NCBI GenBank assembly: GCA_031262525.1
Contig: JAISHM010000009.1
Location: forward strand, 6,583-70,582
Source: Rickettsiales bacterium
Lineage (GTDB): Bacteria > Pseudomonadota > Alphaproteobacteria > Rs-D84
DNA length: 64,000 nt
Reading direction: 5' to 3'
How positions within the stretch are numbered: position 1 is the first letter of the stretch; each line of letters opens with the position of its first letter. A model generated the notes under the pieces. The model searched no databases and had not been told where the DNA came from. It saw only the letters and a program-made list of their open reading frames with translations. A program made the position numbers and the translations under genes. Below are positions 1 to 64,000 of the stretch, piece by piece.

Positions 1-217
1 CCATACTGGAACTGCCCAGCCACACCCCATCAGATGTTGAAACCGTATCTGTTGAAACCTTGGCCTTTGGGCTGCGCGACATTTCAAAAGCATCGTGCGC
101 ATTTGTAAAATCAGTATCCACCGCGCCCGCAACCTGACGCGATTGTTCGCGCGCACAACCCGCCAAAAACACCACTGCTAAAACCAACAACAAATTTAAT
201 TTTAATATTTTTTTCAT
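1..217 (-). CDS. Lipoprotein, N-terminal part only; the gene runs off the window start
   Basis: The start codon is at 215-217 on the minus strand, preceded by a GAGAG Shine-Dalgarno-like motif. The N-terminus MKKILKLNLLLVLAVVFLAGCAREQ is a signal peptide with an LAGC lipobox. The reading frame stays open to position 1. Confidence 0.5.
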   Translation of the reverse strand, partial: MKKILKLNLLLVLAVVFLAGCAREQSRQVAGAVDTDFTNAHDAFEMSRSPKAKVSTDTVSTSDGVWLGSSSM

Positions 218-244
218 ATTTAATCTCTCTGCTTCGCGATTTTA

Positions 245-1006
245 TTATTCTTCATTGGTGGTTATTACCAACACACGATTTCCCTTGTAAAATTTTGCAT
301 ACGGCACAGGCATTGCGCGACTAAAATTACGAACCAGCCCACTGGCCACATCCATAAAACGCCCCTTGAACACCGCTGACGCCTGGACTGGATATTCACG
401 TGAAGTATTCCACACCAGGTCCCAACCTTCTTTATCCGCCCAGTCTTGTAAAACACTGCGTAATGTCTGACCCGACGCAACAACCCATGAACGCACAGAA
501 TCCGTCGCCGCGCGCACCTCTCCCGAATCGGATGACACAACATCAAATTCCGCATCGTCCGCACCAGACCCAAAATTATTATAAACCGCAATATCATGGT
601 CGCTGTATAATCCGCGCGGAACCCGATTTGATTTGGATACTGCCAAAACCGCACCGCCATCATCTTCCATCATTTCCATATGCATCAGTGGCATTTGCGC
701 GCTTGCATTTTCCATATTAAAACCACCAGATACTTGATATGGTTGGGTTAAATCTGCCCCACCCGACCAAAAGCCCGCATCACCACGCCCATTAAAATTG
801 TTTTCAATGACAACCTCGGCCTCTGTCTCGCCATCAATACGAACATTATCCGTCCGCACAACCGCACCGCCATCCATATTAAAACGCACATCAGCGGCAT
901 CACCAAATTCAGGCCACACACCTGCATCGGTTGTTGCACTATCAGATGCAAATACATATCCACACGCACATGCGAACATTACAAACATAAAAAATTTCCG
1001 GAACAT
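245..1006 (-). CDS. Secreted protein with a TcpQ-like C-terminal domain (type IVb pilus / T4SS accessory family)
   Basis: A 253 aa ORF with an N-terminal signal peptide (MFRKFFMFVMFACACGYVFASD). The C-terminal roughly 70 aa, GQTLRSVLQDWADKEGWDLVWNT...YKGNRVLVITT, resemble the conserved TcpQ-family motif; this is from memory, not a search. Confidence 0.4.
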   Translation of the reverse strand: MFRKFFMFVMFACACGYVFASDSATTDAGVWPEFGDAADVRFNMDGGAVVRTDNVRIDGETEAEVVIENNFNGRGDAGFWSGGADLTQPYQVSGGFNMENASAQMPLMHMEMMEDDGGAVLAVSKSNRVPRGLYSDHDIAVYNNFGSGADDAEFDVVSSDSGEVRAATDSVRSWVVASGQTLRSVLQDWADKEGWDLVWNTSREYPVQASAVFKGRFMDVASGLVRNFSRAMPVPYAKFYKGNRVLVITTNEE

Positions 1007-1133
1007 ATATTCTTCCTTTCCAATTGGTTATCCCTATTCTAGCAATTTTTACGAATCATCGTCAAGGATTAAAAATTATAGAAAGTATATTATTTTTATG
1101 TTAAAATCTGGCAAATAAATAAAAAGGCAAAAA

Positions 1134-1658
1134 ATGAGCGCTGAAATTTTACACTTTATAACAATCGGAATCTGTTTTATATCTTTTATTATGCTGATTT
1201 TTTTGTTTATAAAAAATAAAACCCTGACATCAAAAATAAATTATTTATCCACAGGGATTACAAAAATACAATCCTTGCTGCGCGCACGGGGCGCAACAAA
1301 CGCAATCGCCGAGAATACCGAAATTATTTACCAGGACCTGTTGCAACAACTGATATCAATTGCAAATGCCGCCGATATAAAACCACGCAATACGGCCGAG
1401 CATCCCCTGTGGCAAATCGCGGGCGCGATTATGGATGAATATGCAAAAAATCCGTATGTATTGGAACAAATTCGTCGTGCAATAAAACTGGACTCATCTG
1501 TGGCGCGCGCCGCAGAAATCTATAATAACCATGCAATGAAATTCTTGGAACATTTGGAAAGTGTAGATACAGATGGGTTATTGACATCTAGTTTCAGGGA
1601 TGGATTACTGGGTCAAACAATGACTTTACTGGCCCAGGCATTGGCACTGGCGGAATAA
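1134..1658 (+). CDS. Hypothetical membrane-anchored protein
   Basis: A 174 aa ORF with one N-terminal TM helix and an ATG start. It lies directly upstream of sufB and has no recognisable domain. Confidence 0.4.
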   Translation: MSAEILHFITIGICFISFIMLIFLFIKNKTLTSKINYLSTGITKIQSLLRARGATNAIAENTEIIYQDLLQQLISIANAADIKPRNTAEHPLWQIAGAIMDEYAKNPYVLEQIRRAIKLDSSVARAAEIYNNHAMKFLEHLESVDTDGLLTSSFRDGLLGQTMTLLAQALALAE

Positions 1659-1661
1659 TTT

Positions 1662-2960
1662 ATGGCATTGGACCAAAATACAATTTTGGAAATATCAGCG
1701 GCACGCAACGAACCAAAATGGCTTTGTGATTGGCGATTGGACGCGTTTTTCAAATGGCAAAAAATGACCGAGCCCCATTGGGCTGAAATAAATTACAAGG
1801 CACTGGATTATAACGCGATGAATTATTTTAATCGCGCAAGAAAAATAGATAATTCCGACCTGCGCGAAACATACGAAAAAATGGGACTACCCAAATCAGA
1901 ACAAGACGCGTTATTGGGGATGGCGACAGATTTAGTTGTTGATTCAACTTCGGTCAATACCAGTTATCGGACAGAGTTAGATAAACTGGGGATTATATTT
2001 TTACCTATGTCGGATGCAGTGCGACAATATCCGGACCTGGTAAAAAAATATCTGGGGTCTGTGGTATCAAATTCAGATAATTTTTTTGCAGCGTTAAATG
2101 CGGCGGTATTTTCAGATGGGACATTTGTTTATATTCCGAAAAATGTAAAGTGCCCGATTGACCTGGCCAGTTATTTCAGAATTGAGACTGCCAAAATTGG
2201 TCAGTTCGAAAGAACGCTAATAATCGCAGATACGGGCGCATCAGTTTCGTATTTAGAGGGTTGCAGCGCGCCGCGCCGACCAACCCATCAACTGCACAGC
2301 GGGGTCATAGAAGTTGTCGCTTTGGATAACGCTGAAATAAAATATTCAACGGTCCAGAACTGGGCGCCCAGCGTTTATAATTTTGTGACGAAACGAGCGC
2401 GCGCTGAAAATAATGCATCGGTATTTTGGACCCAGATAGAGGTAGGCAGCGGCAAGACTTGGAAATACCCATCAACTATTTTAATGGGCGAAAATTCGCG
2501 CAGTGATTTTTATTCCTTGGCGATAACACGCGGGGAACAACAGGCAGACACAGGCACAAAAATGATTCATATCGGAAATGGCTCGTCATCAAATATAGTG
2601 TCTTATGGAATTGCATTAGAAGATTCCAAACAAACTTTTCGCTCGTTGGTGTCGTTTTCGGAAAATACATCGGATGCAAAAAATGCGTCAAAGTGCGACA
2701 GCCGTATTATCGGAAACAATGCGGTCGCAAATACATTTCCAACAATTATCCATGGGAATGGAAGAAATAAACAATCGCACGAGGCATCAACCGGCGCAAT
2801 TGACCCGTCTGCCCTGCACTATTTGGAAATGGCGGGGATTGAAACGGACGCTGCGACTGCGTTGATTATAGGCGGCATGGCGGCGCCAGTGATAAACAGA
2901 TTACCAATGGAATTTTTGGTAGAAAGCAAACAACTGATACAAATGGCATTACAATGTTAG
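1662..2960 (+). CDS. sufB: Fe-S cluster assembly protein SufB
   Basis: It carries SufB-characteristic motifs: FRIETAKIGQFERT, YSTVQNW, and HEASTGAIDPSALHY (compare E. coli HEATTSRIGEDQLFY). At 432 aa it is a short form that lacks the N-terminal Cys-rich insert. Confidence 0.85.
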   Translation: MALDQNTILEISAARNEPKWLCDWRLDAFFKWQKMTEPHWAEINYKALDYNAMNYFNRARKIDNSDLRETYEKMGLPKSEQDALLGMATDLVVDSTSVNTSYRTELDKLGIIFLPMSDAVRQYPDLVKKYLGSVVSNSDNFFAALNAAVFSDGTFVYIPKNVKCPIDLASYFRIETAKIGQFERTLIIADTGASVSYLEGCSAPRRPTHQLHSGVIEVVALDNAEIKYSTVQNWAPSVYNFVTKRARAENNASVFWTQIEVGSGKTWKYPSTILMGENSRSDFYSLAITRGEQQADTGTKMIHIGNGSSSNIVSYGIALEDSKQTFRSLVSFSENTSDAKNASKCDSRIIGNNAVANTFPTIIHGNGRNKQSHEASTGAIDPSALHYLEMAGIETDAATALIIGGMAAPVINRLPMEFLVESKQLIQMALQC

Positions 2961-3631
2961 AAATAAAAAATTTAAGTGTAAATTTTGGCGACAAGCAATT
3001 ATTGCGCGATGTAAATTTATCTGTGGCGCGTGGGGCACGACATCTGTTACGCGGGCATAATGGTTCGGGAAAAACGACCCTGGTTATGACAATTGGCGGT
3101 GCACCAGAGTTTGAGATTACGAATGGCGAAATTATTTTTGATGGGAAAAAAATAAATAATGAAAACACAACCACGCGCGCGCTGATGGGAATTTTTACAG
3201 GTGCGCAAAATGTTCCAGAAATTCCGGGTTTAACAATAACTAGTTTTCTGAAACATTCGGCTGCGGCACATCATCACTTTGATACGGGACGCGACCTGTC
3301 TATGGGGGAATTTTTACAAAACTTAGAGTCTGCGCGCACGCGTTTGGATATACCAAAAGAATGGTTAAATCGTGGGATAAATGTTGGCTTTTCTGGTGGC
3401 GAACGTAAAAAAATAATGTTGTTGCAATTGCTGATGATACGCCCAAAGTTTGCAATTTTGGACGAGCCTGATTCCGGTGCAGACGCGGCTACCCAACAAC
3501 TGATTGCAGATATTATTACTGAAATGCCGGACACAACCTTTTTAATTATTTCGCACCAGGAAAAATTTGTGCAATTGCTGTCTCCGACCGAAATATCTGT
3601 TTTGTCGGGTGGTAAAAATATGATAGAATAA
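2954..3631 (+). CDS. sufC: Fe-S cluster assembly ATPase SufC
   Basis: An ABC ATPase with Walker A GHNGSGKTT, the signature FSGGERKK, and ILDEPDSG. It overlaps the sufB stop. Confidence 0.85.
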   Translation: MLEIKNLSVNFGDKQLLRDVNLSVARGARHLLRGHNGSGKTTLVMTIGGAPEFEITNGEIIFDGKKINNENTTTRALMGIFTGAQNVPEIPGLTITSFLKHSAAAHHHFDTGRDLSMGEFLQNLESARTRLDIPKEWLNRGINVGFSGGERKKIMLLQLLMIRPKFAILDEPDSGADAATQQLIADIITEMPDTTFLIISHQEKFVQLLSPTEISVLSGGKNMIE

Positions 3632-3654
3632 CATTATAGATAACGGAGAAAATT

Positions 3655-4572
3655 ATGGCAAAAACAACAAAAAAAGAATCAACACCAAAAACATTCATAT
3701 CAAAATGGATTCTGAATGCACCATTAAAATTTGCAATTTTAACAACTATATTTTTATGGGGATTGCCATGGTTGTCGGATATAATATTTGGTTCGTTCAT
3801 TAATATATCAACACTGGTTGCGTATATTATAACACTGATAACAACGATATTTATGCTGTCGCGATGGACACCAAATGACGCATTGGATAACAAAAGTTTT
3901 ATCGCATTAAACATATCGCAACTGCTATCTATATTTATTACAACGATGGCGATGGCATTACTATCTTTTGTAATTTTCCCAATACTTGGACAAAATGGTT
4001 ATATTATAATGGTCAGTGTAATTTTAATAACAATGATGATTTTGTTTATGTTTGCGAACCTGTTATTAAAGATAAAGACTTTGTTTTGTCGCGCACGAAA
4101 CCTGGGCATAGAAAAATGGAAATTATGGTTGTGTATCCCTTTTGGAATTGAATTATTATGGTTCCCCGGATTTTTATTAAATGACTCAAAAAAGCCAGTA
4201 TTGACAGCACGTGCGAAATGGCTGGGGCGTTTAACCGAGTGGGTTATAAAAAAGCCAGAAAATACATTTATGGCCGCGATGACGATTATCGTGCTGATTG
4301 GAATATTTTCATTAAAGTCATTATTATGGTCGATCCTGTTTATCGTATTGGCGGGGCTGTTATCTGTGATGATTATTCGCTCACGCGGGACTAAAACAAA
4401 CATCGGCGGAATTTATACATGGGGCGCGATGATATTGAATTTGTTGGTTATTGGGTTGTTGGTTTATGGATTTTATTTTGTATCCCAGCAAAAACCTGTT
4501 GTCATAGACGAACAAATTCAGATTACTGAAATTGTGCCAGACGCAACCACAGAACAACCAACACAAAAATAA
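3655..4572 (+). CDS. Hypothetical polytopic membrane protein
   Basis: A 305 aa ORF with more than six predicted TM helices and a GGAG Shine-Dalgarno motif 8 nt upstream of the ATG. No recognisable family. Confidence 0.4.
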   Translation: MAKTTKKESTPKTFISKWILNAPLKFAILTTIFLWGLPWLSDIIFGSFINISTLVAYIITLITTIFMLSRWTPNDALDNKSFIALNISQLLSIFITTMAMALLSFVIFPILGQNGYIIMVSVILITMMILFMFANLLLKIKTLFCRARNLGIEKWKLWLCIPFGIELLWFPGFLLNDSKKPVLTARAKWLGRLTEWVIKKPENTFMAAMTIIVLIGIFSLKSLLWSILFIVLAGLLSVMIIRSRGTKTNIGGIYTWGAMILNLLVIGLLVYGFYFVSQQKPVVIDEQIQITEIVPDATTEQPTQK

Positions 4573-4575
4573 ACG

Positions 4576-5616
4576 ATGAATGGAATTATAATTTTTCTGG
4601 GGATTTTGCTGATACTGGTCGTGGGTAAGTCTGTATTTATACCACTGATTGTTGCCGCATTTTTGTGGTATTTAACAAATTCTATATCCGCGTATTATCG
4701 CCGTGTTATGCCATTCGGTAAAAAGTTTTGCGACGCGTCGGGAACAATGTGTCTTATATTTGATTGGACGGCGTTCAGCGCTGCGATTGCGACATTATTG
4801 GGTTTGTTGTATATTTTTGTGGTCCAGATAAAGCCTATGTTTCGCGCAATCAGTGCCCAATTGCCGACGATACAAAATAACCTGTTTTCATTATCAACAT
4901 ATATTTCGGATACATTAAATATAAATATAAATCCGTCTGTGCTGCCTGACTTGGCGGGGTTAGCGGCGAATGTAGGAATGTCAATTGGTGGTGCTGTATT
5001 ATCATTTGGAATGATTTTAATTTATCTGTTGTTTATGTTTATTGAGCAAAGCAGTTTCAGAAATAAAATCGCGGCGATATTCCCAGACACAAAAAAGTTT
5101 CGGAAATGGTCATATATATTAAATTCAATAAATACAAATATGAAAAAATATCTGTTTATGAAAACATCGGTCAGCGTGGCAACTGCTCTGCTGTCTTATT
5201 TTTGGTTAAAATATCTGGGGCTGGAATTTGCGGGTGTTTGGGCATTTGTGGTGTTTATTATGAATTATATTCCGACATTTGGCGCGATAATATCAACGGC
5301 GATGCCGATATTATATGCGGTTGCGACAATCCCAGGGTTGCAAATGCCGATTCTGATTTTAATTGGGCTGGTTTTAATTCAGATATTGCTGTCCAATATC
5401 ATAGAGCCTAAATTGACCGGCGACACATTGAATCTAAGTACCTTGGCGATTTTGATAAATTTGGTATTTTGGGGAATGATATGGGGCGCGGCAGGAATGT
5501 TTTTCAGCGTGCCGTTATTGGTTGCGACATTTGTAATTACGGCGCAATTTGATAGAACGCGATGGATTGCGGTCTTGCTATCTGCGGACGGAAAAATCCC
5601 GGATAAGGAAGAATAA
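4576..5616 (+). CDS. AI-2E (PerM/UPF0118)-like transporter family membrane protein
   Basis: A 346 aa ORF with about eight TM helices and topology typical of AI-2E transporters. The assignment rests on overall pattern, not a specific motif. Confidence 0.4.
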   Translation: MNGIIIFLGILLILVVGKSVFIPLIVAAFLWYLTNSISAYYRRVMPFGKKFCDASGTMCLIFDWTAFSAAIATLLGLLYIFVVQIKPMFRAISAQLPTIQNNLFSLSTYISDTLNININPSVLPDLAGLAANVGMSIGGAVLSFGMILIYLLFMFIEQSSFRNKIAAIFPDTKKFRKWSYILNSINTNMKKYLFMKTSVSVATALLSYFWLKYLGLEFAGVWAFVVFIMNYIPTFGAIISTAMPILYAVATIPGLQMPILILIGLVLIQILLSNIIEPKLTGDTLNLSTLAILINLVFWGMIWGAAGMFFSVPLLVATFVITAQFDRTRWIAVLLSADGKIPDKEE

Positions 5617-5640
5617 AAACTTTAAAGAAGAGAGAAAGAA

Positions 5641-6204
5641 ATGAAAGCCAGAACCAAAATAGACACATCTATAAAATTTCGTTTATTAAAAATAGTCCTG
5701 ATATGCGCGGGATTGGTTGGCGCATATTTTATTGGACATTCAACAAAAATCCAACAAAACTATCCAAAACCACGGGATACATCTATTGGGACAATGCCAT
5801 TACCAACAGATACATGTGATGCGATTGAACAAATTTTAATTGGAAAATTAACCCCAGAAGACATCAGAAATTCAGACATACAAACATATTTCAATAACAC
5901 CGAAATTTATAACACCTTATTTAAAAACGGATGTGATAACAACAAAGACACTTGGCGAGATTATGCAATTAGAAATATGGACATTGCAAAGGGGCTATTA
6001 CCATTATATGGAGCCAGGCCAGATTATTGTTATTTGGCACAATCATATTATAACATCGGAATTTATGACAAGGCATTATCCATAACCAAAATGCCAGGAT
6101 TTGATAAAAATTATTGCCCAGAAGATATACAAAAACTGATTGAACGGATGAATCCGACCCCAATAACCCATACGCCAGAAACTGATATTATTACAAATGA
6201 ATAA
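5641..6204 (+). CDS. Hypothetical protein with an N-terminal TM or signal anchor
   Basis: A 187 aa ORF with an N-terminal hydrophobic segment, ending at the terminator at 6208. Confidence 0.4.
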   Translation: MKARTKIDTSIKFRLLKIVLICAGLVGAYFIGHSTKIQQNYPKPRDTSIGTMPLPTDTCDAIEQILIGKLTPEDIRNSDIQTYFNNTEIYNTLFKNGCDNNKDTWRDYAIRNMDIAKGLLPLYGARPDYCYLAQSYYNIGIYDKALSITKMPGFDKNYCPEDIQKLIERMNPTPITHTPETDIITNE

Positions 6205-6207
6205 AAA

Positions 6208-6232
6208 TGCGGGAAAACCCGCATTTTTTTTA
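6208..6232. terminator. Rho-independent terminator, bidirectional
   Basis: The hairpin TGCGGGAAAACCCGCA is followed by a T8 run, and the opposite strand is also T-rich. It sits between convergent genes. Confidence 0.6.
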
Positions 6233-6233
6233 T

Positions 6234-6560
6234 TTATTTAACAGGTTCTGAAATACTTTTAACCCATTTATCATTACCGGCGTGGCATAATGCAATAATA
6301 AAATCTATGAATGACCATATTCCTGTTACGATTATTCCAATCAAAGTTATTGTTAAAATAGTCATCGCAATACCCTGCCCTATTTTTCCAATATAATATT
6401 TATGCGCTCCAAAAACCCCCAGAAACCACAATAATATAAAATAAACCCACCATTGTTTTTTATTAGAATTTGCTTTATTACTTGGGCAGCCACAATACGG
6501 ACATTGGTTTGCTTTATCACTAATTTTTTTACCACACTCTGAACAAAAAATCATCGCCAT
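6234..6560 (-). CDS. Zinc-ribbon / TM2-domain membrane protein
   Basis: The N-terminus CSECGKK...CPYCGC is a zinc ribbon. Two TM helices carrying the GVFGAHKYYIG motif are typical of the TM2 domain. Confidence 0.55.
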   Translation of the reverse strand: MAMIFCSECGKKISDKANQCPYCGCPSNKANSNKKQWWVYFILLWFLGVFGAHKYYIGKIGQGIAMTILTITLIGIIVTGIWSFIDFIIALCHAGNDKWVKSISEPVK

Positions 6561-6670
6561 CTTAAATTCCTTTATAAAATAAATTTATATGCGGCAGATA
6601 CGATGTTTTGGGTGGTCCGACGTGTATAAAAATACAACACAAACCACTATCACCAACCACCATCACTAAT

Positions 6671-8614
6671 TTATTGTCCTGTCTGCCAATTACGCAACTC
6701 TTCTACACCCATATCCCACAGGCAGTTTTCACGAATTGCTGTTGAACTTTTGGAAACTGATGGGTCGAAACTGGGGTCGCGTCCCGCATCCCCGCCCGAT
6801 ACACCACGCAATATCTCGTTCAATGTCACGACATTACGACATGTGTTTTGGCTGGCGTCTTGTGAATTATCGCAGTCATCCGAATCCAAAACATCTATGA
6901 CTTTTTTAATTCCATTACCCGAATTACAAACCATTGCTTTATAACAACTGGGAACATTCAATGTCTGGGCGCAATATGTTTTTACACGCGTCGTGGTCCA
7001 AGACGGATTGGATTTTTCCTGGGTGTTATAGCAATCCCAAACCTCGCTGATACAGGTGTTAAAATCGGTCAGTGCCGCAGTCGCCGCATCCGAGATATTT
7101 TGTGCCTTTTCCTGGGCAAATTCCAATCTCTTTTGTTGCAGCGCTTGTGTCGCTGCAATTTTGCTGTATGCCATATTTGTTGCCTGGGTCTTTAATGCTT
7201 CGCCATATACATCACAATCAGCATTCGCGTCCAGCGCATATTTCTGAATCACACTGCGCCGCGCATCCGCCACAGGGGTGCGTAAATTACTGTATGGGTC
7301 GCCACTGGTTGAAGTGTATCCAAAACAAACCGCATTCGCAGTTGATGAATTGCTTGGGTTCGTCACAGATATATCCCCACCATCACCAGACACACTGATT
7401 TTATCGTTATAGTTATACGGTTTGTTATTAGAGCATGTTTCATAAATTCCATTAAAGCACGAATTTAACACCCGATTACAAACATTGTTATGCGCATACG
7501 CAAACAGGTCATACCCCCACATTGACGCCAAAGTATCCGCCGACGTTGTTGTAGCATCGGCAAAGATATTTCCCGTTCCGTCTAATTGTCCAACGATTTG
7601 ACCAACATTCATAAACGAACTATATAAATTATTGTTATTATCGGTCGTGATAACATTCACCTTGTCAATCGCGCTGGCGTATGTTTCCAGATTTGCCAAA
7701 ATATCAGAATCTGTCCCATTCAACACATTCATCCAATTACTTCCCCCCAGAACAAAGTCATCACTGGCGCAATACTGATTTACGAACGCAGGCGTTGATG
7801 TATAGTTATCACACTCGGTCGTTCCAGCCAACAAAGTATGCGACGAACACCATTCATTCTTTGCGGTTTGGGAACCGACTGCCACCGCATCGCGCCACGA
7901 CATACAATTCATAACCTTTTCCGCGTCGGTCAACGACATAGCGTCCGCGACACTTTCGCCCTTACTCAGAACCAGCAAAGACAATTGACCCGAAACTTTT
8001 AACAAATCTTCCTTGGCGGTTTGTAATTGCGCCTCGACATTAGAGAATGTTTTAACACGTCCCGCGCACGCGCAACGGCGTTGCGACGCGTTTCGCGCCG
8101 TGCAAATTTCATCCATACATGCGTAATAAGACGACATGCAATTGCTGTATGCATCTGCCGAAATCAAACCCGTTGTTGGGTCAACGATATTTGAATAAGT
8201 TCCCGTGTATAACGCCGACGACAATCCCGCACTGGACGATACACTGGCACGCAAACTGCCCGAGCCAACCGATACACGCGCCGCAGTCGCATTCGGAGAA
8301 ACACCCGTTCGCGCCCGCACCGCACGCGACTGGTTTGTTGTCCGTGATGCGTTAGAGCGTTGGGACACTGCACGCGATGATTGAGTTTGACTTTGCGCGC
8401 TTCCGCGTGACGCTGTCGCGCGCGTTGAAACATTACGCGTTGGTGTTTGGGTTGCGGCCTTGGATACACTGCGCGAATTTTGCGATGCGCGCGGTGACGA
8501 GCGTCCCGAAGTTGCCGTCTGGACATTGTTGCCATACCCCGCAATTGGGTCAGCAACTGCCGGCGCGAAACAAATGCAAGCGAATAACGCGATAAACGCA
8601 ATACGAATTTTCAT
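6671..8614 (-). CDS. Large secreted cysteine-rich protein with a Ser/Thr/Arg-rich low-complexity linker
   Basis: A 647 aa ORF with a signal peptide (MKIRIAFIALFACICFAPAVA). It has an S/T/R/A-rich region of about 100 aa and more than 30 Cys in the C-terminal two thirds. Confidence 0.55.
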   Translation of the reverse strand: MKIRIAFIALFACICFAPAVADPIAGYGNNVQTATSGRSSPRASQNSRSVSKAATQTPTRNVSTRATASRGSAQSQTQSSRAVSQRSNASRTTNQSRAVRARTGVSPNATAARVSVGSGSLRASVSSSAGLSSALYTGTYSNIVDPTTGLISADAYSNCMSSYYACMDEICTARNASQRRCACAGRVKTFSNVEAQLQTAKEDLLKVSGQLSLLVLSKGESVADAMSLTDAEKVMNCMSWRDAVAVGSQTAKNEWCSSHTLLAGTTECDNYTSTPAFVNQYCASDDFVLGGSNWMNVLNGTDSDILANLETYASAIDKVNVITTDNNNNLYSSFMNVGQIVGQLDGTGNIFADATTTSADTLASMWGYDLFAYAHNNVCNRVLNSCFNGIYETCSNNKPYNYNDKISVSGDGGDISVTNPSNSSTANAVCFGYTSTSGDPYSNLRTPVADARRSVIQKYALDANADCDVYGEALKTQATNMAYSKIAATQALQQKRLEFAQEKAQNISDAATAALTDFNTCISEVWDCYNTQEKSNPSWTTTRVKTYCAQTLNVPSCYKAMVCNSGNGIKKVIDVLDSDDCDNSQDASQNTCRNVVTLNEILRGVSGGDAGRDPSFDPSVSKSSTAIRENCLWDMGVEELRNWQTGQ

Positions 8615-8693
8615 TGAAATTCCTTCCCTTTTTCTATCTTATCATAAATTATAGCATAAAGTTTTACACCCTGACAAGGATTATTTAATATAG

Positions 8694-8855
8694 TTATCGT
8701 TGCTCTGATTCCAGCATTTTTTGTTTCTTTTTATACGCAATAAACATCGGACATTTTTGCTGTTCGCACATCATTGAAAAAAAGTTGCAATCCTCGCACG
8801 GGATTTTTATTTTTGGATTTGGCTCCCATTTCGGCAAAAAACAAACATCGCTCAT
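8694..8855 (-). CDS. Small 53 aa Cys-containing protein (hypothetical)
   Basis: It is not in the ORF track because it is under 60 aa. The ATG is at 8853-8855 on the minus strand, with AAGAGGA 8 nt upstream. Translation gives MSDVCFLPKWEPNPKIKIPCEDCNFFSMMCEQQKCPMFIAYKKKQKMLESEQR. Confidence 0.3.
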   Translation of the reverse strand: MSDVCFLPKWEPNPKIKIPCEDCNFFSMMCEQQKCPMFIAYKKKQKMLESEQR

Positions 8856-8923
8856 TTTTTATTTCCTCTTACATCGAATCATAAACACATTTTTTCCAAA
8901 ATTCACTAGGAACGAGTTCGGAT

Positions 8924-8957
8924 AAAAAAAACGCGGGCAACCCCGCGTTTTTTTTTT
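8924..8957. terminator. Rho-independent terminator immediately downstream of dnaJ, bidirectional
   Basis: An A7 run, then the hairpin ACGCGGGCAACCCCGCGT, then a T10 run. Confidence 0.65.
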
Positions 8958-10080
8958 ATAACCAACCCTTTTTCTTTTTCGGCGCGCCGTCTGAAAATTC
9001 CGCCAGAGCCTTTTTTTGCTTTTCGGTCAGTTTAGTTGGCACCGATGTTGAAACCTGTATAAATAAATCGCCACCTGGGAAACCGCGTCCGCGCACACGT
9101 AATCTTTCGCCTACTTGCGTTCCAGATGGAATTTTTACATCCAGTTTTTTATCGTCAATCGTATCAAATTCAATTTCCCCACCCAGCGCCAGTGTCGTAA
9201 AAGGCACATCTGCCGCCGCATACAAATCACGACCACGACGCGCAAAACGATTGTCCGACCGAATATGAATATCTACAAAAAAATCCCCCGCTGCGCCGCC
9301 CAGCATCCCAGCCTCGCCCATACCACTGAACCGCATCCGCGTACCATTCTCTATACCAGCGGGTATTTCAACCTTTAATTCCCGGCGTTCTTGCACAATG
9401 CCAGTACCATCGCATTTACTACATTTCTTTTTTATAATCCTCCCCAGACCCGAACACTCTGGACAAACTGATTCCGTCATAAACAGACCGCGTCGCGTCC
9501 GCACGCGTCCCGACCCATCACAGGTTGGACATACTGGTGCAGGTTTTCCATCATCTGTCCCATTGCCATTGCACTTATCACATTTTACATTTGTGGTATA
9601 TTTTATTGTCTCAACCTTACCCAGATATGCTTCCTTTAATGAAATTGTAATCTCGTGCAGCATATCACGCCCTGCCCCACCAGCCGTCGCCACATCATCA
9701 TCAAAACCAAATCCGCCCCCGCCGCCAAAGCCAAATGACTTCATTGCTTCTTTTAATATGTCGTCCATACCACCGCCCATATCAAAATGAAACGCGCCAC
9801 CACCCATATTACCAAACGGATTGCCACTACCAAATCCCGCAGACGACGCAGAACCACCACCGAACGCCGCATCGCCAAATTGGTCGTATGCCGCGCGCTT
9901 TTGCGGGTCTTTTAAGACATCAAATGCATTATTGATTTCCTTGAACTTTTCTTCGGCGCCTTTATCCCCCTGATTCTTATCAGGATGATACTTCATAACC
10001 AATTTATGGTATGCGCGTTTAATGTCGGCATCTGATGCGTTTTTCGCCACGCCCAAAATTTCATAAGGATTTTTATTCAT
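8956..10080 (-). CDS. dnaJ: Molecular chaperone DnaJ
   Basis: It has a J-domain (YEILGV...HPDKN), a G/F-rich region, and four CxxCxGxG zinc-finger repeats. Confidence 0.9.
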   Translation of the reverse strand: MNKNPYEILGVAKNASDADIKRAYHKLVMKYHPDKNQGDKGAEEKFKEINNAFDVLKDPQKRAAYDQFGDAAFGGGSASSAGFGSGNPFGNMGGGAFHFDMGGGMDDILKEAMKSFGFGGGGGFGFDDDVATAGGAGRDMLHEITISLKEAYLGKVETIKYTTNVKCDKCNGNGTDDGKPAPVCPTCDGSGRVRTRRGLFMTESVCPECSGLGRIIKKKCSKCDGTGIVQERRELKVEIPAGIENGTRMRFSGMGEAGMLGGAAGDFFVDIHIRSDNRFARRGRDLYAAADVPFTTLALGGEIEFDTIDDKKLDVKIPSGTQVGERLRVRGRGFPGGDLFIQVSTSVPTKLTEKQKKALAEFSDGAPKKKKGWL

Positions 10081-10155
10081 AAATTAAAATATAGCGCAAC
10101 GACAAAAAAAATCAAGCACTTGAAATCTTTTTATTTTTGGGTTAGTATGCGACCT

Positions 10156-12138
10156 ATGGCAACAAAAAATACACAATCTTATGATGCATCTGATATCCAG
10201 GTTTTAGAGGGTTTGGAACCCGTTCGTCTGCGCCCTGGGATGTATATCGGCGGCACAGATGAGAAAGCGTGGCACCACCTGCCTATTGAAATTATTGACA
10301 ACGCTATTGACGAGGCGGTTGCCGGATTCGCAAAAAAAATCAGTGTCAGTTTAATTGACGCAAAAACAATTGAAATTTTCGATGATGGGCGCGGAATACC
10401 GGTGGGCGAACATCCAAAATTTCCGGGAAAATCGGCGCTAGAAATAATTTTTACCACACTACATTCGGGTGGGAAATTTAATAATGATGTCTATAAAACA
10501 TCTGGTGGGTTGCACGGGGTTGGCGCGGCTGTTGTGAATGCTCTGTCAGTGGAAACGATTGTACGGGTTTTTCGTGATGGATATGAATGGATACAAAAGT
10601 TTTCACGCGGGAAACCAATTGGCGGAATAGAAAAAGGCACGGAAACATCGGCGCACGGAACATCGGTTCGTTTTACATTGGACGACGAAATTTTTGGCGC
10701 GAACGCAGTGTTTAAGCCGATTAAAATCTATCGCCTGGCACGCGCAAAATCTTATCTGTCGCGTGGCGTTCGTGTGTTGTGGAATTGTAATCCGGAATTA
10801 TTGACCGATGATATGAATATCCCGGACAAGACCGAATTTTATTATCCGAATGGCTTGGCGGACCGCATGGCGCAAACAACCGCGAACAAGCCAGCCCTTA
10901 TGCCGCGTATATTTTCGGGCAATACTGATTGGGACGAAGGGTCGGGCTTTCGCGCAGAATGGGCGCTAACCATACTGACAGATGAAAACGGCGCGGCATC
11001 TGATGATGGATTTTTCGCCAGTTATTGTAATACAATTGCAACAATTGACGGCGGCACGCACGAGAGTGGTTTCCGCAGCGCGATTACGCGGGGCTTAAAA
11101 AACTATGCGGAAAAAATAGGGAACAAGGACGGGGCAAAAATCACGGCGGACGATGTTTTTGACTCGAGCGCGGTGCTTTTATCTGTGTTTTACAAAACCC
11201 CACAATTTTTGGGTCAGACCAAGGAAAAATTGAGCAACCCAGAAGTTGCAAAATATACGGATAAAGCGGTATCGGACGCGTGGGATATATTTTTGGCATC
11301 TGACCCGAAAACGGCGAATGCGATTTTGGACTTTGTAATCAACCTGGCGAACGCGCGTATTAAAACCAAGGCGGTCAAAGATATTGCACGCAAAACACCC
11401 ACCAAACGGGCGCGTATGCCGGCTAACTTGGCGGACTGCACAAAACACGGGGTTGATGGGACCGAGTTGTTTATTGTCGAGGGACAATCCGCGGGCGGCA
11501 CGGCGAAACAAGCGCGCGACCGCGCGACCCAGGCAATTTTCCCACTGCGTGGCAAAGTCTTGAATGTAATGAGTAATTCCGATGAAAAATTCACAGCGAA
11601 TAAGGAATTGACCGAATTGACCCAAATTATTGGCGCGGGAAATGCGACTGATTGGGACGAATCTAAATTGCGTTATGAAAAAATTATAATTATGACGGAC
11701 GCTGATGTTGATGGTTCGCATATTGCGGCATTACTGATGACATTCTTTTATCGTGATATGCCGTCCCTGATACATGGGGGACATTTGTATTTGTCTTGTC
11801 CGCCATTATATAAAATCACATCAGCATCGGAATCAGTTTATGTTGATTCGGACGAAGAATTGGAAGAATTAAAAGCAACAAAATATAAAAATAAAAAAAT
11901 TGAAATCAGCCGATTCAAGGGGTTGGGCGAAATGATGCCAAATCAGTTAAAGGAAACAACGATGAATCCTAAAACGCGGCGGCTGATACGAATTGAACTA
12001 CCCGCGCGGGACGATGATGGCGCCGAAGACACACAAAAGACAAAAAACCTGGTTTCTGAACTGATGGGGAAAAAGCCAGAGTTTCGTTTCAGATTTATTA
12101 CCGAGCATGCAAAGTTTGTAAAAGACCTGGATATTTGA
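10156..12138 (+). CDS. parE: DNA topoisomerase IV subunit B (ParE)
   Basis: It carries the GyrB/ParE family motifs VLEGLEPVRLRPGMYIGGT and a Toprim domain. At about 660 aa it fits ParE rather than GyrB. The track ORF starts at a TTG at 10120; the ATG at 10156 (MATKN...) is preferred. Confidence 0.8.
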   Translation: MATKNTQSYDASDIQVLEGLEPVRLRPGMYIGGTDEKAWHHLPIEIIDNAIDEAVAGFAKKISVSLIDAKTIEIFDDGRGIPVGEHPKFPGKSALEIIFTTLHSGGKFNNDVYKTSGGLHGVGAAVVNALSVETIVRVFRDGYEWIQKFSRGKPIGGIEKGTETSAHGTSVRFTLDDEIFGANAVFKPIKIYRLARAKSYLSRGVRVLWNCNPELLTDDMNIPDKTEFYYPNGLADRMAQTTANKPALMPRIFSGNTDWDEGSGFRAEWALTILTDENGAASDDGFFASYCNTIATIDGGTHESGFRSAITRGLKNYAEKIGNKDGAKITADDVFDSSAVLLSVFYKTPQFLGQTKEKLSNPEVAKYTDKAVSDAWDIFLASDPKTANAILDFVINLANARIKTKAVKDIARKTPTKRARMPANLADCTKHGVDGTELFIVEGQSAGGTAKQARDRATQAIFPLRGKVLNVMSNSDEKFTANKELTELTQIIGAGNATDWDESKLRYEKIIIMTDADVDGSHIAALLMTFFYRDMPSLIHGGHLYLSCPPLYKITSASESVYVDSDEELEELKATKYKNKKIEISRFKGLGEMMPNQLKETTMNPKTRRLIRIELPARDDDGAEDTQKTKNLVSELMGKKPEFRFRFITEHAKFVKDLDI

Positions 12139-12151
12139 TATAATCTGTTTT

Positions 12152-13108
12152 ATGAATAAATATAAACAATTCGGATTTAGTAATACAAAAAAAATGTTGG
12201 CGGCGGCCCTGTGTGGTGGATACGCGGTGCCGGCCTATAATTTCAGCAATGCGGAAACATTGCGCGCGATTTTAACGGCATGCGCGCAAACAAAGTCTCC
12301 CGTGATTTTACAGGTGTCCCCTGGCGCATTAAATTATATCGGCGCGGATATTTTAATTCCGATGGTTGTATCATATATAAAAAAGTATGCAAAAAATTTA
12401 CGCGGTCGGGTGGCATTGCACCTGGACCATGGGACGGACTTTGCGACTTGTAAAAAATGCATAGATATGGGATTTTCATCCGTGATGATTGACGCATCAA
12501 AAAAATCATTTGATGAAAATATAAAAATCACGAGACGGGTTACGCAATACGCAAAAAAGTTTAATGTATCGGTCGAGGGGGAACTGGGCCAACTGGGGAT
12601 TGAAAAAGATAAAAAACAATGTGACGAGTCAGTCTTTACAAATCCAAATGACGCGAAAATTTTTGTAGAAAAAACAGGTGTTGATTCATTGGCGGTGTCA
12701 ATTGGAACATCGCATGGGGTTTATAAATTGGAAACACCGAACCATAAATTGCGATTTGATATTTTGGTTGAATTGGAACGCACCCTTAAAAACTTTCCAC
12801 TGGTATTACATGGGGCGTCTGGCGTGCAAAAAAATATAATTACAAAAATAAATAAATTTGGTGGAAAAATTCAGGGCGCGAATGGTATGTCAAGCGCGAA
12901 TTTAATCCGCGCACGCGAAATGAATGTGTGTAAAATAAACATAGATTCGGACGCACGCCTGGCATTTACCATGGGGATTCGGGAATCATTGGCGCGTCAT
13001 CCTGATAATTTTGACCCACGTGTTTTTATGACATCAGCAATTGACGCAATGATAAAACTTTATACAGATAAAAATATAAAAATTATGGGCAGTGCGAATA
13101 AAATTTAA
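12152..13108 (+). CDS. fba: Class II fructose-bisphosphate aldolase
   Basis: It has the class II aldolase motifs (GGYAVPAYNF, LHLDHG) and Zn-binding histidines. An alternative start is at the internal Met at 12194. Confidence 0.75.
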   Translation: MNKYKQFGFSNTKKMLAAALCGGYAVPAYNFSNAETLRAILTACAQTKSPVILQVSPGALNYIGADILIPMVVSYIKKYAKNLRGRVALHLDHGTDFATCKKCIDMGFSSVMIDASKKSFDENIKITRRVTQYAKKFNVSVEGELGQLGIEKDKKQCDESVFTNPNDAKIFVEKTGVDSLAVSIGTSHGVYKLETPNHKLRFDILVELERTLKNFPLVLHGASGVQKNIITKINKFGGKIQGANGMSSANLIRAREMNVCKINIDSDARLAFTMGIRESLARHPDNFDPRVFMTSAIDAMIKLYTDKNIKIMGSANKI

Positions 13109-14073
13109 CCCAAAATTTTATTAAATGCAGCCACTATTTGTTTTTTTGCAGATTCTGCATCTGTATTAAAATTTGCCGCCGCTGCCTGGTTATGACCGCC
13201 CCCACCAAAAGATTCTGCGACCTCTCGCACGGACACATCATAATTACTGCGGAAAGATACACGAATCTCATTATCATGCGCCTCTTTTAATACAGCCAAC
13301 ACACGCACACCAACCAGATTTCGCAATTTCATAACCATTGACACCTCGCCTGAATCCAGTTTTTTATACAGCGCGTTCGGCACAATCGCAACACATAATT
13401 TTCCATTATGAAAGAATTCAGCCGATTCAATAACCGCCGCTTGGGCCATAAAATCAACCCGTGTATGCAGCATCAAATTTTCGGAAATTTCACGCGGGTC
13501 GGCACCCATATCAACCAACTCTGCGCCGACACGCAACGCCGCGCTGGTGCCTGTAAATGCAAAACCACCCGTATCCGAATACACGCCTGTAAACAAACAA
13601 GTCGCCGCGTCCGCGCTAACCCGCCAATCCCCCACGCGCGCCAATTCATATACAATTTCGGCCGCGGATGTAAAATCTGGATATGTGATATTCAGTGCCG
13701 CAAAGTCTTCGTTTGTGCGATGGTGGTCAATTTTTACAGAATCCGATGCTGCGTCAAAAAAATCACGTTGGATATCACTGAACTGATTCATATTTTTGCT
13801 GGCAATATCAACGCAAATCACCAGGTCGTATTTTTTTAATTCTGCCTTGGCAGCAAAAACAAAATCGCCCCGCCCCGGCATAAAATCATAATTTATCGGC
13901 AAATTTCCATCATAAATTATATCGGAAAATTTCCCAAAATTATCAGCAATCAACGCGCGCAACCCCAGCGCAGAACCCAATGAGTCCCCATCTGGGTTTT
14001 TATGTCCGAAAATTAAAATGCTGTTTACCGCGCGAATTTTCGCGGCCAGTTCCATAACCTGCCCTTTCATCAT
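13105..14073 (-). CDS. nrnA: DHH/DHHA1 phosphoesterase NrnA (oligoribonuclease / pAp phosphatase)
   Basis: It has the DHH motif (ILIFGHKNPDGDSLGS) and the DHHA1 motif GGGGH. Confidence 0.75.
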   Translation of the reverse strand: MMKGQVMELAAKIRAVNSILIFGHKNPDGDSLGSALGLRALIADNFGKFSDIIYDGNLPINYDFMPGRGDFVFAAKAELKKYDLVICVDIASKNMNQFSDIQRDFFDAASDSVKIDHHRTNEDFAALNITYPDFTSAAEIVYELARVGDWRVSADAATCLFTGVYSDTGGFAFTGTSAALRVGAELVDMGADPREISENLMLHTRVDFMAQAAVIESAEFFHNGKLCVAIVPNALYKKLDSGEVSMVMKLRNLVGVRVLAVLKEAHDNEIRVSFRSNYDVSVREVAESFGGGGHNQAAAANFNTDAESAKKQIVAAFNKILG

Positions 14074-14504
14074 TTTTTTGCCCTTTGTATCATTGCGATT
14101 GAGTTTTCTAGAATTATTTTTGCCGCAATTGAATCCAGTTCTTTTTTATCTTTTGTAATCTCAGACGCGGCGCTTGACGTCAGTGTTTCGTCTATAAAAA
14201 CAATCGGGACATCTGTTTTATCTGCCAAATCATTCGCAAAATCGCGCACCATTTTTGTTGTATCTGATTCCGTCCCGTCCATACGCAGCGGCAACCCAAT
14301 TACAATACCCTTTATATTATCATCACTAATAATTTTTATAATTTCATCTATCGCGCCCGACATACCACTGACCATAATTTGCGGACGCGTAAAAGTGTAT
14401 TCACGCGATACATCCGACACAGCAATGCCAACACGACGCGCCCCGGGGTCAATTCCAATCAGTCGCCCTGCATGCGGAAAATCCTTGAAATTTTCAATTA
14501 TCAT
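14070..14504 (-). CDS. ruvX: Putative pre-16S rRNA nuclease / Holliday junction resolvase-like RuvX (YqgF)
   Basis: It carries GIDPGARRVGIAVSD, the YqgF family N-terminal motif. The start is placed at the internal Met (MIIENF...) to avoid overlapping the divergent gatB start. Confidence 0.75.
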   Translation of the reverse strand: MIIENFKDFPHAGRLIGIDPGARRVGIAVSDVSREYTFTRPQIMVSGMSGAIDEIIKIISDDNIKGIVIGLPLRMDGTESDTTKMVRDFANDLADKTDVPIVFIDETLTSSAASEITKDKKELDSIAAKIILENSIAMIQRAKK

Positions 14505-14544
14505 AGTAAGATTATAAAGGTTTTTTTTTACAAAGGCAATAAAT

Positions 14545-16020
14545 ATGTATATCATTCACGGAAAAACAGGGAAATGGGAATTGGTAATCGGGCTGGAAAC
14601 CCATATAGAGGTTAAAACGAACGCAAAATTATTCAGCGGGGCAAGTGCTGATTACAAACCTACAACACCCCAAAATACCCAGGTTTCGTTTATTGACGCT
14701 GGCTTTCCTGGAATGTTGCCTGTGCTGAATCGTGAATGTGTAAATCAAGCAATTCGTTTTGGTCTGGCGATAAATGCCGATATATCAAAGGTCAGCAGGT
14801 TTGCCCGCAAACAATACTTTTACCCTGACCTGCCGATGGGATACCAAATCAGTCAGCCTGCGGATGAGCCACCCGTGGTTGGACGTGGTTATATTGAAAT
14901 TATTGGTGATGATGGCAATCCAAAAAAAATTTTAATTGAACGCGCACATTTGGAAACAGATGCTGGGAAACTGATTCACGATATGAATCCTAATAAAAGT
15001 TTTGCAGACTATAATCGCGCAGGCGTCGCCTTGCTGGAAATTGTGACCTATTTGGACACAAAAAACCCAGAAAATAATGAATATATATCCAGCCCGGACG
15101 AGGCTGAAAAATACCTGCGCCAGATTCGCGAAATCGCGCGTGCAACGGGGGTATCAAATGCAAATATGGAACAAGGCTCTATGCGCGCTGATGTCAATGT
15201 TTCTGTGCGTCGTGTTGGCGAAAAAACATTCCGCACCCGAACCGAGACAAAAAATATGGTATCATTCCGATTTATAAAAACCGCCATAGAGTATGAGGCG
15301 CGCCGCCATATTGAAATATATGAATCTGGCGGAGAGGTGTCCCAAGATACCATGCATTATAACCAAGAAGATGGCACAACATCGGTCGCACGTAGCAAAG
15401 AAGACGCGCTGGATTATCGTTATTTCCCAGACCCTGATTTATTGCCGATTATAATCACAGACGAACAGATTGAAACTATACGAAAAACAATGCCGGAAAT
15501 GCCCGCTGTTAAACGCGCACGCTTTATAAACGAATATGGATTATCGGAATATGACGCAACGCGTATTACCGAAAACGTGGATATTACATCTTGGTTTGAA
15601 ATCGCGGTTGATGGTAATTCCGCGCGTGCAAAACCAATTGCAAACTGGATGATAACTGAATTATTCGCGCACCCTGAATATGAAATGACACCAGAAAATT
15701 TACGTGAATTGGTTGATATGATTTTGGATAAATCCATAAACGGAAAACAGGCCAAAGAAATTTTTATAAAAATGTTAGACGGGGTTGCGGGTTCGCCAAA
15801 ACAAATCGCGGATAAATTTAATATCAAACAAACAACAGATTTATCATCTATTGAAAAAATTGTTGATGATGTTTTATCTGAATCCGCCCCGCAAGTAGAG
15901 CAATATAAAAGCGGTAAGGTTGGTTTATTGGGATTCTTTGTTGGCGTGGTTATGAAAAAATCAGGTGGCAGTGCAAATCCCACAATCGTCAGTGATTTAA
16001 TAAAACAAAAACTCGCTTGA
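14545..16020 (+). CDS. gatB: Asp-tRNA(Asn)/Glu-tRNA(Gln) amidotransferase subunit B
   Basis: It carries GatB N-terminal motifs (WELVIGLETHIEVKT, NAKLFSGAS) and a C-terminal YqeY-like domain. Confidence 0.9.
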   Translation: MYIIHGKTGKWELVIGLETHIEVKTNAKLFSGASADYKPTTPQNTQVSFIDAGFPGMLPVLNRECVNQAIRFGLAINADISKVSRFARKQYFYPDLPMGYQISQPADEPPVVGRGYIEIIGDDGNPKKILIERAHLETDAGKLIHDMNPNKSFADYNRAGVALLEIVTYLDTKNPENNEYISSPDEAEKYLRQIREIARATGVSNANMEQGSMRADVNVSVRRVGEKTFRTRTETKNMVSFRFIKTAIEYEARRHIEIYESGGEVSQDTMHYNQEDGTTSVARSKEDALDYRYFPDPDLLPIIITDEQIETIRKTMPEMPAVKRARFINEYGLSEYDATRITENVDITSWFEIAVDGNSARAKPIANWMITELFAHPEYEMTPENLRELVDMILDKSINGKQAKEIFIKMLDGVAGSPKQIADKFNIKQTTDLSSIEKIVDDVLSESAPQVEQYKSGKVGLLGFFVGVVMKKSGGSANPTIVSDLIKQKLA

Positions 16021-16075
16021 CGCATTGTATATTGGCGTTAAAAGAATTTAATAAAAAAATACAAAAGGATATAAT

Positions 16076-16258
16076 ATGCATAAAATCATACAAAATTTAA
16101 TAAATCATTTATGTAAACTTTATAAACATCATTTTATATTTGCTAACGAATTTAACAAAAAGAAAAATGAAATTATCAACGAAATCAACGAACAAAATAA
16201 AGAACAACAAAAATTAAATCGCAATTTTAAACAAATGGCTGACAGGCAATACTTTTAA
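16076..16258 (+). CDS. Small Lys/Asn-rich hypothetical protein
   Basis: A 60 aa ORF immediately upstream of miaB, with no domain. It may not be a real gene. Confidence 0.2.
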   Translation: MHKIIQNLINHLCKLYKHHFIFANEFNKKKNEIINEINEQNKEQQKLNRNFKQMADRQYF

Positions 16259-16261
16259 TTT

Positions 16262-17530
16262 ATGAAAACATTTTTTATCCAAACTTTTGGTTGTCAGATG
16301 AATGTCTATGACGGGCAAAAAATTGCCCAGATGCTGCGTGCGCGCAATATGACCCAGACAGAAAATTTAACTGATGCCGATGTAATTATTTTGAATACTT
16401 GCGCGGTGCGCGCCAAGGCAACGGACAAGGTATTTTCCGCCCTGGGAAGAATCAGAAAACAAAAAAAACCGGATGCTATTTTTGGAATTGTTGGGTGCGT
16501 TGCGCGCGAAAGCGGGCCGGACGCATTTCGCCGAATTCCCGAATTAAATTTTGTTCTGGGACCGCAATCATATCATAAATTACCAGAAATTTTGGATAAC
16601 CCTGATGCAAAATTATTAAACACTGATTTAAGTGGATTGGAAAAATTTGATGAATTGCCACACGAATCAGAATCTGGAAATATGGCGTATATTCCAATTC
16701 AAGAGGGTTGCGACCATTGTTGTACTTATTGTATTGTCCCATATACACGCGGACGCGAATTGTCCCGCCCTTTTGATGATGTAATGAACGATGTTAAAAC
16801 GGCAGCGATGGGCGGCGCAGTTGAAATATGCTTTCTGGGTCAAAATGTAAATGGTTATAAATTTTCATTGGCAAATTTAATCAAAGAGACAGCAAAAATA
16901 GAATCGGTTAAACGTATCAGATTTACATCCAGTTATCCAACAGAAATGACTGATGATTTAATAGACTTATTTTCGATCGAACCAAAATTATTACCATTTC
17001 TGAATATGCCAATACAAAGTGGCAGTCCCGATGTATTAAAGAGAATGAATCGTCCATATTCATTGGAACTATATATAAATATTATAAATAAATTGCGCGC
17101 TGCGCGCCCAGATATACAAATATCATCTGATTTTATTGTGGGATTCCCCGGCGAATCGGATGATGATTTTAAGCAAACTTGCGATATTGCAAAACAGATT
17201 AAATATATAAACTCTTACTCGTTCAAATACAGCCCACGTCCACATACGGCGGCCGCAATAATGCAAAATCAAGTTCCAGAAAACATAAAAAAAGAAAGAT
17301 TAAAAATTCTGGACGATATTTTGATGGAACAAAATCGCGCGTTTAATGAATCATGCATTGGATGCGCCCTGCCCTGTTTGTTCGAAGGTGACGATAAAAC
17401 TGGAAACAATATGATTTACCGCAGTCCTTATATGCAACAAGTTGTCGTATCTGGCAAGAATGGCGACACAATTGAAACAATAAAAATTACATCTGCGAAC
17501 AAATCATCTTTGCGTGGTAAAATCGTTTAA
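16262..17530 (+). CDS. miaB: tRNA-i6A37 methylthiotransferase MiaB
   Basis: It has the MTTase N-terminus (FIQTFGCQMNVYDG), the radical-SAM motif CDHCCTYC, and a C-terminal TRAM domain. Confidence 0.85.
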   Translation: MKTFFIQTFGCQMNVYDGQKIAQMLRARNMTQTENLTDADVIILNTCAVRAKATDKVFSALGRIRKQKKPDAIFGIVGCVARESGPDAFRRIPELNFVLGPQSYHKLPEILDNPDAKLLNTDLSGLEKFDELPHESESGNMAYIPIQEGCDHCCTYCIVPYTRGRELSRPFDDVMNDVKTAAMGGAVEICFLGQNVNGYKFSLANLIKETAKIESVKRIRFTSSYPTEMTDDLIDLFSIEPKLLPFLNMPIQSGSPDVLKRMNRPYSLELYINIINKLRAARPDIQISSDFIVGFPGESDDDFKQTCDIAKQIKYINSYSFKYSPRPHTAAAIMQNQVPENIKKERLKILDDILMEQNRAFNESCIGCALPCLFEGDDKTGNNMIYRSPYMQQVVVSGKNGDTIETIKITSANKSSLRGKIV

Positions 17531-17566
17531 CCCCAATAAACAATGCGTCAAGAACGAATTATAAAA

Positions 17567-18763
17567 TTAAAAATTAGTTGATAATTTAGCACCAAAATTA
17601 TAAAACAAATCATCACAAAATTTTGATATTCCACCATTTAACAACACCGAAAATTCATCCGCTGTGGAAGCAATCTGAATCCCACCACCGAATGATTTTA
17701 TATCACCACGCGCCATAGCGGATAAATAATAATCTGATTTTATCCCACCCGTTTCATCATAAAAACCTATGCGTCCGCCACCACCTGCATAAAATTCAGA
17801 CGATTTTGTATCGACAATTTTATCAGTTGAGTAATGAATACTGATATTTGGTTTAATATAAAATCCATTATAATCAACCAAACTATAATCCATTATAAAA
17901 TCGCCATATAATGTATAACCCGTTGGATTTTGTGCCGCCGAACCATCAGTATTAAATATCATATAATTATCTGTATTTATATCTGTTATTGCCGCGCCCA
18001 CACGCGCAAAAATTCCAACCGCGCCCAATATATTTACACTGGTCATTAAATTCGCGTTGTAAAAATTACCAGTAATTTGGTCATTATAATCTGTGGCCGA
18101 AAAGTTTCCATATTTTAACCCCAAACCAAAATAAAAGTCATCTGTGCCGACTATTTGTAGATTTGTCCCGATGGTCCATATATTTTTATTATCTGAAAAA
18201 ATTATATTTCCGTTCAACCCTGTATCAAATCCGAGGGCCCCATATCCGAATGCGTCCAGCGCGTTTGATAATTTCAACGGATATAATAATTTTTTATGAT
18301 TGTATGCGGCCGAATTTTTTATAATTCCAACAATTGCCCCACGGCTAAGCGCCGAATCAAGTGATTTCAATAACCCCATATTTTTACCACTTTGACGCGC
18401 GGTTGTTATAAACTTTGTATATGAACTTTCCGCACCAAAAATTTCTGTGTAATCTGTTCTCCGAATTAAATCCAGATATAAATTTCCACCCGCCCTGTAT
18501 GAGGACGCACTGAACATTTTATCTATATCTGGCGTCATCAAAGTAAAAAAATCAAGTTGTGTTATATTACGCACCAACAACATATCATCAGATAAAGACA
18601 CACCCGACAAATCCAGCCAGTACATATTACTATGTTGTGAATTTTGTATTGCATTTCCATAAACAACATCAAACGCCAATGACGAATTTGGTGCGCACAA
18701 ACCAACAACATAACACACACCGATACCCAATATACTCAAAAATTTACATCTATGATTTTTCAT
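17567..18763 (-). CDS. Outer-membrane beta-barrel protein (hypothetical)
   Basis: The signal peptide is at the internal Met (MKNHRCKFLSILGIGVCYVVGLCA). Alternating amphipathic strands and a C-terminal Phe (…LSTNF) are typical of OMPs. Confidence 0.5.
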   Translation of the reverse strand: MKNHRCKFLSILGIGVCYVVGLCAPNSSLAFDVVYGNAIQNSQHSNMYWLDLSGVSLSDDMLLVRNITQLDFFTLMTPDIDKMFSASSYRAGGNLYLDLIRRTDYTEIFGAESSYTKFITTARQSGKNMGLLKSLDSALSRGAIVGIIKNSAAYNHKKLLYPLKLSNALDAFGYGALGFDTGLNGNIIFSDNKNIWTIGTNLQIVGTDDFYFGLGLKYGNFSATDYNDQITGNFYNANLMTSVNILGAVGIFARVGAAITDINTDNYMIFNTDGSAAQNPTGYTLYGDFIMDYSLVDYNGFYIKPNISIHYSTDKIVDTKSSEFYAGGGGRIGFYDETGGIKSDYYLSAMARGDIKSFGGGIQIASTADEFSVLLNGGISKFCDDLFYNFGAKLSTNF

Positions 18764-18887
18764 AACCCCTCTCTGTAAATTATGAATTAAATCCGATGTA
18801 AATTTTACCCAGGGATAAAATCCCAATCAAGAAAAAATGTGTCAATACAAGATAAAAAAAATGCGGAGCCAATTCCCCGCTGTTTTC

Positions 18888-19322
18888 TTATTTTTGTTTT
18901 TTGTTATCTAAACACAAAACAATACACTCTGATACCACGGGTTCATAAACACAATTATATTCTTGATGTTTATACGGGCTATTTTGGTCAATCTTCAAAG
19001 TATTAGCCGAAATCGTTTTTTGACCAAAATCTGTCATAACAGAACATGCACTTTTATTAAAGTCATTATAAGGGCATTCTTTATTGGCGCAATATAACTC
19101 ATTTGTAAACCGGTCAAACCTCATTGAATCCTTTATATATTCACGCATCATATCTTTGATAACATTCTTTTTGGCGCAAAATTTGTTATACAAAGGTATC
19201 AAATCATACCTTTGCTCCCAGCATTTTTCATTGGTCAATTTACAAAGATTTATTCCTTGGGCATCAAACAAACAACATTTTGTATTGTCACATTGGAAAG
19301 CATAAACATAATGTTCGCACAT
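18888..19322 (-). CDS. Cysteine-rich hypothetical protein, 14 Cys in 144 aa, with no signal peptide
   Basis: An ATG ORF with Cys spacing C..C....CC and similar. No recognisable family. Confidence 0.45.
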   Translation of the reverse strand: MCEHYVYAFQCDNTKCCLFDAQGINLCKLTNEKCWEQRYDLIPLYNKFCAKKNVIKDMMREYIKDSMRFDRFTNELYCANKECPYNDFNKSACSVMTDFGQKTISANTLKIDQNSPYKHQEYNCVYEPVVSECIVLCLDNKKQK

Positions 19323-19381
19323 ATTGACCGCCTTTTATGTTGCTCTCTCCACAAAAAATACCCTAGGTTTATAAAAATCTC

Positions 19382-19459
19382 TGGGGCGAGATACGCGATT
19401 CGAACGCGCGACATTCAGTACCACAAACTGACGCTCTAACCAGCTGAGCTAATCCCGCC
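19382..19459 (-). tRNA. tRNA-His (anticodon GUG) with genomically encoded G-1 and 3' CCA
   Basis: A manual cloverleaf fold gives a D stem GCTC/GAGC, an anticodon stem TCAGT/ACTGA with loop TTGTGGT, a 7 bp acceptor stem GCGGGAT/ATCTCGC, G-1 paired to C73, and CCA. Confidence 0.85.
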
Positions 19460-19523
19460 ATAAAGTTTTCCAATTATAACCGTTATTTCAAAAAATTCAA
19501 CTATTATTTGCAAACAGACAAAG

Positions 19524-20378
19524 TCATAACTTTGTTGTTATTTTTTTCATATACTCAAAATCATCTGGGCGACATACGATTTGCAAATTCCTGACCCTGG
19601 CACCTTCTTTGAAACTAGTTGATGAAAAGTCAATAATTTTACCAGTATCATAATCCATAAAATTTATTCCCATACAATTTAACGCCGCCCATGAACCCGC
19701 CATATCCCATACATATGCATTAAAATAATATGCCCGTCCGCGGCCTGTCGCCATATATAATAAATGAACAACAGCGGAATAGAAACCAGAAATCGTATCG
19801 TTTTTTGAAAGATTTCTTACATTTATATAAATTGCCCTATTGTGAGCAGCCAATATCAAAGCCCGTGGATCAACGGGTTGTTTTTTTAGTTGCATAATTT
19901 TCTCGCTTTTTTTGAAAGCATTAGTTATCCAAAATGCGTTTTTGCCATCGCTGTAAACAATTTCACCCAATACTGGGGCATAAATAATACCCGCATAAGG
20001 CTTTCCATTACGCAGAATACCAACAGAAATACCAAACATTGGAATTTGTAAAGAATATGTTAGTGTGCCGTCAATTGGGTCCAAGACAAATTGCCATTCA
20101 TGCTTTAAAGCAGCGTCTATGGGTTTGTCGCCTAGTTTCTTGATATTTTCTTCATCTATAATAATATAATCCAGGTTTGAAAAATGTTCTTTTACAAAGC
20201 GCGCGAATAAATCGCTAATTGCCAAATCTGTTTCTGTAACAATATCTGTAATTTTTTCAGACTTGTAATTTTGAGTATGTTTCCCATGATAGTTCTTCAG
20301 TGCGATTCTTCCTGCGGATTTCATAAAATCAAAAAACAATGATAAATTTGGTATTGTTTTGGTCTTTTTCATATTCAT
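19524..20378 (-). CDS. Inositol monophosphatase family protein (SuhB-like)
   Basis: It has the IMPase motifs WQFVLDPIDGT and a metal-binding DPIDG. Confidence 0.75.
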   Translation of the reverse strand: MNMKKTKTIPNLSLFFDFMKSAGRIALKNYHGKHTQNYKSEKITDIVTETDLAISDLFARFVKEHFSNLDYIIIDEENIKKLGDKPIDAALKHEWQFVLDPIDGTLTYSLQIPMFGISVGILRNGKPYAGIIYAPVLGEIVYSDGKNAFWITNAFKKSEKIMQLKKQPVDPRALILAAHNRAIYINVRNLSKNDTISGFYSAVVHLLYMATGRGRAYYFNAYVWDMAGSWAALNCMGINFMDYDTGKIIDFSSTSFKEGARVRNLQIVCRPDDFEYMKKITTKL

Positions 20379-20445
20379 TATCCCAATAACTAATTAAATG
20401 CAAGTGCCATTATATTATAAAAACAGCGGAAAAGAAACAAAGTTT

Positions 20446-20796
20446 TTAATGTATCTTGACGCTAACTTGCCCGCAGACTTCATAATTATTTTTTGATTGC
20501 GTGGCTGAATATCGAATTACGCCAGCCGGAAAAGTTTGCACTAATTCTTTTGCACGCGGTAAATTCCGCACTAAAAATATCTTGTTTTTCACAGCCCGCA
20601 CTATCGGGTTTTTTATATTACGCAAACAATTTGATTTATACCAACTGATTAAATAAATTCTGTCGCCAATTATTTTTAAGTCAAATGGATAAAATTTACA
20701 ATCAAAGGGCTTTTCATCTTTACACAAACAACCACAATCACCACAATATTCGCACATCGCTGTATTTTTACGAAATTCTATATTTTCAGTAGGCAA
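20446..20796 (-). CDS. YkgJ/UPF0153-like Cys-cluster protein, with an uncertain start
   Basis: It has a CEYCGDCGCLC motif. The ORF starts at a TTG. A further CNYFGCNNCRDFCC motif lies in-frame upstream but has no start codon before the stop at 20878-20880. Confidence 0.4.
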   Translation of the reverse strand: MPTENIEFRKNTAMCEYCGDCGCLCKDEKPFDCKFYPFDLKIIGDRIYLISWYKSNCLRNIKNPIVRAVKNKIFLVRNLPRAKELVQTFPAGVIRYSATQSKNNYEVCGQVSVKIH

Positions 20797-20892
20797 AACA
20801 AAGGGGTATCCGATTTTATCCAGATGTCCACAACAAAAATCACGACAATTATTACATCCAAAGTAATTACATTGGGTTTACATTACGACACC

Positions 20893-21633
20893 TTAGCGTC
20901 CGCCGCGTCCTGTATATTCCCATGTGTCAAATACTTTCCTGTTTTCTGGAATCAGTATTTCTGACCATGGTAATCGGTGGCGCGCCAACTCTCTGCTGGC
21001 ATTGCCGGCAATAACCATTAAATCCAATTTACTATAAAACAATTCTTGTTTTACAACCGCTGGGTACAACTGATGTTCAAATGTCAATCCAATTTGTTTC
21101 AGTGTATCCAGGTTGATATTTTCCGGAATCATAAACCCAATTTGCGCAATTCTTTCCCCTGCATCAACCTGGGGGATTACATGATGCACTGTGCAACCCG
21201 TCGCCGTGTCCCCATCACGAAGCGCATCCGCATACGCATCGGTCGCACCGACATGTGCAAATGGAGTAATCGCGGGATGGATATTTATAATTTTATATTG
21301 TGATGCAATCTGTGGCGGCAAAATCAGCATATACCCCGCCAAAACAATTAAATCAAAATTATGCTTTTCTAAAAATTTTATTAAATTTGACCAATCGCGT
21401 GGTTTTGGAAACACGCCCGCCCCATCTGTTTTAATCAACGGACTGGGAATATATTGGGTTTCTATACTCAGTTTTTGTTTCATACGCGCATAAACGCCGG
21501 CCTTGTCGCCCGATTTATCCGAAGCGCAATAAAAATCCACAGGTAAATTATCCAGACGAATTGAACGGACCAACGCCTCGGCATTAGAGCCACTTCCCGA
21601 CGCCATAATTAAAACTTTTTTTCTATCTGCCAT
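20893..21633 (-). CDS. Formyltransferase, PurN (GAR transformylase) family, with a C-terminal extension
   Basis: It has the PurN family motifs VLIMASGSGSN, DLIVLAGYMLIL, IINIHPA and HHVIPQVDAGERIAQ. At 246 aa it is longer than canonical PurN. Confidence 0.6.
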   Translation of the reverse strand: MADRKKVLIMASGSGSNAEALVRSIRLDNLPVDFYCASDKSGDKAGVYARMKQKLSIETQYIPSPLIKTDGAGVFPKPRDWSNLIKFLEKHNFDLIVLAGYMLILPPQIASQYKIINIHPAITPFAHVGATDAYADALRDGDTATGCTVHHVIPQVDAGERIAQIGFMIPENINLDTLKQIGLTFEHQLYPAVVKQELFYSKLDLMVIAGNASRELARHRLPWSEILIPENRKVFDTWEYTGRGGR

Positions 21634-21772
21634 AATAAAACACCTTTATTTTCGTAAAGCATAGCATACAAATCCCAAAAATCAAGCAACCCAAGAACCA
21701 ATACTAAGAATGAAATCCTATAAGAAAAATTTCGGATTTATGGTAAAATTACACAAAGCAAAGGAATCGAAT

Positions 21773-22807
21773 ATGAAAAAAACAAACTTGTTTTTAATTA
21801 CTGGGGTTATGTGTGGGGCGGCGGTTACCGCATCTGGAAATTCAGGTATAATAATCCAAGAAAATTGGGCACCAATCTGGGCAGCGCCCGCACTGATTGG
21901 GGAACAAGCGCGAGGTTTAAGTTTGGACATACACGAACACGCAATGGTAAATGATGGTGTATGGCGCGATGATTCTGATTCCTTGGTATGGGGACGATAT
22001 AATTATACAGATGTAAAAAATTCAGATACTTTTGACGCGGCGGGCGACATTCATACTTTTAATATGGGGTTTGATGTACAATATGATGATAACGCGCGAC
22101 TGGGCGGATTTGTCAGCACACGACACGGAACTTTTGATATGACAGGCACCAGTATTATGGACGGAACAAACACGGCTGCGACAAAAACAAAAATATATTC
22201 TTATTTGTTGGGGGGATACAGTTATTTAACGTTTGACAATTTCTGGCTGACCAATGTTGCGTATGGCGGAATACACCAAACGAAATTGGATTACGAACCA
22301 GGAATAACAATGGAATCACTGGCCGCAGAATTTGGGACATCGGCGCAACTGGGGTATAAATTCCGTTTTGATGAGCAATTTACGATTTCGCCGATTGTGA
22401 ATGCGCGCTATACAATGATTACTTACGGGGATTTGGGGGTGGATAACGCCTCATATGTAAAAATGAAGGCAACCCCGAAAATGGACCTGGAAGACTTTGA
22501 TAATCTACACCGATTTGACGTGGACATCGGGATAAAGTTTGCGCAAACATTTGGAACAACTGACGGAGTGCATGCGACATTGCATTTAACGCCATCGGTC
22601 GCACGCAGTTTTAACGACACCTTTTATTCCGAATTTGTAGGTATGGGGGATTACCATTTTAATCTGAATAAAACGATTTGGCGTATTGGCGGTGGAGTTG
22701 TTATGTCGGTCTATAATTACCTGGATTTGGAATTTGGTGCGCGATATAATCAGTCGCACGGATATAAACGCACAGACTTTACATTGGGCGCGAAATTGAT
22801 GTTCTGA
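21773..22807 (+). CDS. Outer-membrane beta-barrel protein (hypothetical)
   Basis: The ATG at 21773 gives the signal peptide MKKTNLFLITGVMCGAAVTASG. The protein is beta-strand-rich and ends in a C-terminal Phe (…GAKLMF). Confidence 0.5.
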   Translation: MKKTNLFLITGVMCGAAVTASGNSGIIIQENWAPIWAAPALIGEQARGLSLDIHEHAMVNDGVWRDDSDSLVWGRYNYTDVKNSDTFDAAGDIHTFNMGFDVQYDDNARLGGFVSTRHGTFDMTGTSIMDGTNTAATKTKIYSYLLGGYSYLTFDNFWLTNVAYGGIHQTKLDYEPGITMESLAAEFGTSAQLGYKFRFDEQFTISPIVNARYTMITYGDLGVDNASYVKMKATPKMDLEDFDNLHRFDVDIGIKFAQTFGTTDGVHATLHLTPSVARSFNDTFYSEFVGMGDYHFNLNKTIWRIGGGVVMSVYNYLDLEFGARYNQSHGYKRTDFTLGAKLMF

Positions 22808-22833
22808 TACAGAATACATTCTTATAAAACAAC

Positions 22834-22862
22834 TTGCATTTTATACGGCGTATGATATTATT
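22834..22862 (+). promoter_or_regulatory. Candidate sigma70 promoter for tRNA-Ala
   Basis: TTGCAT, a 16 bp spacer, then TATTAT, with the tRNA 5' end 11 nt downstream. Confidence 0.4.
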
Positions 22863-22872
22863 TTTCTCATTC

Positions 22873-22949
22873 GGGGTTGTAGCTCAGTTGATTAGAGCGC
22901 CTCGCTGGCAGCGAGGAGGTCGTGGGTTTGAGTCCCATCAACTCCACCA
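22873..22949 (+). tRNA. tRNA-Ala (anticodon GGC) with encoded CCA
   Basis: A manual fold gives an acceptor GGGGTTG/CAACTCC with the G3:U70 alanine identity pair, an anticodon stem CCTCG/CGAGG with loop CTGGCAG, and a T loop TTTGAGT. Confidence 0.85.
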
Positions 22950-22980
22950 AATAAATTTAATAACCCTGGGGGGAATTCCG

Positions 22981-23922
22981 ATGAAAAAAATCCTTGTATC
23001 TATATTTGGAATGTTGGTGGCGCTGCCTGTATTGGCGACCGATGACACAATTGCGAACGCGACAGAATTGACTGAATCTGTGGCAACTGCGACGGACACA
23101 ATAAAATCAGACATTGGCGCGGCGGCAACCGAAATAAACGCTGCAAATCCGGACGCGAAATTTCCAAACGGGTTAAAATTTGGTATTGGTGCATCGGCAA
23201 CTGGTGGGGTTGATGGCTTTGTCGGATATAATAATAAAAAGTTTGATTCTTTTTGGTGGAAGCGATTGGGTCTGCGCGTCAATTATTCAACAACATCACC
23301 AGTTAAGTCACTGATTGCGCGCGGTGTTGATTCTGCGATTGGCGATGGGGTTGAATTGGGCGATGATATTAAAATAGACAGCGGAAAAATCAGTGCAACA
23401 AACTTTGGCGCAGTGGTTGATTTTTATCCATTCGGGGATACTTGGTTCCTGGGCGGGTGGAGAATTTCTGGCGGTTATGTCAGCGGGAAACTGAATGCGG
23501 ATACAAACCTGGCTGGGGAAATCCCGGGGATTCCGGGCGCCCCAATTGAATTTACATTGGGTCATACAAAATATCGTTATAATGACAGTAATTTTACAGG
23601 CAATGCAAAAGTAGATTGGAAGTATTCTGGGCCATACGCTGGGACTGGGTTTGATTTGGGTTTATTTGCGGGGATAAAAATTTATCTGGATGCGGGCGTT
23701 GTATTTACCAGCAAAACTGCGCAACTGGGGCTGGATATTCCGTTGAATAATAAATTAGAAAAGTTGAATACATCAACTGGACTATGGCAAAATGTTGAAA
23801 TTGCGGGATTACAATCAGAATTTGATAAAATAAAGGCTGATGCAATCGCCGAAGGTCAGGAAGAGTTAGATAAATTGACATTCTTTCCGATTATTAAATT
23901 GGGGCTGATGTATCGTTTTTAA
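22981..23922 (+). CDS. Outer-membrane beta-barrel protein (hypothetical surface antigen)
   Basis: The track ORF N-terminus overlaps the tRNA, so the start is reassigned to the ATG at 22981, which gives the signal peptide MKKILVSIFGMLVALPVLA. The protein ends in a C-terminal Phe (…LMYRF). Confidence 0.55.
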   Translation: MKKILVSIFGMLVALPVLATDDTIANATELTESVATATDTIKSDIGAAATEINAANPDAKFPNGLKFGIGASATGGVDGFVGYNNKKFDSFWWKRLGLRVNYSTTSPVKSLIARGVDSAIGDGVELGDDIKIDSGKISATNFGAVVDFYPFGDTWFLGGWRISGGYVSGKLNADTNLAGEIPGIPGAPIEFTLGHTKYRYNDSNFTGNAKVDWKYSGPYAGTGFDLGLFAGIKIYLDAGVVFTSKTAQLGLDIPLNNKLEKLNTSTGLWQNVEIAGLQSEFDKIKADAIAEGQEELDKLTFFPIIKLGLMYRF

Positions 23923-23925
23923 CAG

Positions 23926-23958
23926 AAAAAAAAATCCGCCATTCGGCGGATTTTTTTT
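23926..23958. terminator. Rho-independent terminator, bidirectional
   Basis: An A9 run, then the hairpin TCCGCCATTCGGCGGA, then a T8 run. Confidence 0.65.
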
Positions 23959-23964
23959 GTTTTA

Positions 23965-24312
23965 TTATTTTTCAAATTCGCGTTCTTTTCCAGATGTGTT
24001 GCGAAAAAACCATCCATATTCGTCCAATACTTCCTGGTATAAAACATCTGCATCTAATCGTTCGTTCCACCCGGCAACAGTCGGCCACGCGGTCAAAAAC
24101 CCCTTAAAAGTGCGTGTCTTTTTAAGCGCTTTATCAGCCATCCAGTAATACATACTATCTGGATGAGATGATTTTTTTATATGTGACGCTTCATCCAACA
24201 ACATAAACCACAAAGTACTATTACTCAGCAACCATGCCAGAAATATCGGCAAAATAACCTTGTTTGCTTTTTTTATAATTTTACGACCTACATTATATTT
24301 CAACCCTGTCAT
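23965..24312 (-). CDS. Hypothetical small membrane protein
   Basis: A 115 aa ORF with one TM helix (ILPIFLAWLLSNSTLWFMLL). Confidence 0.4.
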   Translation of the reverse strand: MTGLKYNVGRKIIKKANKVILPIFLAWLLSNSTLWFMLLDEASHIKKSSHPDSMYYWMADKALKKTRTFKGFLTAWPTVAGWNERLDADVLYQEVLDEYGWFFRNTSGKEREFEK

Positions 24313-24398
24313 TATTTATCCTTTGTTTTATTACTATGATTATATCATAACAAATAATATATGTTTGTCAATAAACAGATTTTATATTTTATACACTC

Positions 24399-24426
24399 TT
24401 GCTTTTTATAGAAAAGCCTGTATAAT
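24399..24426 (+). promoter_or_regulatory. Candidate sigma70 promoter for tRNA-Lys
   Basis: TTGCTT, a 16 bp spacer, then a perfect TATAAT, with the tRNA starting 10 nt downstream. Confidence 0.45.
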
Positions 24427-24436
24427 TAGGCAAATC

Positions 24437-24512
24437 GGGTGCGTAGCTCAGCTGGTAGAGCAAGTGACTCTTAATCACTGGGTCTGGGGTTCGAGTCCCC
24501 ACGCGCCCACCA
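24437..24512 (+). tRNA. tRNA-Lys (anticodon CUU) with encoded CCA
   Basis: A manual fold gives an acceptor GGGTGCG/CGCGCCC, a D stem GCTC/GAGC, an anticodon stem AGTGA/TCACT with loop CTCTTAA, and a T loop TTCGAGT. Confidence 0.85.
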
Positions 24513-24694
24513 CTTAAAAAGATTGAATTTATGCCGTTTTAACGGATTTTTTTATTTTTTATAAAAAATACACTGGATTCTTTCGGGATTATTTTCTATG
24601 ATGGTAATGGAAGGAAAAGATGCCAAAATTCAATGATTTTGATATGGAAGCTTAGAAAGATACACTTGGCGATGTCTGGACGGATTCGCTGTGG

Positions 24695-25342
24695 ATGATT
24701 GACCGACGAGACAATAGCGGCAAGCACAGCGGTTTTTATCACGGCAACTTTGTTCCGCAAATCCCACACCAATTTATAAGGCGTTTTACCAAGGCGGGCG
24801 ATACCGTGCTTGACCCGTTTATGGGTTCTGGCACAACGGCGTATGAGTGCGAAACTCTTGCGCGAAACTTTGTCGGAATTGATAACACTTCAACACAATT
24901 TAATCAACGGATTCGTTCTGATATCAAAGATTTTTATAAAAATAAAAAATGCGTGATGCTTGGGGTAAATGGTTTTTCCGAAAATACCAAAATTGAAATT
25001 GACCACAAAGACGGACGCAAAAATGACGACCGCGTATCAGATTTAGCGGGGCAAAAGTTAGAGGATTTTCAACCTCTCTGCAAAGCCGCCAATGACGCAA
25101 AACGCCATTTCTGCAAAAAGTGCAAGGAAACAAATTGTCGTTGGAATGCAAAAAACATTTTGGGCAATCCATATCCTTTTTATGCGGGCGACGAACATTA
25201 TGACGAAAAATTGGGCTGTGTTGGGTGCTATCAATACGACCCTGTGGAATACAGAAAGCAATCCGTGAAACGCATTGCGACAGAGGCATCAAAGAACACA
25301 TCCGATTTTATTATGAAAAAACTTTATGGCGACGACGAATGA
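24695..25342 (+). CDS. Truncated N4/N6 DNA methyltransferase C-terminus (motifs X and I) joined to an HNH-like nuclease domain; possible pseudogene or fusion
   Basis: The N-terminal 55 aa, YHGNFVPQIPHQFIRRFTKAGDTVLDPFMGSGTT...FVGID, match the C-terminal AdoMet motif (HPTQKP...VLDPFxGSGTT) of PF01555-type methylases. The DPPY catalytic part is missing. An in-frame TAG lies at 24653 just upstream. The C-terminal part has an HNH-like EIDHKDG...N...LCKAANDAKRH motif and a Cys cluster. Confidence 0.5.
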   Translation: MIDRRDNSGKHSGFYHGNFVPQIPHQFIRRFTKAGDTVLDPFMGSGTTAYECETLARNFVGIDNTSTQFNQRIRSDIKDFYKNKKCVMLGVNGFSENTKIEIDHKDGRKNDDRVSDLAGQKLEDFQPLCKAANDAKRHFCKKCKETNCRWNAKNILGNPYPFYAGDEHYDEKLGCVGCYQYDPVEYRKQSVKRIATEASKNTSDFIMKKLYGDDE

Positions 25343-26370
25343 ATTACATCGGGTCTAAACTATCTTTGTTGGAATTTTTAGACGCGGGCATAAAATCCGT
25401 TGTTGGCGATGATGCAAAAAATTGCCACACTTTTTGCGACTTGTTTGCTGGCACGGGTGCGGTTGGGACATTTTTCAAGAAAAAGAAAAAATTCAAGGTT
25501 ATTGCGAACGATTTGCAATACTATGGCTATGTCTTGAATCGCCATTATATTGGCAATCATCGTGAGTTAAAGTTTGCTGGACTTAGTGGACACACAGCGG
25601 AACAGGTTTGTGAATATCTGAATAATTTACCAGCACAGCACGGATTTATTTATAACAATTATGCGTCTGGTGGCGGCAGTGAGCGTCTTTATTTCAGCGA
25701 TGAAAACGCCGGTCGTTGCGATGCAATTCGTGCGCAAATTGAAAATTGGAAAGCGGACGGCAAAATCAATGAAGACGAGTATTATTTCTTGCTGACGACT
25801 TTACTTGAAAACATAGACAAGGTTGCAAATACTGCGTCCGTTTATGGTGCGTTCCTTAAAAAATTAAAATCGTCTGCATTGCGTCCGCTGGAAATGCGCC
25901 CAGCACCGCTGTTTATAAATGATGCGGAACACAATGTTTATAATGCCGATGCAAATCAATTGGTGCGTGAAATTGAAACGGATATTTTATACCTGGACCC
26001 GCCGTATAACGAACGCCAATATGCCAGCAATTATCATATGTTGGAAACCATCGCAAAATATGATGCGCCAGAAATTAAAGGCAAAACAGGCCTGCGGAAT
26101 TATGCGGCGCAAAAATCTGATTATTGTTCGCGCGCCAGTGTAAAGCGGGCTTTTGCAGATTTAATTAAAAACGCAAAGGCAAAATATATTTTCTTGTCTT
26201 ATAATAACGAGGGGTTAATGACTCTGGACGATGTGCGTGAGATTATGAGCACCCGCGGAGAATATGGTGTCTTTACACAAGATTACAGACGGTTCAAGGC
26301 AGATTCCGCCCGCAATAATTCCGCCGATAAAACCACCGAATACTTGCATTGGCTTCGGGTTGAAAATTAA
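25339..26370 (+). CDS. Dam-family (D12 class, alpha) N6-adenine DNA methyltransferase
   Basis: It has MNYIGSK, motif I FCDLFAGTGAVG, and the catalytic LDPPYN. Its ATG overlaps the upstream stop in an ATGA arrangement. Confidence 0.8.
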   Translation: MNYIGSKLSLLEFLDAGIKSVVGDDAKNCHTFCDLFAGTGAVGTFFKKKKKFKVIANDLQYYGYVLNRHYIGNHRELKFAGLSGHTAEQVCEYLNNLPAQHGFIYNNYASGGGSERLYFSDENAGRCDAIRAQIENWKADGKINEDEYYFLLTTLLENIDKVANTASVYGAFLKKLKSSALRPLEMRPAPLFINDAEHNVYNADANQLVREIETDILYLDPPYNERQYASNYHMLETIAKYDAPEIKGKTGLRNYAAQKSDYCSRASVKRAFADLIKNAKAKYIFLSYNNEGLMTLDDVREIMSTRGEYGVFTQDYRRFKADSARNNSADKTTEYLHWLRVEN

Positions 26371-26607
26371 AATCATATTCATCAATTTCTAATCATTTTA
26401 TTAAAATTATTGTTAAGAGCGGGTTAATATTTTATAAATTGCGATTTACCATTTGCAGCCCACAGAAACAAAATATTCTGATATAATAATATGATAGGGT
26501 TTGGGACATATAGCGGACATAATGGGGACATATTTGAATAAAAAGTCAGCTAGTCAGTATAAAATCCGCAGATTTCTGCGCCTTTAACTATGCACGGCCT
26601 TTTAATT

Positions 26608-26650
26608 CTTAATCACTGGGTCTGGGGTTCGAGTCCCCACGCGCCCACCA
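26608..26650 (+). repeat. Direct repeat of the 3' 43 nt of tRNA-Lys (attR-like islet boundary)
   Basis: An exact copy of tRNA-Lys positions 34-76 including CCA. No 5' half of a tRNA is present here. Confidence 0.8.
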
Positions 26651-26673
26651 ATTTCACAAAAACTAAAATAATC

Positions 26674-27900
26674 TTATTTCAACTGCTTATTTGGGTCGTA
26701 TGCCTTGGTTCCTTTACGAATCTCGAAATGTAATTGTGGCTCGGTCACTTTACCCGTTTTGCCGATTGTCCCAATCTTTTCACCACGCGCAACCCGCACA
26801 CCACGACGCACCAGCATAGAATCCAGATGCGCATAAACCGATAACCAACCATTCGCATGCTGTATAATAATCAAATTTCCCATACCTTTTAACTCATTCC
26901 CAACATAAGCAACTGCCCCGCCTTCGGCCGCACGCACCGCCGTGCCAGACTTTGCGCCGATGTTTATCCCATCGTTATACAATCCATTCTTTTTATACCC
27001 AAATCCAGACAAAATTTTACCACGCACAGGCCATGTAAATTTCATAGACGATTGCGCCGCCACACGCGGCAGAGGTTTTGACGGGCTGGACGATATTTTT
27101 TTATTTTCGGTTTTTGTTTTAACCGCTGATTGCTCTGCGACTGGTGTCGTTTTTGTTTTTACGGAATCCGATTTAACAGGGGGTTCAGTTGATTTAACAC
27201 TTGGCGCTTCCTTTACAACAAATACCCGGACACTGGCGGGCAAATCCAATTTTTGCCCAACCCGCAACGAATACGGAGCCGCAATTTTATTGGTCGTTGC
27301 CAAAGAATGTAAATCCACAGAATACTGACGACTGATTGAATACAGCGTTTCCCCATTCTGCACAATATGCACACGCGCCGTGGGCAGTTTTAACTTTTGA
27401 CCGACCGATAACGCAAACGGCGCCGTCAATTTATTAGCATCTACCAAATCGCGTAATGGAGTTTTATGTTTATTTGCCAATGAATACAGGGTATCCCCAC
27501 GCGCCACAACTATTTCCCTAGATGTGGTGGGCGTCGCATCTTTTTTTTGTGCGACTACTGGTTGTGCGCGATTTGGCACCAATAAAACATCATCTGTGGC
27601 ATTATCATCTATTTCTGGTTTTTGGACTACTTTTGGTGCTATCTTTTTTTGCGCGGGCTGCACAGGCATTGAATAATCGCCTGCATCCGAGTATTGCACA
27701 TAATCAGAATTTTTTGCAGACGCAACATAGTCATCACGGGTCGCCGTTACCAATGGCGCATCGTTTGTTTTTTTATTTTTTGTCCCCTGCCCCACATTCT
27801 CTGAATCATATCCCAAATTAGAAATTTTATCATGCAAATCACAACCCGCCACAGCGACACAAAACACGCACAGAAAAATTGTTTTTATTATCTGTTTCAT
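26674..27900 (-). CDS. nlpD: LysM-domain M23 peptidase (NlpD-like murein hydrolase activator)
   Basis: It has a lipoprotein-like signal (…VAVAGC), two LysM repeats (GDTLYSLANKH, GETLYSISRQY), and a C-terminal M23 domain (HLDSMLV…QLHFEIR). Confidence 0.75.
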   Translation of the reverse strand: MKQIIKTIFLCVFCVAVAGCDLHDKISNLGYDSENVGQGTKNKKTNDAPLVTATRDDYVASAKNSDYVQYSDAGDYSMPVQPAQKKIAPKVVQKPEIDDNATDDVLLVPNRAQPVVAQKKDATPTTSREIVVARGDTLYSLANKHKTPLRDLVDANKLTAPFALSVGQKLKLPTARVHIVQNGETLYSISRQYSVDLHSLATTNKIAAPYSLRVGQKLDLPASVRVFVVKEAPSVKSTEPPVKSDSVKTKTTPVAEQSAVKTKTENKKISSSPSKPLPRVAAQSSMKFTWPVRGKILSGFGYKKNGLYNDGINIGAKSGTAVRAAEGGAVAYVGNELKGMGNLIIIQHANGWLSVYAHLDSMLVRRGVRVARGEKIGTIGKTGKVTEPQLHFEIRKGTKAYDPNKQLK

Positions 27901-27925
27901 AATTGGAATTATATCATAATTTTTA

Positions 27926-28633
27926 CTATTTTTTCATAAACAAAATCGCAATCCCAAACAGCGATAACAAAGACATCGCCAATATACATTGCGATACTAT
28001 ATCCGGCGGTGTTAAAATCGCTGCAACAATAAACAATCCAACAATTACATAACGCGAAGATTTAATAACTGCACGACGCGACAACACCCCCAATCTGTTT
28101 AACAAAACCATAACCAATGGCAATTGAAACGACAATCCAAAAATTTTTAACATCCCAATCACAAAAGACAAATAGTTTTTAGTCGCTGGTAAAAAAATTG
28201 TCGGCACTGGCGCGCTACGATTTAATTCCACAAAAAAACCAAAAACAATTGGAAATAAAACATAAAAAGCAAACCCCATTCCAATTAAAAATAATAACGG
28301 GGATAAAACCAAAATCGGCGCGATTAAATACTTTTCGTGTGCGCGTAGTCCCGGTGATACAAACGCCCACAAATGCCATAAAACAAAAGGTGCAGACACA
28401 AACAAAGCAAACAAAATACTTAAATCAAATTGAATCATTAAACCATCAGCAACGCCCGTATATAACATTTGACCGCCATAAAATTCGCCCAGTAATGGTG
28501 ATGATAAAAATTCTTGCAACGATGGCGCGACAAACCACCCCACACCAAAACCAACACAAAACACCAACAAAACCCACCCCAAGCGACGCCGCAATTCCGA
28601 AAAATGTTGCAATAATGTCATCTTATCACTCAT
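27926..28633 (-). CDS. tatC: Twin-arginine translocase subunit TatC
   Basis: It has six TM helices and the TatC N-terminal motif LLQHFSELRRRL. Confidence 0.85.
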   Translation of the reverse strand: MSDKMTLLQHFSELRRRLGWVLLVFCVGFGVGWFVAPSLQEFLSSPLLGEFYGGQMLYTGVADGLMIQFDLSILFALFVSAPFVLWHLWAFVSPGLRAHEKYLIAPILVLSPLLFLIGMGFAFYVLFPIVFGFFVELNRSAPVPTIFLPATKNYLSFVIGMLKIFGLSFQLPLVMVLLNRLGVLSRRAVIKSSRYVIVGLFIVAAILTPPDIVSQCILAMSLLSLFGIAILFMKK

Positions 28634-28896
28634 TTCTTTCGCGCCTTTTTCTTTGGTGTTGCAAAAGCCCCCATCACATCATCGGTTGTTTGACTGATTA
28701 TTTTATCCATTGGGATTTCGCGCTCAACCTGGTCGCGAATAGATTCTGTTGCATCTGTAATTTTCCAAATAATTTCACGAACAAACTTTACCACGCGCGC
28801 CAAACCTCGAAAAACAGAGGGCCAATTTTTCGCTGGAATTATCGCCATTGCGACGACAATAATTACAATAAATTCTGATAAACTGATTCCAAACAT
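28630..28896 (-). CDS. tatB: Twin-arginine translocase subunit TatB
   Basis: It belongs to the TatA/B family (MFGISLSEFIVIIVVAMAIIPAKNWP) and is translationally coupled upstream of tatC. TatA is encoded elsewhere at 46910. Confidence 0.6.
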   Translation of the reverse strand: MFGISLSEFIVIIVVAMAIIPAKNWPSVFRGLARVVKFVREIIWKITDATESIRDQVEREIPMDKIISQTTDDVMGAFATPKKKARKK

Positions 28897-28899
28897 TTT

Positions 28900-29517
28900 T
28901 TATTCGTAATAATCGTCCCCAAACGCATCATTTGTTATTGTTTTGTGTTTTTTTATCTGGAAATAGTTTTTCCCAAAATCTGTTTTCGTCTTTAATCCTG
29001 AAAATTTAACATCTGTCTGTGTCCCTGTGGCATCGGTCACAACCCATGAATTTAATGACACAGGATTTGAATTAAAAACAACCCGCATATTACCCATACC
29101 TTGATTTCCCTTTATATGCATTTTTAATGAAAAAGTATTTTTATTTTTTTCAGTTTCAGACACAACTATGTCCGCGCCGGACAAGTCTATTTTTTTTCTG
29201 ATTAAAATTCCAGCAGGCGTGCTGGTCAGCGGAATCGTTGTAATCTGGTCCAGCCCGCTGTCAATAAAATATAAATCTGTCCCATCAGAAATCAGTTGTA
29301 TCGGAGATTTTTTATAATCCAATCGCACCCGCCCAGGCCGCAACATATCAAATGTCCCGCTGTCTGTTTTGCCATTTGCAATTTGCGTAAATTTCCCCGT
29401 CAATCCCGTAATAGAATTCAGATAAGTTGAAGCCGATTTAACCAATGATGACTCTACCGCAGAATGCGCAGACAACGACACCACAAATAATAAAATAAAT
29501 GTTAAAAGTTTTTTCAT
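28900..29517 (-). CDS. lolA: Outer-membrane lipoprotein carrier protein LolA-like
   Basis: It has a signal peptide. The GKFTQ motif and the size fit the LolA fold family. Confidence 0.55.
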   Translation of the reverse strand: MKKLLTFILLFVVSLSAHSAVESSLVKSASTYLNSITGLTGKFTQIANGKTDSGTFDMLRPGRVRLDYKKSPIQLISDGTDLYFIDSGLDQITTIPLTSTPAGILIRKKIDLSGADIVVSETEKNKNTFSLKMHIKGNQGMGNMRVVFNSNPVSLNSWVVTDATGTQTDVKFSGLKTKTDFGKNYFQIKKHKTITNDAFGDDYYE

Positions 29518-31238
29518 ATTGCTATATCCTCTAAAACGAATTGCACAGATTTATTTCCATTATAATCATTTTCTTTTAATCGTCCCAACATTTTTATTTT
29601 ACGATTTACATTTGCATCGTCCATTAAAAATTCACCAACATTTGTTTGGGTTAAATTAAATCCGACAAAATCCAGGGTACGCCCATCACTGCCCCGAACG
29701 CGCCCACGCAGATGCCCGCCATCACGTCCCATTGTTGTGGCATACATCAAAACACCACCATTTAATATCAGCATAGGTTCTGGATTTCCCTGACCGAATG
29801 GCGATAATGCCGACATTTTATTTACCAAACCCATATTTGCCGCAGACGCGTCCAGTTCCGCATCAGCGGTAATTATCTGTTCGGTCGCGCCATCACCCAG
29901 TTGTGTGCGCACCGCGCTTTCTACAAATTCGCAAAAATTATTAAATTTATCCGAGTTTAATGAAAATCCCGCCGCCACAGAATGCCCGCCACCCTCGGTC
30001 AAAATCCCAGCGGTCAATGCATCATGAATTATTTTCCCTAGGTCTATGTCCTCTGTGCTGCGCCCACTGCCGTTTATTTTATCATCAACGCGTGTCGCAA
30101 CCATTGTCGGCATATTATATTTATCCTTTAAACGCCCTGCGATAATTCCCATAACCCCACAATGCCAATCATCACCACACAATAACAAACTCTTTTTCCC
30201 AGACGACACACAATTATTCGCCATATCGGTTGCCGCCAACATAATCTGGTTTTGTATTTCCATTCGTTCAGCGTTCATTACATTTAATTTATCTGCCAAA
30301 TCATTCGCAATTAAAATGTTATCCGTCAGCAACAATTCCAACGCAGGGGCCGCCGAATCCAGTCGCCCCGCCGCATTCAAGCGCGGTCCCAGTGCAAAAC
30401 CCGCCGCATATACCGATGCAGATTTTACCTTTGCAACACGCATCAGCGCGGACAATCCTATATTTTTTCGTAAATCCAAAATACGTAATCCTGTTGCAAC
30501 AAACGCGCGATTTAACCCAATCAGCGGCATAGTATCGCAAATCGTTCCCAATGCCACCAAATCCAATAAATCCATCAAATCCAAATCAACATTTATTTCA
30601 CGCGCCCGCAATTCACGATTTAATGCAACCAAAAACATAAACGCAACACCAACCCCCGCCAAATAATTTAATCCCGATTCGTCGTCAGTGCGTTTTGGGT
30701 CAATTACAGCGTCTGCATCTGGAATTTTATTATCGGGGTTATGATGGTCGGTTATAACAACATCCATCCCCAGTTCTTTGGCACGTTGAACCTCATTCAC
30801 TCCGCTGATACCGCAATCCACAGACAGCAATACACCTGCGCCATCTGCGGCAAATTTTTCTATGGCGTTTATGTTCAGACCATAACCCTCACCCTCGCGG
30901 TCTGGCAAATGCCACATAACACCCGCGCCACATGCGCGCAAGAATTTAACCATAATCGCGGTTGATGTAATCCCATCAACATCATAATCCCCAAAAACCG
31001 CAACCTTTTTCCCAGATACAATCGCATCAGCCACAACAACGACCCCACGCTGCATATCGCGCAGAACGAACGGGTCCGGCATATAATCCTTAATCTTTGG
31101 GTCCAGAAATTTTTGTACATCTGTATCAGATACAATCCCACGACTGCATAAAATTTGTTTTAATAAATCCGAATCGCAATTATTATCTGATAATGCCCAC
31201 ACACGCCCCATTACCGAGCGTTCTACTATCTTTTTCAT
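29514..31238 (-). CDS. recJ: Single-stranded-DNA-specific exonuclease RecJ
   Basis: It has DHH motifs (VFGDYDVDGITS, VITDHH), a DHHA1 GGGH motif, and a C-terminal OB-fold domain. Confidence 0.9.
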   Translation of the reverse strand: MKKIVERSVMGRVWALSDNNCDSDLLKQILCSRGIVSDTDVQKFLDPKIKDYMPDPFVLRDMQRGVVVVADAIVSGKKVAVFGDYDVDGITSTAIMVKFLRACGAGVMWHLPDREGEGYGLNINAIEKFAADGAGVLLSVDCGISGVNEVQRAKELGMDVVITDHHNPDNKIPDADAVIDPKRTDDESGLNYLAGVGVAFMFLVALNRELRAREINVDLDLMDLLDLVALGTICDTMPLIGLNRAFVATGLRILDLRKNIGLSALMRVAKVKSASVYAAGFALGPRLNAAGRLDSAAPALELLLTDNILIANDLADKLNVMNAERMEIQNQIMLAATDMANNCVSSGKKSLLLCGDDWHCGVMGIIAGRLKDKYNMPTMVATRVDDKINGSGRSTEDIDLGKIIHDALTAGILTEGGGHSVAAGFSLNSDKFNNFCEFVESAVRTQLGDGATEQIITADAELDASAANMGLVNKMSALSPFGQGNPEPMLILNGGVLMYATTMGRDGGHLRGRVRGSDGRTLDFVGFNLTQTNVGEFLMDDANVNRKIKMLGRLKENDYNGNKSVQFVLEDIAI

Positions 31239-31282
31239 ATCTTTCTATCTTTTTTTTATTATCAGAACTATTTTACATTTTA

Positions 31283-32947
31283 TTATTGAAAAAGCAAAGG
31301 CATAATACCATCCATTATTGCGCCCGCTGTTGGCGCGGCATTCATACTGGCGGTCCGCAATCCCCATGTTTCTTTTATTCCCTGTGGTTCGTCCAATACA
31401 ACCATCATAATATATTGCGGAGATTCAATTGGAAATACCGCCGTAAAGGATGTTAAATTTCGCGACCGGTCAATTTTTCCACCAACTCTTTTTTCCGCAG
31501 TCGCTGTTTTTCCACCGATATTTATACCCGCAACGCGCGCGCTTTTACCGCCAGATACTTCGGAAATACGCAACATTATTTTACGAATTTCATCTGATAC
31601 CTCGGGTGAAACAACCCGCCTACCATAAATTTTTCCAACCGGACGTTTCAGAATTGTAGGGGAAACATAAAAACCCGTTACAACCGAATTCACCGCCAAC
31701 AATACATGCATCGGCGTCGCAGAAATTCCATGTCCGAACGACACCGTAGCGCGCTCCACAGGTCCCCATTTTCGTGGCATTCCTGGGCGTTCGGTCCGAC
31801 CAAACTCCAAACTCAGTGGCTTGTCCAGATTTACGCGCTCGAAAAATTCAGGTTGCGCATCAGATGGCAAATCACGCGCAATCTGGACACTGCCGACATT
31901 GCACGAATACAACATTATTTCATCTGGCGTCATATAGGGATGTAATTTTGTCGTTTTTTTCAGACTTTGCACATCACGAATAGTTGTCGCCGTGCGTCCA
32001 AATTTGTCAGGGATTTTATAAGGCTCGTCCACAAAGTATTTTTTTGTTATTCCATTTTCAATTGCCATTGCTGTATTAAAAATTTTATAAACCGAGCCCA
32101 TTTCATAAACGCCGCGAATTGGGTAAAACATACGATTTTGGATTGAATCCGCATTTCTATCTTCGGGGTCAAAGTCCGGAAGCGATAACATCGCAATCAT
32201 TTCCCCAGTGCGCGAATTCATCAACATCCCCATCGCCGCACGCGCACCGAACTTATGCATTGCACCCGACAATTCACGATAAAATACGGACTGGACACGC
32301 GAATCTATGGACAGGGCCAACGCACCGGAATTTTCCGAAAGATATTTATCACGCGTTCTCTCTATTCCCTCTAACCCGTGCAAATCATTTCCAACAAATC
32401 CAACAATATGCGACATCAAACGGCGTTTTGGATACAAACGACGTTCTGTTTCTTCAACCTCGAACCCCTCAATCCGCGAGGCTTTTACTGCGGCGCGTTG
32501 CTCATCAGACGCGTATTTTTTCAAATACACAAATTTGCGCCCGCCCCGAATAGAATTTAATGCATCCGCAACCGATATTTCCGGAATTATATTGTGAATT
32601 GTGTTTGCCGCAAAGTCAAAGTCTGCAATCTTTTGTGGTCGTAATGTAATATGACCAGATGTGATATTTTTTGCCAAAATATCACCATTTCTATCCACTA
32701 TATCTGCGCGCGTCGCCCCCCAAGAATTATTACCGACACCTGTGCGTGTGCGGTCTGTTCCCTCTATCCCCAAAAACAAAGTCCGCGCAATAAAAATAAT
32801 TATCGCAATTACAAACAGACCATAAATAATTTGCAACCTTGACCGAGCGGCGCCAGTCCCCCCACGCGTTCCACCATATTGCAAAATATCGGTTCCAACA
32901 TTAAACATCTGTATTTGGTGCCTCTTGAATCGGGATATCAACGACAT
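31283..32947 (-). CDS. ftsI: Peptidoglycan D,D-transpeptidase FtsI (PBP3)
   Basis: It has an N-terminal TM helix, a PBP dimerisation domain, and a transpeptidase domain with SVYK (SxxK) and KTG(T/A) motifs. Confidence 0.8.
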   Translation of the reverse strand: MSLISRFKRHQIQMFNVGTDILQYGGTRGGTGAARSRLQIIYGLFVIAIIIFIARTLFLGIEGTDRTRTGVGNNSWGATRADIVDRNGDILAKNITSGHITLRPQKIADFDFAANTIHNIIPEISVADALNSIRGGRKFVYLKKYASDEQRAAVKASRIEGFEVEETERRLYPKRRLMSHIVGFVGNDLHGLEGIERTRDKYLSENSGALALSIDSRVQSVFYRELSGAMHKFGARAAMGMLMNSRTGEMIAMLSLPDFDPEDRNADSIQNRMFYPIRGVYEMGSVYKIFNTAMAIENGITKKYFVDEPYKIPDKFGRTATTIRDVQSLKKTTKLHPYMTPDEIMLYSCNVGSVQIARDLPSDAQPEFFERVNLDKPLSLEFGRTERPGMPRKWGPVERATVSFGHGISATPMHVLLAVNSVVTGFYVSPTILKRPVGKIYGRRVVSPEVSDEIRKIMLRISEVSGGKSARVAGINIGGKTATAEKRVGGKIDRSRNLTSFTAVFPIESPQYIMMVVLDEPQGIKETWGLRTASMNAAPTAGAIMDGIMPLLFQ

Positions 32948-33206
32948 TTATATTTTTCTTGAACCCAATAGATTCGTAATTTTGATACACAGATGCAACG
33001 CGCGCACGCAAAACATCAGGACGCACCATAGTGGATAAAACCGCCTGGGCCTGGGCTGTTTCTTGTTGTGTCTTTACTATATTCGCATTTATCCGTGCCA
33101 TAGAGCGACTTTGCGCGCGATAGCATACCTGTAATACAATGCCGATTACAAACATTGCAACAACCAGCCCCACACCTATTCTGAAGACCCGTTCATCATT
33201 ATTCAT
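32901..33206 (-). CDS. ftsL: Cell-division protein FtsL-like
   Basis: A 101 aa single-TM protein immediately upstream of ftsI and overlapping it; this is the alphaproteobacterial FtsL position. Confidence 0.45.
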   Translation of the reverse strand: MNNDERVFRIGVGLVVAMFVIGIVLQVCYRAQSRSMARINANIVKTQQETAQAQAVLSTMVRPDVLRARVASVYQNYESIGFKKNINVVDIPIQEAPNTDV

Positions 33207-33579
33207 TTGCGCCCATTATATCATAATTTTCTAAAAAATTTATCACGGACGATACCCCATTTATACGCCCTGTCCCCAGATTTAATTTCAGCGAATTAAA
33301 TTCATCCGATAAATTTTTTATTCCATCGTTTTTCATTGCAATAATTATCCAAACCAATCCCCGCACCAAAACCGAATCCGCATCGCCATAAAAACCATTC
33401 TTATCCTTGCAAATTATTACACGCGAAGCGCAACCTGAAATCTCTGTGCACGCAGTGTTTATTAGTGTTAAAGAATTTTGGTGTCCAATTTCCATAACAT
33501 ATTCCAGACGCATTAAATCGTCCGTCATTGTATCCATAACTGATTTTATTTCTGCATATTTCATCTCACCAACCGCCAT
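33199..33579 (-). CDS. sufE: Cysteine desulfuration protein SufE
   Basis: It has the SufE motifs, including the active-site Cys in EISGCAS and VRGLVWI. Confidence 0.7.
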   Translation of the reverse strand: MAVGEMKYAEIKSVMDTMTDDLMRLEYVMEIGHQNSLTLINTACTEISGCASRVIICKDKNGFYGDADSVLVRGLVWIIIAMKNDGIKNLSDEFNSLKLNLGTGRINGVSSVINFLENYDIMGANE

Positions 33580-33874
33580 CTGTTAAATCCAGTTCTATAC
33601 GCGCCGCGTTCGTCATACGCGAAATATCCCATGCGGGCGACCAAACCAATTCCACATCAACCGACTTTACATCTTGAACCGCGCCAACCGCGACGCGCAC
33701 CATTTGTAAAATTTCTTCGGACATAGGGCATGTTGGACTGGTCATTGTCATCTGGATATTCACGGCATTATCGTCCATAATTTTTATATCGTAAATCAAC
33801 CCCAGGTCCCAAACATTCACGGGAATTTCTGGGTCAAAAACCATCTTTAATGCAGCAATAATTTTATCATTCAT
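33566..33874 (-). CDS. sufT: Fe-S assembly protein SufT (DUF59/MIP18 family)
   Basis: It has LKMVFDPEIPVNVWDLGLIY and TMTSPTCP, which are DUF59 hallmarks. Confidence 0.65.
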   Translation of the reverse strand: MNDKIIAALKMVFDPEIPVNVWDLGLIYDIKIMDDNAVNIQMTMTSPTCPMSEEILQMVRVAVGAVQDVKSVDVELVWSPAWDISRMTNAARIELDLTDGGW

Positions 33875-34911
33875 AATTGTAAAATCTTTTTTATAATTTG
33901 GACAACTATCTTTACTTCATCTATTGTATTCCATGCCCCCAGTGATAAACGCACACTGCCCGAGATTCCCAAACGCTGATGCAAAAAAGATGCGCACATA
34001 TTTCCGACACGCACACATACCCCATTCGCGCCCAACAGAGCCCCAACATCAAATACATTCATACCATCAACATAAAAACTGATAATAGATGAGCCACGCG
34101 AAGAAATCAGTTTAATCCGCGGCATTTGTTCTAACTCTTGATACAAAACATTTGTTAAATCCTGCACATATTTGCGCATTTCGTCTGTATTTTCTTTTAA
34201 CGCGGCGGGTAATCCCATAATCTGGGTCAGCGGCAGGGTTCCAGCCTCGAAAGCGGCGGGTCCCATACCATTAAATTGTCCGCCACCAACGCGGTCGGAA
34301 ATCCACTTATCCGGTTCGCGCAAATATAAAACCCCAAGGCCCGTATCCGCGCCAATTTTATGCGCAGAAAATACCAGCGCATCACACCCCATTTTTTTTA
34401 CATCTATTTGTTTATGTGGTGCCAACGCCGCCGCATCAACAATTATAATTTTATTCGGGTCCCGTGGAATCCTGTTTTCAGAACCCAAAACATTTGACAT
34501 AGCCGTAATAACCGCCGCATCACATTCTGGCAAATTTTTATAATCAAAATTATCGTCTAGTTCACATAAAATAGTCTTACACTTTTTTGCAAAAGGCAAT
34601 CGCGCCGAATGATGGTCAATATCGGATACTGCCACAACCGAATCGGGGGGCAACATATTCGCCAAACGATTTAGCCCATCGGTTGCGCCCGATGTAAAAA
34701 TAATCTGATGTGCTTTTGCGCCAATAAAATTTGCGACCGACGCGCGCGCTGCTTCCAATGCATTATCAACAGCATTCGCGCGCGAACACACGCCCCGCCC
34801 CGCATTAGCGTACCCATCGCGCAAAAATTCGGTTTGCGCCGCAATCACAGATTCAGATTTTAACGCACTGGCGGCAGAATCTATATAAATGATTTTATTC
34901 CCGTTTGTCAA
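33871..34911 (-). CDS. sufS: Cysteine desulfurase (class V aminotransferase, SufS/IscS-like short form)
   Basis: It has a PLP-lysine context (SAHKIGADTGLGVLY) and an aminotransferase class V fold. It forms an operon with sufT and sufE. Confidence 0.7.
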   Translation of the reverse strand: MTNGNKIIYIDSAASALKSESVIAAQTEFLRDGYANAGRGVCSRANAVDNALEAARASVANFIGAKAHQIIFTSGATDGLNRLANMLPPDSVVAVSDIDHHSARLPFAKKCKTILCELDDNFDYKNLPECDAAVITAMSNVLGSENRIPRDPNKIIIVDAAALAPHKQIDVKKMGCDALVFSAHKIGADTGLGVLYLREPDKWISDRVGGGQFNGMGPAAFEAGTLPLTQIMGLPAALKENTDEMRKYVQDLTNVLYQELEQMPRIKLISSRGSSIISFYVDGMNVFDVGALLGANGVCVRVGNMCASFLHQRLGISGSVRLSLGAWNTIDEVKIVVQIIKKILQL

Positions 34912-34981
34912 TTTACGATTATCCTTGCTTTTTATGGGGTTATTATACTATTCTTTTCCGACAAATCAACCAAAGGGGAAA

Positions 34982-35302
34982 ATGATGGCATTATCACACG
35001 CAAACGATGAAAATTTTAATAGTTTAACTGCGAATGGTTTAGTACTAGTAGATTTTTGGGCATCTTGGTGCGGTCCTTGTCGTATGTTTGGACCAATTTT
35101 TGAATCGTCTAGCGAAAAATTTACTGATGTAAAATTTGTAAAATTCGAAATTGACGAGGGGAATAAACGCATACCCGCGACATACGGGATTCGTTCTATA
35201 CCATCAGTATTGGCGTTTGTTGATGGGGAATTAAAGGAAGTCCGCACAGGTCTGATGGACGAAGATACACTGGCGGATTGGATTCGCGAATTAAAAGGAT
35301 AA
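34982..35302 (+). CDS. trxA: Thioredoxin
   Basis: It has the WCGPC active site. The start is reassigned to the internal ATG (MMALSH...), since the track ORF N-terminal extension is non-homologous. Confidence 0.85.
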   Translation: MMALSHANDENFNSLTANGLVLVDFWASWCGPCRMFGPIFESSSEKFTDVKFVKFEIDEGNKRIPATYGIRSIPSVLAFVDGELKEVRTGLMDEDTLADWIRELKG

Positions 35303-35305
35303 AAA

Positions 35306-35737
35306 ATGGTAAAAAATTACAAAGCAATTGTATTGGACCCAAAATACACACCAAAGAAAACAGAAAAATATATGTCCGAAGAACAAAAGGCATATTTTTA
35401 TCAGTTATTAAATGCACAACGTGCAGAATTATTATCTGCCATAGATGAATATATGAATGATTTATCGGAAAGCACGAACATTGACGCAATGGACGGCGCC
35501 AATGACGAGGGTGACGATTCAACCGCTATACAATCATCGGATATGTTGCAAAAAATGATTGGGCGCAATCGTAATGCGGTTGGTTTAATTGACAATGCGT
35601 TGGACAGATTGGAAAACGGAACATACGGGTTCAGTGTCTTATCCAACGAAGAAATCGGATTAAAGCGTTTAATGGCTCGTCCATTGGCGACACTGACCAC
35701 CGCTGAACAAGAAGAACACGAACACGCCGAAATATAA
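35306..35737 (+). CDS. dksA: DksA/TraR-family RNA polymerase-binding factor with a Cys-less zinc-finger region
   Basis: It has a coiled-coil with acidic-tip aspartates (DAMDGANDEGDD). The C-terminal GTYGFSVLSNEEIGLKRLMARPLATL aligns with the DksA C4 finger, but all four Cys are replaced. Confidence 0.55.
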   Translation: MVKNYKAIVLDPKYTPKKTEKYMSEEQKAYFYQLLNAQRAELLSAIDEYMNDLSESTNIDAMDGANDEGDDSTAIQSSDMLQKMIGRNRNAVGLIDNALDRLENGTYGFSVLSNEEIGLKRLMARPLATLTTAEQEEHEHAEI

Positions 35738-35740
35738 TAA

Positions 35741-35771
35741 TAAAAATGGCGCATTGCGCCATTTTTATTTA
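35741..35771. terminator. Rho-independent terminator, bidirectional
   Basis: The hairpin ATGGCGCATTGCGCCAT is followed by TTTTATTT. Confidence 0.6.
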
Positions 35772-36410
35772 TACAAAAAACAGAATTTGTTTTACAGCAT
35801 CTGGGTGTAATTTTTTCACCAACCGCCAAACACCTTCTATTTGTTTTGGCGCGGACGAAAAAATATGTAATTCGCGGGCGGGCGAAAAATTTTCAGCCAT
35901 CAACATTCCATAAAAATTTGCGATATCCACGTCTTTATCAGACAAAACTAAACCCTGTCCCGCGCCGTCTATATCATTTATATCCGCACATCTTGTGCCC
36001 CACCCAATTGGGGGTATCGCGGATATATCGGACACAAAAACAGCGCCATGATTAAAAAACAAATCTGGGGCCACAGGTTTTAATTCTGTCGTCAATTTAC
36101 CTAAAACATCTGGTGCTACAAAGATATGAACTCCATACGCCCCCGCGCGATACATCGAATAAATATCGCCAACAACCTGTTTAATATCAAAATCCTGGGG
36201 CACGACATATCGCGACCATATTTTAACATTTGATTTTTCCAGCCAGCGCCACATTTGGGATGTTGTATCATACGCGACCGATACAGCACGCGCACCAGCG
36301 CCGATTGCGCGGTCCGCAGAAAAAGCACAACCCCGTGAATCCATCGCGTCATCACACAACAACGCAATGTTATTTTTTACTTCTAAGAAAATATCAGAAT
36401 AATCTATCAT
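35769..36410 (-). CDS. Hypothetical protein
   Basis: A 213 aa ORF with good coding character and no confidently recognised domain. Confidence 0.4.
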   Translation of the reverse strand: MIDYSDIFLEVKNNIALLCDDAMDSRGCAFSADRAIGAGARAVSVAYDTTSQMWRWLEKSNVKIWSRYVVPQDFDIKQVVGDIYSMYRAGAYGVHIFVAPDVLGKLTTELKPVAPDLFFNHGAVFVSDISAIPPIGWGTRCADINDIDGAGQGLVLSDKDVDIANFYGMLMAENFSPARELHIFSSAPKQIEGVWRLVKKLHPDAVKQILFFV

Positions 36411-36455
36411 TTTATTATTACTAGTTTATCATATTTTTGGTATAATTATCTGGTT

Positions 36456-37433
36456 ATGAGAAAAAAATTTAATATCTTACTGATTGACCTGTTGTGGATT
36501 GTGGCGATTGCTCTGTTCGCATCTTTTTGGTTTAACATTCGTTTTAATTTTAATATCTGGTCTGGCGCGCATTGGGAATACCTGTCTGCGGCCCAGTTAT
36601 CACCAACTGGGGTTGTATCATCTTTTTATATTTCTGGGATTGTGTTTGTGGCGTTATTTTTATTTGGTATATTTATAATCAACCACCCACGTAATTCTGG
36701 GATACGCGCAAATAAAGCAGATTCACCCGCAACCGAATTGCATGCGCCACTACCAAATAATTTACAGCCATTGGGGATTGACCCGAATTATTCCCCATTA
36801 CCTTCGGCACCTGTATTACCACGTCCGCCGCGTATTCTAAACTCAATCAACGCACCGATACCACCGCGCAACCCAAGCACTCCGATTGCGGCCCCCATAC
36901 CCACAACACCAGATAATACAGAAGTAATAAATTCAGAACTGGAAAATCTGTTTTCATCATTGAATTATATGGTGGTGCGCCCCCTGCCCCGAATCAGCGG
37001 GCAACAATATAATATGTTTGCACTGGGCAATAATGAGGTTATGTATCTGGGGCTGTATGATTTACACACCGGGAATATAACTGCGGGCGATTCGTTAGAC
37101 GCGCAATGGACTGATGAGATGGGTTATAAATTTAATAGCCCTGTTAAAATAATGGCGAATGCTTTACATAAAATACGCGATATGATTTCCAAAACACTGG
37201 ATGACGAGATAAAAATACAAATAAATGGTTTTATTGTTATGAATAACACCAGCATAACAAACATAGGAATCGCAAATCAACTGGGCCGGGACGCAAATAT
37301 ATCTGTGTATAACTCGGTTGATGAATTGCGCAATAATATCGCTATGAACACTGCACCTACAACACCAGACGCATCAGAGACATTCGTATCATACACAGAA
37401 TATATGACGACACTGGTACAAACACTGACATAA
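36456..37433 (+). CDS. Membrane-anchored Pro-rich protein with a C-terminal globular domain that may be NERD-like
   Basis: It has two N-terminal TM helices, a Pro-rich linker (PLPSAPVLPRPPRIL...), and a C-terminal roughly 170 aa domain. It is the first gene of a tight three-gene operon. Confidence 0.4.
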   Translation: MRKKFNILLIDLLWIVAIALFASFWFNIRFNFNIWSGAHWEYLSAAQLSPTGVVSSFYISGIVFVALFLFGIFIINHPRNSGIRANKADSPATELHAPLPNNLQPLGIDPNYSPLPSAPVLPRPPRILNSINAPIPPRNPSTPIAAPIPTTPDNTEVINSELENLFSSLNYMVVRPLPRISGQQYNMFALGNNEVMYLGLYDLHTGNITAGDSLDAQWTDEMGYKFNSPVKIMANALHKIRDMISKTLDDEIKIQINGFIVMNNTSITNIGIANQLGRDANISVYNSVDELRNNIAMNTAPTTPDASETFVSYTEYMTTLVQTLT

Positions 37434-37439
37434 AGAACA

Positions 37440-37952
37440 ATGCAACACACACAAACGACCGCTATTCGCAGACTATCTGAAATGTTTATGGATGATATCC
37501 CTGTAACCGAGGTCGCGGTAAAATCCAACATAACAATTCCAAACGATTGGTTCCAAACCTATATACGGGTTCGACGTGATTTTATGTCGTCTTTGTCTGA
37601 TTCTATCCCTGAATTAGCATTTATGAATCTGCCCCAGGATATTTTTATGGATTTGCTGATGGGGCGTAAGTTGCCACCAGATACATCATTGCGTTTTCGT
37701 ATTCCCTTGTGGTTGGGCGGCGAAATATCTGTGGATAATATGTTTATGACACGAACATTTCCAAACTCGCATAATCTGGATAGATTTATCATAGAGCAAT
37801 CAGGCGCTGCGACAATGTGGCTGCCGAATCCGGTTAAAAAGATTTATATTTCGGCGCATACTGCGGGCGGTGGCGACGGGGGAAATGCTACATCAGACAG
37901 ACTATCACAATTGGCGGCGGGCATAGTCGCATCAAACAGGGGGATGGAATGA
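37440..37952 (+). CDS. Hypothetical protein, second gene of the operon
   Basis: A 170 aa ORF starting 7 bp after the upstream stop. No recognisable domain. Confidence 0.4.
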   Translation: MQHTQTTAIRRLSEMFMDDIPVTEVAVKSNITIPNDWFQTYIRVRRDFMSSLSDSIPELAFMNLPQDIFMDLLMGRKLPPDTSLRFRIPLWLGGEISVDNMFMTRTFPNSHNLDRFIIEQSGAATMWLPNPVKKIYISAHTAGGGDGGNATSDRLSQLAAGIVASNRGME

Positions 37953-38392
37953 CAACCGACGAATTCTTATCCTGGGCAACGACCCGTGGCGTCAAATTAT
38001 TACCCAAAATACAAATGGGGGAAATTGCGTCTGCGAATTTGACTATACAGCATCAGCGTATTGCAATGATGCCGATTTCGCTGATGAACTTTTATCAAAA
38101 CATAGCGGGCGGTGCATATCTGGGAAACGCGTATATTTTTGGTATTGCTGACTCAAAGGAATCTGGACAAACAACCTATGAAATACCTGGGATTATATCT
38201 GTAAATCGTGAATTATCGGGATTACAGGCAGTAACAGGTCGCACTATTTTTGGGCGAAATGATTTGTTTTGGTTTGGTTTTGATGCCTTTGGAAAGTTTT
38301 ATATGTTAAATAATATAAATCTAAAACCTGTGCGACAATACGATGATTTATATCGTGCAATGACGGATTGCCTGGCGATTGGAAAAATATAA
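37949..38392 (+). CDS. Hypothetical protein, possibly SUKH/SMI1-KNR4-like and immunity-protein-like
   Basis: A 147 aa ORF whose start overlaps the upstream stop (ATGA). The sequence pattern KLLP...FYQNIAGG...IFGRNDLFWFGFDAFGKFY resembles the SUKH superfamily; this is from memory. Confidence 0.35.
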   Translation: MTTDEFLSWATTRGVKLLPKIQMGEIASANLTIQHQRIAMMPISLMNFYQNIAGGAYLGNAYIFGIADSKESGQTTYEIPGIISVNRELSGLQAVTGRTIFGRNDLFWFGFDAFGKFYMLNNINLKPVRQYDDLYRAMTDCLAIGKI

Positions 38393-38398
38393 CCTGCT

Positions 38399-38602
38399 AT
38401 GAAAAAACTCTCGGTAAATATATCTGGACACCAAACCTCTATCAGTATAGAACCAGAATTTATGGCGACATTACAAATTTTGGCGCGGCGACGCGGGGAA
38501 TCGGTCGCAAAAATAATCCATGACATTGACATGGTACGCGCACCGAATACAAATCTGTCCAGCGCGGTCCGTATATGGGTACTGCAACAAATGAAATTAT
38601 AA
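38399..38602 (+). CDS. Ribbon-helix-helix domain protein (RHH_4 family)
   Basis: NISGHQTSISIEPEFMATLQILARRRGESVAKIIHDIDMVRAPNTNLSSAVRIWVLQ matches the GHxTSxSLExxF...LSSAxRxxVL pattern of this alphaproteobacterial family. Confidence 0.65.
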   Translation: MKKLSVNISGHQTSISIEPEFMATLQILARRRGESVAKIIHDIDMVRAPNTNLSSAVRIWVLQQMKL

Positions 38603-38846
38603 ACTGGTGGTCAATACTGGTAATACGCGTTACACCAACGCTGACTATAACCCACAGCACAAACTCTACACTCTACACTCTGAAATCTGCGCCCCAGGAT
38701 TGTGATTTTTTGCCTGTGAAATCTTACCTAGGAATTTCAGTTGAATTATTTTATAAATTCAACTATAATTGAATAAAAGCCTAGGAAAAAGTTATTGTAA
38801 AAAATATACTTCCTGGCAAATGGTTAAAGCACAAAGGAGAAAAAGT

Positions 38847-39092
38847 ATGACACATAATAGCATCTGGGGCGCGATTGAAAAATTCGCGGCCGACCATAAT
38901 TTATCCTGTTCTGGGCTGGCCAAAAATAGCGGTCTGGACCCGACAACATTCAATAAATCCAAGCGTTGGAGCCGCGAGGGTCAGCCACGCTGGCCATCAA
39001 CCCAGTCTATTGCGAAAATCCTGTCTGCGACACATTCGGACATTTCAGAGTTTGCAAAATACCTGGGGTCAGATGCATCTGAACAAAGATAA
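38847..39092 (+). CDS. Helix-turn-helix transcriptional regulator (Cro/CI-like)
   Basis: The start is at the ATG at 38847, with AAGGAG 8 nt upstream. The motif IWGAIEKFAADHNLSCSGLAKNSGLDPTTFNKSKR...RWPSTQSIAKIL matches a conserved small alphaproteobacterial HTH family. Confidence 0.6.
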   Translation: MTHNSIWGAIEKFAADHNLSCSGLAKNSGLDPTTFNKSKRWSREGQPRWPSTQSIAKILSATHSDISEFAKYLGSDASEQR

Positions 39093-39095
39093 AAC

Positions 39096-39126
39096 ACCGA
39101 CCCATTCCAATGGGTCAGTTTTTTGA
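39096..39126 (+). terminator. Rho-independent terminator
   Basis: The hairpin GACCCATTCCAATGGGTC is followed by a T7 run. Confidence 0.6.
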
Positions 39127-39213
39127 TTATATAAAATAATTATATATTTTGATTGTTTAATATATACATTCCCTTATTGGTTGTATTTTCGCAAAATATA
39201 AAAATTTGATTTT

Positions 39214-41163
39214 ATGATATGGATTTACTATGATACCCCAAAAGGTATTCTGTTGGCGCAAATTTTTATAGATTTTCACGATAAACGATGGGAAAAATAC
39301 GACATAGATTTTTCGTATATTGCGGACGCGGTGCTGACCGAATTAAAGATAACCATAAATCCAGAAATATCATTGGTTTTAACCAATGACACCGAAATCC
39401 AGAAATTAAACCGCGAATACCGCGGATTGGATAAATCCACCAATGTTTTATCGTTCGAGACCGGCGACCCCGAATTACTGGGGGATATATTTATATCGTA
39501 TGACACAACAATGCGCGAAAGCGGAAAGTCAGAATTTATAAATCACACAACCCATTTAATAATTCATGGTATTTTACATCTGTTGGGGTATGACCACATA
39601 GATGACAAAGACGCGGATAAAATGGAGGCGTTGGAAATAAAGATATTAAAAAAATTAAAAATTAAAAATCCATATAAATCGCGAATCACCCCATCTGTTA
39701 TTATCGTACCCATTGCATTGGGCGCGGTGGCAAGTTTGGGATTTGCACCATTTCATTTATGGTTTTTAACAATCATTGCGTTTTGCGCAATGTATTTTAT
39801 TACAATTAAATCAGAAAAAATTATTTTACCCGCGGCGTTGTTTGGGGCATCATACGCGATTACAAATTTCTGGTGGGTATTAAATTCAATTTTTGTGGTT
39901 CCAGAATTGGCATCACAATTTGCGATTTTTACAATCCCGGGGTTGATTGGAATTGGATTGGTTGGGGCAGCGATTTTTTCACTCCCTTTTATATTGTTAA
40001 AACCTTTAACCCCAGGAACGAATGCGTCGGGCGCGCGACGTCCATTTATTTTCGCAGTGCTATGCGCAACGCTTTTTTATCTGCGCGAGTGGTTATTTAC
40101 TGGATTCCCTTGGAACCCTGTTGCGAACATTTTTATAAACAGCGGCGCAATCGCAAATTCAATGTCCGCAATTGGTGCGATTGGATTATCTTTTATAATT
40201 ATGGGATTGACTGCTGGGATTGCAGAGTTTATAAATAATAAGAAAGTAAAATTTCCATTAGTTGCATTTTCTGTTTTGTTGATAATCGGCGCATGGTTTG
40301 GATATAAAAATATGGAACGGATTCGCATCTTGCCCGATTTACCCCAAACAATCCGTATTGTTCAACCGGCATATTCACAATTACAAAAGGCAACCCATTC
40401 GCGCCAAGACATGATAAAAAACGCGCAAAAAAACATAGATACACTTGTTGCGATTGCGCGACATAATACCGGTGTAAAACCAGATATAATAGTATTTCCA
40501 GAAACAGCATACCCATTTATAATTGACCACAACACAAAGAATATAAACACACTTAAAAAAATTAAAAAGCCAATAATTATGGGCGCGAATACCTATCAAA
40601 ACTGGGGGCATTTTAATTCAATGATTATGATAAACAAAACTGGACGGGTTGAAAAAATATACTCTAAATCGCACCTGGTTCCATTTGGGGAATATCGCCC
40701 TTTTGGGGACATTATTCCAACACCTGGACAATTGACGAAGGGTAATGGCGCAGAGATTATAAATTTTTCAGGATTAAACTTTGCGCCTGCGATTTGTTAT
40801 GAAATTATTTTTTCAGACTCGTTGGTGCCGCGCAATGCCATGCCAAATATGATAATAAACATAACAAATGATACTTGGTTTGGCGCAACGCCGGGCACTT
40901 ATCAACATTTGGATATGGCGCGGACCCAGGCGATTGAAATGGGTCTGCCGGTGGTGCGTGCGAATTATTCAGGAATATCGGCGTTTATAAACGCAGACGG
41001 AACGATACGAACATCATTACCTGTTGGTGTGGCGGGGGTTTTGGACGCGCGGGTTGGCGGCACGATTTTTACCCCATACCGCCAACTGGGGTTGCATAAA
41101 ACATTTATTTTAATTTTATTATTTTCAATCGTGATGATTTTTATAACCCGTAAAAAAGCATAA
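39214..41163 (+). CDS. lnt: Fusion protein: YbeY endoribonuclease domain plus apolipoprotein N-acyltransferase Lnt
   Basis: The N-terminal roughly 150 aa carry the YbeY motif HTTHLIIHGILHLLGYDH and the tail MEALEIKILKKLKIKNPY. The ORF then continues without a stop into Lnt, which has TM helices and a CN-hydrolase domain (…PFGEY…, catalytic Cys region). It is a single 649 aa ORF. Confidence 0.7.
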   Translation: MIWIYYDTPKGILLAQIFIDFHDKRWEKYDIDFSYIADAVLTELKITINPEISLVLTNDTEIQKLNREYRGLDKSTNVLSFETGDPELLGDIFISYDTTMRESGKSEFINHTTHLIIHGILHLLGYDHIDDKDADKMEALEIKILKKLKIKNPYKSRITPSVIIVPIALGAVASLGFAPFHLWFLTIIAFCAMYFITIKSEKIILPAALFGASYAITNFWWVLNSIFVVPELASQFAIFTIPGLIGIGLVGAAIFSLPFILLKPLTPGTNASGARRPFIFAVLCATLFYLREWLFTGFPWNPVANIFINSGAIANSMSAIGAIGLSFIIMGLTAGIAEFINNKKVKFPLVAFSVLLIIGAWFGYKNMERIRILPDLPQTIRIVQPAYSQLQKATHSRQDMIKNAQKNIDTLVAIARHNTGVKPDIIVFPETAYPFIIDHNTKNINTLKKIKKPIIMGANTYQNWGHFNSMIMINKTGRVEKIYSKSHLVPFGEYRPFGDIIPTPGQLTKGNGAEIINFSGLNFAPAICYEIIFSDSLVPRNAMPNMIINITNDTWFGATPGTYQHLDMARTQAIEMGLPVVRANYSGISAFINADGTIRTSLPVGVAGVLDARVGGTIFTPYRQLGLHKTFILILLFSIVMIFITRKKA

Positions 41164-41189
41164 ACTTGTCCTTTATAAAGGACAAGTTT
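41162..41189. repeat. 28 bp perfect palindrome AAACTTGTCCTTTATAAAGGACAAGTTT, copy 1, acting as a bidirectional terminator
   Basis: A perfect inverted repeat followed by TTTATTT, between the convergent lnt and CYTH genes. Near-identical copies are at 41822 and 62142. Confidence 0.7.
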
Positions 41190-41221
41190 ATTTCACTAAT
41201 CACTATCACCATCCACCAGCA

Positions 41222-41752
41222 CTAATGATTATTCGCTATGATTAAATCTGGATACCCGCATCTGGATACAATATCTTCATCGCGCAGCGATAACATATTC
41301 TGATATTTTTGTAATATAGGCAACGCGATACTTTCATCCGCACCTTCTACTTCTATCTCAATAAAAGTCCCCAGTCCCACAACATTATCCAAAACAATTT
41401 CGCATTCATTATTTTTGAATTTCATTCTTGTTTTATCAACAACTGCTTTTATCTGGTGATTTAATCCAATCATCATATATTTCAATTTTTCGTAATCATC
41501 ACCAGACACAGACATCTCGGTCTCTTTGGTTGATAATTCAGATATTATTTCATGAAAATCAAACGAATATTTATTTTTTATTTCATCATGGCGAAGCCGT
41601 AAATAAATTCTTTTTCCGTTTATTTTCTCATTATTCACAAAATAAGTATCTATTTGATGGGAATATCCCTTTTCTATAAAACCATTACAAACCAGTATAT
41701 TTTTTACTTTATCAAAATCAGCCAATGTTCTGAATTTTCTTTCAATTTCCAT
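41222..41752 (-). CDS. CYTH-domain protein (class IV adenylate cyclase / triphosphatase-like)
   Basis: The N-terminus MEIERKF matches the CYTH signature EIERKF. The size fits at 176 aa. Confidence 0.6.
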   Translation of the reverse strand: MEIERKFRTLADFDKVKNILVCNGFIEKGYSHQIDTYFVNNEKINGKRIYLRLRHDEIKNKYSFDFHEIISELSTKETEMSVSGDDYEKLKYMMIGLNHQIKAVVDKTRMKFKNNECEIVLDNVVGLGTFIEIEVEGADESIALPILQKYQNMLSLRDEDIVSRCGYPDLIIANNH

Positions 41753-41821
41753 GGGATTCTCCTGGGTTTAGGATTTATTTATATAATAATAAACTTTTTT
41801 TCACAAAACAAGGAATAAAAG

Positions 41822-41847
41822 CACTTGTCCTTTATAAAGGACAAGGT
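41822..41847. repeat. Palindromic repeat copy 2 (core CTTGTCCTTTATAAAGGACAAG)
   Basis: A 22 bp perfect palindrome core identical to the other copies, upstream of the CYTH gene and downstream of ftsK. Confidence 0.6.
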
Positions 41848-41946
41848 TTTAATTCTAAATTATAAATTATAAATTGACCACTACCCCGCGGCGTTGCCGC
41901 ACCCCTTCGCCAGCGAAGGGGAATACCACATTCCCCAAACCTGAAT

Positions 41947-44169
41947 TTACAAAATCTGTCTTTTATTATTTGCGTCGGGGGCGGATAAAATACCCTCGCA
42001 CTCCATACGTTCAATAAAGCCCGCGGCCTTATTATACCCAACACCCAGTCGCCGTTGAACATAGGAAATCGTTGGCTTTTTATCACGCACCACATATTCA
42101 ACCGCCGCGCGATACAGGTCCGCGTCTTTATCCCCCTTACCCATTGGCATTCCGGGAATTGCGGGCGATAACCCCGCAAATCCGCCCTCGCCCTCGTTAT
42201 CACCAATACCCTCAACATAACTGGGCTCAAGTTGTTTGCGTATAAAATCACAAGTATTTTTCATATCTTTATGCGATACCAATGGCGTATGCACACGAAC
42301 TGCTGCCTTACCATTATCGGACAACAACATATCCCCAAACGGCAGCAATTGTTCCGCGCCAGTTTGCCCCAGAGAGGTCTTGGAATCTATGCTTGAAAAC
42401 GCCTGGAAAGAAATTCGCGCCGGGAAATTTGCCTTTATCGTTCCTGTGATAACCGATGTATCTGGGCGCTGTGTCGCTAAAATCAGATGTATTCCCGCCG
42501 CACGCGCCTTGGCCGCCAGACGCTGGACACAGGCCTCGACCTCTTTACGCGCCAGCGACATTAAATCTGCAACCTCATCAACAATCAAAACCAGATAAGG
42601 TATTTTTTCCAGTGGAATTTCCTGTGTCTCAAACTCCAACGCACCTGTTTCTGGGTCGGTTCCAACCGCAACCTGACGCGTAATTGTTTCACCATTCGCG
42701 ACCAATTCTTCTATTTTTTCATTATATTCAGAAATTTTCAGCACGCCCCCCAGTTGCTGCATTTTTGCATAACGCTCGTCCATCTCGCGCACTGCCCACT
42801 TTAAGGCATTTACAGATTTCGCAGGGTCATTTTTTATAATCGGGCACATCAAATGTGCGATGTCATCAAACACACCAAAATCCAAACCCTTTGGGTCTAT
42901 GATAATAAGGCGGCATTCATCTGGCGCGAATTTATAAAGCAAAGACATTATTATAGATTGCACAAAAACCGATTTTCCGGTTCCGGTATGCCCCGCAATC
43001 AGCAGATGAATCATCTTGGTTAAATCAAAATAAAATGGTTCGCCCGATACATTTACCCCCAGCGCGAGCGGCACCGCAAACGGAGAATCCTCGAATTTTT
43101 CATTTTCAACCAATGGACGGAACAATACAGGTTGGCGCGATAAATTCGGTAATTCTATACCAATAACATTTGTGCCACTGATGTGTGCGATACGAACTTT
43201 TTCTGCGGACATACGAACTTTTAAGTCTTCTGCTATATCAGTAATTTTTGCTGTGCGGACACCCTGACCCGGCTCAAACTCATAAATCGTTACAACGGGT
43301 CCCGGACGAATCCCGACGATTTTTCCATCTATTCCGAATTCTTCTATGTGCGCCTCTAACATGGTCGCCAGGCGACGCAGTTCCGGCGTTATAACACTTT
43401 TTGCCAACGCCCCCCGTGTCAGCAGCGATGGTGGCGGTAATTCATATTCAATATCATCTGGCGCAGAATCAGCAACGACCGCCGCCGTTTTTTTTGCGCG
43501 GGCGCGACGCGGTTTTGGCTCTTCTTCTATTTCTTCTTCATCTGCTTCTTCTTCCGCAGTTTCTTCTTCATCTGGCTCGCTGATTGGGCGCAGACGCAAT
43601 ATATTTATCCCCCAACGCAAAGCGCGCCAAATACGCGATGACACAGCGCGAACATCCGACCATTTTATATGCAACAAAATCCCCGCCATTAAACAAAAGA
43701 CCGCAATAAATAAAATCCCAAATAAAAATTCCAAGCCACCAACAATTTTTCCAATATCCGTCGCAGCAATCGCGCCAACCACACCGCCCCATGATTTTGA
43801 TACTGCAATTGCGCCGAACCCGAATGCCCCAATTATGGTTGTGATAAATGCGCGAGTAATATCAAATTCAGGTGCAAGAGATTCCCAGCGCAACATCATT
43901 GAAATCCCGCATCGCGCCAAAAATAAAAACACGAATAAGCTAGGGATAAAACCAATCCCATAAATACAAAACGAGATAAAGTTTCCGATTAAACTTTGAC
44001 GACCCAGGCTGGACGCTGTCATAAACCCATCCAGCGCAGGGTTATGAAAAATCAACACAAAACAAAACCACAACCCCAATAAAAACAAAGCCGCACCAGA
44101 TGCGCGATATATCGCAGCGCGCGCCGCATCACGCACCGAATCGGGTAAAAAATTTTGCTTCTTTGCCAT
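41947..44169 (-). CDS. ftsK: DNA translocase FtsK
   Basis: It has N-terminal TM helices, an acidic/Pro linker, Walker A AGHTGTGKS, and a C-terminal gamma winged-helix domain. Confidence 0.9.
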   Translation of the reverse strand: MAKKQNFLPDSVRDAARAAIYRASGAALFLLGLWFCFVLIFHNPALDGFMTASSLGRQSLIGNFISFCIYGIGFIPSLFVFLFLARCGISMMLRWESLAPEFDITRAFITTIIGAFGFGAIAVSKSWGGVVGAIAATDIGKIVGGLEFLFGILFIAVFCLMAGILLHIKWSDVRAVSSRIWRALRWGINILRLRPISEPDEEETAEEEADEEEIEEEPKPRRARAKKTAAVVADSAPDDIEYELPPPSLLTRGALAKSVITPELRRLATMLEAHIEEFGIDGKIVGIRPGPVVTIYEFEPGQGVRTAKITDIAEDLKVRMSAEKVRIAHISGTNVIGIELPNLSRQPVLFRPLVENEKFEDSPFAVPLALGVNVSGEPFYFDLTKMIHLLIAGHTGTGKSVFVQSIIMSLLYKFAPDECRLIIIDPKGLDFGVFDDIAHLMCPIIKNDPAKSVNALKWAVREMDERYAKMQQLGGVLKISEYNEKIEELVANGETITRQVAVGTDPETGALEFETQEIPLEKIPYLVLIVDEVADLMSLARKEVEACVQRLAAKARAAGIHLILATQRPDTSVITGTIKANFPARISFQAFSSIDSKTSLGQTGAEQLLPFGDMLLSDNGKAAVRVHTPLVSHKDMKNTCDFIRKQLEPSYVEGIGDNEGEGGFAGLSPAIPGMPMGKGDKDADLYRAAVEYVVRDKKPTISYVQRRLGVGYNKAAGFIERMECEGILSAPDANNKRQIL

Positions 44170-44217
44170 ACCCGCATTTTATCATAAATTTAGTATCAGC
44201 GCCAGTATCGGCTGGTA

Positions 44218-44250
44218 ATAAAAAAAAGCGGCGTTCGCCGCGATTTTTTA
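44218..44250. terminator. Terminator-like hairpin flanked by A and T runs, upstream of ftsK at the left edge of the second R-M island
   Basis: An A8 run, then GCGGCGTTCGCCGC, then a T6 run. Confidence 0.5.
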
Positions 44251-44498
44251 TTACGCGACAAACTGGTCTGGGGTGGTCTGGCATAGTCCGCCCACGCCCC
44301 GCATTGTCTATATTCCACTTTTATTGTCTTTGTATCATAATGTCTGTAATTGTCCGGCATTGTCTGCCAAGAAAAGACATATTACAGACATAGAATTTAG
44401 ACACAGAACGGACATATACTGCGTAAGTTTATGTCTTTCAATATAAATCTGGATATAAAACTCTGGACTTTATTTGTGAATTTTCATACAATGCAGTT

Positions 44499-45392
44499 AT
44501 GATTGAAAAGAATAAAATACATTTGCAAGATTGTATTATTGGCATAAAGGAATTGCCAAACGATTCTATGGATATTATTATCGCTGACCCGCCTTATAAT
44601 ATCGGAAAAGATTTTGGAAATAATTCTGATAAACGCAGTGATAGGGATTATATTGAGTGGGTAAAACTATGGTTGCTTGAATGTCAGCGTGTGTTAAAAC
44701 CAACAGGAACAATGTTTATTTACGGATTTGATGAAATCTTAGCCCACATTTCCGTTTTATTACCGATTGAACGGCAAAGGTGGCTTATCTGGTATTACAC
44801 AAATAAAAATGTTCCGTCATTAAATTTTTGGCAAAGAAGCCACGAATCTATAATTTGTTATTGGCGTGATAAACCATTATTTAATCGTGACGAAGTTCGT
44901 GAACCTTATACTGACGGATTCTTAAATGGCAGCGCTGGACGCACAAGACCCGCAGGGAAAGGCAGATTCGCCGCAAATGGTGGTAAAGAAACAATTTACC
45001 AAGCAAATGAAAACGGCGCTTTACCGCGCGATGTTATTTCCCAATCAACGCTTGCTGGTGGTGCTGCATTAAAAGAAAGAATCATTTATTGTAAAGATTG
45101 TAAATGTATTGTTGAACCAACAAAACGAAAAGAACACGATGGGCATAATTTAATAATCCACCCAACGCAAAAACCTTTGGAACTTACCGACAGACTTATA
45201 AAATCGTGCAAACCAAACAAAAAATATAATGTTTTAATTCCATTTTGTGGCAGCGGTTCAGAATGTATATCTGTATTGCAAAATGGTGGTAATTATATTG
45301 CGTATGAAATCAACCCTGATTATGTCTTGCTTGCTGAAAAAAATATAGAAAGTATGAATAAGAAAAAACAACCAAATTTATTTGGAGAATAA
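44499..45392 (+). CDS. Beta-class N4/N6 DNA methyltransferase (PF01555 type)
   Basis: It has the catalytic IIADPPYN near the N-terminus and the AdoMet motif HPTQKPLELTDRLI...VLIPFCGSGSE at the C-terminus. The local region is AT-rich. Confidence 0.8.
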   Translation: MIEKNKIHLQDCIIGIKELPNDSMDIIIADPPYNIGKDFGNNSDKRSDRDYIEWVKLWLLECQRVLKPTGTMFIYGFDEILAHISVLLPIERQRWLIWYYTNKNVPSLNFWQRSHESIICYWRDKPLFNRDEVREPYTDGFLNGSAGRTRPAGKGRFAANGGKETIYQANENGALPRDVISQSTLAGGAALKERIIYCKDCKCIVEPTKRKEHDGHNLIIHPTQKPLELTDRLIKSCKPNKKYNVLIPFCGSGSECISVLQNGGNYIAYEINPDYVLLAEKNIESMNKKKQPNLFGE

Positions 45393-45394
45393 AA

Positions 45395-46027
45395 ATGCAG
45401 AAATTACTAAATAAGGGAAATTTTAAGAAAATAGATGAAGTGTTTTTAACCAAAAGCATTGACGCTTTTCAGCAAATTACAAACATTCAAACAGAATATG
45501 AAAAACTGGATACAGATACTTTTATGAATGAAGTTAGGGATTCTATTGCTGCAAAGTATCTACACTATACCCACGTAAACATAGAAAAACACGGCTTTGA
45601 TGCTAGAAGAAGTTCCGCAAACAAAGACTTTGAATTTGATTATTTAGAAGTAAAATCCGCAAGTTATGATGCAAAATCTTGGCAAGCAACTTTTAATGAT
45701 ACAAATTTAGAAAAAGCGAATTTATTCAAGGAGAAAAATATTTATTTGGCTTTATCTGTTTGGCGTGCCGCATCTGAATTATTGTTTGTTGTTTATGGTA
45801 AAAACAAGGAAATTGGTAATTTTTTAGAGGCAAAAGTTAAATGGTTTAAAAAAGGAAATACTGTTCGTAGCACGCAATCCATAACCATTTCAGATTTAAT
45901 TTGTAAATATGGATTCAAAGTATATGCTGTGCATAAAACACCAAATGAGATTTTTGATTTGTTTCAGGTAAGAAATGGTTGTAGAAAAATACCAAGAGAT
46001 TCTATATTATCAATTACGGATTTATAG
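45395..46027 (+). CDS. Putative type II restriction endonuclease partner of the methylase
   Basis: A 210 aa ORF starting 3 bp after the methylase stop. It has a PD-(D/E)xK-like element, DFEFDYLEVK. No other homology was recognised. Confidence 0.45.
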   Translation: MQKLLNKGNFKKIDEVFLTKSIDAFQQITNIQTEYEKLDTDTFMNEVRDSIAAKYLHYTHVNIEKHGFDARRSSANKDFEFDYLEVKSASYDAKSWQATFNDTNLEKANLFKEKNIYLALSVWRAASELLFVVYGKNKEIGNFLEAKVKWFKKGNTVRSTQSITISDLICKYGFKVYAVHKTPNEIFDLFQVRNGCRKIPRDSILSITDL

Positions 46028-46149
46028 GTATTTTATGCCTAAAATCCACAAAAAAAGACATATGTTAGACATAGAATGAACGGATAAAAATAAAATCGCC
46101 CGCAAGGTTATATTTCTTGCGTGTTTCATTTTTCGGATCAGGTAATTTT

Positions 46150-46740
46150 TTAATACTGTGTGTATTTATAATTTCTAACAAAAGGCTGAAACTTTATAAA
46201 ACATTCTTGTTTTAATTTTTTAATCGCCTTGCTTGATTTTATAAAATTTTGCGCGAATTCTTTATTGTTTAAATCTCTGTTTGATTTCGTATTACGCCAA
46301 ATACGTCCGTATTTTAATGGAATGTTTCTCATTTCCGTATTATAGAAACCCATTATACTCATAATTTCTGATTGCGCTGATTGCGAGAAACGCTTTATTG
46401 TAAAATAATCTATGTTCGGCTCTTTATAAAATACATCCAACCTACCATCCAGAATAAACAAAATTTTATCATTATACAAAGTATCTTTTTTACGAATCCA
46501 TATACCTTTTTGATTTATATAATTATTCAAACTGGCCAAAGTTGAATAATAATTCAAAGGTTCTATTCTAAACAACCTTTGATTCTCATTAAAAATAAAT
46601 TTCAAATCGCCAGAATTTTGATTATCCGACATTATTTCAGATTTTGTGATAATATGTTGTATTTTACCAAAGGTCATAAAACTGACCGTGTCCACATCAT
46701 AATCAACCACCAAACCAACTAAACTTGTGTTATTTTGCAT
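46150..46740 (-). CDS. Hypothetical protein in the AT-rich accessory region
   Basis: A 196 aa ORF with an ATG start and no signal peptide. It is preceded by a TTGACA-16-TATATT candidate promoter with a G8 tract upstream. Confidence 0.4.
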   Translation of the reverse strand: MQNNTSLVGLVVDYDVDTVSFMTFGKIQHIITKSEIMSDNQNSGDLKFIFNENQRLFRIEPLNYYSTLASLNNYINQKGIWIRKKDTLYNDKILFILDGRLDVFYKEPNIDYFTIKRFSQSAQSEIMSIMGFYNTEMRNIPLKYGRIWRNTKSNRDLNNKEFAQNFIKSSKAIKKLKQECFIKFQPFVRNYKYTQY

Positions 46741-46849
46741 ATACTACTCTTTTAATTATAATCACAATATAATACATAATTATAAATTGTCAATAAAAAT
46801 TTTTTTATTGACATAACGATGGGGGGGGAAATACATACCCTTTAACCAT

Positions 46850-46886
46850 AAAAACAAAAACCCGCAAGTCTATATTTACTGCGGGT
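46850..46886 (-). terminator. Rho-independent terminator downstream of tatA
   Basis: On the minus strand, the hairpin CCCGCAGTAAATATAGACTTGCGGG is followed by TTTTTGTTTTT. Confidence 0.5.
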
Positions 46887-46909
46887 TTTATTTTATGTAC
46901 ATATAATTT

Positions 46910-47155
46910 TTATTTTTTCTTTACCGGTTTTTTAGCGGCGGGTTTTGCAACCTTTTTTGCTGACTTTTTTGCAACGGATTTTACAGATTTTTCTTTATCC
47001 CCGTCTGTTTTTTTACCACTTTCTTTTTTAATTTCTTTCTTGAACACATTTAACCCGTTTGCCAGATTACGCATCATATCTGGGATTTTGGCGTGTCCGA
47101 ACAAAACCAAAATCAAAATTACAATTAAAAGTATTTCCCAAAAACCTGCTTTCAT
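46910..47155 (-). CDS. tatA: Twin-arginine translocase subunit TatA
   Basis: It has the TatA family N-terminus (MKAGFWEILLIVILILVLFGHAKIP) with an amphipathic helix and an acidic/basic tail. Confidence 0.65.
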   Translation of the reverse strand: MKAGFWEILLIVILILVLFGHAKIPDMMRNLANGLNVFKKEIKKESGKKTDGDKEKSVKSVAKKSAKKVAKPAAKKPVKKK

Positions 47156-47180
47156 TTTATAATCCTTTGTTTATGTTTTA

Positions 47181-47939
47181 TTACCGCGCCACATAGCAAT
47201 CAAGGCCGTCTGATTTCGCATTACGACAAAATCCATTCGCATCCGCAGAATTATTAAACCCAACGCGCAGACGGTATGTTGTTTTGCCGCCTGACAATAC
47301 CGCATCTTGAATTACGAAACTGTGTCCTGAAAACAAACTGGTGTGTGCGCCTGAAATTTTCTTTTGCGCAGATACGGCTGCGCTGCGCGTGCTGTATGAC
47401 CCGAATTGCACATAATAATTACTGGATTTTGCCGCTGGGGTTTGTGCTGATTTCGGTGCTGGTTTTGCCGCCGCAACCTCTACTTTTTTTGGCGCAGGTT
47501 TTGCAACCGGCCGTGGCTTTGGTGGTTCCACCTTGGCCACTTCCTTGAACACTACCTCTTTTCTGTTTTCAATTTCACGCACAGGCGCGGCCGCAGGCAC
47601 TGGCTGGGCGGTTGGCGCCGCCGCCACTGGCACAGGTTGCGGTACAGGCTGTGGTGCGGGCACTTGTTGTGGCGCGGGTGCGATTGGCGCAACCTGCCCT
47701 GCCGCTGGTATTGGCGCAGTTAAATCTATTTCAACAGAATCGGAACTTGTGCCACTACTGACTATGCGCACTATAATATAGGTCGCCAAAATAACCACAA
47801 TCAACGCCGCACCAAATAACAACCATGGTTTGCGCGGACGCGAACAAGATGCGGCGACCTCTAATTCTTCATCAACCTCGGGCAATTCAATTTCATCTTC
47901 CAGGTCCAACAAATCTAATTTTTCATTTTCATCGGCCAT
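47181..47939 (-). CDS. SPOR-domain cell-division protein
   Basis: It has an acidic N-terminus, one TM helix, a Pro/Ala-rich linker, and a C-terminal SPOR domain (YYVQFGSYSTRSAAVSAQKKI...YRLRVGFNNSADANGFC). Confidence 0.65.
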   Translation of the reverse strand: MADENEKLDLLDLEDEIELPEVDEELEVAASCSRPRKPWLLFGAALIVVILATYIIVRIVSSGTSSDSVEIDLTAPIPAAGQVAPIAPAPQQVPAPQPVPQPVPVAAAPTAQPVPAAAPVREIENRKEVVFKEVAKVEPPKPRPVAKPAPKKVEVAAAKPAPKSAQTPAAKSSNYYVQFGSYSTRSAAVSAQKKISGAHTSLFSGHSFVIQDAVLSGGKTTYRLRVGFNNSADANGFCRNAKSDGLDCYVAR

Positions 47940-48057
47940 TGGCGTTCTCCTTATCTTTATGTATAAATTATTATATCATAAAAAATACAATAAAAAAAAT
48001 AATAAATAAAAATAAATCGCGACGAATGCCGCGATTTATTTTAACCTTATATTTATA

Positions 48058-48408
48058 TTACCAACCGGTGGTAACATTTGGACAAGATACGACCTGATCA
48101 TTCATCAAAAACTGTAATAAGACACCAACACTGAATAACAATACAAATCCGGTAATTAAACCAATCAAATGTTTTTTACCATCAGTATCCCATTTGTATT
48201 CTTTTTTGGTAATCGCATCCCAGCCAATACTGGCAATAACAAAGGCCGCACCAACAAACGCCAATGTCCGCAAGATACCAAACACGCCCTGTAATTTTGT
48301 AATCAGTTCGCACAACCCGGCATTTTCCGGTGCCGCCGCGTGTGCCGCGCCAGCCATCACAATAGCCAATCCCGCAAATGTTATTATTTTCATAATTTTT
48401 TTATTCAT
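48058..48408 (-). CDS. VirB2/TrbC-like type IV secretion pilin (orphan)
   Basis: A 116 aa ORF with a long signal peptide (…AGAAHAAAP). Two hydrophobic helices separated by a short loop, and the GLCELITKLQGVFGILRTLAFVGAAFVIASIGW pattern, resemble VirB2. Confidence 0.5.
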   Translation of the reverse strand: MNKKIMKIITFAGLAIVMAGAAHAAAPENAGLCELITKLQGVFGILRTLAFVGAAFVIASIGWDAITKKEYKWDTDGKKHLIGLITGFVLLFSVGVLLQFLMNDQVVSCPNVTTGW

Positions 48409-48474
48409 AGTTTTTTCTCCTGTATAACTTTATTGTCTATATTATACCACAAAAAACATATTAAACAAATTATT

Positions 48475-48612
48475 TTATTTTGGCAATTTTCCAAAATTCG
48501 GTGGAACAATCAACGCGTCATTTTGTTCTACAATAGGCTCGCGCGCGCAATCACAACACGCGGACAACCCCAGCGCACAAACCAATCCAAAAATTAAAAA
48601 TATCTTGTTCAT
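48475..48612 (-). CDS. Small lipoprotein, 45 aa
   Basis: The ATG at 48610-48612 on the minus strand has AGGAAAA upstream. The signal MNKIFLIFGLVCALGLSAC contains an LSAC lipobox. The upstream part of the track ORF overlaps thrS and is rejected. Confidence 0.4.
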   Translation of the reverse strand: MNKIFLIFGLVCALGLSACCDCAREPIVEQNDALIVPPNFGKLPK

Positions 48613-48628
48613 AATTTTTTCCTTTCTT

Positions 48629-50362
48629 TTATTCTGGAAATTTAACCGCCGCCGACATTTCACGGACAAATTCCAATACAGATTTTGTTTCTTGGGCATC
48701 AACCCCCAATCTGCGCAAAGTAATCGTATTATCCGCCATTTCCTTGTCCCCGACAACACCGATAATCGGGGTTTTCGCCAAGGACAATTCACGAATTTTA
48801 TAATTTACTTTTTCCGCGCGCAAATCCGCCCGCGCCCGCACGCAAACATTTTTTAATTCCGCAACAACTGAGCGCGCATAATCATCAAACCGCTCTGACA
48901 CTGGCGCAATCACGACGGGCTCTGGCGACAACCACAACGGCAAATTCCCGCCCGTGTTTTCAATCAACATTCCCATAAAGCGTTCAATAGAGCCCAACAT
49001 TGCGCGATGCAACATAATCGGGCGATGCTTTTGTCCGTCTTCCCCGACATAGGATAAATTAAATCGTTCTGGCAGATTCATATCCAATTGGATTGTGCCG
49101 CATTGCCAAACACGTCCAATTGAATCATGCAAATAAATATCTATCTTTGGTCCATAAAATGCCGCATCTTGTTGCGCAATTTCATACGGAATTTTATTAC
49201 TTTCCAATGCGTGTTTTAATGCCCCCTCGGTAAAGTCCCAGGTTGTATCATCACCAATCCGAAATTCTGAATCCTTGCGCGTCGCCAATTTTACAGAGAT
49301 ATCATCAAATCCAAATTTAGAATAAATATCTTTTACAAAATCCATAATTTTAATAACCTCACGTTCCAGTTGCGCCTCGGTACAAAAAATATGCGCATCG
49401 TCTTGGGTAAATTCGCGCACCCGCATAATCCCGTGCAGGCCGCCCGCCGCTTCATAGCGATGAACTTTGCCAAATTCTGCCACATACAATGGCAAATCTT
49501 TATACGATTTTATACCCTGACCGAATACCAGCATTCCACCTGGACATGACATAGGTTTTATACAAAATTGACGACCATCTTCGGTTTGTCCGCTATAATT
49601 ATGTTCGCCATACTTTGCCCAATGCCCAGACGTTTCCCATAAACTTTTATCCATCAGTCCTGGCGTTGAAATTTCCAAGTACCCTGCCCTTTCTTGACGC
49701 ATGCGCACATATTCAATCAAACGACGATAAATATAATATCCCTTGTCATGCCAAAATACGCTGCCTGGCGCAAATTCAGGTTCAAAATGAAACAGGTCCA
49801 TATCGCGCCCGATTTTACGATGGTCGCGCTTTGCGGCCTCTTCCATTTGTTTCTCGAACGCCACCAAATCGTCCGCGTTTGCAAAAGCATCAACATAAAC
49901 CCGCTGCATCATTTTATTTTTAGAATCGCCACGCCAATATGCACCCGCGACACTACGAACTTTGAAACCATCGCGCGGCAAATCTTTACTTGATTCTACA
50001 TGCGGACCGCGACATAAATCTGTAAAATCACGAAAAGTATAAACAGACAACTTTTCCCCCGACGCGTCATACTCATTTAACCATTCCATTTTATAAGGCT
50101 GGTCCGCGAAAATCTGTTTTGCCTCGGACAAAGACACTTCGCGCCTTTCAAACCGACCATTTGATTTAATCAGTTCGCGCATTTCTTTTTCAATTTTTGG
50201 AAAATCATCTTCGGTAATCTTATATTCCATATCAAAGTCATAATAGAACCCATTTTGGGTTGCGGGACCGCCACCAAATTTTACATCCGGCCATATTTTT
50301 TTTACCGCCGCCGCCAAAATATGCGCCAAAGAATGTCTAATTATTTCAATATCGTATGCCAT
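48629..50362 (-). CDS. thrS: Threonine--tRNA ligase lacking the N-terminal TGS (N1) domain
   Basis: It starts at the N2/editing domain (IEIIRHSLAHILAAAVKKIWP) and has the class II core motifs and an anticodon-binding domain. At 577 aa it is shorter than the typical roughly 640 aa. Confidence 0.85.
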   Translation of the reverse strand: MAYDIEIIRHSLAHILAAAVKKIWPDVKFGGGPATQNGFYYDFDMEYKITEDDFPKIEKEMRELIKSNGRFERREVSLSEAKQIFADQPYKMEWLNEYDASGEKLSVYTFRDFTDLCRGPHVESSKDLPRDGFKVRSVAGAYWRGDSKNKMMQRVYVDAFANADDLVAFEKQMEEAAKRDHRKIGRDMDLFHFEPEFAPGSVFWHDKGYYIYRRLIEYVRMRQERAGYLEISTPGLMDKSLWETSGHWAKYGEHNYSGQTEDGRQFCIKPMSCPGGMLVFGQGIKSYKDLPLYVAEFGKVHRYEAAGGLHGIMRVREFTQDDAHIFCTEAQLEREVIKIMDFVKDIYSKFGFDDISVKLATRKDSEFRIGDDTTWDFTEGALKHALESNKIPYEIAQQDAAFYGPKIDIYLHDSIGRVWQCGTIQLDMNLPERFNLSYVGEDGQKHRPIMLHRAMLGSIERFMGMLIENTGGNLPLWLSPEPVVIAPVSERFDDYARSVVAELKNVCVRARADLRAEKVNYKIRELSLAKTPIIGVVGDKEMADNTITLRRLGVDAQETKSVLEFVREMSAAVKFPE

Positions 50363-50405
50363 TTTTTATCCCTATATTTATTCCAATTATTATAGTTTCT
50401 TTTTA

Positions 50406-51164
50406 TCAAAAGTCAATAATACTACCAAAAAGGACGGCAAAAAAGAAACACACCGACCCGCCAATTACAAACAAATGCCAAATCGTATGACTGAATTTTA
50501 ATTTCCGCCACAGATAAAATATAATCCCCAACGAATAAGACAATGCCCCCGCCAACATAAACCATAACCCCCGCACTGGCACACTTTCAATCACCCACGG
50601 CAAAATAAATAATATGGTCCAGCCCATAATCAGATATAATAAAACAATCCATTTTGGTTGTTCTTTGGGTTTTTTAATTTTCATAATTGTGCCAACAATC
50701 GTAATCGCCCACAATAATCCAAACACAGACCAACCAATCGGGCCGCGTAAATTCACCAAACAAAACGGAGTGTATGTTCCCGCAATCAGCGCATAAATCG
50801 CGACAGAATCCCAAACCTCAAAAAAACACTCGGACTTTTGCCCTATCATTGCATGACACATTGTTGAACCGAAATAAAGCGTAAACATAGTCAATCCAAA
50901 AATCGCGCAAGACACCAAAGCCCATGGGTCACCCTTTAACGCGGCGAAAACACATAATATGGTCAGACCCGCAATCGCGAGTCCTATACCAATCCCATGT
51001 GTCAAAACATCCATCACCCATTCTGATTTTGCTGGCGCGCGTTCCCAACGAAATAATCCCGCGGCACGCATTGCGCACAGCAATCCATTTGCGTGCTGGT
51101 CTGATTTTATCCGTTTTAGTTTTTGTTTAACTTGCTGACGCTTTTTAATAATTTTTTTCAACAT
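50406..51164 (-). CDS. Hemolysin III family (PAQR/YqfA) membrane protein
   Basis: It has seven TM helices and conserved His residues (THGIG, …HxxxH). Confidence 0.7.
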   Translation of the reverse strand: MLKKIIKKRQQVKQKLKRIKSDQHANGLLCAMRAAGLFRWERAPAKSEWVMDVLTHGIGIGLAIAGLTILCVFAALKGDPWALVSCAIFGLTMFTLYFGSTMCHAMIGQKSECFFEVWDSVAIYALIAGTYTPFCLVNLRGPIGWSVFGLLWAITIVGTIMKIKKPKEQPKWIVLLYLIMGWTILFILPWVIESVPVRGLWFMLAGALSYSLGIIFYLWRKLKFSHTIWHLFVIGGSVCFFFAVLFGSIIDF

Positions 51165-51169
51165 TTTAT

Positions 51170-52879
51170 TTATCCATTTATTATTTTATTTATTCTATTT
51201 TTTACCATTCCCGGGCGATGTTTTTCCATAACCTGCATTATTGAATACAGGTCGGGGGTTTGCGCACGCCCCGTAATCGCAACACGCAAATTCATCGCAA
51301 CATCACCATTTTTTATATCCATATCTGATGCAATTTGGACAATTTTATTCCACCATATATTTTTATCATCATTTTCGTTAAAGCCACGGACGAATGCGTC
51401 CAGCGCGTTTTTATTATATTCAAATTCGGTGTTTTGTGTATATCCGAATTGTTTATATTTTTCTGGCAATTCATCTTTATCAAAAAAGAAACAGATAGAT
51501 TCCACTGTCTGTTTCCAAGTAATAAAATCTTTTCTAACCCGTTTCGGATTATCCCGTTCAATACCAAAAATATCTATTAAATAATCCTGGTGTTTATCTA
51601 TAAATAAACGCATACCAGATAAAGTATATATTCCCGACGAAACATAATCTGTATGAGTGTATGCCAGCGATAAACCCGCTGGATTCCAATCGGACATCTG
51701 TTTATAAATTTCCCCTGCGCTCAACCCTGCAATATACTCTTTTGCCCACCAATCCAATTTATCAGGATTATACAGCGCGCCCGATGTTGGTATTTTTTTA
51801 ATGTTTATTTTATAATCATCTTTACGCCAATCTAATCCTGGATTTTTTGTTTTTTCTTCTTCATAACGACTGGACATTATATTTAACAAGTACTCTAATA
51901 CGGCATTCGGGGGATACCCTTCTTTTATAAAATAATCTACATTTGCCTCGGGGTCTTTGCGTTTTGATATTTTGCGTTGTTTGCCAGTTTCATCGTCAAT
52001 CTTGTCAATCGTGCTGGTATGAACATAAACAGGTGGCGTCCATCCAAGCGCCCCAAACATTTGCAAATGTTTTGGCGTTGATGGCAACCATTCTTCACCG
52101 CGTACAACATGCGTTGTTCGCATAAAATGGTCATCAACAACATGTGCAAAGTGATAGGTTGGCAAACCATCTGTTGATTTAATTATAATTTCATCAACAT
52201 TATTTTCAGGCATCGCAATAGAGCCGCGCGACGCGTCTTTTACAAAAACTTTTCTAGACGGGTCACCATCGGAATAAAAACGAATACTGGGGATTTCACC
52301 ATTATCCAAATGCGCGATTATTTCAGATTCCGATAAATCGCGGTCGCGCGCCCACGCGCCATAAATCCCAGTAGGCTCGCCATTTTCTGTTTGCTGTGCG
52401 CGAATATCAGATAAATTTTCCGCTGTCAAAAAACAAGGGTATGCCGCACCACGACGCAAAAATTCCGCCGCAACGCTGTGATAAATATCTTTGCGATGAC
52501 TTTGTAAATAAGTCCCGTAATCGCCCTTGCTTTCTATTTCATTATTTGCATTAAATACAGGACCTTCACCCGATTGCAACCAAAACGCGTTTTGTGTTCC
52601 CATAATTAAACTGATTGCGCCATCAACCTCTCGCGCGATATCTGTATCTTCTATGCGCAGCATAAAAACACCATCCGATTGTTTTGCCAATTTCCAATTT
52701 AACAACATCTGATACAAACCACCAATATGCATATAACCCGTTGGGCTTGGGGCAAAACGCGTTACCATTGCGCCATCTGGCAAATTACGCAGTGGAAATT
52801 TTTGTTCCAGTTCCGCAATTGTATATTTTGCATTGGGCAGTAATCTTTTTATTAAATTCTCTGATAAACCTGGGCGCAT
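51170..52879 (-). CDS. gltX: Glutamate--tRNA ligase with an extended C-terminus
   Basis: It has the class I HIGH motif (PSPTGYMHIGG), LRIEDTD, and a KMSKS region. At 569 aa it has a long C-terminal extension. Confidence 0.8.
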   Translation of the reverse strand: MRPGLSENLIKRLLPNAKYTIAELEQKFPLRNLPDGAMVTRFAPSPTGYMHIGGLYQMLLNWKLAKQSDGVFMLRIEDTDIAREVDGAISLIMGTQNAFWLQSGEGPVFNANNEIESKGDYGTYLQSHRKDIYHSVAAEFLRRGAAYPCFLTAENLSDIRAQQTENGEPTGIYGAWARDRDLSESEIIAHLDNGEIPSIRFYSDGDPSRKVFVKDASRGSIAMPENNVDEIIIKSTDGLPTYHFAHVVDDHFMRTTHVVRGEEWLPSTPKHLQMFGALGWTPPVYVHTSTIDKIDDETGKQRKISKRKDPEANVDYFIKEGYPPNAVLEYLLNIMSSRYEEEKTKNPGLDWRKDDYKINIKKIPTSGALYNPDKLDWWAKEYIAGLSAGEIYKQMSDWNPAGLSLAYTHTDYVSSGIYTLSGMRLFIDKHQDYLIDIFGIERDNPKRVRKDFITWKQTVESICFFFDKDELPEKYKQFGYTQNTEFEYNKNALDAFVRGFNENDDKNIWWNKIVQIASDMDIKNGDVAMNLRVAITGRAQTPDLYSIMQVMEKHRPGMVKNRINKIING

Positions 52880-52891
52880 AACTTATTCCTG

Positions 52892-53578
52892 TTGTTGCTT
52901 TTTATAATTCCATATTTTATACTGAAACTTATGGAAAATCAAGACATACGGACTTTTGGACGACGCCATGGCAAAAAACTATCCACGCGCCAGCAATGGC
53001 TGGTTGATAATTTACTGCCTGCCCTTGCCCACACAGACACAGAAACTGATACAATCTTAGAAATTGGTTTTGGCGCGGGCGAACATTTAATGTATTTGGC
53101 GCAACATAATCCCGATAAAATTATTATCGGCGCAGAACCATTTATAAATGGTGTCGCGTCGTTGCTGGCAAATATCACAGATGCGCAAAATCTGGTCAAA
53201 AACGAATATAAAAACATCAGAATTTATCCAGACGATGTCCGAAAATTTTTTATTGAGAACAAAAATTTTTCACCAGAAAAAATTTATATTTTACATCCCG
53301 ACCCATGGCCAAAGGCGCGTCACGAAAAACGCAGATTGTTAAATACGGAATTTATAAAATTGCTCTTGACGCATTCGGGCGCGGGGTTAAAGGAAATTAT
53401 CATCGCAACCGACCACCTGGATTATGCAAGTTGGATAGAAGAACAAATTAAAAAAATCAACAACGCAAAATACGAAATTTCAGATATTGCGCCACAGGGT
53501 GGATTAAATACTCGTTATCATAACAAAGATATGTTCGGGGCAAATAAAACAAAATATATTATTTTATCGCCCAAATAA
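52892..53578 (+). CDS. trmB: tRNA (guanine46-N7)-methyltransferase TrmB
   Basis: It has ILEIGFGAGEHL (SAM binding) and IYILHPDPWPKARHEKRRL, the TrmB signature. Confidence 0.75.
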   Translation: MLLFIIPYFILKLMENQDIRTFGRRHGKKLSTRQQWLVDNLLPALAHTDTETDTILEIGFGAGEHLMYLAQHNPDKIIIGAEPFINGVASLLANITDAQNLVKNEYKNIRIYPDDVRKFFIENKNFSPEKIYILHPDPWPKARHEKRRLLNTEFIKLLLTHSGAGLKEIIIATDHLDYASWIEEQIKKINNAKYEISDIAPQGGLNTRYHNKDMFGANKTKYIILSPK

Positions 53579-54841
53579 TTTTGCGAATCGTGATTGTTTC
53601 TTATTTGTTATTTTTTTTGTATTTTCTGCCGCTAATTTTTTTGTTCCATCCTTGAAATTTTTTGCATTTTCCGGTGTCAGGAAAAATGTTTTTGATAATA
53701 AATTTGGGCTGTTCAATATATTTTGTGTTGTTTGCGGACCAAAAGATTCTTTTATTATATCATATATTTTTTTACCCCCTGGAACACGCGCATTCTTTAT
53801 TTTTGTTATTATCTGTCGCGCACCACCCAACTTACCATTACGCAAATCATCACGCATTTTATCAAAGTCATTTGATTTTAACGCTGTAACAGATGTAGCG
53901 CCATTCGCAGATTTTATTTCCGGAATATCACCAATATAATCATCCAAATTCAGATATACCAAGGCCTCGTGACAATGGCGGTCAATTAAACCGCTGAATC
54001 CGTTTGTTGGCAAATCCGCCAAAAAACTGGCGCATTTTATCGGGTCTTTGTAATTTTTTTTCACAAAATTACATAATTTGCGCCCGAGTAATTCGTTGTT
54101 ATAAGTGCATGAAAAAATCGCCACAAATTCATTTAATGATAATTCTGTCCCAATTAAAAGTTTTCGCATATTTTTATATACGCGCCCGTTTTCGCGTTTC
54201 TTTGCCCAAGCGGCGATCGCGCGATAGGCGCGATTTCCACCAATACTAAAATTCTTAAAAATTCCCTTGTGAGATGCAACGCGTTCCCAATTACTGGAAT
54301 TTTCATCGCCATTTTTTGGCCAATAATAAGACCCCATACCAACGGTATTTATTTTTTTACCATTGTCTGAATAAACATTCAGATTCAGCGTTTCTGTTGG
54401 AAACATAGACAGCGCGACCAACGGCATCGCATCATCAAAAAGTTTTGCAAAATCTGCATCCGAATTTATTTTATAAAGTTTTCCACGTGTTGGCTGTTTT
54501 TCTTTTACTATTTCTTTTTTTGGTGGATTATATGATTCTATTACCGCTTTTATCGCAGCGTCCCCACCAACCGCCATTCCCGACATCATTAAATAATAAA
54601 CAATATATGAATACAACGCTGGGTGACGCGCCAGGAAACTTTGTTGTCCCTTTGGTGTTTTAATCTTTGCAAATTTTTTTTGCAAAGCGTCCAATACTTT
54701 GTTATCCAGCAACAATTCTGATGATATCATCAAGGACCAACCAATACCAACCAAACCACCGCGTGCCACAGGATTGAGTCCCTTCATGTTTTTAATGTTT
54801 TTTGTTGCGCGGCGCAAAGCCCGTGTCGGATTATTTAACAT
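53564..54841 (-). CDS. Large hypothetical protein, 425 aa, with a Lys-rich C-terminus
   Basis: Good coding character, no signal peptide and no recognised domain. It is divergent from rarA with about 40 bp between the two genes. Confidence 0.4.
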   Translation of the reverse strand: MLNNPTRALRRATKNIKNMKGLNPVARGGLVGIGWSLMISSELLLDNKVLDALQKKFAKIKTPKGQQSFLARHPALYSYIVYYLMMSGMAVGGDAAIKAVIESYNPPKKEIVKEKQPTRGKLYKINSDADFAKLFDDAMPLVALSMFPTETLNLNVYSDNGKKINTVGMGSYYWPKNGDENSSNWERVASHKGIFKNFSIGGNRAYRAIAAWAKKRENGRVYKNMRKLLIGTELSLNEFVAIFSCTYNNELLGRKLCNFVKKNYKDPIKCASFLADLPTNGFSGLIDRHCHEALVYLNLDDYIGDIPEIKSANGATSVTALKSNDFDKMRDDLRNGKLGGARQIITKIKNARVPGGKKIYDIIKESFGPQTTQNILNSPNLLSKTFFLTPENAKNFKDGTKKLAAENTKKITNKKQSRFAKLFGR

Positions 54842-54881
54842 CTTGATTATCCTGTATTATATGCTATATTTTATCACAGAA

Positions 54882-56225
54882 ATGGCAAAAAAAGCGACAA
54901 AATATTCAACATTTAATTGGGGTCTAAATACCGAGGTTCCAATCACAAAAAAGAAAACAATCCAGACGGAATCACGCCCCCTGGCGGACCGAATGCGCCC
55001 CGAAAATATAAACGACATCGTTGGGCAAACCGCGTTATTGGGGGAAAACGGGATTGTGCGCCAGATGGTGGAATCTGGGAAATTGGCGAATTTATTATTA
55101 TGGGGACCGCCCGGATGTGGCAAAACAACGATTGCGCGCGCATTGGCCAATTCCACAGACCTTGAATTTATGCCGATGTCGGCGGTTTTTTCTGGAACGG
55201 CGGATATAAAAAAAGCAATGGAAGCGGCAAAAATGAACCGCGAAATCGGGCGCGGAACTTTGCTTTTCATCGACGAAATTCATCGGTTTAATAAAACACA
55301 ACAGGATACATTACTACCTTATTTAGAGGACGGCACAGTCGTGTTCGTCGGCGCGACCACCGAAAACCCCAGTTTTGAATTAAATGATGCGTTGTTATCC
55401 CGCTGTCATATCGGTGTGTTGCAACCACTATCCAGCGCGGATTTAATGATTTTATTACAACGCGCAGAATCTAAAATTGGCGCCCTGCCCATCGGCGCGA
55501 AGGCGCGAATCCACCTGTGTCAAATGGCGGACGGGGACGCGCGATTTTTATTAAATACTGCGGAATTTTTGGCGACTGCAAATTTCAAGAAACAATTGAC
55601 GCCCGATGAATTGGATAACGCAATACAAAAACGCGCCCCCCTGTCGGATAAATCTGGGGACGAGCATTATAACCTGATTTCGGCAGTTCATAAATCTTTG
55701 CGGGCATCTGACACGGACGCGGCGCTGTATTGGACGGCGCGAATGATGACATCGGGCCAGGACCCAAAATACCTGTTTCGTCGTTTAACCCGATTCGCGA
55801 TAGAGGATATTGGTCTGGCGGACCCGAATGCCATGAACATTGCGCTGACCGCTTGGCAAGTGTATGAAAGAATGGGTTCGCCAGAGGGGGACCTGGCCCT
55901 GACCGAATTGGTAATTTATTTAGCGACCGCGCCAAAAAGCATTGCGAATTATCAGGCCCAGGGCGCGGCGTATGCGGCGGCAAAAAAATATGGCAGTCTG
56001 ATGCCACCAAAGAATATATTAAATGCACCAACAAAAATGATGAAGAATTTGGGGTATGGCGCGGACTATGTTTATGAACCCCTGACCAAGACAGGATTTT
56101 CGGGACAAAATTGTTTTCCAGAAAATATGCCCCGCCAAACATTTTACAACCCGATTGAGCGTGGGTTTGAACGGGAAATTAAAAAACGATTGGATTATTG
56201 GAACAATCTACGAAACAAAAAATAA
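54882..56225 (+). CDS. rarA: Replication-associated recombination protein A (RarA/MgsA)
   Basis: It has the AAA+ Walker A GPPGCGKTT and LFIDEIHRFNK plus MgsA C-terminal domains. The start is reassigned to the ATG at 54882 (MAKKATKY...), because the track ORF N-terminus is non-homologous. Confidence 0.85.
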   Translation: MAKKATKYSTFNWGLNTEVPITKKKTIQTESRPLADRMRPENINDIVGQTALLGENGIVRQMVESGKLANLLLWGPPGCGKTTIARALANSTDLEFMPMSAVFSGTADIKKAMEAAKMNREIGRGTLLFIDEIHRFNKTQQDTLLPYLEDGTVVFVGATTENPSFELNDALLSRCHIGVLQPLSSADLMILLQRAESKIGALPIGAKARIHLCQMADGDARFLLNTAEFLATANFKKQLTPDELDNAIQKRAPLSDKSGDEHYNLISAVHKSLRASDTDAALYWTARMMTSGQDPKYLFRRLTRFAIEDIGLADPNAMNIALTAWQVYERMGSPEGDLALTELVIYLATAPKSIANYQAQGAAYAAAKKYGSLMPPKNILNAPTKMMKNLGYGADYVYEPLTKTGFSGQNCFPENMPRQTFYNPIERGFEREIKKRLDYWNNLRNKK

Positions 56226-56226
56226 A

Positions 56227-56247
56227 ACGCGGGACCCACCCGCGTTC
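56227..56247. terminator. Terminator hairpin between rarA and the convergent OMP gene
   Basis: The hairpin AACGCGGGACCCACCCGCGTT has a T-rich run on the minus-strand side. Confidence 0.5.
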
Positions 56248-56251
56248 CTAA

Positions 56252-56932
56252 TTAAAACACAACCCCGACGCGGGCGCCGAATCGGAAATCGCTTTCTTCT
56301 ATTTCATATTGCCCAAATCCCGTATATTGCGTCCTTCCATACTGACGCACAATCTTTAAGGAAAATGTTTCACGATTATACCGCGGCATTGTCGCGCGAC
56401 GAATAATTATATCGCCCCCAATTTTCCATTCATCATTAAACGAATAATACACACTGGGGCTTAAATCTATGAATGACATTCCATGCACATCATCAAAAAT
56501 CCAACTGGCCATTCCCGTCCCTGCAAATGTCCATTTATTAAAATTTTTACCAACACGAATTCCCGCAGAATACACATTGTTATACCATTCGGGCGCGGAC
56601 GAGCCACCAAAATTTATCCCAGCCAAAATATCAGTAATTATATTTTCACTTGACGCGCGATAGGTCAATTGAAATCCAACATCGGAAAATCCATCGGCAT
56701 TACCATCAAAATCTTGTTGATATTTTACATCTGCCGCCAGCGAAAAAATCCCGTTGATTCCATAACGTGCATTTAATCCGACATCCAGCAAGTCCGACCC
56801 GTATGAGCCGCCACCAATAACAACAAAATCATTTGCGTTCTCAAAATACAGGGGATTTTCAATATCAAATTCCGATGCAGACGCCATGAGCGGCGCAAAC
56901 AAAATTCCACAAAACATTAAAAACTTTTTCAT
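56252..56932 (-). CDS. Small outer-membrane beta-barrel protein (Omp25/OmpW-like, hypothetical)
   Basis: It has a signal peptide (MKKFLMFCGILFAPLMASA), alternating beta strands, and a C-terminal Phe (…ARVGVVF). Confidence 0.5.
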   Translation of the reverse strand: MKKFLMFCGILFAPLMASASEFDIENPLYFENANDFVVIGGGSYGSDLLDVGLNARYGINGIFSLAADVKYQQDFDGNADGFSDVGFQLTYRASSENIITDILAGINFGGSSAPEWYNNVYSAGIRVGKNFNKWTFAGTGMASWIFDDVHGMSFIDLSPSVYYSFNDEWKIGGDIIIRRATMPRYNRETFSLKIVRQYGRTQYTGFGQYEIEESDFRFGARVGVVF

Positions 56933-56947
56933 CTAAATTACCCCTGA

Positions 56948-58093
56948 TTAAAAATACAACAACAAATGTAATCCGTATGCAATGTCAGAGTATCCAGACA
57001 AATGCACATTTCCCTGGCAAGTTGGGTCAGACATATTAAACGCGGCTGGCGGGGTTGGTGGCTCTGCCCCACCCCATGAATACATATAAAGTTCTTTATT
57101 GGAATCAGCAGAATCATAAAATGACGCACGCGCATACAGCCCCAGAGAAAAACTTTGTAATGGTTGCCAGTAAATTGCAGCGCGCCCATAAGCCTGGCTG
57201 TGCCAATCATAATCCCCAAAGGTCGCGGATAAATCCAATCCCCACTGGTCAGATAACCGCGCAAATGTTCCGACCGACCCCTCTATATAAAATGAATTTT
57301 TTACATCAGTATTAAATGCGATGTATGCAACCTGACCCGCATCTGAAAAAATTCCGTTTCCATACGAAGTATCCGCCCAATGCAACATTGAAACATTCGC
57401 CGCGCCATAGATTGTTGTCTGCGGTGTCGCCCGATACCCCAGTTTCAGCGACCCAACCCCGATATGCGCCAGGTCCCGCGCATTCTGGTAATACGCACCA
57501 ACATTTCCAACCCAATACGCATTATCCATAAACTTCCATTGCAACCCAACGCCCCATGTGGAAACGCCACTATCAGTATTTTTATCATACGACGCCGGAT
57601 AGGAATGTCCCAAGGTGCTGGAAAACGCGTCCCAGCCCATTTCATATTTTGTTTTCGCGTATTTTATCATACCCAACACAGATATTTCGTCCGTAATCCC
57701 AAGGGACAAATCTTCACGCACCGACCATTCCGACCCCTGCCAATCACCATTCGCGCCACCCCATTTACCGGCTCCGAAAGGAATCATAAAATCATAAGTA
57801 TTTTCGGCAAATCCCAAATCGGTCAAAGATAAAAATTTTCCCGTCTGATTTTGGAAAAATGGGTCGCCCAACATTCGGTCAGCCGTCGCACTGCGCCGCA
57901 CATTGGTCGCCTTTTTTACCGGACGCGCTTCTTGTTTTTTTACAACCCTCTTTACAGGCGCAGCCTCAACAGCAGTTTTTACGCAACGTTCGCCACAACC
58001 ATCAAACTTTTGATATAACTCATGCCGACTGGTTGCCGCAATCGTCGGCAAAGATATAATCAAACCCAACAATCCAAAAATTATTTTTTTCAT
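56948..58093 (-). CDS. Outer-membrane porin-like beta-barrel protein (hypothetical)
   Basis: It has a signal peptide (MKKIIFGLLGLIISLPTIAA). It is aromatic-rich with beta-strand periodicity and ends in a C-terminal Phe (…HLLLYF). Confidence 0.5.
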   Translation of the reverse strand: MKKIIFGLLGLIISLPTIAATSRHELYQKFDGCGERCVKTAVEAAPVKRVVKKQEARPVKKATNVRRSATADRMLGDPFFQNQTGKFLSLTDLGFAENTYDFMIPFGAGKWGGANGDWQGSEWSVREDLSLGITDEISVLGMIKYAKTKYEMGWDAFSSTLGHSYPASYDKNTDSGVSTWGVGLQWKFMDNAYWVGNVGAYYQNARDLAHIGVGSLKLGYRATPQTTIYGAANVSMLHWADTSYGNGIFSDAGQVAYIAFNTDVKNSFYIEGSVGTFARLSDQWGLDLSATFGDYDWHSQAYGRAAIYWQPLQSFSLGLYARASFYDSADSNKELYMYSWGGAEPPTPPAAFNMSDPTCQGNVHLSGYSDIAYGLHLLLYF

Positions 58094-58102
58094 CTTTTAT
58101 TC

Positions 58103-58825
58103 CTATTTTTTCTTGGACAAATTATACCATATTTTTGGTATATAATAAACTATTAAATCCGCCACAACCATTCCTATGAACGCCCCCAGTAAAACATCGC
58201 CCAGATAATGCGCACCATAACACAGCCGCGACAACCCGATTAGAACCGCAAGAGCCCAACACAACCATTTTATACGCGGAAATAATAATCCAATTGTAAC
58301 CAACGCTGCAAATGATGCAATCGTATGCCCCGATGGCATTGAATAAAAAAAGTAATTATCCCCAGGCGGAAAAAATCCATAAACCCCGGCGTTTTCAAAC
58401 ATTATTGGGCGTGCGCGACCGATTAAAATTTTAAGCACCCCACCAATCGCCCCCGCAAACACAACAGAACACAGAATATAAAAACTGGGGTGGTGTAGAA
58501 CCGAAACCCAAGATGTATTTTGTTTATATTTATCATTTATTAACTTTCTATCTTTTAATTTATAAATATCAACATCTGCGCTCTGCGCTCTGCGCTCTAA
58601 TAACTTTTTAACAAAAATTATTGCTGTAAAACATATTGTATAAATAACCCACGACTTGAATCCAAATAAAATATCAAAAATATAAGCCCATTCACCATTA
58701 AATTTTCGCATAAAATACATCATGGGGATATCAAAATAATAAAAAGACAATGCGCATAAAATAGCGACAATTGCCATCGCAACACAAATCCAACCCCACC
58801 GAATTTCTGATTTATTCAGAAACAT
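58103..58825 (-). CDS. PAP2-superfamily membrane phosphatase (PgpB / lipid phosphatase-like)
   Basis: It has the PAP2 motifs KILIGRARP, PSGHT and SRLCYGAHYLGD. It contains an in-frame (GCGCTCT)x3 DNA repeat. Confidence 0.7.
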   Translation of the reverse strand: MFLNKSEIRWGWICVAMAIVAILCALSFYYFDIPMMYFMRKFNGEWAYIFDILFGFKSWVIYTICFTAIIFVKKLLERRAQSADVDIYKLKDRKLINDKYKQNTSWVSVLHHPSFYILCSVVFAGAIGGVLKILIGRARPIMFENAGVYGFFPPGDNYFFYSMPSGHTIASFAALVTIGLLFPRIKWLCWALAVLIGLSRLCYGAHYLGDVLLGAFIGMVVADLIVYYIPKIWYNLSKKK

Positions 58826-60332
58826 TTTGCGCCTTTAATAATTTACGATACGCCGTGTTATCGGTCAATAACTTTGACGCAACCGCCGCCGCCGCCGCAT
58901 CTTCCGTCGCGCCAGATTTAATAGATAGGCAACCCGCGCGCGCAGCCTTTAATGTTTCCGCGTCCATTTCCATATCCGCGTTAAAATCACGCGCGCCAAA
59001 ATCCCCATTGACGGCATTTACAACAAACAGGTCTTCTTGGGCTTTATTTCTGATATTTGATAAACAAACCATTGGAAATACCCCGCGCCCATCCAGTCCA
59101 ATCTCGCGCGCAGATAGAATTTTCCGATTTCCCAACTCTATGGTTCCGCCAATACTTACCGGAATTTTCGTAATCAGTTTTGCGTTCCCAGCGGTCGGCG
59201 TTCCAACCAAAATTCCACGAGCATTGTCATAAAATGCCGATGCGACCCCTTCGGCTGCCCCACTTGTATTTTTTGATACCAACACAACAACTGGCAAATC
59301 CGTAACGGCGTCCCCACCTGGGATAACACTCGTCAATTCTGCGCCATCGTCAATCATCATTATTGTTTTTTGTCCGATAAATAATCCAGCCAACTTTGCC
59401 GCGGCAATTTCATCACCACCCATCGCCGTGCGCATATCCAAAATTATACCAGTGCTATCCACATATTTATTCAACGCTTCATTGACTATTTTAACCGCGT
59501 TTTCAGATACATTGTAAATTATAATTTCCAGAATGCCCCCGCCCAACACATCATCAGTCCGATAAACAATGTCAGTGTCCGCCAAGACAACACTGGCGCG
59601 ACGAAGCGCAATGTCGCGCGTTCCAGATGGGGTTGCAACCTTTAACTTTAATGTCCCAGAATTAAATCCATCAAACGCAGCGGCAATTTCCGCATCGGAC
59701 ATTTTCGCAACATCCATTCCATTTATTGCGACAATTAAATCATTATCATAAATTCCTGAATTTGCGGCAGATGACCCCGCCATAACACCACTGACCCGCC
59801 AATAGCCACGCGTGTCGCGTGCGCCCGTCAGCCCAACACTGGTTAAAATCCGACCATCATCGCCGCGCGCCGCCGTATATTTGCCGTCCGCGTCCAATGC
59901 ATGTGTCATTGCCGCAATTGAAACAGAATATAATGTTGTCGCGGGCATTTTCATTACCGCGGGATTCACATCACGAACTTTTAATAATAATGCAGTTGCA
60001 ATTTGACCAAACGCATTCCAATTACCATCATCAGGGCGCGGCCAATTTCCGATAATTTCGTTCCCCGCGACAACAATTATCCGCGTATCTGTTGCGGCAA
60101 TTTTTATCCCCCGCCCCAGCGTTTCCAATGATTCCAAGGCATTTCCAATATCACGACCCGCAAAATTTGTTTTCTCTAATGCCTCAAAAATTTCAGCAAA
60201 CAGATTTGATGATTCATCAACATCCAGTCCCGACACAATGCGATTATCTGGGTCAAACAAATCCGACGCGACAACCCCTGAAATTGGGATAAAACAAACA
60301 AGCAAAAACAATGATAAAATTATTTTTTTCAT
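58812..60332 (-). CDS. ctpA: Carboxy-terminal processing protease (S41 family, CtpA)
   Basis: It has a signal peptide, a PDZ domain, and an S41 catalytic region (…GGILDMRTAMGG…, VVVLVSKNTSGAAEG). Confidence 0.8.
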   Translation of the reverse strand: MKKIILSLFLLVCFIPISGVVASDLFDPDNRIVSGLDVDESSNLFAEIFEALEKTNFAGRDIGNALESLETLGRGIKIAATDTRIIVVAGNEIIGNWPRPDDGNWNAFGQIATALLLKVRDVNPAVMKMPATTLYSVSIAAMTHALDADGKYTAARGDDGRILTSVGLTGARDTRGYWRVSGVMAGSSAANSGIYDNDLIVAINGMDVAKMSDAEIAAAFDGFNSGTLKLKVATPSGTRDIALRRASVVLADTDIVYRTDDVLGGGILEIIIYNVSENAVKIVNEALNKYVDSTGIILDMRTAMGGDEIAAAKLAGLFIGQKTIMMIDDGAELTSVIPGGDAVTDLPVVVLVSKNTSGAAEGVASAFYDNARGILVGTPTAGNAKLITKIPVSIGGTIELGNRKILSAREIGLDGRGVFPMVCLSNIRNKAQEDLFVVNAVNGDFGARDFNADMEMDAETLKAARAGCLSIKSGATEDAAAAAVASKLLTDNTAYRKLLKAQNVSE

Positions 60333-60412
60333 AATGATATTATAATAAAAAAAGCAATCTCAACGCAAGGCTAAATTTTGTTTCATTATAAAAATTCCAT
60401 TAAAATAAAAAT

Positions 60413-60468
60413 GGGGGCGCGCACCTTTTGCCCCCATTCGCCCCGACATCGCATTGCGATGGTCGGGG
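60413..60468 (-). terminator. Tandem GC-rich hairpins downstream of gene 60482..61270; the distal one is a rho-independent terminator
   Basis: On the minus strand, CCCCGACCATCGCAATGCGATGTCGGGG comes first, then GGGGGCAAAAGGTGCGCGCCCCC followed by ATTTTTATTTT. Confidence 0.5.
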
Positions 60469-60481
60469 GGGCTCGTTTTTG

Positions 60482-61270
60482 TTATTTCGCGTTCTCGTTC
60501 GACGACAACTCTTTGATACATTGCTCGGCAAGCCCGCGCACGCGCACCCAAAGATCGTAGCCGAGGGACGCGTTAAGGGTGGCGAGGCTCAGGCAATTCA
60601 AAGAGCAACAGGACGCGCCGTCCCAATTGCCCAGAGATAGCCAAAACTGCCCATCAGGAATCAAACGTTCTACTTTGTTTGTTTTTATATTATACATATA
60701 AAACATTGCAATGCCGTATTTTGATTTTTTACCAATTTTTGGTTTCTTTACTATTTTCGCATATCCTGTTTTATTTATATCCGCAGGTGCGGAAATCACA
60801 CCACACATACGCCAATCAGTATCTTTCATATAGTTATTATTTATATTTTTTTGTAATTGTGATACCCAATTTTCTGTAATCCAATCAGTATAAATTGTAT
60901 TGTTATTATCTCCATAGCCAGTTTTAAATTTATAACTATTACTGTTCTTACTGAACGTTGGTTGGTTGTCCCCGTCCAACCAAAACACACCAACAAAGTT
61001 TTCATCTTTGTTGATGATTTTATCCATCTGTTCACGCACACATTCAATAGAATTGTTTGTGTTATATGATTGTTGTGTTGTTTTATTATTTTTATCGTTT
61101 CCCAGGCGGATATTATACAATGCGGTTTTTTCTGCGTATGAAAATCCATTAATTTTATTGACATCGCGACGAATGTTACGACGGGATTCCTGGCGTGCAT
61201 TAAATTCCGCAATTACTTCATTCAAAGTTTTATCTTTTGGCAAAATATCAAACAATCTTTTACTAAACAT
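60482..61270 (-). CDS. N/K-rich hypothetical protein whose C-terminal coding end is duplicated, inverted, about 850 bp away
   Basis: A 262 aa ORF with no signal peptide. The last roughly 55 codons are GC-rich relative to the rest of the gene and lie inside inverted-repeat copy A. Confidence 0.45.
   Translation of the reverse strand: MFSKRLFDILPKDKTLNEVIAEFNARQESRRNIRRDVNKINGFSYAEKTALYNIRLGNDKNNKTTQQSYNTNNSIECVREQMDKIINKDENFVGVFWLDGDNQPTFSKNSNSYKFKTGYGDNNNTIYTDWITENWVSQLQKNINNNYMKDTDWRMCGVISAPADINKTGYAKIVKKPKIGKKSKYGIAMFYMYNIKTNKVERLIPDGQFWLSLGNWDGASCCSLNCLSLATLNASLGYDLWVRVRGLAEQCIKELSSNENAK
60525..60650. repeat. Inverted repeat copy A, inside the 3' end of CDS 60482..61270
   Basis: It matches the reverse complement of 61507..61635 at about 85 percent identity. 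The blocks CGGCAAGCCCGCGCACGCGCACCCAAAG and GGCAATTCAAAGAGCAAC.GGACGCGC.GTCCCAATTG.CCAGAGATAGCCAAAACTGC are conserved. Confidence 0.8.
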
Positions 61271-61506
61271 TTTGTTCCTCTTTTTTTAGGTTATATAATT
61301 TATATTACACACCCCAATACAATTTGTCAAGACATTATTTGGATTGTTTTAAGATTTTATAAAATATGGTTATTTATACCATATTTTATAATTTTAACTT
61401 ATTTATTTATTTTGCGAATCACGGATTATTTATATCGCGAATCGGAAAAATTATTCATATTCTTGTGCCTGTGAAAGAAATTTCATGGGTGTTGTATTTA
61501 ATACAA

Positions 61507-61635
61507 GCAGTTTTGGCTATCTCTGGACAATTGGGACAGCGCGTCCAGTTGCTCTTTGAATTGCCTGAACAACGCCACGAATAACGCGTCCAACGACAAC
61601 AACGAACTTTGGGTGCGCGTGCGCGGGCTTGCCGA
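61507..61635. repeat. Inverted repeat copy B: a silent, start-less alternative C-terminal cassette
   Basis: The plus strand reads in-frame as QFWLSLDNWDSASSCSLNCLNNATNNASNDNNELWVRVRGLADT* after an upstream TAA. The current gene end reads QFWLSLGNWDGASCCSLNCLSLATLNASLGYDLWVRVRGLAEQ.... Confidence 0.75.
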
Positions 61636-61810
61636 TACTTGAACATCAAAGTTTTGCCGACCCGCGGGACACCAATTAAAGGGTCTTTTGATACAAGGCT
61701 GAATACAACACCATGTCGTAAATACGGCAAAATACAATACGCGGGGATTGGTGCCGGTGCGGTAATTTTTACCGCACCCGCCCAACAATAAACATCAAAA
61801 GGCTTATAAA

Positions 61811-62104
61811 ATGACCGATATTCATTCTTTTTCTGACTTCGCAGAACCGCGGTTTGGTCTGTCGGGGGTAAAACGCAGAATTTCCGATATTTTGGATACT
61901 CCATTGGTCGCATTGGCATACAAAATTATCCCATCAAAAAAGAACTCTGGTGAATGCCTGCAACTACAATTTACAATAAACAATGAAAAATTCATTGTTT
62001 TCACCGGCAGCGCGGTTTTAATAGACCAATGCAAAACATACACCGAAAAATTTCCTTTTAATGCAAAAATACAAAAAATTGACCGATATTTCAGTTTTGT
62101 TTGA
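61811..62104 (+). CDS. Hypothetical protein, 97 aa
   Basis: An ATG ORF ending at palindromic repeat copy 3. No domain. Confidence 0.3.
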   Translation: MTDIHSFSDFAEPRFGLSGVKRRISDILDTPLVALAYKIIPSKKNSGECLQLQFTINNEKFIVFTGSAVLIDQCKTYTEKFPFNAKIQKIDRYFSFV

Positions 62105-62141
62105 TGTTCTCACTACATACACAAGCGGGTCAAATAAAAAA

Positions 62142-62169
62142 AAACTTGTCCTTTATAAAAGACAAGTTT
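62142..62169. repeat. Palindromic repeat copy 3 (AAACTTGTCCTTTATAAAAGACAAGTTT, 1 mismatch), acting as a bidirectional terminator
   Basis: It lies between a convergent plus-strand ORF and secF. It is followed by the same ATTTCAYTAA flank as copy 1. Confidence 0.65.
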
Positions 62170-62204
62170 ATTTCATTAACCAATATCACAAGCAACCAAC
62201 ACCA

Positions 62205-63065
62205 TTAATTTTCTTTCCGTAAATCAAAATGATACAGCACGACATTGGAAACATAGATAGATGTTATTGTTCCCATAATAATCGCGAACATCATCGCAAT
62301 TGCAAATTCGCCTAAAATTTTTCCTGCAAAGAAATACAATGCCAACATTGCCAACATTGTGGAAACAGATGTCATCAGCGTTCGCGACAACATTTCATTG
62401 ACGGATAAATCTATCAGTTGGTCCTGGGGCATCTTGGAATACTTTTTTGCGTTCTCTTCTATTCGGTCGTAATTTACAACCTTGTCATTGACCGAGTATC
62501 CAATACCAGTTAAAATAACCGCAATCGCTGTCTGATTAAATTCCAACCCCGCAATACTGAAAAATCCAAACATTAAAATAAAGTCCAAGACAAGTGAAAT
62601 CAGAGAACCAATTGCATATCCACCCTTATACCGAATCCAGATATACAACGACATCAACAAAAACGAAATTATAACCGCCATAATTCCGCCGCGTATAAGT
62701 TCGCCACCGATTTTCGGACCAACAATTTGCACCTGGGAATACTCAACTTTGTCCCCAAAGATATTTTTAATATCCGACACTGCTTGGTTTTGCTGTGCCT
62801 CGGTCGCGCCTTTTTCCAGACCAATTCGCACCATAATATTACCATTATTATCTGCCTGTAATTCTGGTTTGAACCCGCTTAAATCACTGCGCATCTTGTC
62901 AATTGTGTAATCGCTTGACACGGGTTTAACCTCTAAGGAAATACCACCCGCAAAGTCAATCCCGTAATTTAGCCCGCGCGTTATCAGCGCAACCAAAGAC
63001 AAAATAACCAGCATCGCCGAAATCCAATACGACAATTTTCTATACTTCATAAAATGCAAAATCAT
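62205..63065 (-). CDS. secF: Protein-export membrane protein SecF
   Basis: It has six TM helices and a SecF periplasmic loop (GIDFAGGISLEV). It lies immediately downstream of secD. Confidence 0.85.
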   Translation of the reverse strand: MILHFMKYRKLSYWISAMLVILSLVALITRGLNYGIDFAGGISLEVKPVSSDYTIDKMRSDLSGFKPELQADNNGNIMVRIGLEKGATEAQQNQAVSDIKNIFGDKVEYSQVQIVGPKIGGELIRGGIMAVIISFLLMSLYIWIRYKGGYAIGSLISLVLDFILMFGFFSIAGLEFNQTAIAVILTGIGYSVNDKVVNYDRIEENAKKYSKMPQDQLIDLSVNEMLSRTLMTSVSTMLAMLALYFFAGKILGEFAIAMMFAIIMGTITSIYVSNVVLYHFDLRKEN

Positions 63066-63095
63066 TTTTATATCCTTTATTTATCTGTGCGCTGT

Positions 63096-64000
63096 TTATT
63101 TTTTTATGCGGACATAGCCGATTTTTTTATTCTTTCCATTCATATACATTTCTATTATCAGTTTTGATAATGGAATACATGTAAATAATGTTGTAATAAT
63201 ACCAACCGATAATGTAACCGCAAAGCCACGAATTGGTCCAGCGCCGAATTGGAACAATACAAGCGCGCAAATCAGTGTCGTTAAATTCGCGTCCAGCACG
63301 GCCTTGAACGCCTTGTCAAATCCAGCATCAACCGCGCGCAAGGGCGTCGTTCCCGCACGGATTTCATCACGGATACGCTCAAAAGGCAGGATATTCGCAT
63401 CAACCGCCATACCCAGTGTCAGCGCAATACCCGCAATCCCAGGCAATGTTAAAACACCACCCAACAACGCCGTGATACCAATTATCATTGCCAAATTGAC
63501 CAGCAATACAATATCTGCAATTATACCAAACGCCCCATATACCAAGAACATAAATATAACAATTAAAACAACACCGATAAATGCCCCCAGTTCCCCAGAT
63601 TTAATTGTATCCGCGCCCAAGCCTGCACCAACTGTGCGTTCTTCTATGACCTGTAATGGCGCCGGCAATGCGCCACTGCGCAATAATACTGCCAGGTCCT
63701 TGGCCTCGGCCACATTGGCAAAACCACCCGAAATTTGTCCGCGTCCGCCAGGGATTGGTTCGCGAATAACTGGCGCGGTTAAAACACGTCCGTCCAAAAC
63801 AATTGCGAATCTTTCCCCAACATGGTCGGTGGTTAAACGCAAAAATCGCCGCGCACCCACACTATCAAACACGGTTGATACAACTGGGATATTATTCATT
63901 TCGTCCAGATTTGCCTGGGAATCGGTTAAACTTTCTCCGGACACCTCTACCCTGTCATAGACCGGAATTGTTTGCGCCGGATTATCTATCATCGGCAATA
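63096..64000 (-). CDS. secD: Protein-export membrane protein SecD, C-terminal part; the N-terminus is beyond the window end
   Basis: It has the SecD C-terminal TM bundle (…LDANLTTLICALVLFQFGAGPIRGFAVTLSVGI…). The frame is open to the window end. Confidence 0.8.
   Translation of the reverse strand, partial: LPMIDNPAQTIPVYDRVEVSGESLTDSQANLDEMNNIPVVSTVFDSVGARRFLRLTTDHVGERFAIVLDGRVLTAPVIREPIPGGRGQISGGFANVAEAKDLAVLLRSGALPAPLQVIEERTVGAGLGADTIKSGELGAFIGVVLIVIFMFLVYGAFGIIADIVLLVNLAMIIGITALLGGVLTLPGIAGIALTLGMAVDANILPFERIRDEIRAGTTPLRAVDAGFDKAFKAVLDANLTTLICALVLFQFGAGPIRGFAVTLSVGIITTLFTCIPLSKLIIEMYMNGKNKKIGYVRIKK

What the first reader, a model, noticed from the sequence alone, without database searches (positions are those of the whole stretch)
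24437..26650. Small restriction-modification islet inserted into the 3' end of tRNA-Lys, closed by a 43 bp direct repeat
The 3' 43 nt of tRNA-Lys(CUU) (24470..24512) are repeated exactly at 26608..26650, with only accessory genes in between: a methylase/HNH ORF and a Dam-family methylase. This is the classic attL/attR footprint of an integrative element targeting a tRNA gene. Here the integrase is absent and the leftmost gene is truncated, which suggests a decayed integrative element whose R-M cargo was retained.
Basis: partly seen in the sequence, partly recalled or inferred. Interest (0 to 1): 0.6.

Follow-up and report, generated by a model that had tools for sequence, protein, structure and literature searches.

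The report
Disarmed restriction-modification islet at tRNA-Lys
A 2.1 kb piece of foreign DNA carrying a broken CATG-type restriction-modification gene set sits behind a tRNA-Lys gene, bracketed by a perfect 44 bp copy of the tRNA's 3' part; this is the usual scar of an integrating mobile element, here without its integrase, and it is an ordinary though tidy example.

Summary
[quoted passage not shown] That copy is a bare fragment, not a second tRNA. Between the copies is a three-gene NlaIII/IceA-type (CATG) cassette, M1-R-M2, found intact in unrelated bacteria. Here it is disarmed. M1 has an early TGG->TAG stop, and a ~0.78 kb in-frame deletion fuses the M1 N-terminus to the last 152 residues of the endonuclease. 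The D12 adenine methylase M2 is intact and conserved. So the 'truncated leftmost gene' is an internal cassette deletion, not a cut at the islet edge. No integrase, resolvase or transposase was found in the islet, its arms or ~50 ORFs across the 64 kb. The nearest relatives (NlpD ~55% identical) lack the islet and the duplicated fragment, but their locus is rearranged, so a strict empty-site test was impossible. Best reading (~0.65): a tRNA-targeting integrase inserted the DNA and the integrase module is now missing, giving an att-flanked, CIME-like remnant with an orphan methylase. Main rival: R-M insertion with long target duplication. This is a new member of a known kind, of low to moderate interest.

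The parts
24437..24512 (+). Intact tRNA-Lys(CUU) gene. Under the integration model, its 3' part from about nt 33 onward is supplied by the inserted DNA.
   Evidence: ARAGORN; Rfam tRNA 69 bits
24469..24512 (+). Direct repeat copy 1 (attL core): tRNA nt 33-76, anticodon loop to CCA
   Evidence: Exact 44-nt match to 26607-26650; 0 of 100 shuffles give a match
24513..24592 (+). Left arm: 80 bp of non-cassette DNA. It holds a weak 4-bp hairpin plus a T-run directly after the tRNA, with no significant similarity to the flanks of related cassettes.
   Evidence: blastn homology to L027 begins at 24593; local alignment no better than shuffles; hairpin z = -1.5; no Pfam hit in any frame
24620..24883 (+). 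Remnant of methylase gene M1 (N6_N4 class): N-terminal ~88 codons including SAM motif I (FMGSG). TGG->TAG nonsense at 24653-24655.
   Evidence: 92% aa identity to the L027 M1 N-terminus over 86 codons, with Trp in L027 where the window has TAG. The start (MPKFNDF..) and Shine-Dalgarno sequence are conserved in L027 and L029.
24884..25342 (+). Remnant of endonuclease gene R (ICEA/NlaIII family): last 152 codons, still holding the EIDHKDG...N HNH-type motif. It is fused in frame to M1 at 24883/24884. The longest ORF (24695-25342, 215 aa) spans the fusion.
   Evidence: Pfam ICEA 3.8e-75, profile positions 75-218 of 218; tblastn to L022 R aa 76-227 at 79% and to L027 R aa 73-220 at 73%; junction quasi-homology GGTATAGATA/GGTTTTAATA
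25339..26370 (+). M2: intact D12-class N6-adenine DNA methyltransferase (343 aa), probably CATG-specific. Its start overlaps the upstream stop codon (ATGA).
   Evidence: Pfam MethyltransfD12 1.1e-47 over the full profile; 83% identity, ungapped, to P0255; motifs FAGTG and DPPY present; dN/dS ~0.06 against L027
26371..26606 (+). Right arm: 236 bp of non-coding, non-cassette DNA
   Evidence: No similarity to the downstream flanks of related cassettes; no Pfam hit in any frame
26504..26532 (+). Three GGACATA motifs spaced exactly 11 bp apart, a candidate phased protein-binding array (arm-type Int/Xis sites, iterons or operators)
   Evidence: Only 2 phased 7-mer triples in 64 kb against 0.01 expected. 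Analogous arrays occur in phage contigs, one of them next to a primase gene.
26607..26650 (+). Direct repeat copy 2 (attR core): displaced 3' fragment of tRNA-Lys, 23 nt from the nlpD stop codon

Best explanation
The 2,138-bp unit is DNA that a tRNA-targeting tyrosine integrase of the anticodon-loop class inserted into tRNA-Lys(CUU). The incoming DNA carried its own copy of tRNA nt 33-76, which now completes the gene (attL). The host's original 3' part was displaced to the far end, next to nlpD (attR). The cargo was a three-gene NlaIII/IceA-type (CATG) restriction-modification cassette, M1-R-M2, that circulates among unrelated bacteria. The integrase module is no longer there. It was either deleted or was only ever supplied in trans, so what remains is an att-flanked, integrase-less islet, CIME-like and in principle still recombinable by a cognate integrase. 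The cassette was later disarmed by a Trp->stop change in M1 and a ~0.78-kb in-frame deletion between short similar motifs, which fused the M1 N-terminus to the R C-terminus. That leaves M2 as a conserved solitary adenine methylase. Shown: the repeat and its geometry, the cassette's identity and lesions, the absence of recombinase genes, and absence of the islet from relatives. Inferred: integrase involvement, the order of events, CATG specificity, and M2 activity.
For: The exact 44-nt repeat runs from U33 to the CCA end in the same orientation as the tRNA, with the fragment downstream. This is the geometry that defines tDNA islands: 3,760 of 3,919 Islander islands have a 3' fragment and 2,083 have an anticodon-centred attP (PMC4383910). 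Furuta et al. also describe it as 'anticodon loop through 3' end' (PMC2853133). The fragment is not a second tRNA. The cargo is foreign. The same cassette occurs intact in at least three other genomic contexts (L027/28; L029-31, Deferribacterales; L020-26, Treponema-type). M2 is 83% identical to L027's copy, while the host's NlpD has no relative above ~55%. Four relatives with conserved PBP2-RecJ-LolA-TatB-TatC-NlpD synteny lack the cassette, and where they have a tRNA-Lys(CUU) it has a single 3' half. About 316 bp inside the repeats (left arm 80 bp, right arm 236 bp) belongs neither to the cassette nor to the host flanks, and it contains a highly non-random 11-bp-phased triple motif. A compact 'type II R + M + integrase' unit in a tRNA gene with perfect 45/45 repeats is already documented in Xylella fastidiosa (PMC2853133). 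Cassette lesions. M2 intact with dN/dS ~0.06.
Against: No integrase gene, fragment or deletion scar was found in the islet, its arms or ~50 ORFs of the 64-kb window. No attP-bearing relative of the element turned up: the 44-mer has 0 hits in the viral and metagenome collections, and the islet DNA has no blastn hit in plasmids or phages. The other copies of this cassette are not flanked by tRNAs or long repeats, so the cassette clearly also moves by other routes. Perfect 44/44 identity is just as well explained by a duplication. The strict empty site (tRNA-Lys followed directly by nlpD) was not observed in any genome. In the two relatives that have tRNA-Lys nearby, it points the opposite way relative to nlpD. 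By GC and GC3 the islet is indistinguishable from host genes. The phased array is not shown to bind an integrase, and similar arrays in phages look like replication iterons.
Confidence: 0.65

Rival explanations
1. R-M 'insertion with long target duplication' (Nobusato/Furuta/Kobayashi type). The cassette inserted by an integrase-independent, still undefined mechanism that duplicates tens of base pairs of target, and the duplicated target happened to be the last 44 nt of tRNA-Lys.
For: The insert contains only R-M genes, is under 20 kb, has a repeat over 30 bp and has no integrase. These are the operational criteria of Furuta et al. 2010, who report 46-bp examples (PMC2853133). Perfect identity of the two copies is automatic under duplication. 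The cassette family moves without tRNA or att features elsewhere. R-M remnants acting as mobile elements have been reported in another intracellular gut symbiont (PMC4760077).
Against: Both repeat boundaries coincide with tRNA landmarks: the start is in the 7-nt anticodon loop and the end is exactly at the CCA terminus. That is expected for attP/attB identity blocks and is very improbable for an arbitrary duplication. Furuta et al. themselves treat tRNA-3'-end repeats as a signature of site-specific recombination. About 316 bp of extra non-cassette DNA, with a phased repeat array, lies inside the repeats. None of the four other cassette contexts examined shows a long flanking duplication.
Confidence: 0.2
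2. Two tandem tRNA-Lys genes once existed, and the cassette's arrival (or a deletion) removed the 5' half of the second copy. On this view the repeat is a relic of gene duplication, not an att site.
For: Tandem tRNA duplications are common (general knowledge). The two copies are identical.
Against: No trace of the 5' half lies upstream of copy 2 (6/32 identity). Relatives have a single tRNA-Lys(CUU) at this locus. The truncation point falling in the anticodon loop and the identity ending exactly at CCA would both have to be coincidences.
Confidence: 0.05
3. Assembly artefact. In the metagenome the 2.1-kb unit exists as a separate (for example circular) molecule sharing the 44-mer, and it was threaded into the chromosomal contig of this MAG.
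For: The source is a metagenome-assembled genome. In the k=31 Logan assembly the unit is a separate 2,154-bp contig whose ends are the last and first 30 nt of the repeat. That topology cannot separate an integrated copy from a circular one.
Against: That break pattern is exactly what a 44-nt repeat produces at k=31. The 80.7-kb NCBI/JGI contig spans both junctions, and ordinary reads are much longer than 44 nt (inference; the reads were not examined). A free 2.1-kb circle with no replication gene is implausible.
Confidence: 0.05

Closest known systems
Compact 'type II R + M + integrase' unit integrated in a tRNA gene (Xylella fastidiosa Temecula1 PD1606-PD1608; Furuta, Abe & Kobayashi 2010, PMC2853133)
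   Same: A small insert consisting essentially of a type II R-M system, flanked by perfect ~45-bp direct repeats of the 3' end of a tRNA gene (45/45 there, 44/44 here).
   Different: The Xylella unit keeps an integrase-like gene next to the repeat, although it is very weakly similar to integrases. The window islet has none. The R-M families differ, and here the R gene is destroyed.
[quoted passage not shown] 2017, PMC5704250; class recorded in ICEberg 2.0, PMC6323972)
   Same: Bounded by intact att-like repeats at the 3' end of a target gene, with no recombinase or transfer genes and only cargo retained. tRNA-Lys 3' ends are a known target for such elements.
   Different: CIMEs are defined relative to known parent ICEs/IMEs, mostly in Firmicutes, and mobilization by accretion has been shown experimentally. 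Here no parent element or cognate integrase is known, nothing has been tested, and the size (2.1 kb) is unusually small.
Islander-type tDNA genomic islands (Hudson, Lau & Williams 2015, PMC4383910; sublocation classes from Williams 2002)
   Same: A regenerated tRNA plus a displaced 3' fragment in the same orientation marks the endpoints. The identity block starts in the anticodon loop (class A).
   Different: Islander requires an integrase gene inside the candidate, so this islet fails that filter. It is also far smaller than typical islands.
Helicobacter pylori iceA1-hpyIM locus / Neisseria lactamica NlaIII system (CATG)
   Same: An ICEA/NlaIII-family endonuclease gene immediately upstream of a D12-class adenine methylase. 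In H. pylori the endonuclease gene is usually mutated while the methylase persists (PMC13340068, PMC3261200, both citing Xu et al. 2002).
   Different: The cassette here has an extra upstream N6_N4-class methylase (M1), and in Treponema-type copies a fourth 380-aa gene. Inactivation is by an M1::R in-frame deletion. The locus is att-flanked at a tRNA.
R-M insertion with long target duplication (Nobusato et al. 2000; Furuta et al. 2010)
   Same: An insert containing only R-M genes, bracketed by direct repeats over 30 bp, with no mobility gene.
   Different: In those cases the repeat boundaries are unrelated to tRNA landmarks. Here they coincide with the anticodon loop and the CCA end.

Membership tests
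tDNA-integrated genomic island (Islander definition) | Intact tRNA gene plus a cognate tDNA fragment on the same replicon, in the same orientation | tested here: met
   tRNA-Lys at 24437-24512 (+); 44-nt 3' fragment at 26607-26650 (+)
tDNA-integrated genomic island (Islander definition) | Identity block at a recognised sublocation (anticodon loop, T-loop or 3' junction) running to the 3' end of the tRNA | tested here: met
   The block starts at U33 and ends at CCA76, which is class 'A' of PMC4383910
tDNA-integrated genomic island (Islander definition) | Tyrosine integrase gene (PF00589) inside the interval | tested here: not met
   Pfam on both ORFs and on all stop-free segments of both arms gave no integrase, and none was found in ~50 ORFs of the window
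tDNA-integrated genomic island (Islander definition) | Absent from related genomes (empty site with an uninterrupted tRNA and native flank) | tested here: inconclusive
   Relatives L008-L012 lack the cassette and any duplicated fragment. However, tRNA-Lys lies ~5 kb from nlpD in the opposite relative orientation and the interval is non-homologous, so no true empty site is available.
CIME (cis-mobilizable element) | Flanked by attL and attR of a site-specific integrative element | tested here: met
   Perfect 44-nt direct repeats with att-type geometry. That an integrase recognises them is inferred, not shown.
CIME (cis-mobilizable element) | Lacks integration/excision and transfer genes | tested here: met
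   Only M1::R and M2 lie inside, with no recombinase or relaxase domains
CIME (cis-mobilizable element) | Derived from, and mobilizable by, an identifiable ICE/IME with the same att specificity | not testable with these tools
   No related element carrying the 44-mer or the arms was found.
NlaIII/IceA1-type (CATG) type II R-M system | ICEA/NlaIII-family endonuclease gene | tested here: inconclusive
   The Pfam ICEA hit is strong (3.8e-75) but covers only profile positions 75-218 of 218. The N-terminal ~75 residues are replaced by a methylase fragment, so the family is present but the gene is not intact.
NlaIII/IceA1-type (CATG) type II R-M system | Adjacent cognate D12-class N6-adenine methylase | tested here: met
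   Pfam MethyltransfD12 over the full profile; FAGTG and DPPY motifs; ATGA overlap with the R stop codon
NlaIII/IceA1-type (CATG) type II R-M system | CATG recognition and methylation | not testable with these tools
   Indirect only: family assignment; 0 CATG in the islet (5.6-7.4 expected); CATG obs/exp 0.46 in the window and 0.22-0.65 in hosts of intact cassettes, against 0.91 in cassette-free relatives. This genome avoids many palindromes, so the signal is not specific.
R-M insertion with long target duplication (Furuta et al. 2010 criteria) | Insert with R and M homologs only, under 20 kb, flanking duplication over 30 bp, no other mobile element | tested here: met
   2.1 kb, M1::R + M2 only, 44-bp repeat, no integrase or transposase
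R-M insertion with long target duplication (Furuta et al. 2010 criteria) | Repeat is not a tRNA 3'-end att-type sequence, and a single copy sits at the empty site of a compared genome | tested here: not met
   The repeat is exactly tRNA nt 33-76, which the authors treat as indicating site-specific recombination. No empty-site genome is available.

The most novel reading that the evidence does not exclude
The islet is not a dead remnant but a minimal, integrase-free integrative module: an att core, short arms with a phased protein-binding array, and an R-M cassette. A tRNA-Lys-specific integrase encoded elsewhere in the genome or community would move it in trans. That would make it a 2.1-kb 'cassette' form of R-M mobility at tRNA sites in an intracellular-type Rickettsiales. 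In addition, the recurrent in-frame M1::R deletions (here and, independently, in P0016) would be a favoured way to disarm the nuclease while keeping translation coupled into the methylase.
Probability: 0.12. Interest if true: 0.55.

Novelty: new member of a known kind. Interest (0 to 1): 0.27.

Why it matters
It is a clean, fully delimited example of how restriction-modification genes enter and then decay in a lineage labelled Rickettsiales that has no close sequenced relatives. Entry was at a tRNA att site, the nuclease was lost through an internal deletion, and an orphan adenine methylase was retained. Orphan methylases can take on epigenetic roles, and the strong palindrome avoidance in this genome suggests long-standing pressure from restriction systems. 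Integrase-less att-flanked islets are systematically missed by island finders that require an integrase, so cases like this one help show what those tools overlook. Nothing here challenges current understanding.

Tried and rejected
1. Circular or excised form. The stand-alone 2,154-bp Logan contig L004 looked like a circle, but its ends are the last and first 30 nt of the repeat, exactly the k=31 break expected at a 44-nt repeat. It is uninformative.
2. Empty-site test through NlpD relatives. The genome-contig scan returned only distant LysM proteins. Homolog-based contexts showed conserved synteny on the tatC side only, so no true empty site was available.
3. Searching for the element elsewhere. 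The 44-mer has no hit in viral or metagenome contigs, and the islet DNA has no hit in plasmids or phages.
4. GGACATA x3 as an integrase arm site. Seven viral contigs carry similar 11-bp arrays but share no other homology, and one array sits beside a primase gene, which looks iteron-like. This is analogy only and does not support an att-arm reading.
5. Left-arm homology to the region upstream of the L027 cassette. It looked plausible in MAFFT but was no better than shuffles.
6. Hairpins after the tRNA and after nlpD as terminators. z-scores were -1.3 to -1.5, not distinctive.
7. Integrase remnants in the arms. No Pfam hit even at E <= 10.
8. Compositional evidence of foreignness. Islet GC and GC3 fall within the host range.
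9. dN/dS to detect relaxed constraint on the remnants. dS is saturated, so this is uninformative beyond showing that M2 is conserved.
10. The viral relative of M2 (L032) is a phage orphan methylase among recombination genes, not this cassette.
11. Natural methylase-nuclease fusion protein. Rejected, because intact relatives have separate M1 and R genes and a second chimera (P0016) has a different junction.
Full report
**Observation**

ARAGORN finds three tRNA genes in the window, one of which is tRNA-Lys(CUU) at 24437-24512 on the + strand. Rfam's tRNA model scores 69 bits there. The repeat finder and a pattern search show that 24469-24512 recurs exactly at 26607-26650. There are two matches in the window and none in 100 dinucleotide-preserving shuffles.

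The repeat begins at tRNA nucleotide 33, the U just before the CTT anticodon, and ends at the terminal CCA. The second copy is only a fragment. ARAGORN calls no gene there, Rfam gives a 12.5-bit partial match, and the 32 nt upstream match the tRNA 5' half at 6 of 32 positions, which is chance level. The other two tRNAs in the window have no displaced fragments.

**What lies between the repeats**

Pfam shows that the left ORF (24695-25342) is composite. It has the tail of an N6_N4 methylase profile followed by ICEA (NlaIII/IceA1 endonuclease family) positions 75-218 of 218. The right ORF is a complete D12-class adenine methylase. Its real start is ATG 25339, which overlaps the upstream stop codon as ATGA.

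Homolog searches and context look-ups recovered the intact ancestor of this gene set in other organisms.

- Treponema-type contigs L020-L026 carry M1 (N6_N4 methylase, 261 aa), R (ICEA, 228 aa), X (380 aa, no Pfam) and M2 (D12, 333 aa).
- The closer relatives carry a three-gene form, M1-R-M2. These are L027/L028, where M2 is 83% identical to the window's, and L029-L031 from a Deferribacterales bacterium, where it is 73% identical.

Mapping these proteins onto the window gives the following.

- M1 starts at ATG 24620. Its Shine-Dalgarno sequence and the N-terminal peptide MPKFNDF.. are conserved in L027 and L029.
- Codon 12 of M1 is TAG (24653-24655) where L027 has TGG.
- After '...NFVGID' (ending at 24883) the reading frame continues directly into R residue ~73-76 (24884 onward) and runs to the R stop codon at 25340-25342.
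- About 776 nt are missing relative to L027.
- The junction lies in a short quasi-homology (GGTATAGATA in M1, GGTTTTAATA in R), as expected for an illegitimate-recombination deletion.

A second, independent chimera (P0016, loci L005-L007) joins the same two genes at a different point, also in frame and also followed by M2 with the ATGA overlap. The 'methylase/HNH ORF' is thus a deletion product of two neighbouring genes, not a natural fusion and not a gene truncated by the islet boundary.

M2 aligns end to end with its relatives without gaps, keeps motifs FAGTG and DPPY, and has dN/dS of about 0.06 against L027. dS is saturated, so the comparison says little about the remnants beyond the absence of further lesions.

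The ICEA family is the NlaIII/IceA1 CATG endonuclease family. Its partner hpyIM is a CATG-specific methylase, and in H. pylori the nuclease gene is usually mutated while the methylase persists (PMC13340068 and PMC3261200, both citing Xu et al. 2002). The same decay pattern is seen here.

**Foreign origin and boundaries**

DNA-level homology to the L027 cassette covers window 24593-24884 (84% identity) and 24894-26352 (77% identity). Inside the repeats this leaves a left arm of 80 bp (24513-24592) and a right arm of 236 bp (26371-26606). Neither matches the flanks of any related cassette better than shuffled controls do, and neither contains any recognisable coding remnant.

The right arm holds three GGACATA motifs spaced exactly 11 bp apart (26504-26532). 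Only two phased 7-mer triples exist in the 64 kb, against about 0.01 expected. Similar arrays occur in seven viral contigs, with no other homology to the window. One of these lies beside a primase gene and looks like replication iterons. I therefore treat the array as a probable protein-binding site of unknown partner, not as proof of an att arm.

The source is a metagenome-assembled genome labelled Rickettsiales. Its housekeeping proteins have no near relatives, and the best NlpD match is about 55% identical. M2, by contrast, has an 83% relative in a different genomic context, which points to horizontal transfer. GC content and GC3 do not distinguish the islet from host genes.

**Comparison with relatives**

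Four relatives share the PBP2-RecJ-LolA-TatB-TatC-NlpD block, but beyond nlpD they carry different glycosyltransferase clusters. Two of them have a tRNA-Lys(CUU) about 5 kb further on, pointing the opposite way relative to nlpD and followed by a MiaB-like gene. In the window that gene lies at 16262-17530. None of the relatives has the cassette or a duplicated tRNA 3' half.

The islet is therefore lineage-specific. The MiaB...nlpD interval is a rearranged hot region, however, so a strict empty site is unavailable. Two relatives' contigs end inside this tRNA, at nt 33 and nt 37. That is suggestive of heterogeneity at the same sublocation, but it is weak evidence.

**Search for a recombinase**

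Pfam scans covered the islet ORFs, the stop-free segments of both arms, the immediate neighbours and about 50 ORFs across the whole window. They found housekeeping genes and one further N6_N4 methylase, but no integrase, resolvase or transposase. The 44-mer is absent from the viral and metagenome collections, and the islet DNA has no match among plasmids or phages. Other copies of the cassette are not flanked by tRNAs or long repeats.

**Interpretation**

[quoted passage not shown] In Islander, 3,760 of 3,919 islands have a 3' fragment and 2,083 have an anticodon-centred attP (PMC4383910). Furuta et al. 2010 describe a compact type II R + M + integrase unit in a Xylella tRNA gene with perfect 45/45 repeats, and they treat tRNA-3'-end repeats as a signature of site-specific recombination (PMC2853133).

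The most likely history has three steps:

1. An integrase inserted DNA carrying the M1-R-M2 cassette into tRNA-Lys.
2. The integrase module was lost, or it only ever acted in trans.
3. The cassette was disarmed, leaving an orphan methylase.

The result fits the definition of a CIME: attL and attR retained, integration and transfer genes gone (PMC5704250). I put this at about 0.65.

The main rival, at about 0.2, is Kobayashi-type R-M insertion with long target duplication. The islet meets the operational criteria for that class: only R-M genes, under 20 kb, a repeat over 30 bp, and no integrase. Perfect identity of the repeats would also follow naturally. Against it, both repeat boundaries coincide with tRNA landmarks, and about 316 bp of unrelated DNA lies inside the repeats.

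A relic of a tandem tRNA duplication and an assembly artefact are each unlikely, at about 0.05. The separate 2,154-bp Logan contig simply reflects a k=31 break at the 44-nt repeat.

**Verdict**

The att-footprint reading is the best explanation, but its supporting argument (a gene truncated at the left edge) is wrong, past presence of an integrase is inferred rather than shown, and the methylase is NlaIII-type rather than Dam. This is a new member of a known kind (tRNA-integrated R-M islet, CIME-like remnant), well delimited but unsurprising. Interest is about 0.27.

Noticed in passing
window 1-64000 (whole window): Extreme avoidance of short palindromes (observed/expected): GATC 7/205 (0.03), AGCT 0.17, TCGA 0.22, GTAC 0.28, ACGT 0.37, CATG 0.46, GGCC 0.44, CCGG 0.52. 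The nearest relatives (L008, L009, L011, L012) show much weaker avoidance or none (GATC 0.53, CATG 0.91, AGCT 0.98). This suggests long exposure of the lineage to many type II restriction systems.
   Followed up: partly
window 44499-46027 (+): A second DNA methylase gene (N6_N4 class, full-length Pfam hit, 297 aa) is followed at a 2-nt gap by a 210-aa ORF with no Pfam or NCBIfam hit. This may be another R-M pair or an orphan methylase.
   Followed up: partly
L010 (ends at 14270) and L011 (ends at 14169): Contigs from two independent assemblies of relatives end inside their tRNA-Lys(CUU) gene, at tRNA nt 37 and nt 33. That is the same anticodon-loop sublocation where the window's repeat begins. 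It may reflect strain heterogeneity or integration at this site in related organisms.
   Followed up: no
window 16262-24436 compared with L008/L009 9300-15700: The interval between the MiaB-like gene and nlpD is completely different between the window and its relatives. The window has ~7 kb holding tRNA-His, tRNA-Ala, an autotransporter, an OMP-like ORF and others. The relatives have glycosyltransferase clusters, and their tRNA-Lys is inverted relative to nlpD. The region is a rearrangement hot spot.
   Followed up: partly
L005:1736-2599, L006:1612-2475, L007:205-1068 (protein P0016): An independent in-frame M1::R chimera (287 aa) with a different junction: it keeps methylase motifs I and IV and only the last ~110 residues of ICEA. 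It is also followed by M2 with the ATGA overlap. Disarming of this cassette by in-frame M1-R deletions is therefore recurrent.
   Followed up: partly
L022:6684-7826 (and L020, L021, L023-L026): Treponema-type versions of the cassette carry an extra conserved 380-aa gene (X) between R and M2, with no Pfam or NCBIfam match. Its role in the system is unknown.
   Followed up: no
window 24695-24697: The ATG that opens the 215-aa ORF replaces an Ile codon of L027's M1 and lies 39 nt after the premature TAG. It could allow re-initiation and so keep translation coupled into M2. This is speculative.
   Followed up: no
window 22834-22949: The long ORF listed from 22834 (TTG start) overlaps tRNA-Ala(GGC) at 22873-22949, so its 5' part is spurious. 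The real OMP-like gene probably starts at an internal Met downstream of the tRNA.
   Followed up: no
L015:10680-10790 and L019:9340-9420: Phage contigs carry 11-bp tandem arrays with a GGGGACATA core. In L015 there is an inverted set upstream and a primase-like gene directly adjacent, so these are probably replication iterons.
   Followed up: partly

Follow-up and report, generated by a model that had tools for sequence, protein, structure and literature searches.

We find that two overlapping genes of a gut alphaproteobacterium, g2 and g3, are related to an HNH nuclease toxin domain and to the YrhA protein family, respectively, and that they are retained in a four-gene operon that is core to the order Rs-D84. 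The genes are located in a 64,000-nucleotide stretch from the assembly of a Rickettsiales bacterium, referred to here as the window. We put the chances at about even that they represent a domesticated toxin–immunity pair held in a membrane-associated complex; the homology is solid, and the function is what we infer. If true, it would be a plain example of how a nuclease toxin and its immunity protein, a conflict module, are domesticated into a core cellular component, one kept by Rs-D84 genomes that have lost most biosynthesis. The analysis also assigns an ancestry to three protein families that were formerly “hypothetical”.

Organization and conservation of the operon

The operon lies on the forward strand. 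Its first gene, g1 (36456–37433), encodes a protein of 325 aa with two transmembrane (TM) segments; g2 (37440–37952) encodes a predicted cytoplasmic protein of 170 aa; and g3 (37949–38392) encodes a protein of 147 aa. An earlier note, made from this DNA alone, had proposed these three ORFs, and we confirm them. It had also described a 7-bp gap between g1 and g2, followed by an ATGA overlap. The stop codon of g2 does overlap the start codon of g3 in this way, and the gap between g1 and g2 is 6 nt (37434–37439). A further gene (38399–38602), encoding a 67-aa RHH_4 protein, begins only 6 nt past the end of g3. Thus, the genes are coupled as the note had claimed, with the unit comprising four genes (g1-g2-g3-RHH_4) rather than three.

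The RHH_4 protein matches Pfam PF13467 over residues 2–64 of 67 (66.6 bits against a cut-off of 25, E 2e-18), and its gene is found directly behind g3 in 83 of 87 loci, with a median identity of 56%. Neither the RF32 nor the L087 version of the operon has this gene, and a literature search on RHH_4 (PF13467) found nothing. The note had named both an RHH and an HTH regulator downstream. The first belongs to the unit, and the second was rejected as a member because it adjoins the operon in only 4 of the 87 loci. The HTH gene starts 166–244 nt beyond RHH_4, depending on the start codon (the ATG at 38847 is the likely start), and has its own promoter-like site and inverted repeat upstream. This site and palindrome were the only notable signals in promoter scans, which performed at about chance level, and terminator scans, which were marginally above it.

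On the other side of the operon, a 213-aa gene on the reverse strand (35769–36410), unassigned to any family, is separated from the divergently oriented g1 by 45 bp of intergenic DNA. It adjoins g1 in 80 of 87 loci and is a conserved operon partner within Rs-D84, and it was not detected beside the RF32 operon versions. Median identity of its protein across the clade is 28.7%, with no match in Pfam, NCBIfam, PADLOC, PHROGs, or PDB sequences.

The operon is lineage-core and is conserved at housekeeping level in reduced genomes. About 80 species-representative genomes share the order of the genes (the 213-aa gene diverging from g1-g2-g3-RHH_4), their orientation, and their tight packing. Thus, the arrangement is far from chance, and the gene-neighborhood comparison that the earlier note had suggested as a check shows the order to be kept. 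It is present in about 80 species as a single copy in a syntenic position, with g3 placed right behind g2 in the Rs-D84 loci. For g2, the median identity to the window's copy is 57.6%, which resembles the values for GltX (55.8%) and TrmB (54.3%). At least 269 genomes carry g2, and a g2 search at E ≤ 1e-3 among 1.84 billion proteins matched just 83 representatives. One locus is located on a 958,618-bp record that is titled as a circular MAG chromosome. Rs-D84 is an uncultured order of gut Alphaproteobacteria with genomes mostly smaller than 1 Mb, and its members are predicted to rely on other cells and to lack nucleotide synthesis (PMC12306168).

A phage or mobile origin was rejected, as no relatives were found in viral contigs and window g2 had no plasmid match. 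PADLOC returned no meaningful match for any of six proteins, and PHROGs none for the locus proteins. A syntenic, single-copy, lineage-core operon that is empty in both of these resources, and whose g2 is conserved like GltX and TrmB, is no variable or mobile conflict cassette, which speaks against the possible conflict or defense module of the earlier note.

Conservation of this kind could reflect an ordinary lineage-specific housekeeping complex (e.g., for the envelope, division, or DNA maintenance), whose ancestry is irrelevant to its role and which has no type IV coupling protein (T4CP) connection in Rs-D84. The operon is indeed conserved like housekeeping genes and sits, as a core single-copy unit of reduced genomes, among suf, trx, dksA, ybeY-lnt, trmB, and gltX. 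It contains no T4CP or secretion gene, and a search for T4CPs found none elsewhere in the 64-kb window. However, no housekeeping family matches g1, g2, or g3, which agrees with the note's remark that none has a confidently recognizable housekeeping function. A housekeeping role would also leave unexplained why the three genes stay together and flank VirD4 in a sister clade (see below). We consider this explanation unlikely.

The operon could also be a chromosomal addiction toxin–antitoxin system, with g2 as a non-nuclease toxin, g3 as its antitoxin, and RHH_4 as the autoregulator, which is kept because its loss is lethal and not because it is useful. Its small, tightly coupled genes share an operon with an RHH DNA-binding protein, and g2-g3 descend from a toxin–immunity pair. 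Such modules tend to be patchily distributed, present in several copies, and mobile, whereas this operon keeps strict synteny in at least 80 species and is as conserved as housekeeping genes. Furthermore, the RHH gene comes last, not first, and is missing from two versions of the operon (RF32 and L087), and the conserved membrane protein g1 and the VirD4 link would be left unexplained. We thus regard an addiction system as very unlikely.

Ancestry of g2 and g3

Profile comparisons indicate that g2 and the YhhZ-type HNH (His-Me finger) toxin domain share a common origin, and this homology is solid. The g2 family HMM matches residues 253–387 of E. coli K-12 YhhZ at 67–72 bits and the C-termini of IncHI/ICE “HNH endonuclease” proteins at up to 74 bits (67–74 bits across YhhZ and these proteins). 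A profile restricted to Rs-D84 g2 scores 25.7 bits against the plasmid HNH proteins, and hhalign aligns the Rs-D84 profile with enterobacterial HNH domains over 114 columns (84.5% probability, E 6.9e-6). The plasmid relatives themselves pass the Pfam HNH model PF01844, with 27.1 bits against a threshold of 21.4. When the RF32 g2 domain was used as a tblastn query, it matched 458 plasmids, 433 of which are conjugative (E 5e-13).

The best matches of the AF2 model of g2 (pLDDT 86) in Foldseek are HNH domains, each of them non-significant (E 0.25 or worse). The best PDB-sequence match of the RF32 g2 profile, a marginal one, is the pyocin AP41 DNase, which is aligned across the HNH motif; the g2 profile had no significant match among PDB sequences. 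Single-sequence scans of window g2 against Pfam (HNH included), NCBIfam, PADLOC, and PHROGs gave no match.

The HNH core of g2 (residues 78–117; 37671–37790) is degenerate in the alignments. The histidine that gives the His-Me finger its “His”, the general base at the end of strand 1, is missing, with F86 in its place, and the HH dyad position thus reads R85-F86. S110 and D114 replace the later motif histidines, and window g2 lacks the metal-ligand His/Asn set of the HNH motif. R85, S110, and D114 all correspond to His in the RF32 relatives and in pyocin AP41. P89, G93-G94, and the structural Asn N100 of the motif are kept.

This loss extends well beyond the window. The Rs-D84 dyad is R plus F, L, M, W, or T in 82 of 85 sequences and HH in none, and no HH dyad occurs among 106 alphaproteobacterial sequences. 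In alphaproteobacterial relatives outside Rs-D84, the dyad is H-hydrophobic, with I, V, L, or M at the general-base position in 21 RF32 and other sequences. The earlier note had allowed for g2 as an active effector or toxin. Because the general-base His, and in Rs-D84 all motif His, are replaced, g2 is probably no active nuclease toxin, and its DNase activity has probably been lost. Several polar residues are nevertheless invariant (R85, R87, D114, Q120, Y136, N149, and R154) or nearly so (H140 and D153). These kept residues could form a new site, and the loss of the canonical His is not proof that all activity has gone. A C-terminal motif, GG(N/K)xxxDR, is conserved across the entire g2 family.

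Both sequence profiles and the predicted structure indicate that g3 is a diverged YrhA-family member with a SUKH fold. Its AF2 model (pLDDT 91) has as its best Foldseek match 3d5p_A of the SMI1/KNR4 family (E 7.8e-3, probability 1.00, TM 0.53/0.58, 140 columns), followed by 2pag (probability 0.80). Against NCBIfam YrhA (NF038335), window g3 aligns over nearly its full length at 23.2 bits (E 5e-5), which is below the curated cut-off of 55. The g3 proteins of Enterousia (26.4 bits) and L087 (38.2 bits) also score below this cut-off, and RF32 orthologues exceed it (68.5 and 65.8 bits). An hhalign comparison of g3 with a set of enterobacterial YrhA and RF32 g3 proteins gave 97.6% probability over 133 columns (E 4.2e-12). 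In Pfam, weak matches are found across the g3 family to SMI1_KNR4 (11 of 63 members, best E 1.8e-4) and SUKH_6 (2 of 63). Window g3 has no Pfam match at E ≤ 1, and thus reaches no SUKH gathering score, and the g3 profile has no significant match among PDB sequences. The SUKH resemblance that the earlier note had seen in g3 is therefore upheld, with YrhA as the more precise assignment. Its suggestion that such a gene would follow a toxin-type gene also holds, as g2 derives from a YhhZ-type HNH nuclease toxin domain.

The membrane protein g1 and a coupling protein in RF32 relatives

The g1 protein is predicted to be an inner-membrane protein. Hydropathy identifies two TM helices (residues 7–25 and 57–75), which are followed by a Pro-rich linker (residues ~86–165, with 19 Pro among 80 residues), in agreement with the two helices and proline-rich stalk described in the earlier note. 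K/R residues are placed on the N-terminal side and after TM2. This charge distribution predicts an N-in/C-in topology with a cytoplasmic C-terminal domain. The hairpin (TM1, a conserved loop, and TM2; 36474–36680) was delimited by hydropathy and the family alignment. It is the best-conserved part of g1 (median identity 41.8%, compared with 26% in the C-terminal domain), and its loop has the consensus F(G/N)FNIFSxxHWxYL. Long and short forms of g1 both occur in the family.

The C-terminal domain of g1 (residues ~166–325) is NERD-like. The note had guessed at a NERD-type nuclease here; support for this is weak and recurrent, and stays below threshold. Five of 14 long-form g1 members match Pfam NERD (PF08378, PD-(D/E)xK-like) weakly (best E 0.0048), as does 1 of 28 g1 members, and NERD is the sole recurrent family among the matches of this region. 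Its conserved W and S-P positions and strand pattern are shared with the NERD consensus. Unlike NERD proteins, the domain lacks the conserved ExK lysine (the PD-(D/E)xK catalytic residue) in its alignment, is joined to a two-TM anchor via the Pro-rich linker, and has lost a core segment in most Enterousia genomes. Its acidic positions are variable, and the invariant residues are W62, S72, P73, and N113 (numbered by the domain alignment). Window g1 itself has no Pfam match, NERD included, and so does not reach the gathering score. Single-sequence scans against NCBIfam, PADLOC, and PHROGs were equally empty, and the profile of the C-terminus matched nothing significant among PDB sequences.

In gut Alphaproteobacteria of the RF32 type, these three genes surround a gene for a VirD4-type coupling ATPase (g1–VirD4–g2–g3). 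Every RF32 locus with enough upstream sequence has VirD4 immediately before the g2-like gene, and g1-like genes precede VirD4. Gaps around VirD4 are −1 to 36 nt, and the gap between the g2-like and g3-like genes is −17 to 3 nt in the loci measured. The Walker A and B motifs of the RF32 VirD4 are intact. We found no other virB genes within about 8–10 kb of the RF32 operons. Among the 120 matches listed in a VirD4 homologue search, only RF32-type proteins occur, and the VirD4 protein of “Azospirillum sp. CAG:260” is listed in >7,000 assembly blocks. A literature search for the combination of a NERD domain, a type IV coupling protein, and an HNH protein in Alphaproteobacteria found nothing. The g1–VirD4–g2–g3 arrangement represents an undescribed conserved operon of abundant human and animal gut Alphaproteobacteria. 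It offers a concrete handle on the use of T4CPs by uncultured, possibly partner-dependent bacteria.

The RF32 loci bear on whether the operon is an active effector–immunity module, in which g2 is a toxic effector that is possibly type IV-delivered to partner or competitor cells, g3 confers immunity, and g1 is an export adaptor. Directly after VirD4, the RF32 g2-like gene encodes a long N-terminal extension (“MWDWSG” plus a P/Q-rich region). The three His that its protein keeps align with the metal ligands of colicin/pyocin DNases, whose roles are established for colicin E9. The family-wide GG(N/K)xxxDR motif could be a recognition signal, and g2-g3 share with YhhZ-HNH/YrhA their homology, the toxin-then-immunity order, and overlapping genes. 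A nuclease effector would also make biological sense, given the prediction that Rs-D84 bacteria rely on other cells and lack nucleotide synthesis (PMC12306168). Yet none of 106 alphaproteobacterial sequences has the general-base His, and the other motif His are gone as well in the window clade. There is no sequence polymorphism, orphan immunity gene, or mobility, and window g2 has neither a trafficking domain nor a PADLOC match, in a window without a T4CP. An active effector is therefore improbable in our judgment.

The domesticated-complex reading, which we favor, would work as follows. Having ceased to cut DNA, g2 would persist with g3 as a tight heterodimer through the old toxin–immunity interface. 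The NERD-like domain of membrane-anchored g1, which is catalytically degenerate and predicted to be cytoplasmic, may be the docking site of this dimer. Originally, and possibly still, the complex could recognize substrates or handle DNA at the inner membrane, beside a type IV coupling protein. RHH_4 would bind DNA, either to autoregulate the operon from the 45-bp divergent promoter region or to assist in DNA recognition.

A more far-reaching version, which is speculative and rather doubtful, is that a type IV coupling-protein machine of gut Alphaproteobacteria has taken on a disarmed HNH/YrhA pair as a lasting accessory. Together with NERD-like g1, the pair would provide a platform for recognizing substrates or DNA, one that has become indispensable in the partner-dependent, sub-megabase Rs-D84, for example in DNA or protein transfer to or from the cells that these bacteria live on.

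Several observations were counted against the domesticated complex. As to the coupling protein, these are the lack of a T4CP in the window operon and of virB genes near the RF32 operons. As to the proteins, they are the non-significant fold matches of g2, the sub-threshold NERD matches of g1, and the deletion of the NERD-like g1 core segment in most Enterousia genomes.

Comparison with known toxin–immunity systems

The g2-g3 pair most closely resembles enterobacterial loci in which an HNH gene and a YrhA gene are adjacent. These comprise YhhZ and the IncHI-plasmid and ICE loci, so that the pair occurs both as a T6SS Hcp–toxin fusion and on IncHI plasmids and ICEs. A published classification lists YhhZ as a His-Me finger effector fused to Hcp (PMC5714182), and Hcp-ET1, an Hcp–HNH-DNase fusion, is a reported T6SS toxin with an immunity protein (PMC6730261). 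Set beside the YhhZ-YrhA and Hcp-ET1 pairs, the g2 family matches the YhhZ C-terminal domain (by its HMM) and the g3 family matches the YrhA family; gene order is the same as in YhhZ-YrhA, and the second gene overlaps or abuts the first. In contrast to these systems, g2 has no Hcp or other trafficking domain. The window pair also differs from YhhZ-YrhA in having R-F in place of the HH dyad and a g3 below the YrhA cut-off (23 versus 55 bits). It lies outside any T6SS or island, in a core operon that also encodes a NERD-like membrane protein and an RHH protein.

Among annotated proteins, the g2 domain has its closest relatives in the IncHI-plasmid and ICE pairs, which are listed as “HNH endonuclease” and “YrhA family protein”. 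The two genes of these pairs are laid out like g2-g3, and we count their link to conjugative type IV machinery as a further likeness. Their HNH proteins are 345–353 aa long, have both histidines of the HH dyad in place, and score above the Pfam HNH threshold, whereas window g2 is degenerate. They are also mobile, with conjugative plasmids making up 433 of the 458 records, whereas the window pair is chromosomal and vertically inherited. A g1-like gene was looked for beside the enterobacterial HNH-YrhA pairs and was not found.

The fold of g3 agrees with that of SUKH (SMI1/KNR4) immunity proteins of polymorphic toxin systems (3d5p, 2pag), and its gene is likewise immediately 3′ of a nuclease-toxin-derived gene. 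However, g3 shows neither immunity-gene arrays nor variability, its partner toxin domain lacks catalytic residues, and window g3 is below every SUKH Pfam threshold.

The RF32 loci recall the VirD4-dependent X-Tfe/X-Tfi pairs of Xanthomonas and Stenotrophomonas, as their g2-like/g3-like pair comes directly after the VirD4 gene. X-Tfe effectors carry a VirD4-interacting C-terminal domain, XVIPCD, and the conserved C-terminal region of the RF32 g2-like protein could similarly serve recognition. Unlike in X-Tfe/X-Tfi pairs, XVIPCD was not detected, the general-base His is missing, no virB genes are near the RF32 loci, and the window operon has no VirD4 gene.

Polymorphic toxins in general are linked to trafficking or secretion, and window g2 is a stand-alone 170-aa protein without such a link. 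Strain variability, orphan immunity genes, and mobility are likewise not seen for g2-g3. What the pair does share with polymorphic toxin systems is the placement of the immunity gene immediately 3′ of the toxin gene, here with an ATGA overlap.

The operon in Rs-D84 genomes

The operon is present in the window as the earlier note described it. The open reading frames g1 (36456-37433, 325 aa), g2 (37440-37952, 170 aa) and g3 (37949-38392, 147 aa) match the claimed coordinates exactly, and the ATGA overlap between g2 and g3 is there; the gap between g1 and g2 is 6 nt rather than 7 bp. The ribbon-helix-helix gene RHH_4 (38399-38602), whose Pfam score of 66.6 bits clears the cut-off of 25, begins only 6 nt past the end of g3. 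Therefore, the coupling proposed for g1, g2 and g3 holds, but the unit comprises four genes, not three.

The common layout, established from the 80 loci kept plus others, is a 213-aa gene on the minus strand, divergent from g1, followed by g1, g2, g3 and RHH_4. Among the 87 loci used for gene counts, g1 is present in 85, g2 in 86, g3 and the RHH gene in 83 each, and the 213-aa gene in 80. The HTH regulator noted downstream, in contrast, adjoins the operon in only 4 of the 87. With each species represented by one genome, at least 269 genomes carry g2. All relatives come from uncultured Alphaproteobacteria of the gut, the rumen and termites, ‘Candidatus Enterousia’ among them. They belong to the GTDB order Rs-D84, whose genomes are mostly <1 Mb and for which dependence on other cells is predicted (PMC12306168).

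Compared with the window, the median identities are 57.6% (g2), 56.2% (RHH_4) and 45.2% (g3); those of the housekeeping neighbours are 55.8% (GltX), 54.3% (TrmB) and 48.2% (YbeY-Lnt). Divergence is faster for g1 (28%) and for the 213-aa gene (29%). The viral contigs searched yielded no relatives, and g2 of the window has no match among plasmids. The operon is a vertically inherited core unit, not a mobile or polymorphic cassette. We consider it very improbable that such a unit, whose g2 and g3 nevertheless derive from a toxin and its immunity protein, is an addiction cassette.

The 213-aa gene (35769-36410, minus strand) is conserved throughout Rs-D84. Its product has no PDB sequence match and no detectable family according to Pfam, NCBIfam, PADLOC or PHROGs; on visual inspection, its pattern may recall a DeoC-like TIM barrel. 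The HTH gene (38847-39092, plus strand) encodes a small protein with a weak HTH_26 match (E 0.013). It has its own promoter-like site (38741-38769, within an upstream region at 38733-38770), overlapped by a 15-nt inverted repeat, and is followed by a terminator-like hairpin (39099-39116). Beyond it, a single 649-aa ORF (39214-41163, plus strand) fuses the endoribonuclease YbeY to apolipoprotein N-acyltransferase (LNT_N + CN_hydrolase); this fusion, of 596-673 aa, adjoins the operon in other Rs-D84 genomes. In Enterousia genomes, the operon has thrS, a HlyIII-family gene, gltX and trmB as direct neighbours. In the window this block lies at 48629-53578, ~10-15 kb off, beyond ybeY-lnt and ftsK, and its displacement points to local rearrangement between Rs-D84 sublineages. 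A stretch of very low GC at 44499-46740 (0.28-0.31 at 45-47 kb), which opens with an ORF bearing a DPPY methyltransferase motif (44499-45392) followed by two small unassigned ORFs, may be an acquired restriction-modification island.

Related operons outside Rs-D84

In RF32, a sister clade of gut Alphaproteobacteria, the operon comprises, in this order, one or two g1-like genes, a VirD4/TraG coupling protein gene, a g2-like gene and a g3-like gene (e.g., ‘Azospirillum sp. CAG:260’). The VirD4 protein has the Pfam domains T4SS-DNA_transf, TrwB_AAD_bind and TraG-D_C, with intact Walker A (APPGTGKT) and Walker B (LFVLDE) motifs, and its gene immediately precedes the g2-like gene in every RF32 locus with enough upstream sequence, with gaps of -1 to 36 nt. 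No other virB genes occur within ~8-10 kb of the RF32 operons. The 64-kb window contains no such coupling protein; in Rs-D84, VirD4 was either lost from the operon or is encoded elsewhere in the genome. For genes that stand beside VirD4 in the sister clade, an unrelated housekeeping role seems unlikely.

Further unassigned genes flank the RF32 operons (e.g., loci L109, 5522-8629, and L086, 7557-8495). Among their products are coiled-coil-like proteins (361 and 476 aa), a g1 paralogue truncated to 167 aa that retains only the TM hairpin, and a 312-aa protein following the g3-like gene.

In a third lineage (L087), g2 and g3 occur as a pair with neither g1 nor VirD4; thus, the pair is the ancient core. 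No g1-like gene lies beside enterobacterial HNH-YrhA pairs, and g1 is an alphaproteobacterial addition. The L087 pair (6001-7034) is divergent from two large proteins (1945-5818, minus strand; 704 and 582 aa), whose N-termini appear to resemble prepilin/pseudopilin-type hydrophobic segments.

The membrane protein g1 and the HNH site of g2

The two TM helices and proline-rich stalk ascribed to g1 are borne out by hydrophobic helices at residues 7-25 and 57-75 and by 19 prolines in an 80-residue linker. K/R residues before TM1 and after TM2 suggest an N-in/C-in topology. Aligned across the family, g1 has a two-TM hairpin that is conserved, a Pro-rich linker that varies and a C-terminal domain. 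The long form of this domain, which contains the segment D.H.G.I.A.EGGDSKW....SPV, is found in the window, its close relatives, locus L089 and RF32. For the proposed NERD-type nuclease, NERD is the sole recurrent family, with weak Pfam matches in 5 of 14 long-form sequences (best E 0.0048). The ExK lysine is not conserved in the domain alignment. In most Enterousia-type genomes (L001-L085; e.g., L003, 5066-6001) a short form retains the TM hairpin and C-terminal helices but lacks, through a clean deletion, the ~29-residue NERD-like core (…HGGEITA.EGGDSKW….SPV…).

Neither g2 nor g3 has a hydrophobic segment. In colicin-type HNH DNases, the general base is the second His of a dyad (colicin E9). 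Aligned in register, pyocin AP41, the E. coli Hcp-fused protein YhhZ and IncHI proteins have HH here, whereas the RF32 clade has H followed by a hydrophobic residue and g2 of the window has R-F. With all loci counted, the dyad is R + F/L/M/W/T in 82 sequences from Rs-D84 and H + I/V/L/M in 21 sister or intermediate ones; HH occurs in none of them. The window clade has S110 and D114 at the two later His positions. Thus the catalytic residues of the HNH site are lost in g2. The structural residues P89, G93-G94 and N100 are kept; only P89, G94, N100, Q120 and D153 are invariant family-wide. Most matches from fold searches with the g2 model are HNH domains, none of them significant. Model confidence is low around the C-terminal motif GG(N/K)xxxDR.

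With toxin-immunity ancestry on one side and this loss on the other, there is little chance that the genes still form an active effector-immunity module. We favor a reading in which a non-toxic g2-g3 heterodimer persists and would dock on the domain that membrane-anchored g1 exposes to the cytoplasm. At the inner membrane, this complex might recognize substrates or DNA, with RHH_4 as a putative regulator or DNA-binding accessory.

Relationship to nuclease toxin-immunity pairs

The earlier suggestion that g3 is SUKH-like is well supported. Its AF2 model (pLDDT 91) best matches the SMI1/KNR4 protein 3d5p (prob 1.0, TM 0.53/0.58), the next meaningful match being SUKH-type 2pag, and weak SMI1_KNR4 matches occur in 11 of 63 family members. 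The window protein scores 23 bits with NCBIfam ‘YrhA family’, under the cut-off of 55, which the RF32 g3-like protein (143-149 aa) exceeds. A profile-profile comparison with enterobacterial YrhA and sister-clade proteins gives 97.6% probability (E 4e-12). We conclude that g3 has the SUKH fold and is a diverged member of the YrhA family.

When 1.84 billion representatives were searched exhaustively by HMM, only 83 g2 relatives emerged, and every one with a source name is alphaproteobacterial. The more distant relatives have an N-terminal extension (‘MWDWSG’ plus a P/Q-rich stretch) and the motif N(I/V)H(L/I/V)(K/R)xPxxYGG...FSNL..IQTHPxHxxIHKF. The top PDB sequence match of this subfamily's profile is the pyocin AP41 DNase (E 0.06), aligned exactly on the HNH motif. 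Using tblastn, the subfamily domain was found on 458 plasmids (433 conjugative, mostly from Enterobacteriaceae), as the C-terminus of a 345-353-aa ‘HNH endonuclease’ that passes Pfam HNH and is directly followed by a ‘YrhA family protein’ gene; the HNH + YrhA pair also occurs in an E. coli ICE. The whole-family g2 HMM scores 74 bits on the plasmid HNH proteins; with YhhZ of E. coli K-12 it reaches 67-72 bits, in the C-terminal domain. A profile from Rs-D84 only still gives 25.7 bits on the plasmid proteins and, by hhalign, 84.5% probability against enterobacterial HNH domains (E 7e-6, 114 columns).

YhhZ has been placed among the Hcp-fused His-Me finger effectors of the T6SS (PMC5714182), and yrhA lies directly downstream of yhhZ (PMC12428005), as we also find. 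For Hcp-ET1, an Hcp-HNH-DNase fusion, activity as a T6SS toxin and a cognate immunity protein have been reported (Ma et al. 2017, reviewed in PMC6730261). Together with the HMM and hhalign matches, these precedents show g2-g3 to be homologous to a nuclease toxin-immunity pair that is already known. The family assignments first proposed were right, whereas ‘conflict module’ probably fits the operon's ancestry rather than what it does now.

Follow-up and report, generated by a model that had tools for sequence, protein, structure and literature searches.

The segment at 44499–46027 of the window (the 64-kb stretch of DNA that was analysed) encodes a methylase and a candidate endonuclease in the same orientation. 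The methylase, M, is predicted to be a beta-class N6-adenine DNA methyltransferase of 297 amino acids (44499–45392, + strand) from its matches to PF01555 (N6_N4_Mtase, E = 3e-35) and PADLOC MTase_II (E = 8e-42). DPPY (residue 30) comes before FCGSG (residue 249), in agreement with the beta-class order of catalytic motif IV (DPPY), target-recognition region and motif I (FxGxG); M also carries a Cys/His insertion at residues 198–221. Its nearest relatives of solved structure are M.BceJIV, M.RsrI and M.MboII. The closest, M.BceJIV (E = 2e-31), is an orphan GTWWAC adenine methyltransferase (PDB 8URK; bioRxiv 10.1101/2024.01.20.576384), although only the catalytic N- and C-terminal parts of the two proteins align and the target-recognition region does not.

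The second gene, R (45395–46027, + strand), starts with an ATG 2 nt after the M stop codon, with GGAG 9 nt upstream of that ATG, and encodes a putative PD-(D/E)XK nuclease of 210 amino acids. R has no family match in Pfam, NCBIfam, PADLOC or PHROGs and no PDB sequence match below E = 0.8; about 160 homologues without family annotation are present in the databases, spread over Rickettsiales, Holosporales, candidate-phyla bacteria and Firmicutes. The catalytic site, D69...E85-V-K87, is invariant across 23 homologues. In Foldseek searches with the predicted structure (pLDDT 92.9), the best solved matches were PvuII chains (probability 1.00), with TM-scores of 0.48–0.51 when normalised to the query and 0.61–0.65 when normalised to PvuII. 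The model thus places R in an uncharacterised endonuclease family with a predicted PvuII-like fold, and the first-pass annotation of a methylase paired with a candidate endonuclease is borne out by PF01555 for M and by D69/E85/K87 and the predicted fold for R. The pair would resemble the PvuII system (1f0o, 1pvi) in joining a small homodimer-type PD-(D/E)XK fold to a beta-class amino-methyltransferase; it differs in sequence (about 12–14% identity), in endonuclease length (210 versus 157 amino acids) and in having no C gene. M.PvuII is an N4-cytosine enzyme, unlike the methylase here with its adenine-type DPPY.

A probable methylase promoter (TGGACT-17-TACAAT, 44464–44492, + strand) is conserved in two related cassettes, L001 and L048 (1 of 500 shuffles for the promoter region against L001), and ends 6 nt before the ATG, leaving little or no leader. 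Two genes make up the whole cassette; neither a small helix-turn-helix ORF nor a remnant of one is present, and a C-protein-controlled system was rejected on this basis. Taken on its sequence, the pair forms a Type IIP restriction-modification (R-M) operon that is intact, was acquired horizontally and is predicted to be active. Palindrome avoidance was considered as a guide to the recognition site: GTTAAC (0 versus 7.9 expected), GTATAC (0 versus 7.8) and GTYRAC (2 versus about 42) are avoided in the window, as are GATC, TCGA, TTTAAA, CATG, ACGT, GGCC, GTAC, AATATT, ATTAAT and ACNGT. Avoidance is so widespread that this approach was rejected and no specificity can be assigned to M.

The operon lies between tatA and ftsK. 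The spacer between these two genes is 2,740 nt in the window by comparison with 85 nt in a relative, L006, which has the gene order SPOR-tatA-terminator-ftsK and an FtsK 59% identical to that of the window. A bidirectional hairpin terminator (T0, 44215–44254), 46–85 nt upstream of the ftsK start, is the positional counterpart of the one terminator that follows tatA in L006; T0 and the ftsK promoter region make up a segment of 85 nt (44170–44254), equal to the full L006 spacer. The whole insert relative to L006 is placed at 44255–46909 (2,655 nt, 31.7% GC versus 40.7% for the window), and the conserved neighbourhood noted at first pass is indeed interrupted, as judged against this one relative. 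The insert holds M, R and one ORFan, is smaller than 20 kb and has no other mobile-element genes. The cassette had also been described as more AT-rich than its flanks. This stands by comparison with ftsK (46.5% GC) but not clearly with tatA (33.7%), the values for M, R and the ORFan being 35.1%, 29.9% and 27.9% respectively. Its absence from the orthologous L006 spacer, together with its low GC content, supports the pair being a recently acquired, potentially mobile module. Exact-protein look-ups for strain variants returned nothing but 100% identical short-read contigs from the same organism, which break at 44295, 44837, 46080 and 46188; these breaks differ from those expected of a repeat-mediated deletion variant, so no conclusion is drawn on cassette-less strains.

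Downstream of R, a partly decayed hairpin terminator (T2, 46088–46132) separates R from the convergent ORFan, ORF196 (46150–46740, − strand), which has a strong promoter-like site (TTGACA-16-TATATT, 46766–46793, − strand; 11 of 12 positions). T2 is a 76% copy of T1, a strong bidirectional hairpin directly downstream of tatA (46850–46894), and ORF196 is consequently bracketed by a 45-nt direct repeat. ORF196 has no family match, its sole database match being itself in a 'Rickettsiales bacterium' MAG; it is unrelated to a 186-amino-acid convergent ORF in the related cassette L038 and was rejected as a conserved cassette partner. The neighbouring low-GC gene CYTH is bracketed by a 26-nt palindromic repeat, and the genome has families of repeated hairpins, for example CTTGTCCTTTATAAAGGACAAG, which occurs three times.

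Direct repeats built from GACATA motifs were said at first pass to bracket the cassette; the sequences quoted were present where reported and the repeats are real. A repeat search of the window gave a left copy at 44368–44396 (+ strand) and a right copy at 46049–46077 (+ strand), identical at 25 of 29 positions (86%) without a gap; the right copy starts 22 nt after the R stop codon and contains two GACAT motifs 11 nt apart. With a 9-nt gap the repeat extends through GAACGGA (44405–44411 and 46078–46084), giving about 36 aligned nt, and weak similarity continues to about 80 nt, with the left side showing fainter likeness to the right flank up to about 44450. Local alignment of the two flanks scored 38 versus 17.0 ± 2.4 (maximum 31) for dinucleotide shuffles, none of 1000 reaching the observed score. 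Exact matches to AGACATAGAAT in the 64 kb are confined to the two copies, and a 23-mer from the right copy matched at 18 or more of 23 positions in 788 kb of DNA only itself, the left copy and one related cassette. A search with a profile of repeat plus hairpin gave no additional copies, whether in the window or across about 50 loci, which rejects a dispersed element. A known RNA family in the repeats or hairpins was likewise rejected, as Rfam returned only noise at E ≤ 1. The inserted DNA reaches beyond the repeats, by 113 nt on the left and by about 830 nt on the right. An acquired module thus holds, from the missing cassette in L006 and the low GC content, but the repeat-defined ends proposed for it do not.

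The left copy is part of a larger motif array that was absent from the first-pass description. Twelve (A/T)(A/T)TGTC(T/C) motifs lie at 44265–44436, on both strands and in the order seven forward, four reverse and one forward (forward copies at 44265, 44275, 44305, 44325, 44341, 44351, 44361 and 44432; reverse, GACAT, copies at 44375, 44386, 44399 and 44410). Their spacing of 10–11 nt or multiples of this amounts to helical phasing. Density reaches eight pentamers per 150 nt (0.225 expected; three in the next-best 150 nt), and the strict heptamer occurs nine times (0.31 expected). Within the array is a palindrome, TGTCT-N9-AGACA (44361–44379), with half-sites GCATTGTCT and AAAAGACATAT, about 100 nt upstream of the methylase −35 hexamer; the surrounding hairpin (44340–44391) has a predicted stability of −19.9 kcal/mol (z = −5). 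The left direct repeat begins at the third base of the palindrome spacer. TGTCY is reminiscent of resolvase half-sites and the palindrome of Xer/dif sites; this reading was rejected on the arrangement of the motifs.

GACAT-N6-GACAT occurs four times in the 64 kb (0.14 expected; 0 of 100 shuffles), and all four copies lie beside this cassette or the other, unrelated R-M cassette of the window. The second cassette lies within a tRNA-Lys gene whose 3' end is repeated on either side of it over 47 nt at 98% identity (24469–24515 and 26607–26653). It carries GGACATA three times at an 11-nt phase (26504–26531, + strand), 134 nt after its D12 methylase gene and 75 nt before the downstream tRNA-Lys duplicate. 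Beyond the motif, the arms of the two cassettes have no significant homology. Two of the three arrays in the window (46056–46077 and 26504–26531) are at operon 3' ends. The restriction of GACAT-N6-GACAT to R-M cassette flanks favours a link to cassette mobility. Phased triple GACATA arrays (11-nt phase) also turned up 20 times in viral contigs, many of them near contig ends. They were either in giant-virus bins or next to genes for portal, primase or YqaJ proteins, and integrases were not consistently associated with them.

Close homologues of the operon (M 78–90% and R 74–85% identical) are found in no fewer than six distinct gene contexts, in Rickettsiales, in Holosporales and on other metagenomic contigs; roughly 40 methylase homologues exceed 70% identity, and M precedes R in every fetched locus with both genes in view; hosts of homologues include Holosporales, Desulfovibrionaceae, Deferribacteraceae, Endomicrobium and others. 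The related cassette L048 adjoins infA in the genome of a member of the Holosporales. Between it and the window, the 145-nt stretch preceding M is conserved (global score 23 versus −8.4 ± 5.2; 0 of 1000 shuffles), as is the distal part alone (−145 to −61; 0 of 1000), and the left repeat copy (−131 to −103 from the methylase start) falls inside this region. The palindrome half-sites are identical in L048, while its spacer differs and only the central palindrome and the first unit of the array are retained. In L004, where the proteins are 78% identical to those of the window, a block homologous to the right copy, found nowhere else in the 788 kb, lies 25 nt after the R stop codon. The 3' flanks of L004 and the window are similar overall (3 of 500 shuffles reach the score), with 37 of 43 aligned columns identical between T2 and the L004 hairpin (1488–1530); within L004:1440–1493 the hairpin alone is significant and the similarity of the block part is not. 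Next to the L004 hairpin are a truncated integrase, which carries an arm-binding domain, and an HTH_17 gene. An IS1595-type transposon encloses the L050 cassette (M 84% identical); it has a transposase, a short target-site duplication and terminal inverted repeats of 24 nt, with runs of A on both outer sides (8 on the right, 9 on the left). Another related cassette is in an island that has an HTH_17 gene and ends at a tRNA-like 3' end. The motif array is absent from cassettes L001, L002, L038, L047 and L050 and is therefore dispensable for cassette persistence or movement.

No integrase, resolvase or transposase gene was found in or near the insert, nor any such gene among roughly 33 window ORFs in a non-exhaustive scan, and tblastn of the L004 integrase fragment, HTH_17 proteins and the L050 transposase gave no match in the window. 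Searches of the cassette 5' region for a remnant of an HTH_17 regulator or integrase gene gave nothing significant. A plasmid or phage origin was rejected, as the insert has no DNA match in plasmids and R no protein match in plasmids or phages. An integron gene cassette was likewise rejected: the hairpins lack RYYYAAC...GTTRRRY ends on inspection, ORF196 is in the opposite orientation and there is no integrase. R-M systems can move with insertion sequences (PMC3031569) or be flanked by inverted repeats (PMC2853133), and the homologous L050 cassette lies in an IS1595-family element; unlike these, the cassette here has no transposase, matching terminal inverted repeats or short target-site duplication around it in the window, and IS1595 relics were not found there, so a transposon or insertion sequence was rejected.

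Tyrosine-integrase attachment sites, as in lambda attP and tRNA-targeting islands, combine arm-type and excisionase sites with a core at a tRNA 3' end. The arrays described here are similar in being 100–200 nt in extent and composed of short, helically phased repeats in both orientations, and the window's other cassette has the tRNA-Lys duplication with an array 75 nt inside it. The present cassette differs in having no integrase or excisionase, in not lying in a tRNA gene and in that its flanking direct repeat is made up of these repeats in place of a core. No tRNA gene is present at its site, and no identical core is duplicated at both insert ends. A GC-rich stretch confined to the left edge (44262–44301, + strand; ACTGG-TCTGGGGT...AGTCC.CCCACGC.CC) weakly resembles the tRNA-Lys(CTT) 3' end (score 25 versus 12.7 ± 2.5; 3 of 2000 shuffles), and a few unrelated stretches score likewise. 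It is possibly a relic of an attachment-site core, a similarity that was noticed after the fact and is suggestive only.

R-M complexes flanked by direct repeats were described by Furuta, Abe and Kobayashi (2010; PMC2853133), who cite earlier work on Helicobacter pylori and whose classes are site-specific recombination, insertion with long target duplication and chance insertion between repeats; their criteria were R and M in an insert of less than 20 kb without other mobile-element genes, a flanking direct repeat of more than 30 bp and a match of this repeat to one copy in the uninterrupted site of a relative. The present locus is like those cases in being a small, low-GC R and M unit with no mobility gene of its own, placed in a conserved neighbourhood and flanked by direct repeats of tens of nucleotides, and the 47-nt tRNA 3'-end duplication at the other cassette adds to the case that the GACATA block is host sequence duplicated on insertion. 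Against this, the ungapped repeat is 29 nt, below their threshold, though about 36 nt align when the gap is allowed, and it lies inside the borders of the insert; the L006 empty site lacks the block, which is a weak test alone as L006 is distant; and each copy has been kept with the cassette elsewhere, in genomes where the adjoining host genes differ. Unlike a target duplication, the repeat travels with the cassette, is built of phased motifs and is common to an unrelated R-M cassette. We consider target duplication very improbable and already disfavoured. The left copy is shared with the L048 5' region and the right copy recurs in L004, and for these reasons the repeats belong to the imported cassette, target-site or host-derived duplication not being supported. 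A generic dispersed repeat, or chance likeness in AT-rich DNA, might be entertained given the repeated-hairpin families and a view of this genome limited to 64 kb. Conservation in L004 and L048, both shuffle tests (0 of 1000 for the flanks and 0 of 100 for GACAT-N6-GACAT) and the lack of any other copy in the 64 kb apart from the other R-M flank leave this explanation scarcely credible, and it is largely refuted within the window.

There is a more serious rival, in which the array is a set of operators for a transcription factor that times or limits M and R expression; the factor would be host-encoded or a lost controller of, for example, HTH_17/MerR type, and the downstream copy a second operator acting by looping, roadblock or antisense. 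Helical phasing is consistent with this, and a 5' array whose distance from the methylase start is the same in the window and in L048, with half-sites 100% conserved and a variable spacer, fits a regulatory element equally well. Some methylase-family members carry an N-terminal HTH_17/MerR or LexA domain, and in L038 an HTH_17 gene lies immediately upstream of M and is divergent from it; however, the L038 HTH_17–M intergenic region has no such motifs, no regulator gene or remnant was detected in the cassette here, the palindrome is about 100 nt from the −35 hexamer, and the location of two of the three arrays at operon 3' ends would be unusual for operators. On balance this main rival is unlikely, at about one chance in five. 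Somewhat less probable still is a structural accident, in which the palindrome stimulated a tandem duplication, or an illegitimate recombination event, that placed a copy of the beginning of the 5' arm at the 3' end and left neutral relics: the duplicated segment does start in the spacer of a palindrome that forms a strong hairpin, and CYTH (26-nt palindromic) and ORF196 (45-nt terminator) are likewise bracketed by hairpin-containing direct repeats, but the 3' block was kept in L004 despite proteins only 78% identical, an unrelated cassette shows the phased motif too, and the array is far denser than one duplication explains.

We favour a reading in which a site-specific recombination system, either supplied in trans or since lost, uses or used the arrays as accessory (arm-type) binding sites, and hold it to be an evenly balanced proposition. 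It is preferred as the same phased motif flanks an unrelated R-M cassette that sits in tRNA-Lys with a 47-nt duplication; the mobile contexts of related cassettes and the tRNA-Lys-like stretch at the left edge speak for it too. Counting against it are the negative searches for a recombinase gene, the position outside any tRNA gene, the related cassettes that do without the array or, as in L048, keep little of it, the non-homologous arms of the two window cassettes, the equally good fit of the 5' array to a regulatory element and the mixed contexts of the viral GACATA arrays. The operon would have arrived on a unit of about 1.8–1.9 kb with its own non-coding arms, entering the gap that separates the tatA stop codon from the older tatA terminator and ftsK promoter; at a later stage, the ORFan gene would have entered the terminator hairpin of the cassette, duplicating 45 nt. 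The GACATA direct repeats are two copies of cassette arm sequence built from the helically phased motifs; they are not scars in host DNA and are probably protein-binding sites left from cassette movement. As the duplicated segment begins inside the palindrome spacer, the arrangement repeat-M-R-repeat may be the fossil of recombination at the conserved palindrome. Protein binding to the arrays, a binder that is a recombinase and not a regulator, and this order of events are what we infer. Once in place, the methylase would mark a short DNA site and the endonuclease, translationally coupled to it in an operon closed by the hairpin terminator, would cut unmarked copies, giving a predicted defence against foreign DNA and a unit that is hard to lose.

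R-M systems were reported as mobile elements of termite-gut endosymbionts by Zheng et al. (2015; PMC4760077), with many insertions tied to rearrangements in reduced symbiont genomes without conventional transposons. The methylase homologues described here likewise include Endomicrobium and other gut-symbiont lineages; that study, by contrast, described no such arrays where cassettes end. For the window itself, the ecological origin is surmised solely from homologue names. It is conceivable, if doubtful, that the arrays are sites of an undescribed trans-acting recombination system that shuttles self-contained, promoter-bearing R-M cassettes with unrelated genes between chromosomal sites and co-resident endosymbiont lineages; such a system might follow an integron- or Xer-module-like logic with different sites and without a linked recombinase gene.

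Should the arrays be ordinary operators or neutral relics, the locus would simply be one more acquired R-M cassette. The uncharacterised endonuclease family with its predicted PvuII-like fold is an addition as well. It has long been asked how 'naked' R-M pairs can move when they carry neither transposase nor integrase, and at this locus the flanking repeats are traced to the cassette and not the host, with a phased motif arranged around a conserved palindrome; the WWTGTCY arrays may thus serve as testable candidates for cis-acting mobility sites.

The methylase gene of the cassette (44499-45392, plus strand; hereafter M) encodes an N6_N4 methyltransferase (PF01555, E = 3e-35) in which DPPY (residue 30) comes before FCGSG (residue 249); this is the beta-class order with an adenine-type catalytic motif and bears out the class assigned in the first-pass annotation. 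Its nearest solved relatives are M.BceJIV (GTWWAC), M.RsrI and M.MboII. The adjoining gene (45395-46027, plus strand; hereafter R) starts 2 nt past the M stop codon with GGAG ahead of its start, and had no family match in Pfam, NCBIfam, PADLOC or PHROGs. R has about 160 homologues, each of about 210 amino acids; residues D69, E85 and K87 are invariant across 23 homologues with the spacing of a PD-(D/E)XK site, and a Foldseek search with its AlphaFold model (pLDDT 92.9) gave PvuII endonuclease chains as the best solved-structure matches, followed by NhoI, DpnI and RecU-type nucleases. The suggestion that R is a candidate endonuclease is therefore well supported, and its predicted endonuclease family is uncharacterised, matching no described family by sequence. 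M-R is predicted to work like a PvuII-type system, although R is not a sequence member of the PvuII family.

A promoter-like TGGACT-17-TACAAT, kept in two comparison loci (L001 and L048), ends 6 nt 5' of the M ATG, which suggests a nearly leaderless M transcript. By its sequence, M-R is an intact predicted R-M operon that carries a promoter and a terminator of its own. Methylases 60-65% identical to M (among P0217-P0241) carry an N-terminal LexA DNA-binding plus peptidase S24 fusion (~507 amino acids, some from candidate-phyla bacteria), and the 365-amino-acid M homologue P0240 has a fused HTH_17/MerR domain, which hints at methylases that regulate themselves or are tied to the SOS response.

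Our view of the organism's own genome spans 64 kb, and the nearest empty site comes from L006, a distant relative but the closest retrieved for the tatA-ftsK comparison. Full-length FtsK identity is 59%, and SPOR and TatA of L006 are clear orthologues of the window proteins; the L006 order is SPOR-tatA-hairpin-ftsK, and its tatA-ftsK spacer measures 85 nt against 2,740 nt in the window, so that the proposed interruption of a housekeeping neighbourhood holds by comparison with this one relative. Because the 85 nt adjoining ftsK (44170-44254) contain a strong hairpin (T0, 44215-44254) and the conserved TTTATGATAAAAT, they are the counterpart of the whole L006 spacer; the insert is therefore 44255-46909 (2,655 nt, 31.7% GC versus 40.7% for the window), and it went in after the tatA stop codon, ahead of the old terminator. 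The cassette had also been described as AT-richer than both neighbours, which is true by comparison with ftsK (46.5% GC; M 35.1%, R 29.9%) but fails for tatA, since that gene is itself only 33.7% GC. L006 (CAYJAG010000042.1) is labelled an uncultured Muribaculaceae MAG, yet its SPOR-tatA-ftsK-ybeY/lnt genes are at least 59% identical to those of the Rickettsiales-like window, and the contig was probably mis-binned. Short-read contigs from the organism of the window (L035, L036 and L005; run SRR14710920), 100% identical to the window, break at 44295, 44837, 46080 and 46188; the first coincides with the start of the motif array described below and the third with the point where the right repeat ends. 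These breaks could reflect poor coverage of AT-rich DNA or heterogeneity among strains.

The repeat sequences originally quoted are present where they were placed, and direct repeats do bracket the pair. A repeat search of the window gave 29 nt (44368-44396 and 46049-46077; 25/29 identical), a match that runs on through GAACGGA if a 9-nt gap is allowed. Local alignment of the two intergenic flanks scored 38, versus 17.0 +/- 2.4 (maximum 31) in 1000 dinucleotide-preserving shuffles, and the only exact occurrences of AGACATAGAAT in the 64 kb are the two repeat copies; the repeat is therefore real and not a product of AT-rich composition. The left copy lies at -131 to -103 relative to the M ATG and the right copy begins 22 nt 3' of the R stop codon. 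Contrary to what had been proposed, the repeats do not define the ends of the insert, which extends a further 113 nt leftward and, to the right, through a hairpin (T2, 46088-46132), the ORFan gene ORF196 and a second hairpin (T1, 46850-46894).

The left flank is the only dense TGTCT/AGACA cluster in the window, with 8 per 150 nt against 0.225 expected and 3 in the next-best stretch. The relaxed core (A/T)(A/T)TGTC(T/C) occurs there in 12 copies: seven forward (44265-44361), four reverse (44375-44410) and one forward (44432), with spacings of 10, 30, 20, 16, 10 and 10 nt and then 11, 13 and 11 nt. At the array centre, TGTCT-N9-AGACA folds together with its neighbours into a hairpin (-19.9 kcal/mol, z = -5). 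The duplicated segment starts at the third base of the 9-nt palindrome spacer, leftward of which the flanks are unrelated, and its right copy holds two reverse motifs 11 nt apart. In L048, a locus from a Holosporales MAG, only the central palindrome pair satisfies the strict motif, so the large array either expanded in the window lineage or decayed in the L048 lineage.

Comparison with other genomes shows that the flanking repeats are carried by the cassette. The 145 nt 5' of the M ATG align between the window and L048 with a global score of 23 versus -8.4 +/- 5.2 (0/1000 shuffles), and the distal part (-145 to -61) taken alone likewise gives 0/1000; GCATTGTCT, AAAAGACATAT and ATGTCTTT lie at equal distances from the M ATG in both, and the two differ in the 9-nt spacer of the palindrome. 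Across 788 kb of non-redundant DNA, the right-copy 23-mer matched at 18/23 or better only itself, the left copy and L004, where the match lies 25 nt past that cassette's endonuclease stop; the 3' flanks of window and L004 align across the block and the next hairpin (3/500 shuffles). No such block was found in the L006 tatA-ftsK spacer. Conservation of the left copy in L048 and the right copy in L004, with this absence, argues against duplication of a host target; since the repeated sequence did not come from the host, a classical long target duplication fails its test and is improbable. The stretch 1380-1540 of L004, which has sodB on one side and on the other an HTH_17 (excisionase-like) gene with a truncated integrase (arm-binding domain only), holds the palindrome GACATATATGTC and a hairpin with 37/43 aligned columns identical to T2 (0/500 shuffles).

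Homologous pairs (M 78-90% and R 74-85% identical) occupy many unrelated neighbourhoods: 3' of der and a 198-amino-acid ORF (L001); between genes for a ferredoxin and a class-II aminoacyl-tRNA synthetase, leaving zero intergenic DNA (L002); after rluA (L004), an oxidoreductase gene (L047) or infA (L048); and on an island with an HTH_17 gene and a tRNA-like 3' end as its end (L038). In L050 (17-2676) they are passengers in an IS1595-family element whose 24-nt terminal inverted repeats are 88% complementary and whose transposase gene ends 17 nt before the methylase start; A runs on both outer sides (8 right, 9 left) resemble a target-site duplication. M homologues more than 70% identical are named from Desulfovibrionaceae, Deferribacteraceae, Endomicrobium and Tokpelaia MAGs. 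By these comparisons the pair is clearly a horizontally moving unit; together with its insertion relative to L006 and its low GC, this sustains the view of a mobile or acquired module.

The most informative clue to the repeats is the other R-M cassette of the window. The window contains four copies of GACAT-N6-GACAT, at 44376, 46057, 26505 and 26516, where 0.14 would be expected (a count of four was reached in 0/100 shuffles); within the window the motif is restricted to R-M cassette borders, and the many unrelated intergenic sites of a generic repeat were not seen, so that a generic repeat or chance similarity is highly improbable. The latter two sites form GGACATA x3 in 11-nt phase on the right flank of the other cassette (24437-26653), whose genes are unrelated to M-R: a nuclease ORF of IceA/NlaIII-like type and a methylase of the D12 class. 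On either side of that cassette stands a copy of the tRNA-Lys(CTT) 3' end (24469-24515 and 26607-26653; a 47-nt direct repeat, 98% identical), and its array lies 75 nt inside the distal copy, as in integrase-type attachment sites that carry accessory sites. The nuclease ORF of this cassette (24695-25342) is chimeric, joining an N6_N4 methylase C-terminal fragment to an IceA/NlaIII-like domain minus the first ~74 profile positions, and overlaps the D12 methylase gene (25225-26370); this restriction gene may have decayed. Beyond the motif, comparison of the arms of the two cassettes gave no homology. The left edge of the M-R insert (44262-44301) resembles the tRNA-Lys(CTT) 3' end (score 25 versus 12.7 +/- 2.5; 3/2000 shuffles), a likeness noticed after the fact and suggestive only, as an equally high score is reached by three or four unrelated stretches among 6,400. 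Triple GACATA arrays in 11-nt phase also occur in 20 viral contigs (L051-L070), often with inverted ATGTC partners and at most 1 kb from a contig end, beside portal, primase (PriCT_2/DUF5906) or YqaJ genes and in some cases in giant-virus bins; they look like a heterogeneous class of iterons.

We infer that the arrays bind a protein; it is about an even call that this protein belongs to a site-specific recombination system which acts in trans or has since been lost. The repeat-M-R-repeat layout would then record recombination at the palindrome. The main rival, an operator array, would agree with the fixed distance of the array from the methylase start, the HTH_17- and LexA-fused methylases of the M family and the divergent HTH_17 gene of L038; against it, two of the three arrays are placed at the 3' ends of operons, and neither a regulator gene nor a remnant of one was found. 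We consider this rival unlikely. Slightly less likely still is a protein-independent duplication stimulated by the palindrome. R-M units with flanking direct repeats have been attributed to site-specific recombination, long target duplication or chance (Furuta, Abe and Kobayashi; PMC2853133), and the M-R cassette falls within this group; it does not qualify as a self-sufficient integrative element, transposon, integron cassette or C-controlled system.

ORF196 (46150-46740, minus strand; 27.9% GC), with a strong promoter-like site at 46766-46793, is bracketed by T2 and T1, which form their own 45-nt, 76% identical terminator-hairpin direct repeat; it may have arrived later, inside the cassette terminator, duplicating that terminator. 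An eight-G run (46821-46828) lies 28 nt 5' of the -35 hexamer of this promoter, in the interval separating the promoter from the tatA terminator, and may be prone to slippage. The perfect 22-bp palindrome CTTGTCCTTTATAAAGGACAAG occurs three times in the window (41164-41189, 41823-41848 and 62145-62166), two copies forming a 26-nt, 96% identical direct repeat around a low-GC (30.5%) CYTH-domain gene (41222-41752). In L006, ftsK directly overlaps ybeY-lnt on the same strand; the CYTH gene is therefore absent there and ybeY-lnt is inverted relative to ftsK in the window. Three adjacent low-GC inserts (CYTH, M-R and ORF196) thus lie around ftsK, each with flanking direct repeats, two of which contain hairpins and the third of which, that of M-R, begins inside a hairpin-forming palindrome.

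As an acquired Type II R-M cassette, M-R is nothing out of the ordinary. Its non-coding architecture is of interest and has solid statistics behind it, but the function proposed for that architecture is unproven. Across the whole window (observed/expected), GATC (7/217), TCGA (32/153), TTTAAA (8/93), CATG (87/206), ACGT (41/121), GTAC (24/91), AATATT (13/66), ATTAAT (3/40), ACNGT (24/139), GTYRAC (2/~42), GTTAAC (0/7.9) and GTATAC (0/7.8) are strongly avoided, and TTTNAAA is also low (18/148). This palindrome avoidance suggests a long history with many restriction systems. The ecological picture is similar to that of termite-gut endosymbionts, which are rich in R-M (Zheng et al., PMC4760077).
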